A stretch of 63,676 nt of DNA, filler included, from Phoronis australis (Eukaryota; Animalia; Phoronida), in the NCBI GenBank assembly GCA_002633005.1. It is 5 parts of 5 records of this genome, joined end to end, with 100 filler letters (N's around TTAATTAATTAA, not from the genome) between each part and the next. Parts side by side here need not be neighbours in the genome. Positions count along the whole stretch, not along the records: positions 17,996 to 45,634 come from NMRA01001312.1; 4 more parts are not named here. One strand, written 5' to 3'. Below are positions 1 through 63,676 of this stretch, one piece after another. Both the position numbers and the translations under genes were made by a program. The notes under the pieces are model-generated. The model saw only the letters and a program-made list of their open reading frames with translations. It was not told the DNA's origin and made no database searches. Positions within the stretch are counted from its first letter, which is position 1, and every line of letters starts with the position of its first letter.

Positions 1-399
1 TTTTTCAGTTGTGACATAGAGTAACCCAATGGTCAACGTGATTCAGCTTAATACTTAAGTGCTCATTGTCGTCTTCTGTGATACAGTAATGCGCTGATAT
101 CACCATCGTTCGTCATTTTCTGGTAACGAGACAGAACATTTGTTTGTTTTCGGGCATAACAGTGGCAGTCTTTGTTCTTAAGCAGCTGGAGGATGTTGCC
201 ACGCGATCATCTCATTGTTATGTGTTTACGTGACTCTTGATGGTAGTTTCTAAAAGTGGGTGTGCGTAGACTGATGTTCTTACTAAAATTTTGCGGGTGG
301 CGTGACTCACACCTGGATGTGCATAAATACGGTTTACGGAACTTACGAGGCGAGTTCACTAAAACGAAATCGACAAGGGTTTTAAATCAATTTCAGAGG

Positions 400-630
400 C
401 ACGTTAAGTGCCACAAACTCGCCAGAATACATAGAAATTGCAATATTTGGCTACAAAGACAAAAAATCTCTTATACGGGTGGCGGAAGTCACCCTAACGA
501 CCTTCCCCCGTTCATCAGAGACACGTTAAGTGCCACAAACTTGCCAGAATACATAGAAATTGCAATATTTGGCTACAAAGACAAAAAATCTCTTATACGG
601 GTGGGGGAAGTCACCCTCCCGACCTTCCCC
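400..630. repeat. 123-bp-period tandem duplication
   Basis: CACGTTAAGTGCCACAAACT..GCCAGAATACATAGAAATTGC... at 400 and 523. Confidence 0.85.
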
Positions 631-2112
631 CGTTCGGAGCTACGCGCCTCATATTCGTGCGAATTCTGAACCCCTCCTTAGTGAAAACGTAGATCCGCCA
701 CTGACTGTATTGACGCCTCCCTCGATCATTAGTCAAAGTTCGTAGTCAGATAAGTATGATCGAGGACGGGAGAGCAAAGACATAATTATTCGACTTGGCC
801 AACTATTTCTCCCGTAGTCCCCAAGTCAAATTCTTCCTGATCGTTACCAGTTCAAGTCTGAAGGTTAACCCCAATTGGCAAAACACCAAGTTCCCTTTAA
901 AACTCTATACTTGCCATATTGCAAACTATTTAGGAGGGGAAGCATATACAAGTAAACTTTGAATTCATTTTTGTTGAACAAAACATGTCCTCGTAAAAGA
1001 CAGCAGAAGCTTTTGTGACATGCGTCTCAAACATTCATTTTTTCGATTTTATCCCACACGCGTTGAATCAGTCGAGTGCAATAGTGCCAGGTGATATTGT
1101 TTTCCATATTCCCCTCCCGAACTACACTGTACATGTACTTTAATGGTGCCCGCTGACATCGAAAGTTCAAAAGGTAGGTCAATGTCGTCTCGACATCGTT
1201 CCGCTTCGATCATCAAACTTTCCCAAATCCGTTTAAAGAATTACAGTTTTAGCAGTATACACGTAAGTAACACTCAACATGGAATCAGGTCCCAAACGTA
1301 ACATCTGGAACAAAACTGTTAATTTTTTGACACTTCCGTCTCAGTCAGTTTTCAATGGCTAAACAATTACATCGTCTGCAACGCAGGCGCCGATTCCTCG
1401 GTAACTACAATATCACATATTCTTGTTATTTAACTATTTTCAGGGAATGTTACAAGTTCAATGCATAATTACCGTTATTTTCATCTTTGTTATCTCTTAT
1501 CAAGCAATAAATCGTGAAATTTAAAAATGTTTCTTTTACTAGAAAAAACTTGAAAACGAACGCGCAAGTACATTTCATGTACATATAGGATGTGATCCGC
1601 CACATGAACAGTCTGGGTGAGGTATTTAAAATTTTGCCAAAAATGAAGAAATAGGAGAATATTGCAAGTGTATGAAGCAAATACACGTGACATTATTCCG
1701 CGGAGCGTTATTGCTTCATCTCCTCTACTCTCGGCATTGCTTTAACTTCCAGTACATGTAGTTCAGTGTGGTCAAAACTAAGACTTCGGTCCTTACAGTT
1801 TTGTATGATTCTGCGTAGTCTGTGTAAATAGAACGTTGTGTAAATTAATACTAGTTTGATGGCAACAGTTAAGACAGCAGTCTGTCGAATTTTTTTTCGT
1901 CTATTTGGTTTGAGCGGTGAACGTTGTAGTGCCCGCTTAGTCGTGCATTATGAGGTTTAACTACGTGCTCTCGGACAGTGCTTTCATTTTTGGATAGCGT
2001 TTCTCAAAGATGGAAAACAGATTGTTCATTTGTGACGTCTAACACTTCGAAGCACTTTCCTGATTGACCACAAGGCAGTTTACTCATGTCAATCTTAGTA
2101 CGTGTACACAAC

Positions 2113-2289
2113 CAGTGGCGGATCTAGGATATCACAAGGGGGGGGCCCAACATTTTGCCCGGCTGTAAGCATTTGCGCAAACTGAACCACGATTGTAGAT
2201 GCGCATAGCACCGAATGGGGGGAGGTCGGGAGGGGGGTTTGCCCCCCTCCCGCCCAGGAAATTTTTCTGTTTTTACCTCTAAAAATCAA
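2113..2289. mobile_element. End of another copy of the 13394-14411 element, truncated by the gap
   Basis: Near-identical reverse complement of ~14230-14411, starting CAGTGGCGGATCTAGGATATCACAAGG. Confidence 0.8.
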
Positions 2290-2923
2290 NNNNNNNNNNN
2301 NNNNNNNNNNNNNNNNNNNNNNNNNNNNNNNNNNNNNNNNNNNNNNNNNNNNNNNNNNNNNNNNNNNNNNNNNNNNNNNNNNNNNNNNNNNNNNNNNNNN
2401 NNNNNNNNNNNNNNNNNNNNNNNNNNNNNNNNNNNNNNNNNNNNNNNNNNNNNNNNNNNNNNNNNNNNNNNNNNNNNNNNNNNNNNNNNNNNNNNNNNNN
2501 NNNNNNNNNNNNNNNNNNNNNNNNNNNNNNNNNNNNNNNNNNNNNNNNNNNNNNNNNNNNNNNNNNNNNNNNNNNNNNNNNNNNNNNNNNNNNNNNNNNN
2601 NNNNNNNNNNNNNNNNNNNNNNNNNNNNNNNNNNNNNNNNNNNNNNNNNNNNNNNNNNNNNNNNNNNNNNNNNNNNNNNNNNNNNNNNNNNNNNNNNNNN
2701 NNNNNNNNNNNNNNNNNNNNNNNNNNNNNNNNNNNNNNNNNNNNNNNNNNNNNNNNNNNNNNNNNNNNNNNNNNNNNNNNNNNNNNNNNNNNNNNNNNNN
2801 NNNNNNNNNNNNNNNNNNNNNNNNNNNNNNNNNNNNNNNNNNNNNNNNNNNNNNNNNNNNNNNNNNNNNNNNNNNNNNNNNNNNNNNNNNNNNNNNNNNN
2901 NNNNNNNNNNNNNNNNNNNNNNN

Positions 2924-3737
2924 GCAGAATGGTGAATGTTGGCCAAATCCCCTTTTGTCCACTGACGTCACACGCATGCTGGCGCCCCCAGTGGAGGCCA
3001 TGAGAACTCGTAAACCGAGTTAACCACTGATTTAGTCTATCAATACGGACCAAGTAGCATCAGACAAGTCACAGATTTGCGGATAATTCTATGTATCGTG
3101 ACTTTCGTCAATCCTCAAAATCTAAGAATTAAGAATGTTTTTGTGGTATGTTACATAGTGAATTCTGAGGTTGCGGCATGATAAATAATTTTGCTCGGTT
3201 GAGTGTATGAACTGAGTCCTGCGTCCGCGGGTACTGAGGCCTACTGCGAATGGCCACGATACTTAAGTATGCAGAGGTTGTGTAAAACTTACGTTTGAGC
3301 TTCTCGTGATTTACGGCAGTGATAAGACGTCTGCTGCCTGTGAGTTGAATGCGGCCGAGCATTCGGTTATTGTGTTTTTCATATTAAAATATTGAAAGTT
3401 ATGTCGACCAAAATGGTATGTTTTGTTCATTCTAAGTCGGCGAGTCGCATTTGCGAAAGGTTTGCCTAAAAATCCGAAAATAATTCCATTCAAGAACAGC
3501 ACTGTCCGTGGCCTGGCATACAAGCAAATGTATCGGTATAGAGTATCTTTGTTTGATACAAATGATGTCAGTCATCATCCTGAGTCGAGTTACCAGTTGT
3601 GTAAACGAACTGCAGATTCTACAAGGGCAGGCTACCAGTGCAAAGTCTCCTAACCTCCATTGGGGGGCGCCAGCATGCTCATGACGTCAGTGGACAAAAG
3701 GGGATTTGGCCAACATTCACCATTCTGCTTCACGCTG
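2924..3737. mobile_element. TIR element with ~75-bp inverted repeats; left end lies in the gap
   Basis: 2924-2998 GCAGAATGGTGAATGTTGGCCAAATCCCC...CAGTGGAGG is the reverse complement of ~3654-3728. Confidence 0.7.
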
Positions 3738-3771
3738 ACAGGAGTCTCGTTCCAAAACGAGGCTCGCTACG

Positions 3772-4367
3772 ACTCGCTGGCTCCCTGCGTGCCGCTAGGT
3801 GGGGCGGTAGCCGCACCAGCACTCAAGTATCACTTAATTTACCTCGGAATTTTTTTTTTACACTGGCGTTTCTGATTGACTGGTCGAAATCTCAACAGGC
3901 AGCGCTTTACGCAAACAAACTGGCGCGAGTGATGGACTCAAAGTGTAAATGTGGTCTGTTGTACAGACAAATCGGTGCATAAAACTTATGTTCAGGAAAT
4001 TTGAAGCATAGAAATTTTGATTGCGCCTTTTCGGAATGCATCTTTCTACTGTCGATGACTTTTGTTTACGATAGTGTACTGTATTCATACAGTATGAATA
4101 ACACACCGATTAAATCGGCCAGATATGCGTGTACTGTAAATGTATGTGCTTCAAGCACGCGGCTGTTGGAAACTCCCTGCAGAAACGAAATAGTTGCTGC
4201 GACGCTACTTGCATGACAAGGCAAAAATCGTTCACAATCCGCCACTTTTTCACACTGTTGTGAAGCTAACCAATGACTGCCGAGGTTACATTGACCAATG
4301 CTAAAGCGCGTGGCAATGCGCGATACCTGCTTGCTGGCTGGTCTAAGCACGCAGGGAACCAGCGCGC
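3772..4367. mobile_element. MITE with ~20-bp TIRs
   Basis: CTCGCTGGCTCCCTGCGTGC ... GCACGCAGGGAACCAGCGCG; same termini as the mini-hairpin at 41650. Confidence 0.6.
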
Positions 4368-5304
4368 TCCCTACGACAGCTCTGTTGGCTTATCGGCACA
4401 CTGGTTGTACAGCTGTATTCCGGGTTGCTCGAACGGCTAGTAAAAATACGGACACTCAATTGTTTGTTTTAAAATCCCTAAGGACGTTGAGATTTGGAAG
4501 CGTTGGGTCGTTCATACGTTGCAGGGCCGTAGCCAGGGGGGTTCTGTCGTTGCTCAAACAAAAATCAGACATTTGACTACCGTGTGGTCTTGCACTGAGG
4601 AAACGAGCATGTTCACATTATTAGGGAAAAGCAGGTCTAGACCTAATAAAACTTCGGTCAATGAAGAAAGTGGCCCTTTGTCAATCAGTGGCAATGGTGC
4701 ACAGTCTGGCAGACTTCATACGAGCAACAATCTTGATGGAAGAGAAAAGATTTCCAAAGTTACGTGTTACTTTTCCGAAGGTTCACTACTCCGAAGGTCC
4801 ACTACTCTAAAGTTTCACTACTCCGAAGGGTCATTACTCGGATTGTCTGCTATTGAGTAGGAGCTGGCATGAATTAAATATTGTATTTGTGTCCATTTAG
4901 TAATCAAAAAAAGGGTTTAATAGTTTTAAAACATTGATCACATTGTTTACAAATGAGATCAGTTCCAATCGCTGTCAAAAGTGATTCTTGAACCTAACTA
5001 ACGACTCGTTATCAAGCAGGGACGGGGCACGGGTCAGGGTTGCGGCGACCAACGGCGGTTTTAAATTTAAGAAGACTCAATGTGACTCTCTGACTTTGTG
5101 AAAACTGGGACGGACAAGATAACCTTCTAGCTACATGTGTATATTTAGTTTCGACCGGCCGTGAACGCGGTTCCATCAGGTGACGTAATAATTCATCAAT
5201 ATCCCTACTTCGTATTCTTTTAAAAGGAAAGCCCTTTGATGAGTTCCAACAATCCTCGTTCTGTCACGTGCTAATGAATCAATGGCGTCAATCTTCCAAA
5301 TTAA

Positions 5305-5906
5305 AAGTATACCAAACCCGGTTTTGTCCTATTAAAAGATACATGTACTATAAAAACAACTTTCCCATCCAGTTCTCTGAAACAAAATAATGCTCTGTAA
5401 AGGCTCGACAACCCTCTAAACTTTCGGGAAAAATTAGAAAAATCCTTGCAAATTCTGCTAAAGAGGCAGGCGTGGACTACTCACCAAGCACCATAATGTC
5501 CAATTTGTGAGGTATTGGGTATGAATTCTTAGTACATTCCTACTTAATCATTCAAGATTGGCGGCAATGATGCATCAGCAAGTGTGAGAACGAAGATTGG
5601 TTGAAATCATCGCAATAAGGTTTACAATCCTTTTTAAGGAAGGAATCAATTGAAAATTCATACACCCCATGTCACAGTTTGGACAATATAGTCCTTGGTG
5701 GGTGGACTTTTCCCACAGTTGGCGTGTAAAAGGCAAAAAGCGTAGGTCGCTCTTCCGTTTAGCAAACTTTGAAAGGAGTTTTCAAAATTTTCAGCAAACT
5801 TTTGAGGGTTGTCCATGGTTACATAGTATTATTTTGTTTCAAAGAACTGGATGGGAAAGTCATTTTTAGAATCTGTCAATAGGCCAAATCCGGGTTTGGA
5901 ATCCTT
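5305..5906. mobile_element. Kolobok-like MITE with TTAA TSD
   Basis: TTAA|AAGTATACCAAACCCGGTTTTGTCCTATT ... AATAGGCCAAATCCGGGTTTGGAATCCTT|TTAA with long imperfect inverted arms; a related partial copy lies at ~11520-11840. Confidence 0.8.
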
Positions 5907-7222
5907 TTAAAAATGCAAAAGACACTTAGTTTTTCCTATTCGTAAGACATGCTGGCACTTTCGTATGCGCATGAAATCAATAGTACCCGGACGTTGTTTT
6001 CGATATACTTCACCACTCAGCGCATCTGATAACTGAAGTATCTTTTACTTTGCATGCAAAATTGTAAAAATTACAATAAACCTGTGTTCTAAGTTTTAGA
6101 TATTTTCGGAGTAGTGAACCTTCAGAATAATGGGCTGTTCCCTTTTCCAGGAATGCAAGTAACACGCAAAAAATACAAACAGATAAAAATTTCAAGTCGT
6201 TCTCAGACTAAAAAAAATTCGTCCGAGTATGTATAAGCACCCCTGATTTGAACTTTTGGCGGAAGGTAACGCGAGAACGTTCTCCTTCTGGACCACATTA
6301 CATATCCGAATTTGAGTCCCATTCTTTACGAGCAACCGTCACGGCAGCCTCATTTCCGTCTCATCTCAGGAACATTGAGCTGAGAGTCATTGTTGTGTAT
6401 ACAGACTTCCCTTCCCTTTAATTAAGCTGCGTCAGGGCCTTATTGAAACTATACCGGGCCGATCTTTGCAAAATATCCAAGGTCCACCCTTCCAGAAATT
6501 CGAAGCAACCCCTGCGCAATGCTGGCTACGAGCATGCGTTGTGTAAAATTTACAAAAGTTTTCGAAAAAATAGATCATATTTTGTCGCATCTCGGTTGCC
6601 CAGCTGCATCATAGCAACGACCGGAGAACTTCTTCCAGCCAGGCAGTGTTTTCATGATTGCGGGTTGAATGATGATGCATTTTTACAAAAAGGTCAGGGC
6701 CCTCAATTCCTCCCGAATATCGACTCTATTCCCCTCGCAAAATTATCGAAACTCCCCCGAAATTCCCCCCACGACGTCCTAAAATTCCCCTAGTGATTGA
6801 GAAGTTCTCTCCCGCGAAATTCAAATCACCTGAAACCACACAGGTGACAACTTGAAAGAGCACAAAATGGTACTTGAGACAGAGCCTATGAGAGCTTGCA
6901 ACAGGGCGGGGGTGTATTGATGATGATCGGGAGGGTAGATTTTTCTCCTCACTCGGCAAATATATGAGCGTCTCAGTCAGAAATCCCAAACACTTTTCAC
7001 CTCCGATGAACGAGGCCCCTAAAGAAACATGATAACTATGCTTGCTCTATTCAGTTAACTGAAATTGAGCTCTAAAACGAAGTTATGCTTTGGACGATTG
7101 AATTAGGTGTTTTTAATTTTATAATTCAACTTGGTCCAGGTTAATATTTGAAACCTAACACATGAAATAGATGTAAGAATTATAAAACCAAGAAAGCAGA
7201 ATTGATGGTCAAATAATTACTT

Positions 7223-10200
7223 GAAGACTTGCACCAGGGAAAATAGCAATAATAAGGCTTTGCGCGACGACGTATTTTGATAACAATCCGTCTTTTTACC
7301 ATCTGTCTACATGCAGACAGCGACGCATGCGCAATTCAATCATCACTAGTACAGCAGCGACACCGCGAGGAGAATTCTCCGAATAGCCCCATTACATCAA
7401 TATAAAGACGTTTTTCATCAAAAAATAAAACGCTCGTAAGGTGTGCTGAGTTAATTCAAGGAAAATTACTTCAGTGGTAAGCACCTATAGTATTACTTGT
7501 CCTAGTACCTAATTCATCTTAGCGTGGTGAACTGGTAATCTGTGCAGTTTGAAACGACATGGTTTCACAGTTCAAACAGATGTGTCATAGACTATGTTGT
7601 AAAACAACACGACGACTGCAATACATGCGCGCGCCCAGCCTTTAATATGGGGGGCTCGAATCTCTGGTGAAGTGGACCTTTTGCTAACAAAAAAGCGGGA
7701 GGACTTAAAAACACCTTCAAGGCTGTGAACTGTGCGTCTGTGTCTTTTTAGTAGACTTTTTTCTCGTTTTCTCGGACTTTATTTTTCCCTGGGGCGGACC
7801 TCTTTATCCACTTCGCCAAATGGCCCCCTGAGCCCCCTCCCCCCTGGGTACGCGTATGCAATACATGTATATAAGCGGAACTAGAGTTTTAAAAAGGTGT
7901 TAGCATTATTAATTTTTACCAAAATTATTTTTTCATCAACCAATCTACACTTTTATCCGGCCATGATGTGCGAAATCGCAGATTTTGTTTTCTGTCGAGC
8001 ACACTGAGTCCATCTGATTGGGCATCCAGAACGAGAAGGACAAAAAATGTTCACACAGAAACAACATATTGAGATACTGTAACCATTTCGAACAATAAAG
8101 TTTTGATTTATTTCAAAATATCACTATCACGCAGTAAAATCACACCGTGGCAGTAAAAGGGAAATGCCTAGCTAGTNTTTTTTATTTGATTTGTTTGTGC
8201 GTGTAATTATTTTTAGAGCTTTTTTAAGAAGGCCTTTGAACACTTTTAATTTTTGTGTTAACTTGTCCACAACAAAAGTTCCACATGCAAGACAAGTACA
8301 TAAAGAAACAACATTGTTAAAAACAATTGTAATTTTCCCACGCAATATAGTCCATAGTAATCAGGCATATCAAGGGCGGAATTTCTGAATTAGGTTCAAT
8401 TCTCTCAGGTTATTGCTGAAGGATTGCTTTTCACTTTGTCCAAAGGCAAAATAGACAGTCAGGTGGCTGGTTTCATTCATTTTCTCTCACCTGTAACTGA
8501 ATAGTCAGAGAAATATTAGAAAATTACAAAAGAAAACACAAGACAAAACTACTTTAGTAAGGTAGAACATACTTGACGTTTCATCTTTACGTTAATATGT
8601 AGAAACTAATAATCTTTGTACACAAGTCTTATTTAAGATCTGAATTAAACTATGTGAAACAGGCTAAAGGTGATTTAATAATGTGTATTTTTAACGACAC
8701 CTGAAATGTGCATCTGACCTCAACAAGTATAATTCATTCTAGGTGTGAATTTTTATTCCAATGCAATGTTATGACGTTCACTGAATAGTTATTCATGTTA
8801 ATTGGGTAACTAATCTGGTAGTCGAGGGGGTGGGGTACGCTATAAATTAAGGAAACTCACTCATCTAGAGAATTTTATTGGACATACATGTAGCATAGCT
8901 TTGAAGAGAAACTGCTGTGAAAAAGTAACCATTGGGTCCTGAGCGTCACGTACCATACGCCTCTTAAATTGGGCGCATTCCCACCCCTGGAGGACAATAT
9001 TGGAATAAGTGCTGCTAGCCTACCCGGCATCCGAGTCCTGGGTGAGTTTCCGAAAAGAAACATTTAATTCCACTCAATAAACCCGTTATTCAGTGAGCTA
9101 ACTGGTGGGGATAACATCACCGAACCATGTCGATAGAAACCTGATTGCTAAAAACTTACCAAGTAACGTTATGTAGTCTCCCAAAGGGGGTTCGGCATCC
9201 ACACACTTTTTGTCAGTTAGTTGACCTTTTTGACCGCAATGCTCCACGAATGTAGTAACCTTAGGCCTTTTGGTAATTTTTGACCGCCTGTCGAAGACTT
9301 GCACCAGGGAAAATAGCAATAATAAGGCTTTGCGCGACGACGTATTTTGATAACAATCCGTCTTTTTACCATCTGTCTACAAGCAGACAGCGACGCATGC
9401 GCAATTCAATCACCACTAGTACAGCAGCGACACCGCTAAGAGAATTGTCCGAATAGCCCCATTACATCAATATAAAGACGTTTTTCATCAAAAAATAAAA
9501 CGCTCGTAAGGTGTGCTGAGTTAATTCAAGGAAAATTACTTCAGTGGTAAGCACCTATAGTATTACTTGTCCTAGTACATGTACCTACATGTAATTCATC
9601 TTAGCGTGGTGAACTGGTAATCTGTGCAGTTTGAAACGACATGGTTTCACAGTTCAAACAGATGTCATAGACTATGTTGTAAAACAACACGACGACTGCA
9701 ATACATGCACGCGCCCAGCCTTTAATATGGGGGGCTCGAATCTCTGGTAAAGTGGACCTTTTGCTCACAAAAAAGCGGGAGGACTTAAAAACACCTTCAA
9801 GTCTGTGAACTGTGCGTCTGTGTCTTTTTAGTAGACTTTTGTCTCGTTTTCTCGGACTTTTTGTTTCCCTGGGGCGGACCTTTTTATCCACTTCGCCAAA
9901 TGGCCCCCTGAGCCCCCTCCCCCCTGGGTACGCGTATGCAATACATGTATATAAGCGGAACTAGAGTTTTAAAAAGGTGTTAGCATTATTAATTTTTACC
10001 AAAATTATTTTTTCATCAACCAATCTACACTTTTATCCGGCCATGATGTGCGAAATCGCAGATTTTGTTTTCTGTCGAGCACACTGAGTCCATCTGATTG
10101 GGCATCCAGAACGAGAAGGACAAAAAATGTTCACACAGAAACAACATATTGAGATACTGTAACCATTTCGAACAATAAAGTTTTGATTTATTTCAAAATA

Positions 10201-10256
10201 TCACTATCACGCAGTAAAATCACACCGTGGCAGTAAAAGGGAAATGCCTAGCTAGT
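7223..10256. repeat. ~950-bp near-identical direct duplication (7223-8176 / 9293-10256)
   Basis: Both copies run from GAAGACTTGCACCAGGG to GGGAAATGCCTAGCTAGT with a few SNPs and indels; the first ends at an N. Confidence 0.9.
7624..7858. mobile_element. hAT5-like MITE with 5-bp TSD CAATA (second copy ~9704-9938)
   Basis: CAATA|CATGCGCGCGCCCAG ... CTGGGTACGCGTATG|CAATA. Confidence 0.8.
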
Positions 10257-10404
10257 ACAACCGTGGCAGTAAAAGGGAAATGCCTAGCTAGTACAACCGT
10301 GGCAGTAAAAGGGAAATGCCTAGCTAGTACAACCGTGGCAGTAAAAGGGAAATGCCTGGCTAGTACAACCGTGGCAGTAAAAGGGAAATGCCTAGCTAGT
10401 ACAA
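10225..10404. repeat. 36-bp minisatellite, 5 copies
   Basis: CCGTGGCAGTAAAAGGGAAATGCCTAGCTAGTACAA in tandem with no spacers. Confidence 0.95.
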
Positions 10405-12056
10405 AATTACTGTACCGTATGGGTACATGCACCCCACTTCAGCAAAAGTCAGATTTCAACCAACTCTAATTTCATCCCTTAATTCAGTGGGATACGACAG
10501 TTAGTGACACACAATTGTGTTACTGGTACACTTATATTAACACCACGCCACAAAATAAATATGACAAAACTCAATAGTCGTAAACTCTATCTACCCTGTC
10601 CTACATACCAAGGCATTAATACACTGTACATGTATGTATCAGAAGACCATAATCAAAACATAATATTTAAATGATGGTTTTCCTCAAGTAAGACAAATAG
10701 GGATTTTAGTAGCTTGCCAGGCTACGTGACATTTGTCCCATCTGCCGTCCCAATATTAGTTTGTAGGGTTTAGCATTCTTGGGTATCCCGTCCTTCGATC
10801 CTACCCTATTCCTAATAACCTCACTGTATTAATGAAGCTTCGAATTGAGGTCCATACTTAAAATTGTACAACTATTAATATTGTAGTCACTTTTTGTGTT
10901 TCTTCGTCGCAAGAAAACAACAGATATCTTGGAGAGAGTAAAGTCACTAAACCCTTAAAGACACATCGGAATAAGAAGGGAAGTCAAGCAAAGTTTTTTC
11001 TAAGTCGATGCTTCATGGGCCATGAAACATCGACTTGAGTGGGTGTTCTAGGGACCAAATGAAGTTGAAAAATATTGTTTCTGCGATCGGATTCTCTCCC
11101 ACAAAATATTTTTATTTTAGTTTTGATTTTTAAACTTCGAAAGACCAAAAACTGTTTCATAGATTCTGGTTGATACTGGAAATCAAACTTTGTTTTTGAT
11201 TTGTTCTGCTACATGTATAACTAAAGATAACTAATTCTGTGCTCAAGTATACAATAATTTTCTTAAATCCTAGTTTTCACTTGATGACCCTTACATTAAA
11301 GGTGTTGTTACCAATATTGTATCCTACTGTAGATACTGAACAGTACATACGCATCTCGACTAACATGGTTCATCAGCAAGATGGCGGAACACTCCGCTCA
11401 ACGAAAACCTCATAATGTCAACTCTAGCTACATTTATCTCAAATAGGTAGTCACACAATGTAAACACTGCGTGTCTTACCGGCTGCATACAACGTTCCCC
11501 TTCAACACGGCACTGAAAAAGATACCAAACCCGGTTTTGGCCTCCTAACAGATAAGACGAATTCCCCATCCAATTCTCTGAAACAGAATAATGTTCCATG
11601 TTCCGTAACCCTCCACACCCCTTAAAAGTATGAAGGAAGCTTTGAAAACTCCTTTCAAAGTGATTAAAAGGGCGAGCGTTACCTACGATTTTAGGGAGTT
11701 ACATGGCAACTGTGGGGAAAGACCACACCGCAGGAAATATAGTGTCCAATCTGTGACATACTGGAGTAGAGTTTTTAGTAGATTCCTCCTTTTACCTATC
11801 AAGATTGACCCCAATGATGCAACGAAGATTGGTTGAAATAATCAAAATAGGGCTTAGTATCATTTTAATGACTTGACAACTTACTGGTCCAGGCCGTCGA
11901 CAGGCGTGTTTCCGGTATGACCTCGTCCGCAGAAGCATCCATAGTCTAAGTATACCAAACCCTCGATGACATTTTTTCCCGTTGCACACATCACCAACGC
12001 AGGGTAATCGTATAATATAGAACGCTTTTCCTCTGCAATTTAACAATAAATTAATG

Positions 12057-12292
12057 CATGCGCGCACACAGTCCCGCAAATTTGGCGAAATGGACAAAAA
12101 TGGTCCCCCTCAGAGAAACAAAATGTCCAAAAAAAGTACAAAACGAGACAACAGTCCATCGAAAAGGCAGGAATTCGGCGAATGCACAACCCAAAGCTCT
12201 GAACGTCGTATCCCGTTTTTATAATTTGTTTTTTAATGAAGGGTCCACGCTCCCAAAAATTCGAGCATCCCCCTAGTCTGGTTGCTCATATG
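12057..12292. mobile_element. hAT5-like MITE, same family, diverged
   Basis: TAATG|CATGCGCGCACACAG ... CTGGTTGCTCATATG|AAATG; internal similarity to the 7624 and 17509 copies. Confidence 0.65.
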
Positions 12293-13393
12293 AAATGCAT
12301 TAATTTGCTCTGCAAGAGAGAACTGCTCCACGAATTACTGAACAGTGATACCATATATACCCAGATCCATGACGCAGTTTTGGAACTAATATCCCTAAAA
12401 AATGAGCTAAATAAATCTCGAAGTTCCACCCGGGTAAAGGTGATCCACGTTAGACTGAATAAGAAATATATTTCTCTCTTACAGAACGCATATACACCAG
12501 CTCTATGACTTTGATTTGATATTTTTCGAAAAAAAATAACTGATTAAAATACGGAAACACAGACATCAATATTTTGACAGGCTCATTGAAGAGAAAAAAC
12601 GAGATATCTTTGAGAAAGTAGTAGAAAAAACGCGTTGTGTTGGTCTACAGAATTTTTCAATCTTAAATCTTTGTTTTCATGGGTATCATTGATAAACCAT
12701 CACCACTTATAGGCACAATAAAATCAATACAAATCAAATGACAGACGGAAAAAACAGTAAAACTGTCTCCATGATGTACATGTATGAGCAAATAATCATC
12801 AAAATATACCATTTGAGGACAAACTGTCACTCTCAACACTTGTCAAAACGGCAAAGAAGAGCACGACACTAGTTAAAGACATCGTTTCCGTCGGTGGGTT
12901 CTACAATAAATAACTGTAACGACTATTGCACTAACTATATTTTAGTACGATGAACTTGAGGTCAGTGAGACGTAGTATGCTGGTACCGCCTCGATTTCGT
13001 TAACAGGTGGAAAAAAAGTCTAGTTTTGGTGATTTGAGCGTGCAATTGGACAACTTCAGATGAAGGTTGTTTTCACGCCATGATTTATATTTAAAATCTA
13101 ATTTGCATGTACACGTAGTTGAAGTGGTTTTTGCCTTCAGCATCGGTATATTTCGAATGAAAAGAACTACCGTAAACATTTGGAACTATGCGCATGCGCT
13201 CATATACGAAATAGTGCTTTATTTTGCAATGATTTTCAACTCTGACATGTTTAATATAGTAGAAGATGGTCCAACGTTCCGCAGTACGGCTAATGGGAGT
13301 TTCCGTGTACATGCATCTTTGGCCAACAATCGAACGAGTTTATTGCACAAGGTTGTTGTACCTCTGTGTTGGAAATCTTGGGAAAAGATGACC

Positions 13394-14411
13394 CATAGGC
13401 GGATTTAGGGGGGCCCAGGGGGCCNNNNNNNNNNNNNNNNNNNNNNNNNNNNNNNNNNNNNNNNNNNNNNNNNNNNNNNNNNNNNNNNNNNNNNNTTAAT
13501 TAACCCCGGTAATTAAAATTATACGGATGAAAAAAGATTTAAATGTGTGCAGTTTTAGTGTTTGGGGGGGGGGGCTCAAACCCAATTTCAAGTGTCAAAT
13601 TCGGAACACGGCGCATTCGTAACGGAACTATGCCTAAGTATAGGCTCTCCCGCGATATCCCAGGTGACCGGCAGTGGCGCTGCGCATTACGACTCCGTTT
13701 TCGTCGTCTGCTCCACTGTGCAATGAAGAAAATGAACTTCATTTTTTAAAGAGAATGGAACCTGAGTGACGATGAAAAAACAGAAGCTGCTGGTAAGATG
13801 TGAATTTTAATCGAAGCCTTAGTGAATCACTCAGAAACTCGCAATGCTCTCTTTGTCAAACCTTAACTTTAGACGATTTCCAAAACAATACCGTTATTAT
13901 TGCCAACACGAAAAACGGATTTGGTCTTTTTGGGCGTTTGAAGACTATTTTAAATACGACAAATTTGTTAAGAATTCATGGCACAAAATATAAAACGTGT
14001 AATAAGCATTGAGAAAAGAAGTAGGTTTCGCGCGCAAACGCTGTGGACCATAAACAAGTAGGTCTTTTAGTACGAGATTACTAGATAAATCGTGGTGGTG
14101 TAGTGGTAAAGCACGAGCTCTCCATCCGCCAGGTCGTGAGTTCACGTCTTGGGCACGTTCAGTTTTCCTGTTTGACACGTTCTCCGTTTTTTGTTCTTGA
14201 ATAATTCTTCAGGAATCAAGGAAAATGCTTGATTTTTAGAGGTAAAAACAGAAAAGTTTCCTGGGCGGAAGGGGGGCAAACCCCCCTCCCGACCTCCCCC
14301 CATTCGGTGCTACGGTATGCGCATCTACAATCGTGGTTCAGTTTGCGCAAATGCTTACAGCCGGACAAAATGTTGCCCCCCCCCCCTTGTGATATCCTAG
14401 ATCCGCCACTG
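13394..14411. mobile_element. hAT5-like non-autonomous element with 5-bp TSD TGACC
   Basis: TGACC|CATAGGCGGATTTAG ... CTAGATCCGCCACTG|TGACC; spans an N-gap. Its right ~190 bp recur inverted at 2113-2289. Confidence 0.8.
14091..14157 (+). other. tRNA-derived (SINE-head-like) sequence
   Basis: A-box-like TGGTGTAGTGG and B-box-like GAGTTCACGTC at tRNA spacing; the cloverleaf is not intact. Confidence 0.45.
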
Positions 14412-14519
14412 TGACCCTTATATAGGCGCGTGCGTCTAAGCTTGTCAGCAGCTCCACAACTAGGCACAGGCCCTGACTAGTCTTTGTAACATTTCTTAAT
14501 ACAACGCTCGCTACTTTCC

Positions 14520-15270
14520 ATGAACTCTAGACAATGACCATCGTCTCTGGTGGCTGAAGCTTTCCGGCAAATTCTGCCTCGCACCGACTAAAACATCAAA
14601 GACACGTTGTTATAAATACATTTTTGCTATGCAGTGCATAGAGGGACACCTTAAAAGGTCGTCGATATATTCAATTCCTTCCAAGTCGAACAAATTCCCC
14701 GTTATCAATCTTTTTCTTCGAGCAGTCCCTCGTTCAGTTCAGAAAATCAGTAACTCACCATTTTTAACACCGCGCCCGCCAGGTGGCTCTCTCAAGACTG
14801 ACCTGTATAAACGCTTCCAATATGATTAAGGAACAATTAAAAGTTAAGATAAACACTTGTTGAGTCAAAGTGCTCTTGACTTCATCAAACAACACCCTTT
14901 CGAAGACTTTCAGTACCTGGTTGTGTCGGTAGGTGTAAAGTACTTTCCTGGTGCCAAAGCCGCGCTCCAAGATTATAAGATGTAAGTGCGTCTGCGTCCA
15001 CACTGAATACCGCTCGGTTTGTCAGTAAGCCATGCACCATGTAGCAAGGTTGCTGGAATGCTGGAAGTAGGCAGTACATCATAAACAGATCTGATGAGGA
15101 ACTTTCAGAGGAGACATCGTCCACAAATACGCCCACTTTGCAATATTTTGACCCACTTTGTCAACGCCCCCTGCTGGCCCAGCCATCTGGACTGCTCGGG
15201 CATACCTTTTTTCGTTCTCTGGCAGTCTAACTTCACTGATTTTTCGATCTCTGTCGGGGTCTTTCGATCT
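14520..15270 (-). mobile_element. Decayed RLE-type (HERO-like) non-LTR retrotransposon fragment
   Basis: Minus-strand remnants across frameshifts: AVQM..QQGA.TKW, W..LW..S, FLIRSVYDVLPT, NLATW and YTYRHNQVL, matching the region around the CCHC knuckle. Boundaries approximate. Confidence 0.7.
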
Positions 15271-17508
15271 AAAGTATCATTAGTTTAATATTGGGTTTAT
15301 TTTTTATAATCTTCGTTGATGATGAAATACCTGACTCAGTTTTCATTATACATGTAGATGTAGCCAGCTGAACAGGCCGAAGTGCAGCTTTAAATTGGTT
15401 AGGCGAATTAATACGCTTTATGTGAACACCAAGAAATGGAAAGATCCCTACTGATCATGAACTGATACTGTAAGTTCAGTAGCGATTTTCTGTGTGCTTT
15501 CTGGCAACCAAACATCTGTACAAACAATTAAAACGCCGACTGGCTAAGTTCATGGCATGAAAACATTTGCTTACTAGTAAATGTGCGCGTACGGGTTGGC
15601 TATACACATGAATTGTGCAACCCTCTATTACTTTGTTCGTTCAGGCATTGAAGATTTTCCCGCATTGTACTGTGCCGATAATTTGCAATGAACTTGGATG
15701 ACATTAGCCAGGCACAAACACATACACCGCTTTCCCTGAGAGGATGGCTGCTTTGGGAAACAAGGAAAAAACACAGCTCTGCACAGCGGGCTCATATGAC
15801 GTGACTACTACTAAATGTAGAAAGGAGAGCAAAGACTATCAAACAAGACACCAATAATTACGAGTTACCCTACAATATAATAAAAAAATCAGAGCAAATT
15901 TCACTTTGTGAGAAGTTCGTGTGGGCGCTTAAACGTATATCCTGGGATTTGTTTAAACACTAGAAAAAGAATGTTCCCATTCAGTTAGCATTATTAATAG
16001 AATTTTCAGATGTGCTCACACGCGCGCTGTTTCAGGTGTAGGTGATGCACGTCCGACCTATTCGTTATCGTTCTCTTAAAGTCCTTCTCTCACACTGCCC
16101 ATGTGGTTCCAGTATCCGAAAATACTTACTACATAAAATCTTATTTTCGACACCCTTTCTTTATATTTTTTTTCGCCTTTCTTGCCAAAAGCGATTTTTT
16201 AACACTATTTGTCCCTTGTCTGCGAGCGTGTAATTACCGGCTGTCATCGGTTATTTCCGTACCCACATTTCCGGCTCATCAGTTCAGGAACTTGTCCTGA
16301 ACGCCGCCATTTTTTCCTTGTAACTGAATGTGCTATGACTTGCTCGAAAAGTCTTCATTATTTTGTTTTATTAGTGATATCTCGTGATTCGTTTGTGTGT
16401 GTAGTGTATTTATAGTTTGTAGTTAGTGGTCGTTGAATTTTTTTGGAATGTTACACGTACTTATTATGGTAAAATAGCATTGGCGTTTAGTTCCTTACGT
16501 AAGCCGGTCAAACCTAGGAACCAATATGGGTCGAGCCAATTTCTTTTTCATTTTGATTCTTTTCTCGTTTTGTAAAATGTTTTTTGCTATCATCGGAAAG
16601 CTAGTGCATTCTACTCAGAAAAAATCTAAAAAGTATCAAAATCGGTGCAAGCAGTGTAAAGATTGCAATTTTTGTTGCGAAATTTGGGTTACTTTGTTTG
16701 GATCGCGTCGGCCATATTGGAGGACAGCGGGATAAGTTACGAGTTTAAAACTTTGCGTAAATTGTTTTCGCCAACAAATTACGGTAAACTTTAGTTAGAC
16801 AATATCTTTACTTACTATTTTGCACGATTCAACAGTGTTCACCAAATTTCAGGCTCGCAGTTGTTACTCAATAAGTGATAAATGTGCTCACAATTCCCGT
16901 TAGACTTCGTCTCATTTCTGGCGGCACCGACAACATGGCGACTTTTGCTGAACTGAAACGCATGTTCAATCGGCTATTTTGTAATTTGTGAAGATTTAAC
17001 GTTGATACATTTTGACAAACGTTACTACAAAAAAAAGAACTTTGTTCAATTTTCGTGTTTTTTGCGCTAAAATATGAGATATATTCGAATTATTTTACTG
17101 TGAATTTCCCATTCAGGTGATCTTACACTAAGCTACATGTAGTAAGATAATAGTTGAAATAATTTTGAAATGGTTTTTTGTTTGATTGCCAACTACTGTT
17201 CAAGGCTTGATTCGATGTCACAAAATGATTCATATTTTTCTGAATTTTGAGTCTCAATTGCTTTCAAGTCATGTTTTGTAACTTATTGGTTCTTAATTCA
17301 GGTTATCAAGTCAACAATATGAATAATCTTAATTTGAGAAATAAGCTATGTTGGATTGTGAACCTTCAAGCCTCCAATTCTTGTTCCTTTCAACTTCATA
17401 TTTTTTTAATCATGCTTGTCAAATTCTGGTGTAAGGAAGCACTATTCGGTCACCATGGTAATAGTTACATGTAAGTCCACTTTCATACCATGGAAACTTT
17501 TGCTGTTG

Positions 17509-17745
17509 TATGCGCGCACCCAGGGGGGCTCGAATGAGCCCCCATTTAGCGATGTGGGCAAAAAGGTCCGCCCCCGAGAGATAAAAAGCCGGAGAAAATG
17601 GGACAAAAGTCCACAAAAGAAGCGTAAACGCGCAATTCACGGTGGTACTCCCGTTTTTTTTTAGTCCGCCGACTCTTTTTTTTAACAAAAACCCCACATC
17701 GCCGGGAATTCGAGCCCCACATATTGAAGGCTGGGCGTGTGCATA
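17509..17745. mobile_element. hAT5-like MITE, same family, opposite orientation to the 7624 copy
   Basis: TGTTG|TATGCGCGCACCCAG ... CTGGGCGTGTGCATA|CGTTG. Confidence 0.75.
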
Positions 17746-19120
17746 CGTTGAATAGTGTTTGTAATGCTAAATGTTGTAAAGTATTGTATATTTTAAGTTA
17801 CTTATTATGTTAAAAGTTTGAATCATTTTGGGTTAATGAATAAAAATGATAACATTTTGTATTGGACTTGTCATACTTATGTGCTCGAACGAGCCNNNNN
17901 NNNNNNNNNNNNNNNNNNNNNNNNNNNNNNNNNNNNNNNTTAATTAATTAANNNNNNNNNNNNNNNNNNNNNNNNNNNNNNNNNNNNNNNNNNNNGGGGA
18001 CCCTTTCCGTACAGACATGACCAAAAAGACGGTCGATGGTATTTGCCCTTTCATGACCTCTAGACTGATCTGCTGCTCTACTTCATAATCCCGCCGTTAC
18101 AGCTTGTATGTGAGGTGTTACGGTATTTTGTCAATACGGCCAATGATGCTTTTGGATACTTCTTATGTCAAGCACACACTAATTGAACGTTCAGCATCAG
18201 TTCAGTTATAACTTGACGGGCAAGTTAATGAGTTGACAATTTACCACTCTGGACATTTTCAACTTCAGTTCCTGTCTGCGCTGGATATTTGGAATATTGC
18301 GGTCTTAATGCTTGGTCGTCTCGACGCGACTTGTTTTCTCGGAGTCATGAGGAACAACTTGACCGATAACATGTAACTTTATCTCACTCACGATGTGCTG
18401 AACGCAGAGTCCATTTGTAAAGTGAACATTAAATCAAAATCTGTTAACTGGCAGAAGACTGGACGATCATATGAAAACGAGGGTTGACTATCTCGTCATG
18501 TTGAGCATGTTGGTCAATTTTTTACAAAAAAGTTTGATTAGATTGTTTTTAACGCAAACCAATTCATACAAATGTTTTCATTCTCTGGCAGTCTGCGCTG
18601 GATATTTGGAATATTGCGTTATGCTTGGTCTCTAGACACGACATGTTTTCATGAGTCCAATCGAAAGGAGAATTTTCAACCATCTGACCGTCATTTTTTC
18701 AATTTACTCAGTAAGCTTACTAATGGTTAGTCATACAAAAGTCACATTTGAAATTTGTGACAAACTGAGACCAAAGTTCGATGCGTTGGTTTGAGACCTT
18801 TTACAGGCCCACAATCACAACAAATGATTTATTTTCACCGCCACTGCTCTCCCAGCCTACCTCTCTAATTGAGAAATTTTGGAAGTATATGTAATTGTTA
18901 TGTATGCAATATTGTAATGGCGTCTTCATGTGGACGCCACCATCTTTCGTAGTGACAACAAGATTTTTCGTCTACACCTATTTGGTCAATTGACCAGTTG
19001 TTGTGCACGTATAGCCCTTAGGCGGCGCTCCCCTAGGTGCCCGCTATTAATTGAGGAAGGGGGAGTGAAAATGACGAATATATTTTTGAAGAAGGCTATA
19101 AAAATTTTATGGATGGAAAG

Positions 19121-19200
19121 GTGTATGTGTGTGCGTGCGTGTGCTTGCGTGCGTGCGTGCGTGCGTGTGCTTGCGTGCGTGTGCGTGTATGTGTGTGTGG
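19121..19200. repeat. (GT)/(GTGC) microsatellite
   Basis: Direct reading. A second (GT)n tract lies at 29645-29682 in the NTase-TPR intron. Confidence 0.9.
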
Positions 19201-22200
19201 TGAGAGTGGGAATGACTAGTATTTTTGTCTTTTTTGTTTACATGTTCTTGATACCAACAAATAAAAAATGAAAAGTAAAAAGTTACTTTTTTGGTTTGTT
19301 ACAAATCGAGAATCAACTCGACGAATTGTTGAAAATAAGTAGGGATCTTTCCATACAACGCGCTTAATTTAAGCCCTACGTCCCTATTTATTTTCACTGA
19401 GCTAAGAGCCTAGTTTTCAATTACAAATTCGAAAACGTACTCAGTAGTCCATGTTCAAAATAAAGTGAGAAAAAAATATCACATGTTTAAGTAAAATTCC
19501 ACAGAAATAGTCAAATGATTTTGGAACTTTGTCGAGTACGTATTTGGGACTGCTTCCTTCAACAATGCACTGAAGCCTGATACATATGAGGCAGAGAGTG
19601 TTGCAAAGGGTTTTCTCTCTAAAGATGTTTTTCCTTGGTAGATACACGAACATCATGTGTATAGGTAATGGAACAGCTACTTCGCTTCATCCGTAGATGT
19701 TGCATCAATTTCCCCCATGATGTCTTGTTAGTCAATGTAAATGAAAGTGACATCACAAATTTTCTCAAACCCTTAGGTGGAAGATACAATTTACCATAGG
19801 AAGTGTGGTCAAAGGAAAACGTTAGGTATGGTTGTCTCCAGTTAAGGTATTGAAGGTTCACTTTTTAAGGCTGGTATTGAAAGGGGTGTGTATTTTAAGA
19901 CTTTTGGTATTGAAATGGGTATCTATTCCATGTTTGGTAAACATATAAGTATTGAAATGGGTCTACGTTTTGGACCTAGAGTTGTACACATTCGCTCTGG
20001 AGAAGCCCAAGGACAATTAATTTCAAACTACTGCACGTCTCCTGCGTCTACCACCGCCTGTATTAATGGCCAGTTTTTTCTTCTCCTTAACGTAAGTTTA
20101 AACTTGAATTAAATTAATTAAAATGTCATTCAACATCTTGGGATCTTTTGAGCGATTTTGGTTTTTTCGCGAGTTTCTTGGGCTCTTGCAACGCAGCCCT
20201 TGTCTATACTTTACAAAACGTTTTGGCCTATCACCAAATGCAATTCAACCGATCGATGAAGTTTATAAATGCGGATGAAGTGAACTAAAAACCGCCTACT
20301 ATGTTTACTCTCTAACACGTACTCCAGTGTGTACATTTTATTGAAATCACCCGACAGTATGTGAACAAAGCGTTAGACAAATATGTGGTAAAGTTAAAAA
20401 AATCTCAAACGATCGTTTAGAGAATAGTTTTGTGATCAGAAAGTTTGCTTTAATTGACATCGAGACGAAAGGATTGCATTGTCATATTTGTCTGCATTGT
20501 TCAAACATAATGCATGACCCAATTCATCCCGAACAGGCCTCCAGTATATTCATAGTCTCAAATTTCAGAGGCTACGAATGTACCTGACGTCACAGCCAGT
20601 TGCACCACGAAATCAATATTCCCAGGACACTTCATAGAGGAGAGCAGAAATAGTTGAAGCGGTGGCAGCTTTTAATTGGTGAGTGACCTATGGAATATCA
20701 GGCATAGGCCTACAGTCTAATACATCAGATGGTTCCATCTGCCCTTAATGGTTTTTTCTTCACTAAACGAACATTGAGTTTAGCGTCGATAACTGTGATC
20801 ACCGAGTTGAAGTTTTTAGGTGCTCCACTAATTTTTGTGAAAGATCGCCTGTATGGCGGCCATATTGGATCGCTCTTATGCGTCTTCTCTTTTTACATAT
20901 TATAGTGTCATTCAGGGTTTCCCCTGCGTGTAAACTTCTGGGTGGCCCGCCACGCTCCTTTTCCCCCGCAACTCGTAAATCATACTCAAATTGACCACCA
21001 CACACCTAATCGTGATGGGGAAACTTCACCGCCACGCAAAAATCACTAGTAAAAATGATCGCTAGTAATAATGAACAAGGACAAGTCACACGGCACTTTT
21101 CGCCATTTGTGGATCGAAAGGGAAAAATAATAATTTTACAATGGTATCTTGAATTGTGCCCCGTTAAACACAAACATTCAAGCCCAAATCTCCTTTCTTA
21201 CCTCGTTTCTGCCTCGTTATCCGACAATGCATATAAACTTAATACAGCCGGGCACCAGGCAACGACCTCGATACGAATTTTCTAAAATGAGACAGTGCCA
21301 GGGCTTGCTAATGAAGTAAGAAACGTAAGATTTCTGCTTCATTCATTTTATCGTGTCCGAGTTTACAAAAGACATTGTGAATTATACTGCAGGGCGTGAC
21401 ATCCAACTGTTTAATCAACCATAGCGCTGCGCCAAAATGACGATATTGAATATAAAGCAGTCCCAGATTGATCTGCATGGACTGCATTATACATCGTCTG
21501 CTACGCCGGCCAACGCCAACCCACTATCACTGATTTATGTTTAGCAAGACGATATGAGAGGAAGTTTCGTTACACTAATTAGTTTATTACGTCTACAAAG
21601 TTCACATATTTTTTGTTCTATGTTTGTCGCTTCGTGGATAATTAAATTTTAACACTGTTTTTTTTTTACTCAAGAGTCAAGCACGACAGAGATCACACTA
21701 TGCTGGACACTTTGAACATTGCCAATTTCTCTTGCGAAATGTCCTTTACCCAGATACTTCTACTACATGATGCTCGGGTTAAGGACTTGTCTATGATAAG
21801 CAAACTGCAACCAATTACATCTAATTTTCAAATTTTGCTTAGGGAATGTCTTCCGACCCCCCCCCCCCGATGGGAGGATCTCACTTCATCCCATGCTCGC
21901 ATGTGGCGCCGGGGTCCACATCCGCGTCGAGCATTCACCACCACGCTCCTTTCGAGACCCAGACAATAGGGGGATCCCACTTCTCATATTCGCGTGCAGC
22001 AACGGGCTTTGCACCCCGTTTTGGCCATTTACCACCACGCTCCTTTCAAAACCCAGGGGAACCCTGAGTGATGACGAGTGAAGGGGGCGGAAAGAAAGGA
22101 AGACTGAGACCAATCGATTCCTGACGTTTTACAGATTTTAAGCGATCGAGATAATTGCATTGTAAGTTTTAGTGCTTTTGAACATTAAAGAGCAACCGAG

Positions 22201-22319
22201 ACACCCGCGCGTGTGTGCTAAATCAATGAGCATTATGAATTTACCACCGTCATTTTTACTTATAGTCGGTTAGTGAAACAACCTGAAAACATTAGCTATA
22301 GACTAGTAAACCAAGAAAT

Positions 22320-23470
22320 AAATACATAAGTTATTAAATAAATAAAATAAATAATATGTGAAATTAAAACAAAATTTAAAATACTATATACAATGTTAAC
22401 AAAGTTGAGCAATTAGCACCATAGGAAAGGAGACTATGTTTGATTCATAAAATTACGGATACTGCATTTACAGGGAAGCTCAGTCCATGCGTTTTCATGC
22501 TGCATAACATTCTTTAAATGTAGGCACAATCTCGCCTCCTCTGATAATGAATTCCACAAATTAATGCCATGTATTGGCTCTGAAAGATAGTAGACCATAC
22601 CGAGTAGTTCTGCATTGACAGATGTTTGTTCTATTGGATGATCTCAAGTTATATGGGGTCCTGCGAATTGTAAGAAGGTCCCACAGAAATGGAGGTGACG
22701 AGCGGTTCACAATTTTAAAAGCCTCTTTCAGAATCAGTGTCTGTCTGCCAAGCTCAAGAGTAGGTAGATTAGCTCTCAGTAATAGTGTTTCATATGAGCT
22801 AGAGAAATCATCAAATACAAAACGCAGAGCCCTACATTGAACTCGTTCAATCTTATGTGTATTGACTTAGCCACAAAAATGTCAGATCAAAGCACAGTAA
22901 AGAAACTGGGATAAAATAAAACTTTGAAATATCATCATCCGTCTACTAAAGTCTAGAATTCTAGCCAAACGCGGTAAAACATTGAGCTGAGCTCCTGCCT
23001 TTCGGCATAAAACTTTAACATGGTTGTCAAAACTCAGGTCCTCATAGTAATTTAACGTCCACCTCACTGGTGATTTTGGCTCCCTCAGCCTCGACAACAG
23101 CCCTGAATACGTTCTTGGAGTCATGAAGAAATATAGAATGGAATTTTGATGGATTTGCCTCCATCATATTTTGCTTGAACCAGGTAATTGCTTTTAAAGA
23201 CTCAGATGTCAGTATCATCCCTTATGCGAGCACTTGCTGAGAGAGTGTTATCATCGGCATAAGTATACAACTGTGCCTCAGTAAATAAGACACTGATATC
23301 ATTCACAAAAATATTGAACAGAACTGGACCCATGATGGACCCCTGTGGCACTCCCTTGACTATGTCTAGCCAATCGCTAGGCATTCCACCGATCCTAACA
23401 CGCTGTTTCCTTCTTGACAGATAGGACCATAAAAAGGCACATGCTTGTTCACTCACACCGTACGCTCTTG
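22320..23470 (-). mobile_element. 5'-truncated CR1/L2-group LINE (3' RT region and AT-rich tail)
   Basis: SYLSRRKQRV..GVPQGSIMGPVLFNIFVND..YADD (23202-23470) and LSFDNHV..LCRKAG.QLNVL.RL (22882-23050); (ATTT)n-like tail near 22320-22355. Confidence 0.85.
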
Positions 23471-23899
23471 ATTCCTTGACCACACTTACTGTAAATGAAG
23501 AAGTGCGAGCAGAGGAATTTTCCATTTTCATCTTTGCTCAGTTGTGACATTCTAGAACTCCTTTCGGTGGAATTCCTGGTTAAAGGTTGTTTTAATTGTT
23601 TTCAAGGTTATGTAGCACCCTAGAAAAAATTTCAGTTTTGGCAAAACGTCGGAACATCATATGCTTTATCCCATATATTTGTAAGTATGGGCATTTAATA
23701 CGCCGTCTACTACGTCGTCAGATAAGTCTTGAAATACGGGTAAGTAGAGCCGCAATCCGTATACAATGGTAGAGGCTGTATTTCATAGTTGTTGGTGTGC
23801 GGTCTCCTGGCGCAGTAAATTGGCGTGTACGACGGCAAATTTGATTGACCTCGTTTATTTGGGTTACGTAAAACATTGGTCCAAGGCAGTTTTCCTTCA

Positions 23900-26800
23900 T
23901 AGTCCAGTCATTCTATGGATGACCCGGAAATAATCGCAACAGAAGGTTTAATTTCTTAAATCGAATCCTTTCACATCCCGTAGCGTGAGAAAAAAGTCTA
24001 CCGGAATCGGAGAAGCGGAAGATGGTTCTTCAAGATGGCGGACAAAATGGCCGTCAGATTTGCAGTTGACTATTATAACTCGAGAGGTTCACCTATATTT
24101 TGTGGGTCAACAAATCCATTGGAAATAGTTTTGCTTGGCTGTGGTGACACCGTCCGCCATTTCCCAAGATGGTCGCCAAAACCACTTTGAGTCGCACAAC
24201 TTTGCACGAACAGATTAGTGTGTCGTCTTGACTTAAACATTGCATCATAGGTTTTCTGGGTCGACTATTGCGTTTGGCTAAAATGATTACTTCAGCCATT
24301 TTCTAAGATGGCCACCAAATTGTTCCTTCGTGTAAGAACTTCAGAATCCAGGAACACGCCGTCTTCACAGATTTCGTATCCTGATTTTCATAACATAACG
24401 TAAAATTGCCGTGAGGACTTGACAGGGACCTCAGGGGCCTCACACTCCACTGATTTATCCACATTATTTTGAAAACGCTTTGTCCAGTCACACATTGTGT
24501 GTCATAAACGAGATAAGCATACCAGCAGCTGACGCAGCAAGTAGAACTACTCTCGTTTATCACATAGGTGTTGACTCACAGTTGAACTGTGGTTTTCTGT
24601 AGACCCCAGACCGTCCCGAGTTGCACCATATACCAACTCCGGACGGTCTCTCACGACGATTAAGCATGTCTATTAAAATTATTTTTGTCTGACTCTGATG
24701 ATTATGACTACCATTTTCAAGATTGTTAAACAAATAAGAACTTTCTTGGGTGAAAAACATCAGGTTCGCGTGGACTGAAGGGTCATTCTCCTGAAAAAAC
24801 ATTTGCTTTATCGAAAATAATTCTCTGCAATTAATTTAGTGATCTACTAACCACACCAATTGACCGTCTGTGTTACCTCCAGATAATTGTAAATTCTAGT
24901 GAATACAGCAACAGTTGAGACAGGATGCCCACTACTAAGTCTGATTGGATTTCTGTGTTTGACGAGTGCCTTTGCTGTTTGCCAAAAATTGTGAACTTCC
25001 TTCTTTGACTTGATCACCATGTTACCATTGAAGTGAATTTCAATTCCAACCACACCACCCACTCTTCGAACTGGTGGACTTGTCATTGCAATAACCTTGT
25101 CTTTCTTTCTGAATGTGAAGTCTTTCCCACTCGACCCCTCCATAGGCAAGATAATCGCCTTCCCCGCTTCTGTGACATTTTGGCATTGACACGTGTGCCT
25201 GCTGTCACACCAGTAGCGATGTTCTGTGGTGTTTCCCTTTCAAGTGGGTTTCTGTTTTGTAGGAATTCAACAAGGCTGAGCATGTCTTTGTCATCCCGCA
25301 ACTGTGTTGAATGTCTTTCTTTATGCTGCTCAGTTGTATCTCAGTTAAAAATCGTCACACTCTGCGTGGCACCATTTATACTTTAGCATGCTGGCAAGGA
25401 AAGCAGCCACTGTGCACGCTCCGTATGTCCCATTCCGCAACCGCTTGTTAAACCTCCTGTGGATTTAATGGTTTTCATGAGCGTTTGTTCAATTACGAGG
25501 TCAAATGACAAGCCTTCCTAGAATCTGTCACTTCGTGTTATGGCATGGTGGCCGTTAATAAAGGGGCTGTAGACATCTGGGTGGGTGTCTTTGAGTTGCT
25601 GCTTCTGCTGCAAGTATATTATGCAGATTTTGCATATGAGTTGTGACCAGCAACTGCAAAGTAAGGCAGCATTTAAGAAACTGCTTTTAGGAGAAGTTCC
25701 TAATCTGACGTTATTTTTGCTTTTAGACCGATGGTTCGACTTTGGAAGGACAAGTCTGATTTATGTGCTTTGTTTTTTATGTCGGCCTATTCGTACAAGA
25801 CACTCCGACAAGCATACATCGCCGCTCGTAGACGTCACGCACGGACTATCATCATACAGCTTCAGACCAGCTTTCAAATCATCGAGTATATCAGTGGCCA
25901 TTGATTCTTCTGACGAACCATTCTGTGTCACTGCAAATTTTGGAGACCTATACTCTGATACAGTCGTGTTTGAATATATTAGTAGCAGTTTGTTGGAAGC
26001 CAGAAGTGAACTCTCGTGAGGGTATTTCACTGTAATCCAAGGTTCAGAATCCGAAGACACTGCCTGCTCATTGCATGTCCCAGTGTATACATCTCTAGTT
26101 ATGTGATCAGTTGGGATGTCTGAAGAATCTGTCTCCATATATCCTGACTAGCCAAAGTTTGTGTACAAGCATTGAATTGCTCTACGGAATCTGTGTGTTC
26201 TGTGTTGGTGACATTCGGGACTCCTGGAATTTCTGAAGAACCGAAACTTCTTTTTTCAAATCCTGAAGTCATTGGTTCTGGATTGGCGTTACTTGATTTG
26301 TCAATATTTGGAAGTTAGATGTTGAATGCACTGGCTGTTCTGATAGCATTCAGTGCTGAGTCTAGCAACATAGGCCCCCTCACTGCTCTGTCCACACTTT
26401 TTCAGTTCGACATACGGATCACGCTTTTTGGTGCATACACTGTGGCAAGAACGTCTTGAAGCCTGGTGCCTGACATTACGTATCCAATACATCCCAGAAA
26501 GCTCATCTCAATATGAAATCCGCCAAGCCTAGCTAAGAATAAGTGACGGCAGATCAGTGTCGTTTGGTTTGCTGACACTAATTTCCTCTAAACTCAGTTA
26601 CCTATGTTCATAAAAAGCATGCATATTAAACCAGTTGTGAGTACTAAGTGTTAAGCATTTAATTATTAACTTTTAGTTACACAAATTTATTTACTTTTCA
26701 TCAACTTCAGGTGAAATCAGCAGCCAAATTCTCCACTCATGTCAGACGAAATCTTTGCATGGGAACAACTAATAAATATCTCCTATAACAGAGAGCAAAG

Positions 26801-28088
26801 CCACTTCTTGTCCAATGTAATTCAGGATTGGTGCAATGGGAATGAGCCAACAATTCCACCAGAATTACATATGTTGAAACAAATATTATTTTTGATGCCT
26901 CAAATGAATATATTTTAGAGAAAAATATTTCAGTGTGTGAAATTTATTATGAAAATTAACTAAAGTCTTTTCTGAAAAAAAACAACCTTTATGTTAAATA
27001 ATCTAAAATGCGATTAAAATTACACATTTAGTGCCTAAAAGTTAAAAATAATTTTTATAAACAATCAACTCATTAAGCCTGACTGTAGATTGTAAGAGGT
27101 TTTTGTGTAAATGCTTATCTGGTTACAAACAAAGTTTGCAGAATGCACATGCTGTAAGTTGGGGTTTTGAGAGTTGGCGGCCATTTTGTCAGTCATCTTG
27201 ATTTTTTTCTCTCTAACCAGTGATCAACTGTACAGGCCAGATATTTTCAATTGTCCAACTTACAAAAGCATAGAATTTTTGCCATTTTCAGGGCAAAGTA
27301 TAAAAAGAAATTTTGAAGCATGTACCAAATTGCCGTTTTGGCCACCATATTGGTTTTATTTTACGGAAAATTGGCATCTTTTGATTAGTATCCCCGTTAT
27401 GAAAAGTATATAATGAATGGCAAGCTTTATTGCTTTATTTCCAGCTGTTACATAGGAGTAACATGCCAGAAAGCAGTAAACACCGTTTTGTCGGCCATTT
27501 TTTCTGCCATCTTGAAAAACCGACTTCTGCCACACCAATTTGGGTAGACTTTTTTCTGGAACCAAGGGATGTTTGAAGATGCCTTTTATGCAAAAAACCT
27601 TCTGTTACAATTTTTTCAAGGTTGGGCCCTCAGTGCCCGGTTGCATGAAACAGTCCCAAATATGGACTCAACTAAGTTCCCTAAATCTACTGCGTATTTT
27701 TGGACTTGTGGAAACATCGATAGACCTTGTATCGTTTTAGTTTCATTACTAAGTCAACTCTTTACTTTGATACAAATCGAGAATGAACTCTACCTTAAAT
27801 TGTCAATATTGTCGAAAATAAGGAGGAATTTTTTCATGCAATACCCGCTATTTAAGGACTAAGTCCCTATTTATTTTCAATGAACTCTGGGATCAGGTTT
27901 TAATCATATTATTAGAAAATGTCATTAATCAAAGAAGAGCTCTTAATAAAGATGAAATGGTAGAAAAATATTACATCTGTCAGTCCATAAAGACAAAAAT
28001 ACCCAAAAAGACTTAGGGACCTAAGTTGAGTCCCTATTTGGGACCGTTTCATGCAACCGGACACTGGAGCCCTAGAATGACTAGACTA
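23900..28088 (-). mobile_element. Academ-like DNA transposon, internally deleted, with transposase remnants
   Basis: Termini TAGTCCAGTCATTCTA...TAGAATGACTAGACTA, imperfect ~150-bp TIRs (shared AACAGAAGG, GAAAAAAGTCTACC, TTCAAGATGGC) and 3-bp TSD TCA (23897-23899 / 28089-28091). Minus-strand remnants DTHPDVY..HHAITRSDRF*EGLSFDLVIEQTLMKTIKSTGGLT, FLQNRNP..NIATGVTA and DFTFRKKDKV (25080-25680). Confidence 0.8.
27631..28066. mobile_element. MITE (Harbinger-like TIR) inserted in the right TIR of the Academ element
   Basis: ~58-bp TIRs CAGTGCCCGGTTGCATGAAACAGTCCCAAATA... / ...TATTTGGGACCGTTTCATGCAACCGGACACTG; TSD unresolved. Confidence 0.8.
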
Positions 28089-28729
28089 TCAGTCTCTAAA
28101 AGTATAAACTTACAGAAAAAATACCAATAAAAATTCGTATACAAGGTGACCAAGCGGTTATTTTAGGCCTCGCTAGTTTTTATTTCGGTTAATGGCTCCC
28201 TTAGCGCCACCAAACAAAATCGGTCTCGTTGGGACATTCGCAGAGGAAATGGATTCTAAATAAATGTCGCACTAGGAGTCCTATGCATGAGGGATAGCTT
28301 ATACAGTTTCCTATAACGCTGTTACTAATTTTTGTAAGACGTTCCACTTCTGAATGACGAACATAACTGTTTTTCACGAAAAAATTAAAGTTGCATAGAA
28401 CGAAAATGAAACAATAAATGAGAGATCTATGAGAGTGTTTATGAGATTTTTTCTTTAAAATTTATATCAAACGCAATTTGGTCAAGTTTGCTATGAAGAA
28501 CCTTTCTTTTTTGCAAAGTTTTCCTTAAAAAGCAAGGTCACGCGACCTAATTAGTGGCAGATTACAAAAGAAAATAATTGCAGGAGGTCGGATAGAATTT
28601 GTAGCAGACGTGTGCAGGCCGCTCAAGTGGCCCCGCTGCACTGATCACCTGGAAACATTTTTATACTTTATTCATATAAAGTTAAAACTGATCTGAAAAA
28701 CTAGAAACCTGACTCAAGCGCCTAGCAGT

Positions 28730-28797
28730 GTGCACCAGTGAGACCAGAACCCACGACCTTGATTAAAGGAAGCGGACACTTGTCCGACTAGGCTGCA
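28730..28797 (-). other. tRNA-derived (SINE-head-like) sequence
   Basis: Minus strand GCAGCCTAGTCGG...AAGGTCGTGGGTTCTGGTCTCACTGGTGCAC has A-box-like and B-box-like motifs. Confidence 0.45.
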
Positions 28798-29292
28798 TCA
28801 TGTTCTCCAGTAGCAAATTGGTATACAGTCAAAAATCAGCTTATACTGTTGTTATTATAAGTTTCTGCTTTCAGATATACCTTTGTTGGGTTGAATTGAA
28901 TAGTTTTGTAGATATTTTGTTAAATGTACAGTAAGGACCCTCATAACATCAAGGTTCTACATTTTTTGTCATTATCCTGAAATCAAACGATTCGCCCGTT
29001 AGCGGATTTGTCATTTTGGAATGAGTTTTTTGAAGTTTGCGAGTGTATGCTATGTAGTGCTTAGTTATTTTTTCATTTGGGTAGTTAACCGTCATGATGA
29101 GGGAATAGACATTTACGTTTAAAAACTTGTCTTGATGGTTGACACCAATGGCGTGCCAGGACTACACTTGAAATTTGGCTGTGACAGTTCTTGTTTAGAA
29201 GAGTTATGAATAAGTCCTTAATGTTCGATAAATGGAAACGGCCAGAATTTATTAGAACACAGATCATTTACAAAACATTTCAGAATTCCAAA

Positions 29293-32200
29293 ATGGATGA
29301 CCAAGCTGTGAAGAACACTGCCAATGACGATGGCGGCTTGTCGTGTAAGTACCTAAAGATGACGAATGATTATAGGTGAACGTACTCAGATCTTCGATTA
29401 TTCAGGTATTTCCTGATTCAAGTCTTGCTGAAACAAAACCTCACGTATTCCAAGTTCCAAGTAAACATCGGCCTTAATATTCAATCTTCACAGAACATTG
29501 CTACTGATAAATGTAGCTTGAAAATGTGTAATCAGAGTTCGACACTTATTGTTCTGTTTTAGATTGAACTACCTCTTCTGGCATATCTAAACGTCAAAAA
29601 TCAATTGTGTGGACTGTATTTTTATGAGGCGTAAGCGCATTGGTTGTGTGTGTGTGTGTGCGTGTGTGTGTGTGTGTGTGCGNATAGGGTTTAACATTTT
29701 TAGCAGAATTTAAATGTAAGGTGAATCAATTTGTCAATGGTGTTCACATTATTTCAACATTTTGCCAAAACAGTTCCGGATGGCGAATCTGCGCAACTGG
29801 ACGAAGAAGAAGCCAAATTATCCTCAACACTAAGAAAATTGACGAAGGAAGACAGAAAAACTAAGACTGGCGGGGAGATACTTAAAAAAATGGGCGAAAT
29901 TCATATGAAACGCGGTTTATTGAAAAACTGTAATCGCCATTTTGTGACTGCATCAGCATTATTTAACGCGGCTTTGATGAGAATTGACGAAGTAAGAATG
30001 ATTAAAGAGATTGAAACATTGATAGGAGAAAACGAAAAAGCTTTCTGCGCCATGGTGTCAGCACCAGGTACAGACCTACCGATGTACTTCAAGTTTGAAA
30101 CCAAGGCAAAACTGGAGAAGACAAGGAGTGAAGTTTTCCCTAAAGCTGAAAAGGCATTAAACGATTTTGCCCACAAACTTAATTTGGAAGCGCCGGAAAG
30201 TGATCGAATACAATTAGAAAAGACATTTTTGGAAGAAACAGAGGCCATCTTTAAGGACATTTGTTCAAGCATACATCTGTTTGACCATTATCTCCTGTCG
30301 AAGTGCCAGGACATCTTGGGACTTCCTCCACAAGAATACACAGCCATAGCCATGGGTTCTTTAGCGAGAGGTGAGGTAACACCGTATTCAGATTTAGAAT
30401 GGGCTATTTTGGTAAAAGATGATACCCAAGATTTGGAGTACTTCAGAAATATGGCCCGACTTATGCACTTGTTTGTTTTGAACATTGGGGAAACAGATTT
30501 GAAGACCATGTGCATCAAGACACTTAATGACTGTGATTCGCGAGGAGAGAATTGGTTTGTAGACGATGTTGTTGCCCGGGGATTTGGCTTCGATAGTGCA
30601 GTTCCTTATGCTTGTAAGACACCACTGGGTCGACCCGACAGACCTGGTAAACCAGGCATTGAATTAATCAGAACGCCCAAAAACATGGCTAAGTTATGTG
30701 ATGTTGAGACAGCTCTTAAGGAGGGCTATAACTTTGATCGTGTTCTAACGACTGTAATCAAACTTGATGGCAGTGATTTACTTCTGAGAGAATTCAAGTT
30801 ATCAAGAGCGAGCAATCAAAGTACAAAAGTTGCACGTTTAAAATATTTATCAGAAATTCGAACTCTAGTCCGGGAATTTCTGCCTCAGCTCAGTTTTTAC
30901 TACGATTTAGAAGCGCGGCATGACATCAAAAAAGAAATGTATAGATTACCGACCTTGGTTATCAGCCTTTTGAGACCTTTGTTCGGTTTGGACAACAACA
31001 ACACGTGGGACATGCTGAATGAAATGAAATCCAAAGGAATATTGTCTGAGGAAGGGGCACACAACTTATTGGTAACAGTCTCCATAGTCAGCCTTTTGAG
31101 ACTGGTGATGTATTGTCGTAAATCCAAACAGGAGGAGTTCTTTGTGTTACTAGGAAGCCCAACGCAAACAAGTCAATCGTCCAAAGAAATGTCGGGATAC
31201 AACATAATATCAACTTTAGTAGTCAGATATTATTTTTCAATATACCCATTTGCTGATTATGTGAGAGATTGTCAGTTTGAAGATGCAATTGCAATGAAAA
31301 AAATAGATGGATATTTTTTCAACAAAAACGAATTGCTCGAAGGTTGCATTGAATTCTCTTGCCGCCGTTTAGAAAAAGCCAGAGAAAAATTTTTCGCACA
31401 CATTGAATCAGTCTCATCAAAGAATTTACGTTTCAATCAAAGTGACCCAGAAGACATAGTGCTTTGCTATAACGGCAGCGATAGTCTTTGTGATCACACA
31501 GACGCGTCGGTTAACGCTTGCCTGAAATTGATTGGTGACTCGTACTTGTTTGGCTCTCAGGCTAGCAGAGCTTTACATTACTATGATCGCGCATTGTGCA
31601 TAGCCGAGAAAAGTATGGGGATTTTCACTGAACGGAGTGGAGCATTAGAGCATGAGTCCTGCTTTCCCGAATCACTGCATACACCCGTAAATATATCTGT
31701 GGAAGTTTTGCTTGCACTCCGAGTCGATGCAGATGGCACGATAGATATATCCAAACACTTTCTGGCCAAGTGTGAGGACACACTTGAAACTACGGAAACA
31801 ATGCTCAACAGAATTGACGAATACGACTACCGGTGTGTTCTTTTACAGCACATTGGTGCAGCACATCGGCTTAAGGGGGATTTCAAGGTAGCCTTGGGAT
31901 ACTTTAAAAAGGCCCTACGAGAATGTAGAGAAATTAAGAGTGTCGGTCTTCTACTAAAAAATATTGCTGATATTTATCAGGTCATGGCTAACTACAAATT
32001 ATCGTTACAATACAGTCAACATTCGCATAACATTATGAACATAATACATTACAGTGTTGAACATCCCGACATCGCTTATGCTTTATATCATATAGGGGGC
32101 GTGTATGATGGTATGAATCAATACAATCTTGCCCTACAATATCATGAAGACTCCTTGAACATGATGAAGAGGATATATGGTGATGTGGACCATCCTGACA

Positions 32201-35200
32201 TCGCGCCTATTTTGAATAGTATTGGGAGAGTGTATAGGCGTACACGAAATTATGGACTGGCCTTACAATATCACCAAGAGTCTTTAAGTATGACGAAAAG
32301 ACTATTTGGTGATGCTGACCATCTCCTCATTGCGTACAATTTGATCGCCACTGGCGATGTGTATCAGGATACGCGAAATCACGAGTTTGCCTTGCATCCT
32401 TATCAAGACGCACTGAGTGTGTTAAAGAGGTTGTTTGGCGATGTTGACCATCTCTTAATCGCTGACACATTGACCAACATTGGGAATGCGTCTATACAAA
32501 TGGAAAGGTATGAAATGGCTTGGAAGAACTTTCAGGAATCACTGAGTATGAGAAAGAGACTTTTCGGTGACAAAGATCATGAAAAAATCGCCGTCGGATT
32601 GGTGTCGGTTGGTGTTTGGTATCATCAGATGGAGAACCACGAATTAGCCTTACAGTATTTGCAAGACAGTTTAAGCATGTTCAAAAGACTGTTTGGTGAC
32701 GTTGATCTTCACGACATTGCTCTAATTTTAGTGAACATTGGTCGTGTGCATGGTGCTATGAATAAGTGTGAGGTAGCTGTGCAATATTGTCAGGACTCAC
32801 TGAGTATGATGAAGAAGATACATAATGATGTTGGTCATCCTGACATTGGAGATATTTTGAGTCACATCGCACAAATCTACCGTAGCGTGGGTAAGCCAGA
32901 GTTGAGCTTAGAATATAGTAAAAGGTCCCTAAGAGTAATGAAGACATTTTATGGTGATGGTGACCATCCCGACATTGCTTTGATTTTAAATGGCATAGGA
33001 GATACGCACTGTAATATGAAAAGGTTCGAGTTAGCAGCACAGTACTTTCAAGAAGCACTGAGTATGAGTAGAAGGATTCATGGTGATGTTGATCATCCCG
33101 ATATTGCGCAGAGCTTACATTCCATAGGGGTTGTACATGTCGATATGAAGATGACTGCGTTGGCTGTGCAACACTTACAAGAATCACTGAGCATGAAAAG
33201 AAGAATTTACCGTAATATTGACCATCCAGACGTTGTCATAATTTTGCGTGACATTGGGTTCGCGTATAATAAGTCTGGTCAATACAAATCAGCTTTAGAT
33301 CATGTTCAAGACTCGCTGAATATGATGAGGAGAATGTATGGTGATGTCGACCATCGTGATATTGCGTTAAGTTTGTGCAGGCTTGGCGATATGTATCTTC
33401 ATGTGAACAAGCGCGAGCTTGCCTTACAGAGTTGTAGAGAAGCACTGGCCATGTGGAAGAGAATACATGGTGATACTGACCATCCTGACATTGCTATAGG
33501 GTTACACTGTGTGGGGTCTCTAAATCGCAACATCAGTCAATACCAGTTATCTTTCCAATACCTTCATGACTCCCTGAGTATGATGAAGAGAATATACGGT
33601 AATGGTGATCATTCTGATATTGTGGAAAGTTTCACAGAAATTGGGCATTTGCATCGTGATATGAAAAAATATGAGTTAGCCTTACAATATTACCAAGATT
33701 CACGAAGTATGATGAAAAGAATCTATGGTGATGTTGATCACACTGAAATTGCTTCAAATTTAGGCTGCATGGGGGACGTGTATAGCGACACGTATAAGCA
33801 CAAGTTAGCCTTGCAATATTTTCAAGACTCATTGAGTATGATGAAAAGGATACATGATAGTGGTGACCACTCTGACATTGCACGGACGTTAGAAGGCATT
33901 GGGTATGTTTATTGCAAGATGGATAAGCACAAGTTAGCCTTGCAATGTCTCCAAGACTCTCAAAGTATGAAGAAAAGAATATATGGTGATGTTGATCATC
34001 CCGAAATTGCTTCAAACTTGAGGTATATCGGGAGCGTGTATAGTGACATGAAAAAGCACAAGTTAGCCTTACAATACTTTCAAAACTCATTGAGTATGGT
34101 GAAGAACATATCTGATAGTGGTGACCACTCCGACATTGCACTGAGGTTACAAGACATTGGGAATGTGTATTGCAAGATGAGTGAGCACAAGTTAGCCTTG
34201 CAATGTCTCCAAGACTCTCACAGTATGATGAAAAGAATATATGGTGATATTGATCATCTTGAAATTGCTTCAAATTTACGCTGTATTGGTATCGTGTTTA
34301 GGGACATGAATAAGCACAAGTTTGCTATACAACACTTTCAAGACTCATTGAATATGGTGAAGAGGATATGTGATAATGGTGGCCACTCTGACATTGCATT
34401 GGGTTTAAGGCTCATTGGGAGTGTATATTACGAGATGGATAAGCTCGAATCAGCTTTGCAATATTTTCAGGATTCTCAAAGTATGTGGAAAATGATTTAT
34501 GGTGATGTTGATCATCCTAAAATTGCTTCGAATTTAGGTTGTATTGCGGGCGTGTATAGCAACATGAATAAGCACGAGTCAGCCTTACAATACGCTCAAG
34601 ACTCATTGAATATGAAGAAGAGGATATATGATAACGGTGACCACTCTGACGTTGCACTGAGTTTAGGGATTTGTGGTAGTGTGTATCGTCAAATGCAAAA
34701 TTACGAGTTAGCCTTGCAATATTACCAAGATTCACGAAGTATGATGAAAAGAATGTATGGTGATGTTGATCATCCTAAAATTGCTTCAAATTTGGTCTGT
34801 ATAGGGCGGGTGTATAAAGACATGGACGAGAGCGAGTTAGCCTTACAATACGCTCTAAAATCTAGCAGTATGATGAAAAGGATATATGATGATTGTGACC
34901 ACTCTGACATTGCACTGAGTTTAGGGCTCATTGGGAGTGTGTATTGCAAGATGGATGAGCACAAGTTAGCCTTGAAATATCTCCAAGACTCTCAAAATAT
35001 GATGAAAAGGGTGTATGGTGATGTTGATCATTCTCACGTTGCTGAAATGTTTCGCCAAATTGGATTTGTGTATACAAAATTGGGTAAGCTAGACTCAGCA
35101 TTGGAATGCTGCCAGAAATCGTTAGATATGACGATTAGATTGGAAAACGGGCTTGATCATCCTGATACTGCCACTCTCTTGAAGGAAATTGGGTCCCTCT

Positions 35201-35421
35201 GTTTCGCTATGGGTAAATTAGACATGGCAATGCGCAGTTACTTGGAGGCCTTTGTAATGAGAGAACGACTTGGTTGTAACAACGACAGCTGGGACAATGC
35301 AGTCATGTTGAGTGAAATGAGTGAGGTGTACAAACAGAGAGGTAAATATAAAATGAGTGAAAAATATCTGGAAGATTCAAAGAAAATGTTCAAAAGGTTG
35401 TCTGTCTCTTTGACTGAATAG
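29293..35421 (+). CDS. Nucleotidyltransferase (Pol-beta superfamily, GlnD/GlnE/DUF294-like) fused to a long 43-aa TPR array; exons 29293-29344 and 29774-35421, ~1900 aa
   Basis: 1896-aa open frame 29731-35421. It carries AMGSLARGEVTPYSDLEWAILV (hGS-x10-DhE NTase motif, ~30349-30414), a helical region DIKKEMYR...TWDMLNEMKSKGILSEEGAHNL...LLRL resembling DUF294_C, and tandem HPDIA..L..IG.VY...ALQY.QDSL.M.KRIYGDVD repeats. The ORF-track TTG start is unlikely. ATG 29293 (MDDQAVKNTANDDGGLS+T) is followed by donor GTAAGT at 29345, and acceptor AACAG at 29769-29773 restores the frame (phase 1: T|TT CCG GAT). Confidence 0.9.
32062..35286 (+). repeat. Coding tandem repeat: 25 x 129 bp (43-aa TPR units), followed by a degenerate 26th capping unit
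   Basis: CATCCCGAC (HPD) at 32062 and CATCCTGAT at 35158 lie exactly 24 x 129 bp apart, and every unit is 43 aa in the translation. Confidence 0.95.
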
Positions 35422-35612
35422 AGCCATTAATTGGTAACATGTACAATTTAACAGACTGTGTAAAAACCTTAATGGAGTGTTGAATTTTATGTATTGTGTT
35501 CGACGAGATCTACTGCAAAGCTGCACATGCAAATTTTAGGAATTTGATGCCTTCCATGGGCTCCAAAAATCCCCAGTGAAGTTGTTTTGTGTAAATGTGA
35601 TGAAATTACTAT

Positions 35613-35618
35613 AATAAA
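35613..35618 (+). promoter_or_regulatory. Candidate polyadenylation signal of the NTase-TPR gene
   Basis: AATAAA ~190 nt after the TAG stop at 35421. Confidence 0.4.
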
Positions 35619-37045
35619 CAAACTGAACGTTTCTCTCTCACTTTGAAGTACACAATTGTCATGTTTTATCAGTATTGTAAATCTGGTGTCAGGTTTTGAA
35701 TACTATTATAATCCATTTCAAACTATTACAAACTATCTGTCACTGGAAAATATTGAATGATTATGTCACTAAGGAGTCAATGTAAAAAATTAACCAACTT
35801 ACGCCGTGCTTGAATAATAAAATGACAACTTCAATTATAATCCACTCCATTTTCTGATGTTCAAGTTAATAGTTAGCATAAGCAGCATTTTAACGTATTT
35901 AAAAGTACGTCATAGTTGGCAGTTTAGACATCACGTTGTATTTCACGAGGGTTTCGACAAATACTTCAATTTATCGTTGAATACCGTTACTTTCTCTCCC
36001 TAATTGCTTGTACTGAAATCAATCCCTGGTTCAACTTAAGAATCGTCTAATTGCCATTTCACACACGTCACTACTCCCCGGTGGTCTTATTCTTCGATAG
36101 CCATCCCACGCCAGTAGCCCCTCTCCCTCCCTTACCCGGGGGAGGTCACCTCGAGACATAAACATCCGCTTATCGAACATTGTTGAAAGATGCCCCCTGT
36201 TGAGCGGGAACCGATAAATAATGACGGGACATGTTTTCACGGACATGGGGTCATATTTTCATGGGTTGATGAAATCTATTCACATTAAATTTAGACCCTG
36301 TGAAAATACCAATAAACAACGTTGTACATGTATGTGCAAAATCTTTTTGAAAGCGAAAGTAACGACACGTTCCTTCGCAGCGCTTTCATTTGGTGAACCA
36401 AGGCATATTGATGATGCAGAGAACTGACACTTATCAGGCATGTCAATTCACGTGACATTCCAGGAACTTGAGCAGGGAGCGTCATCTATGGAGAAAAGTA
36501 ATTACGCCACATTTAATTCTGATATATTCCTCACTTAGTGTCTGAAACAAGTTTACAGAGAACCTCCCATTTTTGTGACTATTTGGTTGACTACTGCATC
36601 AAACAGAACCTTTTACTTCGGTAGGGACGGGAACACACAGTCAACATTTACTAGGCTTATATTTCATTGCACATTCCAAGTCGTCCACAGAAAAGTGTGG
36701 AAAACAAACAAAATTCGTGAATACCCCAGACCTAATGCAAGACGAGAGTTGAGAAACCAAACAGCTTGTACTGTCCTAATATTAGTAATACAATTACTCG
36801 TGTGCTTTGAGGATCTCAATTAAATTCCTTTCTGCGCAAATACTAGAATTCATAATTTCGCACAGATTGAACTTAATATAAAATACAAAAAGGTGAATAC
36901 ATAATCGCTGTTTATCGCAGTCTTGCATCGAAATACGTCATATAAAAACTATGTATTTATTAACGGGCACATTCCCTACACAGAACGTTTGAGCAAATTT
37001 GCCAATCACTATAGTTACAATTGAAATACAGAGTGATAAATGCAG

Positions 37046-37906
37046 CTATTGAGATTTGAGAAGAGAATATTTCCGTCTGTCTAGTGTTATAAGTGTGTCG
37101 GGCTGGTTACCAAGCTTGTTGCGCAGGTGTTCAGACTTTCCTTTGAAACACTCGCGGTAAACCTTAAATCCCAAAAAGACTAGTTGAATGACGAGGATAA
37201 TGGTGGCGAGAACGAGAAGCCCCACCGACAGTCCTTCTAATCGAGTGCAGATGTTGACGATAAGTTGAATAAGTCGCGTCGTGTGCAGAACGTGGTGGAC
37301 GAAAACGTGACGGAAGTACTCCCTGAATATAACTTGTTCCAAAAACACCACGACGGGTATGGTTAGGTAATAGAAAAACACGTGACCGTAGAGACCCATG
37401 AAATCGTCGGGGAAGAGATATTTCCAGCGCTGATCCATGACGATCGTGATGCTGCAGAGAAGAATGTGATGATCCCAACCAGCGTACACTGAAAGCCCGT
37501 TGGTGACAAGCCACTTGATCAAACAGAGATCCCATTCGTGAAGTTCCCTCCGCAGCAGGGCATGATTGTCGTGCAGTCTCTTAAGGACAGATACGAGACA
37601 TACAACAGCGCAGATGACGCGAGTGAGAGACAGAAACATGGACCATTCAAAATCACGCGAGTGGACCAGTAATCTCCACCAGGTGCCGCTGATGATGAAG
37701 CTTGAGCCGTACATAAAATAAAAGTTCTCGCTGAACAACTCCGGATAACAGTAGACATAGTTCATCGTTCCGTTCACTCGGAATATACTGCTAGCTATAT
37801 AGACGATCACTGCAAACTGCCATGCCATGACCAAAACGCCAACCAGTTGTTCAAAGTGAAATGTTCCATATTTCAAAGGAACTGTAAAAGGGTCGATGAG
37901 AGCCAT
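37046..37906 (-). CDS. Multi-pass membrane protein, 286 aa; divergent member of the uncharacterised TspO/tryptophan-rich-sensory-like family of invertebrates and fish
   Basis: Uninterrupted ORF with several hydrophobic segments. AWQFAVIVY, YPELFSENFY, DLCLIKWLVTNGLSVYAGW and FLEQVIFREYFRH recall that family's consensus (AWQ..W..Y / DLW.IR.LVQNG...YATW / LEN...D.Y.RY). The 5' end may belong to an upstream exon. Confidence 0.65.
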   Translation of the reverse strand: MALIDPFTVPLKYGTFHFEQLVGVLVMAWQFAVIVYIASSIFRVNGTMNYVYCYPELFSENFYFMYGSSFIISGTWWRLLVHSRDFEWSMFLSLTRVICAVVCLVSVLKRLHDNHALLRRELHEWDLCLIKWLVTNGLSVYAGWDHHILLCSITIVMDQRWKYLFPDDFMGLYGHVFFYYLTIPVVVFLEQVIFREYFRHVFVHHVLHTTRLIQLIVNICTRLEGLSVGLLVLATIILVIQLVFLGFKVYRECFKGKSEHLRNKLGNQPDTLITLDRRKYSLLKSQ

Positions 37907-40900
37907 TATCTTCGCGCGCTGGTCGACATCGTAAGTAAAATAGAGGTAGATCCTATCGGATCTGCTTCAATAATGCTGTACCCTAATCCGTCATTACTAT
38001 TACTGTGTGACGAACCTGCTGTTTGGTTTACGACGAAAGCATTACAGGCCACGCTACGAAATTAATGCGGTCCACGCATCGTCTGTGACTACAGTTGGTA
38101 ACGGAAATAGAATCCAGTCACGGTAAGGAATATTACGACACCACTTTATGAGAGTAAATGGCCTAATTCAATTTTTGTTTTAGCCAGGTTCAGGCGAAAT
38201 GCAGCTCTAACCAACCAGGACGCATGGTTCAGGTAAAAATTGCAAGATTACTCAAAAGTGGTATGCAAATGGTCAATTAGATATAGATAAAAAGAAAAGT
38301 TGCCCTTTGTGTAGAAGTTTCTTTGTCAGTTTGGCATATACCGTGATTTCCTGTAGATAAGCCCACCCGATGAAACGCCCATTGGCGTTTATTCGAAAAA
38401 TTTTGACACATAAACGCCCGTGGGCATTCAGTTGGTGTTATAATTTCTAGTGCCAAGTGTTCAGATAGTGAGGGCGTTTATTTGGAAAATTTCCTCTTAA
38501 ATGCCCACTCAGCGTCAACTTTTTGTCACAAATTCAATTTTGCGAAGCATTTATCATTGATAATAACGAACACGATGTTGGCGAACTATGCATTTATTAA
38601 CATAAAACACAGTTTTAAGTGAACAAAAATATGAAAGTCATCAAAAATATGACTTGCCGTTTACATGCTCTCCTTCGTTAATTTTGGTGTTGCAAAACGC
38701 CTAAATTTTTTCATTACTCAAATACACACCCATGAGCTTATCTACGGAAAATGCCAGTATGAAATTTACTCATTATAAAGTGTATTTTGGGCCTTTCGAG
38801 TCGACTTCTATCAAAAAAGTAATAAATAGTCTAAACCAGAAGTATAAAACTTAGACAGTCGCACCTGCAGTGTGCTTGATCTGTACCTACTGGTTATATT
38901 ACTTTGGTTATTACTGCAAATACAATGCAAAATAATAATAGATAAGCCCAGAAAGCACTGGAAACCGTTATATAAAGGCGCAACTTTTTCTGGCAAATCA
39001 GCGCCCAAGTCAAACGGTAAATGGTTACGTACCGAGGATGAGGTTATCAGAACGAGGCGAGAGAACTTGCCATGAAATGTTGAAGCTGTTCAGTCAAACG
39101 ACGACAACCTTAACAGCATGCTGCAATTCACGGTACGCGAGGGCAAAACTGTCGTACATCCTGTCGATGTAAGTTGGGTAGGGGGCTATCTAATGCTGTG
39201 AAACTAACCTGAAGACCACCACGTGATCGCCTTGCATGTCAACTCAGCCGAGTAGCAGACGAATAACGAGCCAATGAGCACTAGTAGACCTTTGTTGTGG
39301 ACAGGCTTCCAAGAAAATCCCTAAAAAGTTTGAAGAATGTCATTCTCAGTGAATCGCAATACAAAAAACTCTCCATGTACGAGTATATCGACATTATTCT
39401 CCATTCAGCTAACTGGCTGGCTAGCTTTTATCCTTTTTGCGATAACGTTGGTTGCAATAATTCGCCTGCTGATTACCCTAACGACCACAATGACTCGGTA
39501 ACTGCACCAAACCCGCCGTGACAAGCAACTAAATGGCGTGGTCTGAAGGAACAACATTCTACTGGTTGAGTCTTCTTCAGCAGAGAAATCATTTACTATC
39601 CGAGAAAGGTTCATGACATTGAGTTTAGAAGTCACAGGTGGCCTGAATAAAAAGGTTGCTTTCACAGGATATTTAGAATATTGCCGGGTTATTCTCTGAA
39701 AGACTCGTAATCAGGAGGTGCGTCTCTTTCATTATCGGGAAAAGTTTCGACAGGGAAAATAATCTTACTCCCTCATAGTTGTTAACACGGTCCTTGTCTT
39801 TGGAATTCCAAGCTGGTATAACCTCTAATGGGGCTATTCGGAAAATCTACAATAACTAGAGGGCGTGCGTGTACTAGTGGTGATAGATAAACAGCCTCGA
39901 TTTCGCGAGCCCTTTTTAAAAATACATGGTGAAATGGCTTGCAGCCGTGCCAACTGAATCTGAGATTGCGTAAAAAGAGTGCTTCTATATGAGAGGAAGT
40001 AAGCACGACCACATACAAAGGTAAGGTTTGTGATTATTTTAACGATTATTCCATGATTATTCTACCGATGCCTGTTAACTGAGGCACTCGCCGTGTCGAC
40101 TTCGCGGCAGTCAGTCGCCAGCCAGAGTCTGGTTAATCTTTGTATGTTGTGATATGTGATACGATACTTAACGTAGCAATCGGGATCTCTTCGTACATCA
40201 AAGCATTATTATTGTTTGGAATGATTTCTCAAAGTTTATCAGTGACAGTTACATCAATCAATGCTGAATGTTTATACTGTCAACTCGATACAGGTTAATG
40301 AGTTAAAATTACAATCCAATCCCAATGGCAAAGGGTACGTGAGTGATAACTATCCATTGCATTAGACTATTTGTTTACTCCCTATCATATGTCTTCTGGA
40401 AATCTATTACACGTTGAAATGGAAATCTATCACGTCAGTTTTCACGTAACCTTTGGTTTTTAGGTTTGAAGGCTTGTACCGTGCAGAGGAGATATGCATC
40501 GCTTCTGCACCGTCCTTGAATGGACAAAAATTGGTTTTCTGCATTTGACTGCAGCTAACCAACAAGATCTTCCCTACTTTCAATATTGGAGACAACGAAC
40601 AAAGCCTTTGAAAAGGAACAGCTTATTTTTAAAGTCATTTTGTTAAATTACTTATTCAGGTCCCGAGGGGGGATTGGCATGGGGGGGTTGTAATCTTTGG
40701 TACAACTGAAGGTGTGGAAATAACAGGTAATACATGTTTGGGGAAAAGAGCATGGTGAGGTAATTCTTAACCTTCACGAAGTCCCTTCAAGTTGATTTCA
40801 TGAAACTGTTTTGCTACTTGTATCAATTGTAAAACCACGAAAATATATTACATTTTCCGAATTCACAGTGACTGAATAGTCTTAACTCATGCCTTGAAAT

Positions 40901-42680
40901 GTTGCAAGTCGTTATAAATTCAAATGACTGCCATTTTTGTGAAAATTGCATTTTTGATGGTGCCTTACGATTTGTAATTACTCTTAAACAACAGAAAGAT
41001 TATNNNNNNNNNNNNNNNNNNNNNNNTAAACAGCATTTTAACGTATACGTAACGTCATACTTGGCAGTTTAGGCATCACCTTATATTTCGAGAGGATTTC
41101 GCGAAATAGTTCATTTTATCTTTGAATTTTTTGATACTTTGCGATTTGTTCGTTGCCTATTACAAACCTGCAAACATGTAGGTGTTACCAAATGAGTTCT
41201 TCTGTTGCAGCCGCCTAAGGAAAGGGGCCTCTTGCAAAAATGTGAAATTTACATGCATTACTGAGAAGTCTCCTGATTACAAATCAATGATTGAAATCTC
41301 ACTTTAATGATTTTTCCTGATTTCCCACGTTTTTTCGGAAGTTTGAGTTTCTCGATATTTAGCGTTTGAACGAGTCAATTTATAACCAACCCGACCCACA
41401 ACAAATTGCAACAAAAGGTTTTACAGTGGTTTTATGCTCTACTGCGTATACTTATTTTAATAAGTTAAAACAGGAAAAAAGTCTACCAAAATCTGACCAA
41501 CGTAAATGGGTTAAAACTGCGAGTCATTTCCAAGATGGCCGCCATGACAAGTTTTGTGGTGTCATACTTTCATGGGTTGAAAATTATTAATATTAAACTT
41601 AGACCCCACAAAAAACTACCAATGATAAACAACGCAGTTGTACATGTATCTCGCTGGTTCCCTGCGTGCCTCTAGGTAGTCAGAGCCAGCACGCGTGCTG
41701 GCTAGGCATGTAGGGTACCAGCGAGGTGCATGTACGTGTTAATAAAAGCCTTTTTGAATGTAACAATACGTTCCTTCGCAGCGCTTTGATGTGGTGAACT
41801 AAGGATATTTATGATACAGAATCTGACACTTATCANCAGGGATAACCTCGCCAGATTGTGGCGTAATGGCATTCGCTGCACTCCCTTCTGTACTTGTGGT
41901 ATATTCTAGAGATACTGTATTGTCACGTATTAGCTCCTGGACATTTTTTCACCTAGCGCTCATTCCAAACCTGCGTTTAGTGAAAACCTGGCATTACGTA
42001 TTCAATGAGGTCAATTTTACAGAGCCAGCGCTTACTGTAGTTGTTACCAAGTGGTAGGCTTGATAGGTTATAAACACTGTTTGTGTCACTTGACAACCAC
42101 ATCCAGATGAGTTCTGGACTTTCCTGCGTACAGTTTAAAAGGACCACAATGTCACTCATCATTTTACGCCTGCAGCGTTACCTGCTTTCATTGCAATTTT
42201 TCAAAACCAAAAATTGAAACAGAATCATGGAGTCGGTGTTCACCAGAGGTATGCACTGTGAACTGCTAGTAAATGGCCTAAAATTTGACTAATCAGAAGG
42301 TATACTCTGGGACAATTTTCTGCCCAAACAGCTGAGAGACCAGAAATCTAAACTGGACTGTATTGATAGTTGGTTGTTATTGACAGTAGCATTCTTAATA
42401 ATTGGTTTCTCAGTCGTTGTACTGCAGACACAACAAACATTTGAAACTAACTGAATTTCAGGCTACATTGATGTGCTTCTCTTCAGATTATCATGTGGTA
42501 AGATTTGAACCTAATTTAATGTTGAAATGGCATGTGGTTATTGCTGAACGTGTGATGGATATCATTCTAGGCTCACATCTTACAATGTTGAAATGGCATG
42601 TGGTTATTGCTGAATGTGTGATGGGTATCATTCTAGACTCACATCTTGCAATGTTGAATTGTCATGTGGTTATTGCTGAA

Positions 42681-44952
42681 GCAAAAGGTACCCGCTCATC
42701 CAAAACCTTTACGGCTAACAGATGGCACTTTCCATCAATCACGTGGTTTGTCGTTTTATCGCCAAAGGGTGGCACTACATATTTCCGGCTGTCGGCCAAG
42801 GGAATAACAATAACAAATTGTCAATGGGCGAGGGACGGACTTGGAGGTTAACATTTTAAGGTGCCGTAAACATTCGACGTCATCAAGTGCTTAGGACTGA
42901 ATGTGATTCACTTAACACAATTCTTACTCATTTAAAATCTCACTGCTCTAAGTTTAAAATCTCACAGTCTGAACTTTCCCTGCCTATTTTTCTTGCCTGT
43001 TGTGTTGCCAGTGCTGGGCTGAAGTTTGTCTTGGCCCGATGCCTGCCAAAACCAAAGTACCAATAAGCTTCAAATGTGAAACTAGAGAACACCCCCTCCT
43101 CCTTNGTGCTGGGCTGAAGTTTGTCTTGGCCCGATGTCTGCCAAAACCAAAGTACCAATAAGCTTCAAATGTGAAACTAGAGAACACCCCCTCCTCCTTC
43201 ATCCAGGCTTGGGACTGGCAAGGTGTTTTGATGCAAGCACCTTGGCGGAGTTAGGTGATTTTACCTTTTGTGAACCAGCTTCAATTTCCAATTATCTTCA
43301 ATTTCCCAAATATTTTCAATTTCCAAATAAATGCCACTTTTCATATTAACCATTGGTACTGCTTAATTTTATCAATTGGTGAGAACTGTTCATTGGGTGA
43401 ATCTCAATAGCACAACTATTTTTTTCTCAATTCACAGATTGTACCCAACAAAATCCTCTTTTTTGCAAAAATCTTGTGAATTACAGTTGAAGAAGGCTCA
43501 CTTTAAATAATAACAACGTTGTGCAAGAATCCAAAAAAATTTATTTCTTCAAAGTAATACAATTGCCATTAGCTCGCTATATACTTCTACTAAGACTAAC
43601 CAGCGTAAACACTCTGTATGTAAACATGAGCAAAAGTCACGGTGTAATGAATAGATCATCACTAAGGCATCAGAAGTGATTTCACAGTCAATACATATTA
43701 ATAAATTACACGTGTATATTAATGAATGCAACATGAATAAATAAATAAAGCAAAATATGTTGCCATGCCCACAAGACTCATGGTCCGTTTACTCTTGTAT
43801 TTCCGTGTCACATGTTAAACAAAACCAGTTTACGACGGGAGGTGGTGGATTGTCTTCCATCAAGTTAACACATTTGAAATGGAACCAGTCATCACATTTA
43901 TGACATTGGATTGATGGTGCGACACCATCATCTGGATCGGAACATTCCATGTTACAAACAGAACAGAAGAAATGTTGCAAACTGGTTTTAGGTTTGTTTC
44001 TTTGTTTTTGAAATCAACTTCGTCTTCTGCTTTGCAATGTTCGCTAAACCTGTTTTTTTTGATGCTGCCAGCTCATTCAGTTTGTTGAGTGGAAATTTAT
44101 TCATTTTTGAAAGGCAAGCATCCTTTTCTTTGAAAGCTGCAGTTGCAGCTGAATGTTCCTTAAGATGGCCGCGAAAAGCTTGAAGGTTGTTAAAAACTAC
44201 ACTTTCACCATTTTGTTGACAGTATCCACACCTCCTCTTCTTGTGCTTAAATTCAATGTGTCTTTCTAGTGATTTCTCATTTGTAAAATAAAATGGTTTG
44301 CTGACACCTTCTAAAATACAAGTGTTACAAACCTGCAACTCCTCGAGTATTTCATTGCTGAAGTTGGAAGCTATGTACTGTGAACACTGGTTTTCTTTTA
44401 TTGGCTTGAATTTATTCACAGGAACAGGGTCTTGTATGTAAGTAGACAAGTCTATTGCATTTTCCACCTCACCAGTTTTGGTTCGTATAGATCCTATTAT
44501 GTCCTTACCCAGTGCTTTCATTCCAGATTGTGCAACTTCAATAAAAATTTTTCTTGTAGCTTTTCTTTTTGTTTTCCTCCCACAAAATGTTTCTTTTGAC
44601 TTGTCAGGTCTTGGTAATATAGGTCTGTACGATATCAGTAAATAATGATATACAATAAACGTTTAATCTACAATCAAACACCTTAATACTACTACTAGAA
44701 TTTAAATCACACTTAAAATATTTATAAACAATGGTAGTCCTGAAAAGGACTGCTGAGTTAATCAGAATTACGATCGATGAATAATTCACGAAATCGCAAC
44801 ACGCCTCGTCTCAAATAGGACTGTCTGCTATCTGTCAGATTTCCTGCAAGAACGTCACATGACTGCAAGCAGCGCTACCTGTTAGTAAAGCGTCATTGCA
44901 TCCAGCGCCATCTGTTAGCCGTAAAAGTTTTGGATGAGCGGGTACCTTTTGC
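42681..44952. mobile_element. Non-autonomous TIR element with 9-bp TSD (Mutator/MULE- or Merlin-type)
   Basis: 46-bp TIRs GCAAAAGGTACCCGCTCATCCAAAAC(C/T)TTTACGGCTAACAGATGGC (42681-42726 / 44907-44952, one mismatch); TSD ATTGCTGAA at 42672-42680 and 44953-44961. Confidence 0.9.
43789..44521 (-). pseudogene. Two C2H2-like zinc fingers plus C-terminal PHD finger, split by one frameshift; cargo of the TIR element
   Basis: CNTC..HIEFKH and CGYC..HLKEH in 43988-44521; C4HC3 PHD (CSVC..IQCHKCDDWFHFKC..WFCLTC) in 43789-43980; the frames differ by 1 nt across an A-rich tract. Confidence 0.8.
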
Positions 44953-45566
44953 ATTGCTGAACGTATGATGGGTATCATTCTAGGCTCACATGTTACAATG
45001 TTCCTGGTTGTTTGAAACTAAAGCTAGCTTTAGGTCAAATCCACAAATTTGTTATCGTAGACCGTGCTTGAGGGGTGAATCTAGATGTTTATGTCCATTT
45101 ATTTCGCACACTCACGTAATTTTGCACACTAAAAGTTATTTGAAAAAACAATTTATTGCCCATCACTAATTTTGCAACTCTGTAGGCAATCAATGAACAA
45201 CTCATCAATATTGTAATTCAGAATCTTTAAATTTTGAAGCCGTTTTGCAATTTTGTTAGGATTGACCATCCTGAATAGCCATGTCACCCTCTCGGGATGG
45301 TGGAAATTCTTGAGCAAAACGCACTGCCTTTGTTTGGCAGACGACAAGCATATTTCACACCCATACACATGAAACTGATGAGAAGTTGCCTGAATGGATC
45401 AAGATGTTAATTTTCGCTTTCATTCTTCTGATTGACTGTGACTTACCTGTCAGAAACGTAACTTTGATTCAGATTTCTAATGTACCATATGAAGTTGGTA
45501 TCAGCTTGACTGTTTGTTACACAAATAACAAGCGATTTCTGGGATTGGAAAAAACTGGCAGTTGGT

Positions 45567-45634
45567 GCTTTAAGTCATGCCATTGCTTTAAGTCATGCCA
45601 TTGCTTTAAGTCATGCCATTGCTTTAAGTCATGC
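45567..45634. repeat. 18-bp tandem repeat running into a gap
   Basis: TGCTTTAAGTCATGCCAT, about 4 copies. Confidence 0.9.
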
Positions 45635-46413
45635 NNNNNNNNNNNNNNNNNNNNNNNNNNNNNNNNNNNNNNNNNNNNTTAATTAATTAANNNNNNNNNN
45701 NNNNNNNNNNNNNNNNNNNNNNNNNNNNNNNNNNTGACTATCGCTGTAACTGCTGATTCTCTTCACTGCAACTCAACTGTAATTTCCTGATTAACTTTCT
45801 TGAACTGACTTGATCTCCTGACATGATCTTCTTGGACTCAACTTGATCTAATCTGACTAACACAAACCCGTGCTTGTGTATTTATAGCCTAATGCATTGT
45901 TCTGGAACTTTTCATCAATTCAAGCACATACCAGAACTTTGTGGAACCTACCCTATCATTCTACAAACATGTACTAGTCTCTAGAATATTCCAGACTGCA
46001 TTAATCACTGTCATGCTAGAGTCTTCTAGAAAGTTCCACACTATACTGCAGTAAAAAAATTACATCATCACTGTTCTGACCTCAGTCTTCTAGAAAGTTC
46101 CACACTATACTGTAGTAAACAAATTACATCATCACTGTACTTAACTAAGGGGTCATGCCAATCAAACAGAATAACAAAACAAAACAAAACAATACAACTA
46201 AAAATACTGTCAGACCATAATCTGACAATGCCCAATTGTGACATTTTGCGTTATCATGCTTCAGCGGCGAAATTAGGGGTCACTGAGTGCACAAAATTTG
46301 GCATTTGGATTTTTGTTAGGATACCTACCCCTGTACTAAAAATGAAGTTGTTTTAAAATTTGACGTATAGTCTGATTTTTGAAATTCCACTGGTTTTTAT
46401 ATGGACTGCCTCT

Positions 46414-48495
46414 TAATATGTTAATACAAGTTGGACTTCAGGCTAACCAGGTATCGTATTTTGTGACTTTTTAGTTCATGTTCTATGACAAATTAATTAA
46501 TATTTTTATCAAATGATGAAACAGTTGGCAACGGCAATAAACTACAATTCCCATTATTTCTATGAACTTTTCATTGTTTAATTCGTTAATCAGATAAGAA
46601 AAGGCACAAATCTACATAATGGGCAGTTAGAATACAACTAGCTCTCTCCAGCCAGCATAGAACTTCTTATTAATGGTTCATGTACATATTTCATACTGTT
46701 TCAAATTCAAACCCTGATAGCAGCACTATTTTAACTCAACAATGAAACATAGGAAGCTCTACCTGCCACGTCGATGTACACAGCCCAATACCACCGCTGG
46801 GTGATTGTTTGGATGCAGATGTTTGGATGTCTAGTTCTTCCAAGTACTCCGCCAAGTTAATAGAGACCTGAAAACAATGTGATATTAGCAAACATAACAG
46901 TATGTGATAGCTTCTTAAGAATCGAGACATAACCCGTTTACAGGGAATGTTATCCATGTAATGATCAGGGGCGGTGGGGGGTCCAGGATTTTGAGTTGGG
47001 GGGTTAAGGTAGAGTGGGGTTTTGCCCATCAGACATTCAGTCCCTGCCCCCAAACTGCCAATTGATCTTTAAGCGTTTTAGGGGGCCGTGGCCATGGTCC
47101 CTTAGCTGTCCTCTGAATCCACCATGGAAGATACTGGCATGGTCTTCACGAGAAGTCTTACGTAACCATAATAGTTTACAGTGAAAATAAAATTATTATC
47201 TCATGCACTACAGCAAGCATACAAATACTATATCCTGTGCTCCTACCAATCATTTTACTGGCTGACATTTGCAAAGATATTAAATTGACAGACATGAGGA
47301 GATCATTCTAGTCAGTCCATATTCAACTCAACTCAACTCCTAGGCAAAGTTGTACCGAGATTAACAATCACTTTTACCATGACACTGAAATATTTGATTT
47401 CAGTAAAACCAGTCGAACTCGTATTAAGTGTGAAAATTTTAAGTCTGAGTATGCAAACTTTTGCGACATTTCTAGTATTTCACAACCCGATAAAAAATTC
47501 GAAAGCACATACTCAATCCCAAAGTCAAATCACACAGATTTTCCTTATTTGCAATGAATTATTTGGTGCAATTAGATAGGAATTATGCAAGTTTCACTGT
47601 GCTTAACAGTTGACTGGTGAGAGTTCACTTGGGTACATTGTGACCTATGCCGGGGGTTTTGGCAGTTGGGGGGGTCAGGTGGTGAATGTCTGAAAGGCAA
47701 AGCCCTACTCTGCCCTAACCCCCCCACTCTGATTCCTTGTTTCCGCCCGACCGCCACTGATTTTTACATGGATAACATTAACTGTAAATACAACGTGTAT
47801 CAGACCGCCTGCAATTATTTTTATTATACTGTTATGTTTCCTAATATCTCATTGTTTTCAGGTCTCTATTAACTTGGCGGAGTACTTGGAAAAACTAGAC
47901 ATCTAAACATTTGCATCGAAACAATCACCCAGGGGTAGTATTTGGCTGTTTACATCCACATGGCAGGTGGAGCTTCTTATGTTTCATTGTTTAGTTAAAA
48001 ATAGTGCTGCTATGAGGGTTGAATTTGAAACAATATGAAATATGACCTTGGTTTAGCCAATGGGCTTATAATCTTTAACAAGCTCACTGATTCATGTAGC
48101 CATTTGGTCAAGTCAATATAAAGCTTCTTGGTTTTGTTATAACTTTCGTAATGTACACGCGGAAGTATGTATACATGTGAGATTAAACTTTCAGATCTAT
48201 CCCTGGTTGTGCCAGCTAGATGTCAATGAAACATTAGTATGAAGTTCTATGCTGACTGGAGACAGCTAGTTAGAATACAACTAGCTCTGCTCAATTTGTA
48301 GAGTTGTGCATTTTCTTACCCGATTAACGAATTAAACAATAAAAAGTTCATCAAAAAATGGGAATTGTAGTGTATTGCAGTTTCCAACAGTTTCATCATT
48401 TGATAAAAATATTAATTAATTTGTCATAGAACTTGAACTAAAAAGTTACAGAATACGATAACTGGTTAGCCTGAAGTCCAACTTTTATTGACACA
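46414..48495. repeat. Long inverted duplication: arms ~46414-47060 and ~47660-48495 around a ~600-bp spacer
   Basis: AGTTGGACTTCAGGCTAACCAG and CAAGTACTCCGCCAAGTTAATAGAGACCTGAAAACAATG, among others, are mirrored in the right arm, which has an extra ~190 bp. Confidence 0.85.
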
Positions 48496-49162
48496 TTCAG
48501 TTTTGTCATATGCACGGTTTGTTCTAGATTGAGATAGCATGATAGTTGACCACAGCATGTTTTGTATTCAAGTTGTATAGAATAAAACTGTTTTGAATGT
48601 CGGGAATCCAGGATTAAAACTTCATTCAAAGCAGTATGTGGAAACGTGACTCACTGCAGTGCATGCTTGAAGTAAACGTGCAGACTAGTCTTGCACTTGA
48701 ATCCTGGAGAGTGGTTGATTAAATTTTGAGTTTGAAGACTATTTTCTAGGCTTTGTATATACGTCAGGAAGTTTTAAAAATCAGTGTTGTATAAACAGCA
48801 CGATAAATATCCAACAAGTTAAGTTGTCTTATACTGATAGCTTTTACCCATTTGTTATTAAAATTTTTTGTCTTTATTGCAGAGTGTGCCTTCAACAATC
48901 GTTGGATAAGGAAGGCTACCCAGACAACGCAACGTACGCACTTACGAACTGCAGCTCATGAACCTATGAATTCAGTTATCTGAGCTCAGAAATGCGCGTT
49001 TGTAGTCACAAAACATGGATTATTTGCCTGTGAAGCTAAGCGAGCAGATCCAGCTAAAAAAGATTAAGTGGCTTATGATCTACCATAGGGCCCCAGTGGC
49101 GGATCTANGATTTGGAGAAGGTGAGGTCAACCTTGTTTAAAATTCGTTCTCCATTCTTGTGA

Positions 49163-50071
49163 CTAATAGCTTAGTTTATTTAAGTCATGTTGAAGCTGCA
49201 AAGAACATTCAGGGCTGCTCCCTGCGAAGGGGTGAAAAAGCGCCGTGTCATCTGCATAAAGGTATGTGCTACATGACAGGTTATCAGGAAGGTCATTAAT
49301 ATAAACCAAGAAGAGAAGAGGACCCAATACGCAACCCTGCGGTACACCTGCGTTTACAAATCCAGGAGGGGATAAAATTGAAAGTACGCCGTCGACACGA
49401 ACACTGTATGTTCTTTCGGAGAGATATGAGGTGATCATGTTTAAAAGATTACCAGTAATGCCATAGGATCCTAGTTTGTGAAGTAGAAGGTCGTGAGGGA
49501 CACAGTCAAAAGCAGAAGCTATATCTAGAAAAATGGACCTGACACTCTCGCCCTTCTCAAAATGTAAATGAATCTCATGTACTATTTCAACAAGTTGTGT
49601 CACGGTGCTGTTCCCACGCAAAAAAACAAATTGACGATGATAGATCAAGTTGTTTTGTTTGAGAAATGTAAGAATACTTTGAGCAATGATCTTCTCGAAG
49701 ATTTTGGACAGGGTGTTAAGTAAAGTTATTGGGCTGTAATTTGAAATTTCAGTTTTGGAGCCTTTTTTGTGTATAGGGACCATAATTCCATGTTTCCAAG
49801 AAGACGGATAAATGCCTAGCTGAAGAAGTTTGTTAAACAGATTGGTCAGGGGCATGGTAATTTCGTTGGAAATCATTTTGATCATCTTGCTGGTTATTAA
49901 AGCTGTGCCATCATTCTTATTGGGGTCAATTTCATTGAGATACTTCCGGACATCAGTTTGATTAGCCGGGATGTCAGACAGTTGATTGAGACATCGTTCA
50001 CGTAGAAAGGGAAAGTTACTTACTTCAGTTGGTGTAATGTGGCTTTTGTTCGTGAAAAATTTGAGAAACAA
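49163..50071 (-). pseudogene. LINE ORF2 reverse transcriptase fragment
   Basis: RT motifs including PQG and YADD; ends at a stop near a repeat and single-N junction. Confidence 0.92.
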
Positions 50072-50290
50072 ATCACACTTGTCACTGCTACTTGAGGCTA
50101 GGTTACCATTATAGTTGATGACAGGATATGAGGATTGCTGTTGACTGCCGCGTATTTTATTTATTCCAGTATTCTTTGGAATTCTTGCTTGCGCTGTTAA
50201 TTTGTTGAAAAAGCTTGTGTCAGTGATCAGCTTTGGCTTGATTTACTAAAGTTTCAACCAGACATGTCTGCTCCTAGTATCTGTTGTAGA

Positions 50291-51793
50291 TTATAGTGTT
50301 GTTAGATCTTCTGAAAGAGCTGTAAAGTCTGTTTTTGTACGGATTGCCCGTTTAACATTATTGTTGAACCACGGTTGGCTGTTGTGTTTAATTATCTTTT
50401 CAGTTGATGGGATGTTGTTTTTTAAGATTTCATAGAGAGTACTAGTGAAGAGTGAAACAGTGTCATCAATGTCGCCAGTGTTCAATATGGAATCCCAGTC
50501 AGTGTTTGTGATATCCTGACGCAGTTTATCGGTGTCGACCTGATCATATTTCCAATTGGTTCGAGTGGTGTGTTGTTCTTTAACCGTTTTTTTAAGTGTT
50601 AGAGTGGTTTCGATTGTGTGGTGATCAGAATTGCCAACAGGAGGTAGTACAGAATATGAGTCAATGATACTCAAATTGTTTGTTATAGAGAGGTCAATAC
50701 ATGAATGAGAAACGTCGGTGATACGGGTTGGCTCATTAATTAGTTGTATGCAGTCATTAGACAATAAGATATCAAACAATTGTAGTCCGGCCGTATTGTC
50801 ATGATCATCATTGTACCATGTAGAGTTTCGGGCATTGAAATCACCATTTATGATTATACTAACGCTATTGCGGTTAAGTTCCGCTAACTGATCGGCTAGG
50901 GCTTTGAAGTAGAGTTTGCTTTCAGTTGGAGATTGAACAGGTGAGAGATAAAACAACCCATAGTAAATTTTACTGTGATCGAAATAAATTTCGATCCAGC
51001 GGTTGCATAACTGAGGACAAGTTAAGCTAGGACATGATTTAAATGAGAGTGTGTTTTTAGTGAATAAGATGATGCCACGGCCACTGTTACTGTGATGGGC
51101 TACACTGTAACCAGGAATGATTAGTTCATTATCAAGGTCGTCTTTGGTAACATTACAAGTTTCACAAAGAGCGACAATCATATATTCGTAAGACAGAACA
51201 AAGTTTTTTAGAAGTTGAAATCTGGAGAAATTGTTGGATTTAATGCTGTTACTATTTGAAAATAAGATTTTAAAGGTAGTATTGTCTTCAGGCCCAGGAT
51301 TTTCTTCAACATCGCCAGCTAAAAGGAGGCACATGCCAACGACGATTCCGTAATCCATACAGGTGTTATGTAAACAATAGTAAGACACATCAGTAAGCTG
51401 AACCCGCATAGCGTGATATCTCATTCGATGCCGGTGAGAGGAATTGAACTGTGACAATGAGGGGGAAAACATGGTAAGACCAGAGAAACTCACACTACTC
51501 GAGGCACTCAAAGGATAGCCGTATGTAACAATTAATACACCAATGCTTGTTGAAAGTTCAAGGGTTGTTAAATGAATAAGGTAGTCTGGACAATTAGGGG
51601 AGTCATTTTTAAAAAACAAAATTATATCATAGGCTCGCTTACAGGTACATAAATAGCAACTTAGTTGAAAAGCACAACATATAAAATCAATCTTGGGAAA
51701 CCAGTTAGTTCTGTTGCAAGTGAATACAAAACACATAGATAATGATTGACCTAAAGATACAATGTCATGTATGTACAGAGGAAATATGACCAA
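50291..51793 (-). pseudogene. LINE ORF2 5' part: 2A-like peptide plus APE endonuclease
   Basis: LLLAGDVEENPGP immediately followed by the APE domain; the frame breaks before the RT. Confidence 0.9.
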
Positions 51794-52939
51794 ATAGTAA
51801 CGGACAGAAGAAGGTGAAAAATAAGAGTTTGAACACTCAAATTCGCTGAAGAAAACAAAAAAAGATGTATTGAAGTTCTCTCACTATGGATAACTTAGCT
51901 GTAACACGTTTTAGAATTGATAAAAGGCTATGAGTTCTTACCACTATAGGCCACCTAGTAATGACTGATCAGCTCATGTGTTCGGTGGTGTCTTCTGAAT
52001 TGAAGTAAACTTTCTCACAGATTGAAACACCAGTTTTCACAGGGATTATTTCAACTTGAAACTCATTATAAACTAAATCATGGTGACAGACAGTGCTCAG
52101 CGTGATTTTTTCACGGGCAAACTAAAACAGTAATAACCAATTAATGATATGGGGAATCATTCGGAAACCCACAACAAAAATCACATGTAGTTGTAGATTC
52201 TGCACCTGACTGACAGAGAACAGAACAAGTGCCTAGAAATTAAAATCAATATTATAGTGATTGAGAGGTGTCAATAACATGACCGAACAGAATTGCCACA
52301 CAAAATCAGTGACATGTAAATTTATCCTGACAGACAATTCGATATGGAGTTGTCCACAAAATCAACGTTCTGAGAAACACAGCAGTCAGAAAAAAAATTA
52401 TATCAGGGACAGCCACTAAGGCCTGAGCTCACATATCAGAATCATTGTCTTATGTGAATATCATGCAATGTACAATTCCGTCACGCATTCAATTAAAATG
52501 TGGGAAACATGTTTTAACAACAACCAAAAATACCACATTAATACATACTGTAGGCAGTTGCAAAGACACTGTATTACATTTTTGGTAAGGGTGCAACTGG
52601 GAAACAGTAAGAGGCAATAAGCAACAAAACCCATGCTCCAAACATGAATGATTTAGATGCATATTAAGGATTCGATGCATAACCATTGCCTGTGGTCAGT
52701 ATAAGGTGTTGTGATCGCTACGGACCTGTATAGAGTGCGCCACTACTGATAGAGAGGTAACTTGAGCGTGATCTGGTATTACATAAGGGAGAAAACTGAA
52801 TAAGTATCAGTGGACAGGACAATTACCTGATCCTGTCAAGACATGGGGGTGGGGTGAGTGAACGCAAAAAAGTGAGGGATGTCACCAGTGAGTAATTGGA
52901 TATGAACTACAATAGGACGAGAGAGCAGAATACAATTTA

Positions 52940-53674
52940 AACTTCACAGTTTTCTAACACTAGAAGGTCACTTTCTGAGGAAACCTGCTTTATCCTGTTA
53001 TCATGCAGCTGTATTGTTACGTTACCGTCATGCGTCCACGTTTAAGCGATGGTTTTAGATTGTACAAGGAAGCGACAGCGGGCGTAGAGAAGGGACCGTT
53101 GTTTCGTGAGATTTTCATTGATATAGATCTGGGATGGTAAGTTCAGTTTGCGGAGTAGACTTCTATTGTGAAGGAAAGCAGTTCTGGTATTATATGACAC
53201 TACAGATGATAGGACGATCTTTTCGCGAATCTCTAGCTCCATGTTTAGGTAGTTTGGGCCCGAGTCTGTGGGATCTGCTGATTTGTTGGGGGTTAATTTC
53301 AAGACCCAGTTTGCGTCCCAAGTCGATCACAATGTTGTCAGTAGCTCCAGGTTTTTCATTTACAGGCTCATCGACTCCATATATAACTATATTATTGCGA
53401 CGCGAGTATTGCTCTAGGTTATCTAGATTTGCTGACAAATTGTTGACTTGCTCATTCAGCCGCTATATTTCTTTGTCTTTCTGGTTAAGGATGGACTCGT
53501 AGTAGGCCTTTATATCATCCAGGGCAGGCTGGAATAGTTGCTCACGGAGTGTTTTAATAACTTGGGGCGAAGTCAGCGCTTTTTCGAGGGTTGTTTGAAT
53601 AAGTTTTTTGCTCTGTCGTTTAAGGATGCGCTATCTTTGCTTGCAAACCTCTTTCTTGGTTCGTCAGCACTCAT
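52940..53674 (-). pseudogene. LINE ORF1 (coiled coil plus RRM-type), broken by frameshifts and a stop
   Basis: Overlapping ORFs 53573-53845, 53190-53438 and 53042-53302 hold consecutive ORF1 motifs; probable ATG at 53674 (MSADEPRK). Confidence 0.8.
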
Positions 53675-56600
53675 CGTTGGAAGTATAAGATAACGTAAGA
53701 CATTAATACAGAAAATTAATTGAGAAATCTTCAGCACAATTTCAAACGCACATCTGGCGGGAAACAGGTCACGGAGGAAGACATATACGGACATGTAGTC
53801 AACTGAATGATTCTTTTCTTCAATGTTTTGTTTATTATGAAGCATATAATATACAAAAATTGAAAATAAACCTTAAAACCGTTAGAAAGCGTTATGTCTG
53901 AGCATCAAAATATACTCACAAGCACACGCACAAACACACATACATTTTCCGGCGTAATGTGAGGAATTTTTCCACGGCAAAAAGAGTACAATTCGGAGGT
54001 TGCCTTTTCCTACTAAACAATTTAATAACAATCATTCCAAGGGAACATCAAAAGCTTGTCTCTATGTTCACGGACTCAGATCTTTCAAAAATTTTGTGTA
54101 CATATATCCTGGTGGGATATGCTCAAAATGTTTAATTATATTTTTCAAGTAAGCACATCTTAAATATTTTGGCCCAATATAGCGCATTTTAGGCTTTAAA
54201 GGGTTTAGTTAGTGAAACTGTTTTAAAACTGCTAAAAAAAACTTGGAAAGAGAAAGGTTTGTAAAGGAGACATTATAACTCCCTTTCAAAAGAACGTAGT
54301 GGTATTTTCAAAACGGTATTCGTTAATTTTTACTAGAGTGCCTAAATTCAGCAAATTTTGTCCAATTTTGGGTATTTGATACTTGAGATGCTCTGCAGAA
54401 CAGTTTGTGGGATGCTGGAGATTGTCCAGAGAAAATTTTCATCACTTTGCTGTCTGACTAAGAAAATAAAAATGTTTTTTGTTTGCATTCAAGCAACAGC
54501 AGATAGAAGACACTTGCACATTTTACAGTGCCTAACTATGGGACGTATGTAGCTGTATCTCTTAAACCTCATAAAAGGGCTTCATTATTTTTGCAAACAT
54601 GTATCCATGGTAATCAAATCAGTTGACGTCAATTTTTAGATACGTGCACTTCAACTACTGCGTGCCCTCCGATGGCAGTTTCTATAACTAGATTTCTTTG
54701 GTGAAATTTAACCAAACCGATTCCATTGGGGAAACGATGTCACATGAGTGTTTGAGAACGACGTTTCAATATTAATCTAATATTCTGTTGCGATATTTTG
54801 TGCCCGATTAACGTCGATCTTATTGAGTGGTGATCATTTACATAAAAAGTCATTTTAATCTGGGTTTTCTCATTTTTAAAGGACGCTCATCGTTTAACCG
54901 ATTCCACCCAAATGTGATTTTGCCAGTTGTTGTTACACTCCCATTAGAGATAAAAATGACATCTCTTAAGAATATTGGGCCTTCGGGTTTCAACATTTCA
55001 TGATAGCTACAGCTTAGGTTTACACTTATCAAAGTGACCCTAGTACAAACTAATACGCAAACTAAAATGATCCTAACTCCCTCTTGCCACAATAAGTAAC
55101 TTAGAATGTACTTAGGAAATTTTCAACGATAAAGGCTGAAACAAGCTTACGTTAAGTATGAAAGTAGAATGACATGCATAATTTATTACAATGGCAACTG
55201 AGTACAATGAAATGGTTCCCCCTTAATCTAGAATTTGACGATCATGAAACTAAAAATAAGAGGTTATGAAGCAGAAAGTGTCGGGTAAGCTTCACACTTC
55301 ATTATCCAAATGTAACCTATTTCTGTAAATCAAGTAATGTTTTCACATTTCGTTCCTTTGAAGTAGAAAGTAATTAGTTACAAAACACGAATCGACAGCA
55401 CATTTCATGTATAAAATTTAGAAAAAATATGTGTCCTGTTGTGACACATAATCATACCTTCAACAAAAGTTGACTTTCAAACAAAGAAACGATTTCAAAG
55501 CAATTTCAAAAGTATTCTTAGCAGAATGCAAGGTCAATTAGGGCACTTCACATTGAAGTAAATGAAAGATTCAAAATACTTATTGCACAAATACTAGAAA
55601 CTTGTACGAACATGCTTTTTAACAGTGTGTCGACAAATGTATTATGGTTAAATACTCACCGATGACAATGTAGCCAGTTGATCATGCCTTTTGCCATTTT
55701 ACAAAATGTACTTTCCATCGTGAATTATGAGCACTTGAACCACTCAATAAGTTACAACTGCATGGTTGAATTCTAGTGTGCTCTCTTGGATTGTACAGAA
55801 TGGTAGGAACTATATTTGTGAAAATCAAGTTTAAGCACTTTTAAACTCGTAATCAATGCACCTGAGATATCGAGTCAAAATTTGACACATAAATAACGAC
55901 GACTTTTGAATGCACCATGGGATATTGATTTTTTTTTATTTTTGTATGTGAGACATACATGCATTTCCTGTTACGCAGCCTTTTGTCTTCAATGTGAAAA
56001 AAAAATTCGATTTGACCGCTTCGTTCAGTCTCGAGTCCTTAATTCAAAAGAATTGTGCACAAGTCGGAATATTTCATTAAAAATCACATCAATTATTCCT
56101 GTCAGCCAAAAATTGTCTTTAAGGGGACCAAACGTCTTGGGTACTGGCAATAGGCAAATATGTCATCACTTGTGCCTTCGTAACCTTCGACTCACAGTTA
56201 GTTATGAACGCTGACTGGGTGAAGTGGTAATATGGAAATGGCAGACAACATTACGGTACCTAAATTGTTGATTCTCATAAGTTATTTCTTTTTCAAACCC
56301 TTTTCACAGTAATGAAGTTACAAAAACAATCGTTTAATAAGTGTAGAATAGGCAACATTGGGGCATCTTTAGAACAAAAAATGAAAAAGCTCATTCGAGA
56401 GATTCACACATTTGTTCATATCCACAATCATACAGTCTTCGATGTGCATAGCCCTGCAATCTGGTTAACAGATATGCTTGAGTGACACATACTTTCAATA
56501 TTACAAAAATTGCTTCCGGATTTATCTCTCCTGTGGTGAATGCAACGAAATTATTAGATTATTAGTATCAGATTTTATTTAGTATTCCTAATGTCCTACT

Positions 56601-57120
56601 TCCTTAAACTTTTATGTGTTTTCTTTCATTGCATGGAATCTACCTGTTTTTCTATTTTTTATGTTGGAAATCGCTGTTTTTGATATGCAAGAACGTGTAA
56701 ATTTCTACGTAAACTTTGAAGGCCTATTGGTAAAAAACTAAGAGGCCATTAAGTGCAAAATTGGTGATTTTTGTATCAGAGCCTTTAATTACCACAATCA
56801 CATGCACAAAATTTAAACTGAATCCGAAAGATGACCCAAGAGTAATGTTTTGATTTCTTTTGATTTTCTCGTGTAATTGAAATTTCTGAGAGCACCTACG
56901 GGCGGTTATAAATCGACTGTCTCAGATTTCTGTGAAAATTTACGAGGTCTTAGCCTACTCCTAGATATGCAGAAAGCCACCATTAATTTTTCTGATAAAG
57001 GCCCGTTTTCGTTTTTTGCCGATCTCGACACTTATTTCAGTACAAAAGCTGCCAACTTTAAAAAGACTGTTAAAACATATTATAAGTTAGGAATATATAT
57101 ATATATATACAATAAAAATA

Positions 57121-57768
57121 TTTATATGCGCTAACTGCGAAGCGATACCGAAGCTACTTTACAGTGAAACAACACATGTAGTTGAGATAAAAGGTCATAT
57201 ATATTATGACAAACTAAACTACTACAGATATCAGTAATTACAAAAGTTATATAACATGTTGCACTGTAAAGGTGGGTGACAATCTGCCATAGTAAGTTAA
57301 GAAACAATATGCGGAAGAATAACAGCAACACCGGGACAGCGACATGTGAAATTTGAGGATAAAGGGAAAGAATGAAAATTGGTTTGAGGGAGGGAGGGAA
57401 AGAGAAATTGAGTGAAAAATGAAAGTTGGAGAGAATTGTGGACGATGGCCCAGTGTTGCAACAAGACAAAGAGATCACGTGGTACAATTAAACCAATAAT
57501 CGTAAAACAAAGAGGGTCACTGACCAGAGAATCCAAACAATATGATAATGAGGAGGAGGCAGTATAGCTTACATAAAATAATTTAATACTTAAATAATTT
57601 TTATATGCGCTAACTGCGAAGCGATACCGAAGCTAGTTTACAGTGAAACAACACATGTAGTTGAGATAAAAGGTCATATATATTATGACAAACTAAACTA
57701 CTACAGATATCAGTAATTACAAAAGTTATATAACATGTTGCACTGTAAAGGTGGGTGACAATCTGCCA
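57121..57768. repeat. Direct repeat, period 479 bp; second copy cut by a gap
   Basis: TTTATATGCGCTAACTGCGAAGCGATACCGAAGC...ACAATCTGCCA at 57121 and 57600. Confidence 0.85.
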
Positions 57769-59157
57769 NNNNNNNNNNNNNNNNNNNNNNNNNNNNNNNN
57801 NNNNNNNNNNNNTTAATTAATTAANNNNNNNNNNNNNNNNNNNNNNNNNNNNNNNNNNNNNNNNNNNNGAAAATACGCCAGCGTATTAGGCATTACATAG
57901 ACGAGACGCCGTTATAAAATTAGGTCATGTTCTTTTATCCCCTGTCCATTTTGGAAGTGATTTCTGGGCTCTAGCAGAAATGGAACTTCATTATTTCTTC
58001 GGTCCTAGCTATTGAAAAATCTGAAATTTTATGAGCTTGGTTTGAAGTTAACCGAACAGTCATTTATTTGGCTGAAGCCCCGAAGTCATCTCCAGTTTAA
58101 CTAAGAAACATTTTGAGACAGATTTTATTGTTTAAAGTGTCCTAAATCAATTTTATTTTTTTCAAAAATGAACCGGTTTAATGCGGGGAGCATTAATTGG
58201 CATGGATATTGATGATTGACCGGCAAGCAATGGCGAGAATTCTCGATTTGTTATAAAATGACAGAAACATCTTTTGTTCTATTGCTTTCGTCAAAGCTTA
58301 TGACATTTTACCAACAATAATTTCAAAAATGTGTTTCGGCCCAAAAAAGTGTTACACTCACTAAACTGTGATGGCTGTGAAATAAGACGGTGACATTTTT
58401 ACTTCAACTTTGAGCCTCCATTGTTATGAAGCTAGAAATTGATCATTAGGCAGGGATGCGCTTGTACTTCTAAATATCTTGAACAATTTGATATAAGTAA
58501 ATGAGAATTAAGCTTTAAACGTCACATGTGTTTCTACTGTTAATGACGAAAAGTATATATATATCAAAATAATTGCAGTAAATCCCAGAAAACGCTAGAA
58601 AGTATTTTATTAAGGCGTAAAATTTAATAATAGGTTGTAATAAAACTGACCAACAAAGTTTATTGGTAATAATTAAGAGAAATTGTAGATTCAGAGGAAA
58701 GGCATTGTACCGAACGAAATCACCTCTCACTACTATATGAATGACTCTGTTTAAATAAGACAAACAAGATGCTGTGCATAATTTATGTTTCAGAACAGGT
58801 TTCTCTCTCAGCAAAAAATAGAAGATTGAGCAAATTGCGCGTTTTGTTTTCAAATCCTTGTTTTCCTTTTCCTTAATTTACAGAAAACACATAATTCACA
58901 CTTGTTGAGCATGACACTCTCGCTTTATTGCAAAAGGAAAAGAAAAATAAGTATCATAACGCAACGCTGTTGCATTCGTCTTGTGAAGCAATGAAAACTC
59001 AGTCCAACTTAACATTGATCATGGTTTACGAACATGGCTCAAAACATGTCAAACACGGTGGAGCTCCGTGTTTGAAAGAATTTGTACACTGACGCTCCTG
59101 TGTATGTCACACTCATTGCAAATTAGCAGGCACTCAAGAAAATAGTGACTATAAACT

Positions 59158-59454
59158 CATAGAGAATTTGGGGGGTCCAGGGGGCCCGGCAACCCCCCTT
59201 GGCTGCCGAAGAAGAAAATAAATCGGCAAGAGCGTGACGAAATATTGAAATATTAACTGACCCCGGTAATTAACCTGAGGCAGAAACAACATCGATGTGT
59301 TGAGGGTTTCCCATTGTTTTTAGTCTTCCGAATGATAGCAGAATCTCCGCTTTCCCGAAAGTTCGAGCCACCCCCCTTGGTTGCGCGCATGCAGTCGGAC
59401 TTTTCGCCAGACAACATGTTGGTCCCCCCTCATGATATCCTAGATCCGCCACTG
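59158..59454. mobile_element. Shorter hAT5-like relative with 5-bp TSD AAACT
   Basis: AAACT|CATAGAGAATTTGG ... GATATCCTAGATCCGCCACTG|AAACT; shares ACCCCGGTAATTAA with the 13394 element. Confidence 0.75.
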
Positions 59455-61459
59455 AAACTTACCAGCTGGTCACTGAGGTATATTACGGCTTTTTCCTCTG
59501 AAATCACCTTGTCGGTCGCAAGTTGGCCTACGTGAGTTGCCTCGTGTAATCAAATGGTATGTTGTCAGGATGGTTAAGGTTTTGTAGAAGTGTAGATAAT
59601 TGACATATCGTGAGCTCCGCCCCTTGCGAAATGTAGGCAAACAAACAATCAGTTTTACCCGGCAATGTGTTGTTTTTCGGGTAAAATGGCGGCTTGGAAA
59701 CGAAGGTGTGTCAAGAGTGCTACGTTCTGATTGGTCAGTTTACCCGTAGCTCAAGGCCAGCCTCCTGTTTAGTAACGCAAGGACCTCGCAAAAAAGCCGA
59801 GACTTTGGGAGATTGCGTGAGATATTGCCGTGTATTTTAAATGAGAATACGTGACTTTGGGTAGATTTTAGCTGGGTCCTAGCGTAGGTCCTAGCGTTAC
59901 TGAACGCACGCCAGGAAGATCCACTGTTAAACTAATGTAGTGGTCGTGCCCTGAAGGACTTTCTGGTTTTCCATAAACAAATGACAAGATGACTTTGGGT
60001 CACACTCATTGAAGTCAATCTGTCTCTAACCGGCGTTCCTCCACTATGAAGACATCTCTAAGGACAACTATAACTGGAAGACATGAAGTAACGATTAGGG
60101 ACGCTAGCCAAGGAGTGGGCAATCAGAGTCTGAAGATCAGTTCAGTACTGTTTTGAATTGAATAACCAAAACTTAACAACCACTGGAACATCAAATAAAT
60201 GACTATTTTTTTCAAGAAAGCGCGCCTCTTTAACCTTTCGTTTTTTGCCAATACATTTTGTCACGACGTCAGTATTCGAAACAGATCTTTTCTACAAGAT
60301 AAATACAGTTACAGCGTTTGATTTGTTTTTATTTAAGAAAATAACATTACTCGTCAACAATGTCATTGATGAAAGTACATGGACCCATACATTCAACATT
60401 CAACCGGTGCAGGTGCTTCTAGAAACGCACACAGTTTAGTGAATGACCAACTGATTTAGGATTATTGTGTTTCAGTAATAAAATTCGTTTTCAAACAATT
60501 CTCATAATTTCTGTAATCTCAATGTAATATTTTGTATATGAAAAAAGGTCCCTATACTTTAAATCAAAGAGAGTTTCACCTTTCTGTGACAATTTTAATG
60601 ACGTTTTCGCGGTAATCGAGGCTTTACAACTGTCACGGGTTCGCGTTTCAAAAACAAATAATAAGACCAGCGACTGCAGTTAAATCATAAATTGTACTTA
60701 TACCAACGATACAGTCACACTTCACAAACTCCTATCGAAGACTCTCTCAAACCTTTTGAGCATCAAAAGATGTCTTCGAAATACTTTCAAGAAGTGCTTT
60801 ATAATCTATTTTTTTCATTTTTATGAGTATAAATCGTTACTATACATTCGAAAAGTTGTATTATACAAGCCAAATGAAGTTTAAAAATGCTTGGCTTCGT
60901 TTTCATTTTTTAGCAACTCAGTATACTACTTGGCATTTTGAAAGTAGAAATGGCGGTAGCTCTTTTCATTTTAACAGTCGATAAATAACTCAATAAGAAT
61001 TTATGAAAAATTGCTCTTGCCGGTCTGTCATAAGTCCACAAATTTTGCTTTCATTTTTATTTATCAGTAAGTTGTTTATATCTTATTCAAGTGAGCGATG
61101 GCGGTAAATTCTACATGAGTGACAGAGTGGCAAAAACACAATTGTTGGACAGTGGCGTAACTTGTTTGTTTCAAGCGATTAGTCTGGTTCTGGCAACTGC
61201 GCTTACCCGTCAAACATCGGTGAACCGGTATTAACAACCCCACCGGTGATCCAAGTCTTTCAAGGCATGTGGTGCCTGACATTAAACAGTACACACCATG
61301 GATTTTTGCACATTTCGAATTACCGGTGGCCACAGACTAAATGTATGACGTAAAATTTNNNNNNNNNNNNNNNNNNNNNNNNNNNNNNNNNNNNNNNNNN
61401 NNTTAATTAATTAANNNNNNNNNNNNNNNNNNNNNNNNNNNNNNNNNNNNNNNNNNNNC

Positions 61460-62090
61460 CTGCCAATTTTTTTCATTAAGCCATCAGTTGATATGGACCT
61501 GGCCTTTTTATTAGACCATCAGTCAATACGGACCTGAACATTTTTTAGTTTATGCAGACCTACACTATTTATTCATTATGCCATCAGTCGATACGGACCT
61601 GTCCATTTTTCAGTAGGCCATCAGTCGATATGTACCTCTCCTTTTTTATTAGACCATTAGTCAATACGGACCTGTCCATTTTTTCAGTAAGCAATCAGTC
61701 AATACGGATCTGCCTATTTTTTCATTAGCCCATTAGTATAAGAGGACCTGTCCATTTTTTCATTAGGCCACTGTGCGAACCTGCCCATTTTAAATTAGGC
61801 CATTAATTTAAGCAGACCTACACTTTTTATTCCTTATGCCATCAGTCGGTACGGACCTGTCCATTTTTCAGTAGGCCATCACTTGATACGGACCTGTTCA
61901 TTTTTTCATTTGGCTATCAGTCAATATAGACCTGCCCATTTTTCATTTGGCTATCAGTCGATATGAACCTGTCCATTTTTTCATTAGTCCAACGGACCTG
62001 CCCATTTTTTTCATTAGGCCATCAGTCGATACGGACCTGTTCATTTTTTCATTAGTTCATCAGTTGATACAGGCATTTTTTCATTAGTTG
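61460..62090. repeat. ~38-bp degenerate minisatellite
   Basis: Consensus CCATCAGTCGATACGGACCTGTCCATTTTTTCATTAGG repeated many times next to a gap. Confidence 0.9.
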
Positions 62091-62303
62091 TTTTTTGGCA
62101 TCTGCCCCTCTGTCAAACCAACCATTGGCACGCCAACTGCTCGTGCTTTATGCATTCGTCATTTCTGATGTGCGTTTCACTGTGAACTAGTTGTAAATAG
62201 TAGTCTGAAGATGAGATATGTGTCTCGAAGTATCGCTTTTTAAATTATGTTACCTACTGATGTCATTTGGATTTTTATTGCATTGTTGTGATGTAAAGAC
62301 AAG

Positions 62304-62551
62304 GGACCCGTTCCAACAAAACTGACTTAGCTAAGACAAATCTTACATTTCAGTAAATTTAAAAATATAAGTTAAAGTTGTCTGAAAACCAATTCAAAAT
62401 AGAGATTATGAGTTTGATTTAAGTGTTTGACAGAAGTTTTGTCTTAATTTTGACTAATTTACCAAATGTGGAAGTTTCAAAGTTTGGAATTTAAGACAAA
62501 TCTTAAACTTAAGTCAAAAATGAACTTAAGTCAGTTTCTTGGAACAGGCCC
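62304..62551. mobile_element. Harbinger-like MITE with 3-bp TSD AAG
   Basis: AAG|GGACCCGTTCCAACAAAACTGACTTAG ... TAAGTCAGTTTCTTGGAACAGGCCC|AAG. Confidence 0.7.
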
Positions 62552-63676
62552 AAGGTCTTTATTTAGAGAATCGGTTTATGGCCACAGTAAGATTAAAAAC
62601 CGGACGATCTCCGCACAATTAAAAAAATTCATGTTCAATTCAACGTTTCGTCTTTTCATTAGACATCATCAGGATCATATTTACAACAATTTAGGACAAG
62701 TGCCAACATACAGCTCAGGTAACATCCATAAAGCGAAGTGAGAGATACAGGAATATAGTCAGTAGCTGGTCATCACCATAGTTGCAGGGTCACTGAGCTG
62801 TGCGTGCCACTGATTCTCTGAATAACTCCCCCTACATTTGTAAATACTCCTTGTTATTTTGTTATCAATTTAATACTCTGCTTCAATCGACTAGCCTTTG
62901 GCTAATGTTTGTATTTATGAATGCACGAGTTTAAATAAAGATGTATGTACGGTTGTATGTTTGTATCAAACCTAGGGCTCTATAATCAGCGCCTTCAATA
63001 GTCCTAAGGAGAACATCAAACATCAACCAGACACTAAATTCAAACATTTTTGTAAGTTTTCATTTTCTGATTTGGAGCAATACGAGCATGGGAAAGTAAA
63101 CTCCCACTCATGGCCGACTTGCAGTGACATTGACCTTGATAGCATGAACAGCTGGTTTTAGCATTCAAAAATATACATTTAGAGATGGACAATAAATGTA
63201 ATTTCATTAACCTTTGATGTTTTTTGGTTTAACTGGTTCTTAACGTGTACTTTTATCCATGGCCCAGTGACCTAGACTGTCGGGACTGTTTTCAGATGTC
63301 TCACCCTGAAACTTTCAAACACTAAAATATTTTTCTAAATCTCATCTCTTCCATTCGTCAGACACCTGTCTTGTACTTTAAGCACTGTTTAATAATTTTA
63401 CACAGCGGTGCACCGGTGGCAATGAACTTAAACCCTTGGTTTGTTTGGGACATAGCTTAGATGAATAAGTAGTTAATTGTGATTCAACCCAGACCTGTGA
63501 ATGGTGAATGGTTTCATTGCAGATTTGAAGAAAATATGACATAAGGTGATGTAAGATACTTACTGTCTATCACAAATAAGGTGAATAAATAATTATTATC
63601 CCTAATCATGCTCATTTCAGGCTGTCGCTCACTCAGGTTTGTGCCTCCTCGGTGCTAAGAACCAGCTTCATCCACA

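Follow-up and report, generated by a model that had tools for sequence, protein, structure and literature searches.

A candidate animal AMPylase of Phoronis australis that joins a DrrA/GlnE-type module to a long TPR array

A gene of Phoronis australis encodes a predicted protein in which a DrrA/GlnE-type module is joined to about 28 TPRs, and our reading, to which we give a probability of roughly 0.45, is that this protein likely AMPylates proteins selected by the TPRs, probably in defence against intracellular invaders. The structural model places the gene in the polymerase-beta superfamily and, within it, in the DrrA/GlnE structural group. By analogy with these relatives we judge it probable that the product is an active protein nucleotidyltransferase and, given such activity, a role in defence would have a somewhat better than even chance.

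Results

Gene structure and transcription

On the + strand of the window (the whole stretch of 63,676 nucleotides that was analysed), positions 29725-35421 form one stop-free frame of 1898 codons with an in-frame TGA directly 5' of it, and contigs from the DNA runs X1 and X2 match this frame with 0-6 differences per piece. The coding sequence lies nearly all in one exon, predicted at 29774-35421. A previous sequence-only reading of the same DNA had claimed an intact open reading frame of about 1900 residues starting at 29293. The length and the integrity of the frame were confirmed, and an ATG is present at 29293, but this ATG opens a separate predicted first coding exon of 52 nt (29293-29344, + strand, phase-1 donor GTAAGT, depth of about 0.8 in the RNA run X7), whereas the main frame begins at 29725. 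Joining the short exon to the AG acceptor at 29773, across a predicted GT-AG intron with a (GT)n microsatellite (29345-29773), yields 1899 codons without an internal stop. This 5' splice from 29344 to 29774 is a prediction: depth in X7 falls to 0 in the bin 29394-29640, flanked by 0.8 and 1.4, and no junction over 29345-29773 reached the listing threshold among the X7 RNA reads. Residues are numbered here from 29731. No second copy of the gene was found within the window.

The GC content of the window, which contains LINE remnants, is 31-43%, and high-copy repeats surround the gene, which itself stands at unique-DNA depth. DNA contigs cover the gene and extend into its flanks; the assembly may have been built from the runs behind these contigs, which are then not independent of it. 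A transcript, whose absence the sequence-only reading would have counted against its proposal, was found at low depth in one of three RNA runs, all of them from another study than the DNA and each sampled to about a fifth. In this run, X7, almost the full frame was covered at a depth of 0.6-7, nearly all on the coding strand, and closer mapping returned 207 reads, including 55 that reached at least 99% identity. The X5 run gave 220 reads, which are from paralogues or flanking repeats since none reached 95% identity, and X6 showed next to nothing over the frame. Reads and contigs less than 95% identical to the gene were also present and point to probable paralogues elsewhere in the genome.

A predicted adenylyltransferase module of the DrrA/GlnE type

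We obtained a structure model of aa 21-530 with a pLDDT of 90.1 and a pTM of 0.90 from a 71-homologue alignment, which raised the confidence from the pLDDT of 37 of a single-sequence model. The model begins with TPR-like helical hairpins (aa 21-119; 29791-30087; pLDDT mostly above 90) that match TPR structures at Z 9-12 and that the Holosporaceae relatives have too. The predicted adenylyltransferase module, formed by a nucleotidyltransferase (NTase) core and a helical domain, spans aa 57-528 (29899-31314). A Foldseek search, proposed beforehand as a check of the polymerase-beta fold, returned four matches at E <= 1e-3, all of them DrrA (6yx5, 3.7e-8) or GlnE (three chains), and together with the high-confidence model it bears out the claimed fold of the GlnD/GlnE/DUF294 group. 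An independent structure search over 48,161 chains placed DrrA at Z 26.8 (rmsd 3.8, 330 residues aligned), the GlnE N-terminal domain at Z 23.7 and the GlnE adenylylation domain at Z 22.4, with superpositions over 303-330 residues for the three; the next-best chain had Z 11.8 and nothing else exceeded 12. No cGAS, OAS, CD-NTase or TUTase was among the structure matches listed for this 510-residue multi-domain model.

Sequence profiles gave the same picture. A profile of 18 family members finds DrrA at E 1.3e-4 in an alignment that runs through core and helical domain alike and pairs D221/E223 with D110/D112 of DrrA and a K-x-x-x-Y-R stretch with the corresponding part of its helical half. The Pfam DUF294 profile scores 29-31 bits, above its cut-off of 21 (E 5e-7), and is matched at E <= 1 by all 18 rows of the family alignment. 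The earlier assignment to the GlnD/GlnE/DUF294 type therefore stands as a superfamily group and is refined within it, the nearest relative being the DrrA/SidM module, then GlnE, before GlnD.

The catalytic signature G209-S210-x10-D221-x-E223 (GSLARGEVTPYSDLE; 30355-30399) aligns with G98-S99..D110-x-D112 of DrrA and is 99-100% conserved in 394 domains of the family. It is followed by the motifs GFGFD288 (30580-30594) and KTPLG (30616-30630), which together span 30580-30630, so that all the motifs quoted in the sequence-only reading are in place. Across the same domains G284, D288 and G300 are conserved at 100% and K296 at 98%, and E254 (99%) and D278 (97%) are further conserved acids. Judged from this conservation, D288 is the likely candidate for the third carboxylate; in DrrA the catalytic acids are D110, D112 and D150 according to the accessible part of PMC7815794. 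The acidic triad is retained in 392 of the 394 domains (from 380 proteins), a set picked by strong profile match and so favouring intact over decayed copies.

The helical domain (aa 364-516; 30820-31278), with K400, Y404, R405, R457 and Y461, is HEPN-like in the model and aligns with 3l0i at Z 11.3 (rmsd 2.4, 128 residues) and with the HEPN structure 6m6w at Z 8.6. The Pfam DUF294_C profile remains under its cut-off (E 0.042); the DUF294_C-like helical domain claimed earlier is nonetheless seen in the model. No RNase motif Rx4-6H was found in aa 365-520, and the available portion of PMC3710099 reports the GlnD/GlnE/DUF294_C HEPN-like group without this motif. A cytosolic location is predicted from the sequence because the protein has no strongly hydrophobic segment.

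Comparison with known systems

The whole two-part module superposes on the N-terminal domain of DrrA/SidM of Legionella (6yx5, 3nku, 3l0i), with which the protein shares the G-S-x10-D-x-D/E motif. Unlike DrrA, to which identity is only 13%, it has D-x-E in place of D-x-D, carries a TPR cap and a long TPR array, and is animal-encoded and multi-copy. The GEF and P4M domains of DrrA/SidM had no match, the rest of the chain being TPR, and the SidM_N profile scored 13.8-16.2 bits, below its cut-off of 27. GlnE/GS-ATase (3k7d, 1v4a) has the same fold at the two Z scores given above, but the Phoronis protein has a single enzyme module and not the paired adding and removing domains of GlnE. For GlnD, weak NCBIfam matches over the motif (E of about 1e-3) reached at most 17.8 bits against 890 (family cut-offs of at least 519); no GlnE model matched, and HD and ACT domains had no match in the protein.

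Proteins of the cNMP-CBS-DUF294 type (COG2905) have N-terminal cNMP-binding and CBS domains. This identity was also considered and rejected, as neither domain had a Pfam match and the model shows TPR-like hairpins at the N-terminus; DrrA, GlnD, GlnE and NLR proper were likewise rejected on their defining features, that is, domains and cut-offs. The protein is like fungal and animal NLR-like TPR proteins in its N-terminal enzyme, its C-terminal TPR array and its probable repeat-number variation, and unlike them in having neither NACHT nor NB-ARC, in its internal repeat identity, and in that no positive selection was detected among its within-gene repeat pairs. No Pfam match to NACHT or NB-ARC and no Walker A were found in the protein, in agreement with the earlier statement that there is no NTPase switch domain.

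The TPR array

A linker with degenerate TPR units, two of them at aa 691-776, occupies 31315-32058 and leads into 25 kinesin-light-chain-type TPRs in an exact 43-residue (129-nt) register (32059-35283), which end in a terminal capping repeat and the stop codon (35284-35421). With about three degenerate flanking repeats the total is about 28, consistent with the more than 25 counted before, and the domain order proposed from the sequence (TPR-like cap, NTase core, helical domain, linker and TPRs) was recovered in full. Internal repeat identity is mostly 45-70%, with a maximum of 90%, and a younger block at 33674-35031 is built of a 258-nt two-repeat unit in 5.3 copies with 80% matches. A ten-repeat segment (33661-34950) is probably present twice in tandem: a backward joint from 34950 to 33661, exactly 1290 nt or 10 x 129, was supported by six X7 RNA reads from four starts and by one X2 DNA contig, and DNA depth is about doubled over the segment. 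The true array is thus probably longer than assembled (collapsed) or varies by allele, the alternative for both the joint and the depth being cross-mapping from a paralogue.

Variation is concentrated at a few first-helix sites of the repeat, positions 7, 10, 11, 14 and 17 (3.1-3.5 bits), which we take to face the groove. Since TPR proteins commonly vary at their groove positions, this is no mark of immunity. We detected no positive selection among the repeats: pN/pS was 0.72 at variable positions and 0.66 elsewhere, both below 1, in a comparison that used 20 non-independent pairs of related repeats within the gene rather than alleles or orthologues.

A multigene family in marine animals

At E <= 1e-3, 1616 clusters (50% identity) match the first 530 residues, and 331 do so at 1e-30. 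Branchiostoma accounted for 14 of the 17 matches in one protein search and for every organism-labelled match among the 120 listed in another, and the 30 representatives, with an organism assigned for 16, comprised 8 from Branchiostoma, 6 from Owenia and 1 each from Saccoglossus and Jidaibacter. When the search was started from a member of the largest clade without organism labels, 903 proteins were found at E <= 1e-10, and the labelled ones among the 120 listed are from Ciona and Clavelina. Vertebrates, insects and nematodes were not represented by name in the 120-150 matches listed per search. Many paralogues exist in amphioxus, tunicates and the annelid Owenia, which speaks for a multigene family and against the single-copy housekeeping orthologue that the sequence-only reading had weighed as a reason to give up its proposal.

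Protein lengths across the family range from 450 to 3712 aa. The homologues P0020, P0097 and P0285 keep the enzyme domain and have no Pfam TPR match. Of three amphioxus paralogues picked by hand, one each has a CARD, an IRF domain, and a Death domain together with Roc-COR; such immune-domain fusions are few among the 120 matches listed, and the same list holds eIF5A and beta-lactamase fusions that resemble merged gene models.

Relatives in intracellular bacteria

A single peptide pattern led to five loci in one Holosporaceae and one Parachlamydiaceae genome (E to 3e-53), all with the same order of TPR-like cap, enzyme, helical domain and TPRs. These two genomes gave 16 and 13 matches, figures that are not copy numbers. 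With the family profile, matches were obtained in 25 of 250 genomes of Chlamydiota and in 2 of 301 of Alphaproteobacteria; in both groups the genome that supplied profile rows is among those counted. The bacterial relatives are concentrated in the intracellular groups Holosporaceae, Parachlamydiaceae and Jidaibacter. In Jidaibacter, P0039 combines an F-box, two enzyme modules and TPRs, and an F-box stands alongside TPRs in both P0039 and P0093, an arrangement into which a selection of targets by TPRs would fit. A weak search of viral contigs with exact peptide patterns gave 0 loci.

The enzyme-plus-TPR layout is consequently not confined to animals: it is found in intracellular bacteria and was described from Neochlamydia in 2014. 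The accessible text of Domman et al. (PMC4209131) describes NEX2 of Neochlamydia as 50 proteins with F-box, optional OTU, DUF294 and TPRs, the tested members of which have a functional signal for type III secretion, just two being predicted as secreted. By this described layout the Phoronis protein is like NEX2 in having DUF294 followed by many TPRs and in its expansion. It is unlike NEX2 in being host-encoded and without F-box or OTU; no F-box Pfam match was found in the Phoronis protein, whereas NEX2 mostly has one at the N-terminus.

In a tree of 31 rows, 19 animal rows lie on one side of a branch with support 96/96, and the Phoronis protein clusters with five Owenia rows (92/94); this tree is unrooted, and its rows were hand-picked from named matches, with tunicate and unlabelled rows left out. 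A FastTree of 187 rows left the query unplaced. Given that its structural relatives are bacterial, the family is most simply explained by a single early transfer out of bacteria, the direction of the transfer being our inference.

Discussion

Protein AMPylation is, by analogy, our best guess for the chemistry. The sequence-only reading had offered either protein nucleotidylation or synthesis of a second messenger, and the DrrA and GlnE matches support the former much better, since all the close structures add AMP to proteins or remove it from them; the latter is less favoured. The caveat is that the same fold also removes AMP, as in the GlnE N-terminal domain (Z 23.7). In the mechanism that we propose, D221, E223 and D288 would hold Mg-ATP, and AMP would be moved from ATP to a hydroxyl of a target protein, the acceptor presumably being a protein as it is for DrrA (Rab1 Tyr77) and for GlnE (glutamine synthetase). 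The TPR groove would bind the target and this binding would also activate the enzyme, as is described for DrrA, which is activated by Rab1 binding opposite the active site (PMC7815794, in excerpt), so that no NTPase switch would be needed. Each paralogue would have its own target range. The family would derive from a bacterial host-directed effector, acquired early in bilaterian history, with separate expansions in several marine lineages.

The defence part of this proposal rests on the repeated expansions, the probable variation in repeat number, the kinship to host-directed proteins and the few CARD, IRF and Death fusions; against it stand the failure to detect positive selection among the within-gene repeat pairs, the homologues without a Pfam TPR match and the possibility that some fusions are merged gene models. 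The same chemistry could instead serve development or physiology by acting on proteins of the animal itself, such as small GTPases or chaperones; the TPRs would then be plain adaptors, and the expansion would reflect the easy duplication of a compact gene. The selection result fits such a role, the transcript in one of three samples could reflect tissue or stage specificity, and FICD offers a parallel in that its TPRs are described as substrate-recognition modules in the accessible part of PMC8097203. We nevertheless consider this explanation unlikely in view of the separate, large and long-branched expansions in several lineages, of bacterial relatives that sit mostly in intracellular groups, and of the lack of any sign of a conserved single orthologue. 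The protein could also be a pure sensor-effector, close to what the sequence-only reading proposed: a kind of NTPase-less NLR in which the TPRs keep the enzyme inactive as long as no foreign ligand is bound, and in which ligand binding leads to the modification of one fixed host target and so, for example, to cell death. The layout of an enzyme with variable repeats, the few paralogues fused to CARD or Death domains and the allosteric activation of DrrA are compatible with this, as is the repeat-number polymorphism of fungal NLR TPRs; these fungal repeats are, however, under positive selection (both points from the available portion of PMC4986451), whereas none was detected in the within-gene comparison of the Phoronis repeats. 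P0020, P0097 and P0285 retain the enzyme domain without a Pfam TPR match, and the F-box found with TPRs in the bacterial P0039 and P0093 suggests substrate recruitment, all of which makes a pure sensor-effector quite unlikely in our view.

Two further explanations concern the product of the enzyme and the status of the gene. An enzyme that makes a nucleotide second messenger, or that modifies RNA or a small molecule in the manner of cGAS, OAS, TUTases or aminoglycoside nucleotidyltransferases, would belong to the same superfamily, and aminoglycoside nucleotidyltransferases do appear in the structure search; they do so at a Z of about 8, against 22-27 for the protein-modifying enzymes, and this leaves only a slim chance for such a product. 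That there is no working host gene at all, and that the sequence is endosymbiont contamination or a decaying insertion, would be in line with a coding sequence almost wholly in a single exon, with close relatives in bacteria and with hardly any matching reads in two of the three RNA runs. This very improbable explanation is already largely refuted by the position of the gene at unique-DNA depth among high-copy repeats, by the LINE fragments in the window, by the grouping of the protein with animal sequences (96/96), by RNA of a separate study in which 55 reads reach at least 99% identity and depth is almost one-stranded, and by the intact frame and acidic triad. We therefore retain TPR-directed AMPylation, probably in defence, as the main reading.

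In the accessible parts of two reviews (PMC8097203, PMC12409994), FICD and SelO are the animal AMPylases named, the DrrA/GlnE fold is placed in bacteria and most metazoans are described as having one FICD gene; the portion available of PMC12894286 names no further animal AMPylase. The Phoronis protein would by analogy likely carry out the same reaction as FICD and SelO, and FICD also joins TPRs to an enzyme domain, but the folds are unrelated (Fic in FICD, pseudokinase in SelO) and the Phoronis family is multi-copy. We found no description of the animal family in the literature searched, mainly open-access main texts. No paper on DUF294 among those listed concerned animals by its title, the accessible text of a paper on gene transfer in amphioxus (PMC13350694) names a 'TPRP-like' protein and makes no mention of a nucleotidyltransferase, and the family terms are absent from the main text of a Ciona immune-challenge paper (PMC10433773). 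What is known, from Neochlamydia, is thus the enzyme-plus-TPR layout, and what is likely new is the animal family as candidate AMPylases.

In its widest form, tentative and on balance somewhat unlikely, our proposal is that bilaterians captured a host-manipulating AMPylase of bacteria once and now use many repeat-programmed enzymes per genome in immunity, each of which would recognise a foreign or tampered protein by way of its TPRs and disable it by AMPylation, with neither an NTPase nor a messenger. A large family with the predicted DrrA/GlnE fold and an intact triad is present in amphioxus, tunicates, a hemichordate, an annelid and Phoronis; database labels such as 'TTC28', 'KLC1' and 'uncharacterized' hide the enzyme. 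The compact module makes the proposal directly testable, Ciona and amphioxus being laboratory animals. If the structural assignment reflects activity, these proteins would likely form a third class of animal AMPylase beside FICD and SelO, one that includes two of the three chordate subphyla, and would represent a symbiont-type effector adopted by hosts.

Frames and repeats surrounding the main gene

Downstream of the main gene by 1.6 kb, and convergent with it, lies an intact open reading frame of 306 codons (window 37046-37966, minus strand) whose hydrophobic product is probably a multi-pass membrane protein. A Pfam search with this product returned no real match, and its atlas look-alikes, at 0.86-0.88, were eukaryotic clusters, most often from chordates and rotifers, which we take only as a lead. 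A further frame of 224 codons (43988-44662, minus strand) gave a weak Pfam match to a C2H2-like zinc finger (E 0.003), under the cut-off.

Very high-copy repeats occupy 24001-25000 and 27501-29000, where the summed contig depth reached ~10,000-49,000 compared with ~60 for the main gene; RNA reads were also present, and the stretch at 27624-28072 has inverted, MITE-like ends. Long inverted repeats with 82-86% identity (46415-47061 and 47659-48497) could be the termini of a DNA transposon. A direct duplication of ~960 nt, with copies 97% identical (7223-8176 and 9293-10256), is followed by 5 copies of a 36-nt unit and may represent an uncollapsed haplotype.

A LINE retrotransposon remnant was located at 49163-51880 on the minus strand, and it is broken, since its endonuclease frame (50291-51880, minus strand) and its reverse transcriptase frame (49163-50242, minus strand) are separated. 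Two short minus-strand frames at 22561-23537, read by eye, look like additional LINE reverse-transcriptase fragments.

Organization of the homologues

The Parachlamydiaceae relatives (locus L003, 2177-7192; locus L005, 2342-7582) carry an additional N-terminal region with a motif that, by eye, resembles class I methyltransferases; in the homologous protein P0270 a Pfam search at 1e-4 gave no match. The L003 gene immediately follows a gene whose sequence resembles dnaA. Next to the Holosporaceae gene, at 159-3827 of locus L001, lies a neighbour whose product, judged by eye, seems to combine pentapeptide repeats, an NB-ARC-like part and TPRs.

Several homologues, both animal and bacterial, contain two or three enzyme modules per chain (P0018, P0019, P0001, P0022, P0052, P0093 and P0150), and some of the multi-module amphioxus proteins may be merged gene models. 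In the homologues analysed, which are mostly from amphioxus, repeats were most often spaced 44 residues apart, whereas the spacing in the window protein is 43, and therefore the TPR arrays have probably been rebuilt in each lineage.

Follow-up and report, generated by a model that had tools for sequence, protein, structure and literature searches.

We analysed a window of 63,676 nucleotides from Phoronis australis (GCA_002633005.1; the whole stretch, made of five records joined with filler and not necessarily neighbours in the genome) and found in it a host gene that encodes a predicted nucleotidyltransferase followed by a TPR array. The gene is integrated in the host genome and transcribed. 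Judged by sequence, it belongs in one family with the NEX2-type proteins of Neochlamydia and other symbiont proteins, and appears to represent an animal branch of a DrrA-like DUF294-TPR family of intracellular bacteria. On balance, we favour the view that the enzyme likely transfers a nucleotide to protein and that animals likely acquired the family in the distant past from bacteria that live within eukaryotic cells.

A frame scan of the window gave a plus-strand open frame of 1,898 aa, stop to stop, at 29725-35421. A preliminary description of the window placed the whole nucleotidyltransferase and TPR region in one intronless 5.6-kb exon, which agrees with the second exon of our gene model (Table 1). 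The same description added a 17-codon exon through a GT-AG intron holding a (GT)n tract. The ATG, the donor, the tract (about 29645-29682) and an in-phase acceptor are all present, and the acceptor is the only one in matching phase within 29690-29800; however, the RNA and DNA read alignments contain no splice junction for this intron at an RNA depth of about 2, and the upstream in-frame ATGs at 29206 and 29221 are alternative starts with which exon 1 could exceed 17 codons. RNA depth was 0 over 29368-29601, an intron bin, which is weak evidence since one exonic bin had only 0.05. We therefore treat the small first exon and the intron as putative parts of the gene. For the segment preceding the enzyme, matched stretches at E < 1e-3 numbered 44 in amphioxus, 4 in unlabelled proteins, 1 in a eukaryote-like locus and 0 in the labelled bacterial rows. 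The enzyme domain itself is a little wider than the 30230..31140 quoted for it earlier.

Table 1. Features of the nucleotidyltransferase-TPR gene and its surroundings, numbered from the first nucleotide of the window
Feature	Position	Strand	Basis or remark
RT fragment	23202-23537		frame search
High-copy inverted-repeat element, 77-nt arms	27631..28066	.	flanks the gene, not part of it
Putative first coding exon	29293..29344	+	17 codons + 1 base from ATG 29293; sense RNA reads in 28900-29367
Putative phase-1 GT-AG intron	29345..29773	+	GT donor 29345, AG ending 29773
Second exon	29774..35421	+	5,648 nt coding: N-terminal helical segment, enzyme, linker, TPR array, stop
N-terminal segment preceding the enzyme	29785..30129	+	common to amphioxus members
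DrrA/GlnE-like nucleotidyltransferase module	30130..31278 (approx.)	+	DUF294 core + helical DUF294_C/HEPN-like lobe from about 30823; Pfam, model, fold searches, DrrA profile match
GSLAR...YSDLE	30355-30411	+	motif search
Catalytic signature G-S-x10-D-x-E	30355..30399	+	G76, S77, D88, E90 (P0003 numbering)
F.D....RGF.FD	30556-30594	+	motif search
G-F-x-F-D strand with third conserved aspartate D155	30580..30594	+	likely counterpart of DrrA Asp150; putative correspondence
CKTPLG	30613-30630	+	motif search
ELI.TP..MA	30661-30690	+	motif search
K-x4-R of the helical lobe (K267, R272)	30928..30948	+	aligned to DrrA
TPR array	31840..35380	+	129-nt (43-residue) period; 22 overlapping reference matches at that spacing
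LINE-type retroelement, endonuclease and reverse transcriptase in separate frames	49163..51880	-	host context

The gene lies among repeats of animal type, and its reported setting among animal transposable elements was confirmed by the LINE-type frames, the RT fragment and the inverted-repeat element, whose summed contig depth exceeded 30,000 vs about 60-70 on the gene. Frame coverage in the window outside the gene was 0.16, vs 0.62-0.99 around the first eleven bacterial loci of the family. Base composition did not look foreign, with a GC content of 0.40 for the gene vs 0.39 for the window. Elsewhere in the window, we observed inverted arms at 24000-24056 and 27489-27545 (separated by 3.4 kb; a related arm lies at 27175-27201) that are likely a DNA transposon remnant, a minus-strand hydrophobic open frame of 306 residues at 37046-37966 that resembles a membrane protein and has no Pfam match, and a minus-strand frame of 224 residues at 43988-44662 with zinc-finger-like C/H spacing and no Pfam match at 1e-4.

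Reads from one DNA run covered the gene contigs evenly, at a depth of 52-80 across 29005-33519, and the contigs extended into the flanks on both sides (28748-29635 and 34758-36500), although no one contig from that run covered the entire gene stretch. One of three RNA runs carried the gene: X7, from another sample with the same species label, gave 102 reads between about 28900 and 35600, and all 51 pairs were in the sense direction; X5 and X6 gave almost no reads on the gene. Reads and contigs differed from the window sequence by 5 silent and no replacing variants in the enzyme vs 9 silent and 25 replacing variants downstream (Fisher p 0.0035), and RNA-only variants were 4 and 0 vs 5 and 17 (p 0.008). 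These counts are small and may mix alleles and paralogues; they suggest that the enzyme region is under constraint.

Pfam assigned the enzyme to DUF294 (PF03445) with 30.3 bits against a gathering cutoff of 21 (E 4.5e-7) and found many TPR matches in the protein. Matches to DUF294_C (13.1 bits, cutoff 22.5) and SidM_N (15.8 bits, cutoff 27) were below threshold, and those to the whole-protein GlnD and GlnE family models (17-18 bits) were far below cutoffs of 519-1299; GlnD model matches over the enzyme core were weak (E about 1e-3). Residues 232-383 of the structural model resemble the helical lobe of DrrA and HEPN-like bundles. The protein has no F-box at E ≤ 0.1, no OTU, and no GEF or PI4P-binding domain among its Pfam matches.

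All four motifs listed in the preliminary description were found (Table 1). Polymerase beta-like enzymes are described in the available text of PMC8097203 by the motif G-x11-[DE]-x-[DE] and a third acid; here, G76, D88, E90 and D155 supply this set and are conserved. G76, S77, D88, E90, D155 and R272 occur in 48 of 48 named animal rows and K267 in 47, and the same signature residues occur in 79-84 of 84 bacterial rows when D is counted for E. Metagenome loci were excluded from these counts because they had been chosen on part of the same motif. In the profile alignment, D88 and E90 align to Asp110 and Asp112 of DrrA, and D155 is most likely the counterpart of Asp150. The position of Asp249 is occupied by threonine (T275) and is acidic in only 1 of the 48 named animal rows, so not all four DrrA acids (D110, D112, D150 and D249), whose catalytic roles are given in the available part of PMC8097203, are present in the window enzyme.

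The enzyme is predicted to fold like DrrA and GlnE. The AlphaFold model of 30130-31278 had a mean pLDDT of 79 and a pTM of 0.81, and the best match in a fold search of this model was the adenylyltransferase domain of DrrA (Z 24.5, rmsd 3.3, 286 residues aligned). GlnE domains followed at Z 21.7 and 21.1, and the first row for an unrelated protein was at 8.6; Foldseek matched DrrA at E 3.8e-9. A profile built from 36 family members matched the DrrA sequence over both lobes at E 2.7e-16 and gave no sequence match to GlnE structures. The N-terminal AMPylase domain of Legionella DrrA/SidM (PDB 6yx5, 3nku; Pfam SidM_N) is the best match among solved structures in both fold and sequence, and it has the GS...YSD, L-I-x-T-P and K-x4-R motifs in common with the window enzyme. 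The two differ in that structural alignments give only 12-14% identity, DrrA has D-x-D where the window enzyme has D-x-E, and DrrA carries GEF and lipid-binding domains where the window protein carries a TPR array. Resemblance to the AT and AR domains of GlnE extends over about 290 residues, and the N-terminal domain of GlnD is matched weakly by family models; compared with GlnD and GlnE, the window enzyme is a single domain without regulatory or HD domains. FICD and SelO, the known animal AMPylases, carry out the reaction predicted here and have unrelated folds.

A close likeness is to Neochlamydia NEX2, a set of 50 proteins described in the available text of PMC4209131 (Domman et al. 2014) as having an F-box, in some cases an OTU domain, DUF294 and TPRs. 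Like the window protein, NEX2 proteins combine the DUF294 domain and its motifs with a TPR array located after them, and Neochlamydia proteins match at about 30-32% across some 80% of the domain. The F-box found in most members (Neochlamydia protein P0086 has one) is missing from the window protein, and the window protein is a host gene product with a putative intron, unlike NEX2; it is thus a relative of NEX2 and not NEX2 itself. Ordinary bacterial DUF294 proteins are more distant. They are about 620 aa long with DUF294 and a C-terminal DUF294_C, lack the TPR array, match the family profile weakly over both lobes (E about 1e-7 to 1e-13), and in the alignment lack the inserted loop that carries the G-F-x-F-D and KTPLG motifs. 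They are common in Gammaproteobacteria, making up most of the 65 of 400 genomes that matched at E ≤ 1e-6.

We searched for homologues of the window protein and obtained 109 matches: 47 from Branchiostoma, 4 from octocorals, 2 from Owenia, 2 from ascidians, 15 from Chlamydiae, and 39 that were unnamed or generic. Cluster look-ups tied four clusters to Paramuricea and added further proteins from Owenia, amphioxus, Holosporaceae and Jidaibacter. The named bacterial carriers are Neochlamydia, Parachlamydia, Holosporaceae and Jidaibacter, and named Chlamydiae match the window domain at E values down to 3e-33 over the full length of DUF294. The carriers named in the preliminary description, namely environmental Chlamydiae, other amoeba symbionts and expanded amphioxus families, all have the module; bacterial homologues share its motifs, and the named matches include no vertically inherited pan-eukaryotic clade. 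Among named bacteria the best match reaches 34%, across 72% of the domain, compared with 39% for the closest animal member, which is the highest identity to any relative. Because its animal relatives are thus nearer than its bacterial ones, the window gene is not a fresh acquisition, and the transfer appears to be ancient.

A genome scan yielded 11 loci from Holosporaceae, Parachlamydiaceae, Rhabdochlamydiaceae, Gammaproteobacteria and one uncultured bacterium. In genome samples that include the genomes on which they were centred, and in which all counts are lower bounds, strong matches were found in at least 21 of 400 genomes of the chlamydial phylum, at least 7 of 201 in the order of the alphaproteobacterium G001, 1 of 401 in its class (G001 itself, with none in the 400 others), at least 2 of 86 in the order of the gammaproteobacterium G004, and at least 5 of 400 in its class at E < 1e-30. 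Few bacteria overall carry the family. Carriers often have multiple copies, with 14 and 18 matches per genome. Many of the 18 matches in G004 are clustered on contig 1 in frames of 2,000-3,000 residues, and 1 of the 85 other genomes of its order matched.

The family comprises 1,613 clusters (50% identity) at E ≤ 1e-30, mostly unnamed among the 150 matches listed. No amoeba, fungus, plant or other protist occurs among the named matches, and many matches are unnamed. A language-model search returned a 61-member DUF294 cluster that is 75% eukaryotic, with Ciliophora the commonest group (score 0.86); this is a weak lead that protists may hold related domains. No relative was found in the viral contigs searched. 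Of 72,556 plasmid records, the only one to match was Neochlamydia sp. S13 pS13 (NZ_AP017978.1), in 11 places. Its first 50 kb hold the cell-wall genes mur, ftsW and mraY interleaved with DUF294/TPR genes and transposases, and it may be a piece of chromosome; because of the cell-wall genes and its typing as non-mobilizable, we draw no conclusion about mobility from it.

The domain lies in one frame in 67 of 75 eukaryote-like metagenome loci, which are redundant (39 are distinct below 85% identity); the other 8 are at contig ends (2) or broken (6). Absence of introns was considered as proof of transfer and set aside, since the domain is uninterrupted across the family. A horizontal origin had been proposed earlier from a bacterial-looking module in a single exon: the bacterial kinship stands, and the single long exon is weak evidence for the same reason.

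Several variants of the family deserve description. Dozens of eukaryote-like metagenome loci (L089-L155) belong to an expansion that the 65-row tree described below places with the ascidian members (100/100); it includes several broken copies, a pattern that resembles birth and death. Another eukaryote-like lineage (L156, L159-L162 and L165) has long branches and lies outside the main animal group; L161 and L156 have the G-E-T-x-L-K-x-M motif variant of the window protein, and L161 has an apparent upstream exon. Owenia fusiformis P0266 has an OTU domain, two DUF294 stretches and then TPRs, recalling the OTU-bearing NEX2 proteins; an OTU fusion common to animals and bacteria was rejected, as the OTU of P0266 had no match among the bacterial sequences searched. 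P0004, P0251, P0252 and P0143 contain two or three tandem enzyme modules, some without TPR matches. UniRef labels several amphioxus and Owenia members with the name of the GlnD N-terminal domain.

We inferred three trees with the ordinary 620-residue bacterial DUF294 proteins as an outgroup, whose branch is long: a quick tree of 112 rows, a careful tree of 65 rows (LG+C20) and a quick tree of 48 rows. The trees omit 24 entries with incomplete domains and 88 near-duplicates; the 65-row tree also omits all unnamed proteins and further long or redundant rows, and the 48-row tree omits 17 more. In the 65-row tree and its tests, rows labelled animal include 7 metagenome loci called eukaryotic by low coding density only. 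In all three maximum-likelihood trees, animals nest inside bacteria. The 65-row tree has a 38-row clade (97/93) consisting of the window gene, whose branch is long, 20 other animal or ascidian-like rows, and 17 bacterial rows from Chlamydiae (the named ones included), Alphaproteobacteria, Gammaproteobacteria and metagenomes; the order inside this clade is poorly supported. It sits below three further supported nodes, and all side branches are bacterial except one eukaryote-like group (L156, L160 and L161) that falls one node outside the clade. Bacterial members are more divergent and grade toward DrrA-like and ordinary DUF294 proteins. No bacterial sister group to the animals was resolved in the trees.

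Other results bear on the root and on the unity of the eukaryotic rows. AU tests did not reject a tree with all bacteria in one clade and the eukaryotic rows outside it (p 0.234 for 65 rows; p 0.498 for the reduced, quick 48-row tree), nor one with the 24 eukaryotic rows as a single clade (p 0.368). On the careful tree, the eukaryotic rows require three changes, and none of 200 bootstrap trees has a branch that separates them from all other rows. In a FastTree of 219 rows, a weakly supported split (48) set the animal and eukaryote-like rows together on the same side, and a FastTree of 242 rows united the window gene with amphioxus, Owenia, ascidians and one lineage of octocorals in a 43-row group with a support of 97. 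The grouping of one octocoral lineage with rows from Alphaproteobacteria is weak. Taken on sequence, at least one exchange of the family between bacteria and eukaryotes is very likely, unless eukaryotes missing from the sample bridge the gap, and its deeper roots are bacterial. Transfer probably ran from bacteria to animals. Earlier, the domain had been described as a symbiont-type effector domain shared with, or domesticated by, animals, and nesting of animals among endosymbiont sequences had been proposed as the check. Sharing holds and the best trees contain the nesting; domestication is only favoured because the AU tests leave an alternative root.

Opposite or two-way traffic, in which an early eukaryote gained an ordinary bacterial DUF294 protein once and intracellular bacteria later took the domain from their hosts, is unlikely. 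Intracellular bacteria have picked up F-box and ankyrin domains from hosts. The AU tests allow both a root between eukaryotes and bacteria and a single eukaryotic clade, the possible ciliate cluster would be in keeping with such a history, and the available text of PMC4209131 gives NEX2 eukaryote-type F-box and OTU domains; however, every outgroup tree nests animals inside bacteria, the bacterial members are the more divergent and graded ones, and other eukaryotes are missing from the named matches. Several independent transfers from symbionts to eukaryotes, in place of one ancient transfer followed by losses, would be a variant of the explanation that we prefer, and we regard it as possible but somewhat doubtful. 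The three changes, the bootstrap result, the position of L156, L160 and L161, the weak octocoral grouping with Alphaproteobacteria and the patchy spread among animals all point to repeated transfer, whereas one eukaryotic clade is not rejected, the FastTrees unite animal and eukaryote-like rows or recover the 43-row animal group, and the outlying eukaryote-like group is long-branched.

The remaining alternatives concern the activity of the enzyme and the nature of the locus. The enzyme might make a free cyclic nucleotide or oligonucleotide signal on a trigger sensed by the TPRs, in the manner of cGAS or OAS, and modify no protein. Layouts that combine sensor repeats with a polymerase beta-like domain are common in animal immunity, the available text of PMC8195603 includes a cGAS-like domain followed by TPRs, and the fourth DrrA acid is missing here. 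We nevertheless consider a free signal quite improbable, since the fold matches are enzymes that nucleotidylylate proteins, a CD-NTase appeared only at E 0.75 in Foldseek and not among the best 50 rows of the fold search, and the family profile matches DrrA by sequence. Contamination, with DNA of a bacterial symbiont joined into the animal assembly, is largely refuted and has very little probability left. A long uninterrupted frame with a bacterial-type domain, not spanned by any single read contig, is what contamination could produce, but the gene and its unique flank have even depth, contigs extend beyond the gene at either end, another sample yields sense RNA with allele-like differences, the frame coverage of the window is well below that near bacterial loci, and animal relatives are closer than bacterial ones.

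The activity of the window enzyme is likely protein AMPylation. D88, E90 and D155 would hold a nucleoside triphosphate together with two metal ions, and the NMP, either AMP or another nucleotide, would be moved from the NTP onto a hydroxyl of a target protein. As analogues, DrrA modifies Rab1 and GlnE modifies glutamine synthetase (available parts of PMC8097203 and PMC12409994). The TPR array would be the variable part, choosing the target or restraining the enzyme until a trigger binds. Inspection of the protein shows no hydrophobic leader, and its site of action would accordingly be the cytosol. A defence-like role may be proposed because the family combines lineage-specific expansions, broken copies, patchy expression, and an enzyme that is conserved next to repeats that vary. 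The date of acquisition would be early enough for the family to have spread to octocorals, annelids and chordates, unless several transfers took place.

In our literature search, which covered mainly openly available papers, we found no paper on the animal family; a prior mention is possible. In its available part, the NEX2 account (PMC4209131) mentions no animal members and reports no activity for the domain. DUF294_C has been grouped with GlnD/GlnE and DrrA, in a group listed as bacterial (PMC3710099, available text). Animal members are likewise unmentioned in the available text of PMC13350694, PMC13390645, PMC3482391, PMC8195603, PMC5698495 and PMC2794190. The amphioxus "TPRP-like" transferred gene of PMC13350694 is a weak candidate for membership of the family: the main text lists other donors and makes no mention of a nucleotidyltransferase. 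As far as their available text goes, a 2021 review gives FIC-domain enzymes (FICD) and SelO as the only metazoan AMPylase classes identified (PMC8097203), and a 2025 review names the same two, FIC and SelO, as eukaryotic AMPylases (PMC12409994).

The significance of the gene is tempered by the automatic annotation of the domain already in databases, by a function that is predicted only, and by a direction of transfer that is favoured only. Our tentative proposal, which we hold less firmly than the reading given at the outset, is that marine invertebrates have a third class of animal AMPylase, captured, perhaps repeatedly, from effectors of intracellular bacteria and expanded as TPR-sensor enzymes of defence. 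If this is true, a large, catalytically intact family with the DrrA/GlnE fold, a fold treated as bacterial, would constitute that third class, with members from octocorals, annelids, amphioxus and ascidians as well as this host. It would also link an uncharacterised expansion in symbionts, NEX2 and its kin, to the chemistry of DrrA, and it would exemplify the passage of an effector-type domain between symbionts and the animals that host them.

Follow-up and report, generated by a model that had tools for sequence, protein, structure and literature searches.

In the study by Magliery and Regan 2005 (PMC1261162), the TPR positions that contact ligand in the HOP co-crystals are 2, 5, 6, 9, 12, and 13, all on the concave face, and position 6 is described as modestly conserved, often Asn and in contact with the peptide backbone. 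The TPRs of fungal NLRs (Dyrka et al. 2014, PMC4986451), like those of the NB-ARC-TPR proteins of Ectocarpus (PMC3341825), are built of long, KLC-like units that are nearly identical to each other; these repeats are shuffled, the sites that vary face the concave side and show positive selection, and the proteins contain NB-ARC or NACHT domains. The nearest described enzymes are DrrA/SidM (6yx5, 3nku) and E. coli GlnE (1v4a, 3k7d). The AMPylase motif has been defined as G-X11-D/E-X-D/E in a 2021 review that names Fic and SelO, and no others, as metazoan AMPylases (PMC8097203), and the same two are named for eukaryotes in a 2025 review (PMC12409994). Finally, the NEX2 family of Neochlamydia combines DUF294 with C-terminal TPRs (PMC4209131).

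Here we describe a gene of Phoronis australis that lies within NMRA01001312.1 of assembly GCA_002633005.1. Positions are given along the window, i.e., the whole stretch of 63,676 nt that was analyzed. We favor, with a probability of about 0.55, the reading that the gene product is a DrrA/GlnE-like nucleotidyltransferase joined to a TPR solenoid, the groove of which is ordinary, changes at a near-neutral rate and follows no residue-by-residue code. The architecture is a known one; the gene stands out by its enzyme domain and by the loss of the Asn ladder, and the main value of the case lies in the fusion partner, the enzyme domain, and not in the variable groove.

Gene structure and transcription

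A single ORF on the plus strand (29725..35421; 1898 codons stop to stop, first ATG at 29737) encodes the nucleotidyltransferase and TPR protein. N-terminal TPR-like helices (29863..30057; helices H6-70 of the model, with many Z 6-8 matches to helical hairpins) precede a putative Pol-beta nucleotidyltransferase of the DrrA/GlnE type together with a helical partner (30079..31293), which is DUF294-like and assigned from Pfam, the predicted model and fold matches. The catalytic motif G-X11-D-x-E lies at aa 211-225 (30355..30399). An irregular linker with degenerate TPR-like helices (31357..32061) leads to 25 TPR units of 43 aa and of the kinesin-light-chain type (32062..35286), which are followed by a degenerate capping unit (35287..35418). 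All of these features are on the plus strand. A short upstream coding exon, also on this strand, is a candidate from prediction only (29293..29344; ATG, 52 nt, GTAAGT donor, phase 1); splicing to an acceptor before 29774 would keep the frame. Sense RNA depth at this exon is weak (0.33 in bin 29300-29516, dropping to 0 in the bin that follows), and no spliced read that would support it is present among the X7 RNA reads listed. The window resembles animal DNA: long ORFs are rare in it, it carries microsatellites and an element of the LINE type, and the named relatives of the gene stem mostly from lancelets and a tunicate.

RNA run X7, which stems from a different sample with the same species label, yielded 117 reads on the gene, 97 of them matching at 95% or more. 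They cover 29 of 30 bins in a single orientation that fits sense transcription, and at the strict setting no joint was seen among the reads listed for the gene. Runs X1-X4 represent one sample that is possibly the source of the window and are thus not independent. In runs X5 and X6, we detected mostly partial matches of 90-95%, whose loose ends resemble other family members. This may reflect either a tissue difference or absence of this copy from the sample, the two being indistinguishable. The gene is expressed and likely of animal origin.

Predicted fold of the N-terminal half

The nucleotidyltransferase half of the gene was overlooked in the initial annotation. Pfam DUF294 matches ORF residues 192-247 above the cutoff (E 9.7e-7), and the structure predicted for residues 42-562 has a pLDDT of 75.8. 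The best matches of this model were the adenylyltransferase region of DrrA (6yx5_B; VIA Z 20.2, 317 residues aligned, rmsd 3.9) and both GlnE domains (1v4a_A, Z 19.0; 3k7d_B, Z 18.6), whereas the first unrelated structure followed at Z 7.9. Foldseek concurs (E 4e-5 to 3e-4), and in the predicted model the DrrA and GlnE matches span the catalytic and the helical domain alike. Sequence identity to these enzymes is 9-15%, and in contrast to DrrA and GlnE the predicted enzyme is fused to a TPR array; neither the GEF and lipid-binding domains of DrrA nor the second catalytic domain of GlnE is evident. The motif G-X11-D-x-E conforms to the AMPylase definition and is retained in 33 of 34 relatives. 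GFxFD is invariant in 13 of 13 aligned rows, and its Asp is a candidate for a further acidic metal ligand, in a region where the model has low confidence. A point against the enzyme reading is that the domain sits on a long branch (1.6) and deviates at several near-invariant columns. The X7 differences listed in it are all synonymous (4/4), whereas those listed at 31354-31483, in the linker that follows, all replace a residue (6/6).

We conclude that the N-terminal half is a predicted nucleotidyltransferase with a DrrA/GlnE-like fold, and that the gene product is a candidate for a third class of animal AMPylase. An expressed animal protein with this fold and an intact motif would add such a class to the known ones. 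The enzyme domain probably adds AMP, or another NMP, to protein, in a reaction that we infer to be Mg-dependent and directed at a hydroxyl. The Pol-beta superfamily also includes signal synthases, and the antibiotic (aminoglycoside) nucleotidyltransferases of the same fold family matched the model weakly (Z 7.5 and 6.2). Both points would suit an enzyme that synthesizes a nucleotide signal or acts on small molecules or RNA ends, with the TPR array as its regulatory sensor. We regard such an activity as unlikely: the three top structure matches are protein-modifying enzymes that are far ahead and cover both domains, and neither cGAS nor OAS nor RelA occurs among the structure matches listed.

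Related proteins in animals and bacteria

The named relatives are mostly proteins of lancelets, with 31-37% identity, and of a tunicate. The same domain order is present in the lancelet proteins and in Atlas clusters, which are mostly eukaryotic with one chlamydial cluster among them, and DUF294 together with TPRs is encoded in six of the eight bacterial loci fetched (one Parachlamydiaceae). The architecture is common to lancelets and intracellular bacteria. NEX2 of Neochlamydia (PMC4209131) has its domains in the same order as the Phoronis australis protein but differs from it in that the ORF contains neither an F-box nor an OTU domain according to Pfam. In a quick version of the enzyme tree with an open backbone, the domain fell into no supported clade, and the tree gave neither a donor nor a direction of transfer. 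A search of viral contigs returned 66 pattern matches, among them no relatives. We found no description of the animal family in the literature searched; the supplements of PMC3710099, PMC3482391, and PMC8195603 could list it.

Variable positions of the TPR array

The array at 32062-35286 divides exactly into 25 units, each 129 nt long, that stay in frame and lack indels, just as the initial annotation had it. The register was set by the Pfam TPR_1 profile, position 4 of which corresponds to ORF residue 1776 and to unit position 8; the unit position is thus the TPR position plus 4. Accordingly, unit positions 6, 9, 10, 13, 16, and 17 are TPR positions 2, 5, 6, 9, 12, and 13, the six groove positions that we had fixed beforehand from the literature. 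A model of five units (pLDDT 95.5) assigns unit positions 2-17 to helix A and 21-39 to helix B, and its top Foldseek matches are KLC1 and KLC2 (KLC1, E 3e-10) and the Podospora repeat protein 4y6w. Pfam TPR_12 matches the array at 2e-155. The small residues that characterize KLC-type TPR solenoids are found at TPR positions 8, 20, and 27 (G12 in 23 of 25 units, A24 in 23, S/A31 in all 25).

Most of the scaffold that had been described as well conserved proved to be so, with counts of 20-23 per 25 units: besides G12 and A24 these are L8, M34, and D43 (23 each), A5 (22), I4, S31, and R37 (21 each), and K36 (20). Conservation of L32 (17) and L23 (16) is weaker than had been claimed. Entropy is highest at positions 10 and 16 (3.51 bits each), followed by 9 (3.43), 13 (3.19), 6 (3.07), 19 (2.98), 17 (2.93), and 7 (2.82). 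The variable set proposed before, 6-7, 9-10, 13, and 16-17, thus has high entropy throughout but lacks position 19, which lies in the turn and exceeds 17 and 7. The five most variable positions are all among the six groove positions (chance 6e-6 for a random five of 43).

On a helical wheel, groove positions 6, 9, 10, 13, 16, and 17 fall at 160-280 degrees and the conserved positions 4, 5, 8, 11, 12, and 15 at 20-140 degrees. The claim that the variable sites share one helix face therefore stands except for position 7, at 340 degrees. From register and wheel, the variable sites would lie on the concave face. Their earlier placement in helix A at the ligand groove agrees with the Pfam register, the helix at 2-17 of the model and the contacts given in PMC1261162. 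The array varies at the positions of the canonical groove of that source; it differs at TPR position 6, which is modestly conserved there and among the two most variable positions here.

The strict register, the lack of indels and the variable adjacent pair could point to a modular code of the TAL or PPR kind, in which residues 9-10 of each unit would read out a single residue or base in a linear ligand. The dipeptides quoted for these positions in the initial annotation are correct in 25 of 25 units. They amount to 23 distinct pairs, with GC alone recurring, which leaves no small, reused alphabet; the variation extends to all six positions of the groove, as is usual for TPRs, and the rate at the groove codons is near neutral (see below). 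We consider the recognition code, which finds no support unit by unit, to be highly improbable.

Related arrays and the groove without Asn

For comparison, we used the 71 related arrays with at least 10 in-register units that were present among 151 proteins fetched. Because the groove six were more variable than the other positions in 71 of 71 arrays, the variable-groove pattern is generic, textbook TPR behavior and not peculiar to this gene. In 40 of the 71, four or all of the five most variable positions belonged to the groove, and the contrast between groove and rest was as large as in Phoronis australis in seven. Asn at TPR position 6, which forms a backbone-binding ladder, is typical of KLC-type TPRs although not obligatory. 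It is found in 2 of 25 units here, compared to a median of 75% in the related arrays, none of which is as low in Asn (none at 10% or less) or as variable at this position. The unusual features of the array are the loss of the backbone-binding Asn and its mosaic repeats, and this copy adds a groove without the Asn that all 71 related arrays keep. The lancelet relatives differ further in having mostly units of 44 aa instead of 43.

The likeness to fungal NLRs noted in the initial annotation extends to the concave variable sites and the KLC-like units, whereas the partner domain here is a nucleotidyltransferase and not an NLR-type NTPase: the ORF contains neither NB-ARC nor NACHT (Pfam, E up to 0.01, 1898 aa). 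Unlike the near-identical fungal and Ectocarpus units, the Phoronis australis units share 41-90% of their DNA sequence, and the signal of positive selection in the array is lost under rate-aware tests. Sensors of the fungal type are also polymorphic in repeat number among individuals, a feature on which the X7 joint described below may bear.

Substitution rates at groove codons

Codon models of the GY94 type were run with our own code, not with PAML or HyPhy, on IQ-TREE trees; the data consist of 43 codons. Without rate variation and with 23-25 units, the comparisons M1a/M2a (2dlnL 14.6-20.5) and M8a/M8 (11.3-14.9) were significant, with an omega of 1.8-3.0 and sites 6, 9, 10, 13, and sometimes 16. 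Analyzed by age, 11 young units gave a weak signal (6.8-8.2) and 12 old units no significant one (2.6-4.8). With a common dS, omega of the groove six was 2.0 (2dlnL 16.8; 2.2 in young units), or 1.6 when multi-nucleotide changes were included (2dlnL 6.8), and that of a control set on the outer face was 0.41.

Synonymous rates are uneven along the unit. We obtained 2.3 in the unit linker, 3.5 at conserved twofold codons, 8.8 (6.0-12.3) at conserved fourfold codons, or 11.4 there after post hoc exclusion of G40, and 12.1 (7.6-20) in the groove, where the nonsynonymous rate was 11.4 (9.7-13.9). Because the rate in the unit linker is only 2.3, the gene-wide dS is pulled down. With a rate of its own, the groove had an omega of 0.94 (interval 0.55-1.65). 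M1a with rate variation reached an lnL of -2225.6, better than M8 (-2232.4) and M2a (-2237.8), and adding a class with omega>1 to the rate-aware models gained 0.0, likewise with GTR and F61 models and with the helix-A tree. In per-site tests, beta was significantly above alpha at no groove site, and a branch-site mixture was negative (2dlnL 0.0-1.4).

In neutral simulations with the fitted rate variation, the standard test was significant in 25 of 30 cases and reached at least the observed value in 14. Because of these 25 false positives, the standard site test is untrustworthy here, and the case shows how standard site models may go astray when synonymous rates vary within repeat units. This general problem is also described in PMC6526913. 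When omega was simulated as 3, the rate-aware test detected it in 14 of 14 cases without rate variation but in 8 of 16 once such variation was simulated too, and returned a value of 0.5 or less in 0 of 14 and 1 of 16, respectively. Under rate-aware models, the groove codons thus change near the neutral ceiling, at a dN/dS of about 1. The proposal of diversifying selection in the initial annotation, which had named a dN/dS at or below 1 at the variable sites as counting against it, is not supported under these models; the common-dS estimates, 2.0 or 1.6, remain on its side.

The synonymous rate of the groove was matched by 0 of 100 random six-codon sets. Mutation alone is an unlikely cause of the high rate, because it falls exactly on structurally defined codons. 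A regional cause of the raised groove dS was rejected from the interleaved conserved codons of helix A (9.8 versus 22.6), and CpG decay as the main cause was rejected as well, since CpG transitions are not enriched (3/35 versus 9/80 differences). CpG density is higher at groove codons (31/552 versus 95/3220). The groove has an excess of codon differences that involve more than one nucleotide (13/27 versus 20/81, P 0.03). Purifying and positive episodes, or replacement of whole codons, could average to an omega of 1.

Among the differences of run X7 listed in the array with a cleanest value up to 6, 1 of 27 falls at a groove codon versus 3.8 expected (P 0.09), a count from thin coverage that is biased against divergent reads and leaves out 12 rows with a cleanest value of at least 7 and one row beyond the array; the two difference tables lack a further 20 and 8 rows. 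No groove excess is seen among the allelic differences listed.

An arms race would account for the same data differently. Diversifying selection would truly act on the groove (omega about 1.6-2), binding of a variable foreign ligand to the array would switch the enzyme on, and the raised groove synonymous rate would be a by-product of whole-codon replacement or of scaffold homogenization. The significant standard tests at sites 6, 9, 10, and 13 and the common-dS omega are as expected from such a receptor, and so are the groove replacement rate of 11.4 compared to 5.2 at the next six variable positions, an Asn content below that of all 71 related arrays, the excess of multi-nucleotide differences, the presence of reads from paralogues, and the fungal and algal TPR precedent (PMC4986451 and PMC3341825). 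However, the standard test is invalid here, the old units by themselves are not significant, a true omega of 3 rarely yields values as low as the 0.0 of the data, and the X7 differences listed show no groove excess. Moreover, a model with omega 1 and an own rate for the groove, with equal parameters, is better by 3.3 lnL (1.9 with multi-hit changes). We therefore treat an arms-race receptor as possible rather than probable.

The scaffold of the array is under purifying selection, with a non-groove dN/dS of about 0.33 (0.27-0.41). This bears on the possibility of a decaying paralogue, whose variation would reflect a general loss of function. The long branch of the enzyme domain, the higher non-groove omega of 0.55 in young units, and the two of three RNA runs in which this copy is represented by no more than short partial matches are in line with decay, but the 1898 codons are open, the motif is intact, the gene is transcribed, and each of the X7 differences listed for the enzyme domain is synonymous. 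Decay is a very unlikely explanation.

Repeat exchange and possible function

Units 13-23 form a younger block (33610..35028, plus strand) of two alternating unit types with 258-nt duplications and at least one mosaic unit. TRF reports a period of 258 with 80% matches for it, and unit-to-unit identities of 80-90% are confined to part of this block. Units 13 and 21 differ at 27 sites in the first 63 nt and at 2 in the last 66, showing half-unit exchange. This is the one pair of 55 young pairs with a MaxChi p<0.01 by permutation. The tree of each half is rejected by the other half (AU), in a comparison that is biased, because the trees had been fitted to the very halves they represent.

Returning to the preferred reading of a nucleotidyltransferase with an ordinary, near-neutral groove, the array grew via duplications of one and of two units, with half-unit exchange as in this one pair. 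The TPR groove would likely select the target or the trigger of the enzyme, either by picking the target or by relieving inhibition. The groove, which changes near-neutrally even at the Asn that the relatives keep, may have been freed from any fixed ligand, and its varied surface would then have arisen through drift and the shuffling of half-units, perhaps with episodes of selection. A role in immunity is guesswork based on the architecture and on the existence of paralogues. More tentatively, and with considerable doubt on our part, the protein could be a host sensor-enzyme belonging to a third, so far undescribed AMPylase class of animals, which would have the DrrA/GlnE fold, be shared with intracellular bacteria and have expanded into families of paralogues. 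Its groove would have been diversified by half-unit shuffling together with selection, the Asn ladder being abandoned, and binding of variable foreign or self proteins would direct AMPylation.

At the looser setting, six X7 reads connect the end of helix A in unit 23 with unit 13, a step back of exactly ten units. This joint may represent a rearranged allele or a close paralogue.

Sequence variation along the TPR gene

Comparison of the TPR units at 32062-35028 with one another showed a very low synonymous rate in the codons that link one unit to the next (unit positions 39-43, 1, 3 and 4), with a value of 2.3 versus 6.3 overall. This low rate suggests either that the inter-unit codons are homogenised by conversion or crossing-over, or that they are under constraint at the DNA or RNA level. 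Over 33640-34941, the summed contig depth of the DNA run X1 reached ~100-138 compared to ~63 elsewhere, a figure that does not represent a copy number; collapsed repeats or paralogue contigs may account for the increase.

Upstream of the array, reads of X7, an RNA run from another sample under the same species label, were compared with the gene. Among the X7 differences listed, all six in the linker segment behind the enzyme domain (31354-31483) change the encoded residue, whereas all four in the predicted nucleotidyltransferase domain itself are synonymous. This linker segment is relaxed or fast-evolving, and it possibly represents a bait-like segment.

At the 5' end of the gene, the sequence at 29293-29344 is predicted to be a candidate coding exon, short and followed by the donor site GTAAGT. 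Since this exon would be in phase with an acceptor at 29774, inside the ORF, the 5' end may contain an intron.

Related genes and other features of the window

A single uncultured bacterium (loci L002, L004 and L005) carries several DUF294-TPR genes of ~2000-2200 codons each, at least two of them in tandem on a single contig. The bacterial locus L003 additionally encodes a methyltransferase domain, and the lancelet protein P0001 contains a tandem pair of complete enzyme-plus-TPR modules.

Facing the TPR gene, a hydrophobic ORF of 306 codons (37046-37966, minus strand) had no match in a Pfam search and is possibly a membrane-protein exon. Also on the minus strand are a 224-codon ORF (43988-44662) with a weak, below-cutoff C2H2 zinc-finger match and a LINE-type element (49163-51880) comprising an endonuclease ORF and a reverse-transcriptase ORF with a break between them.
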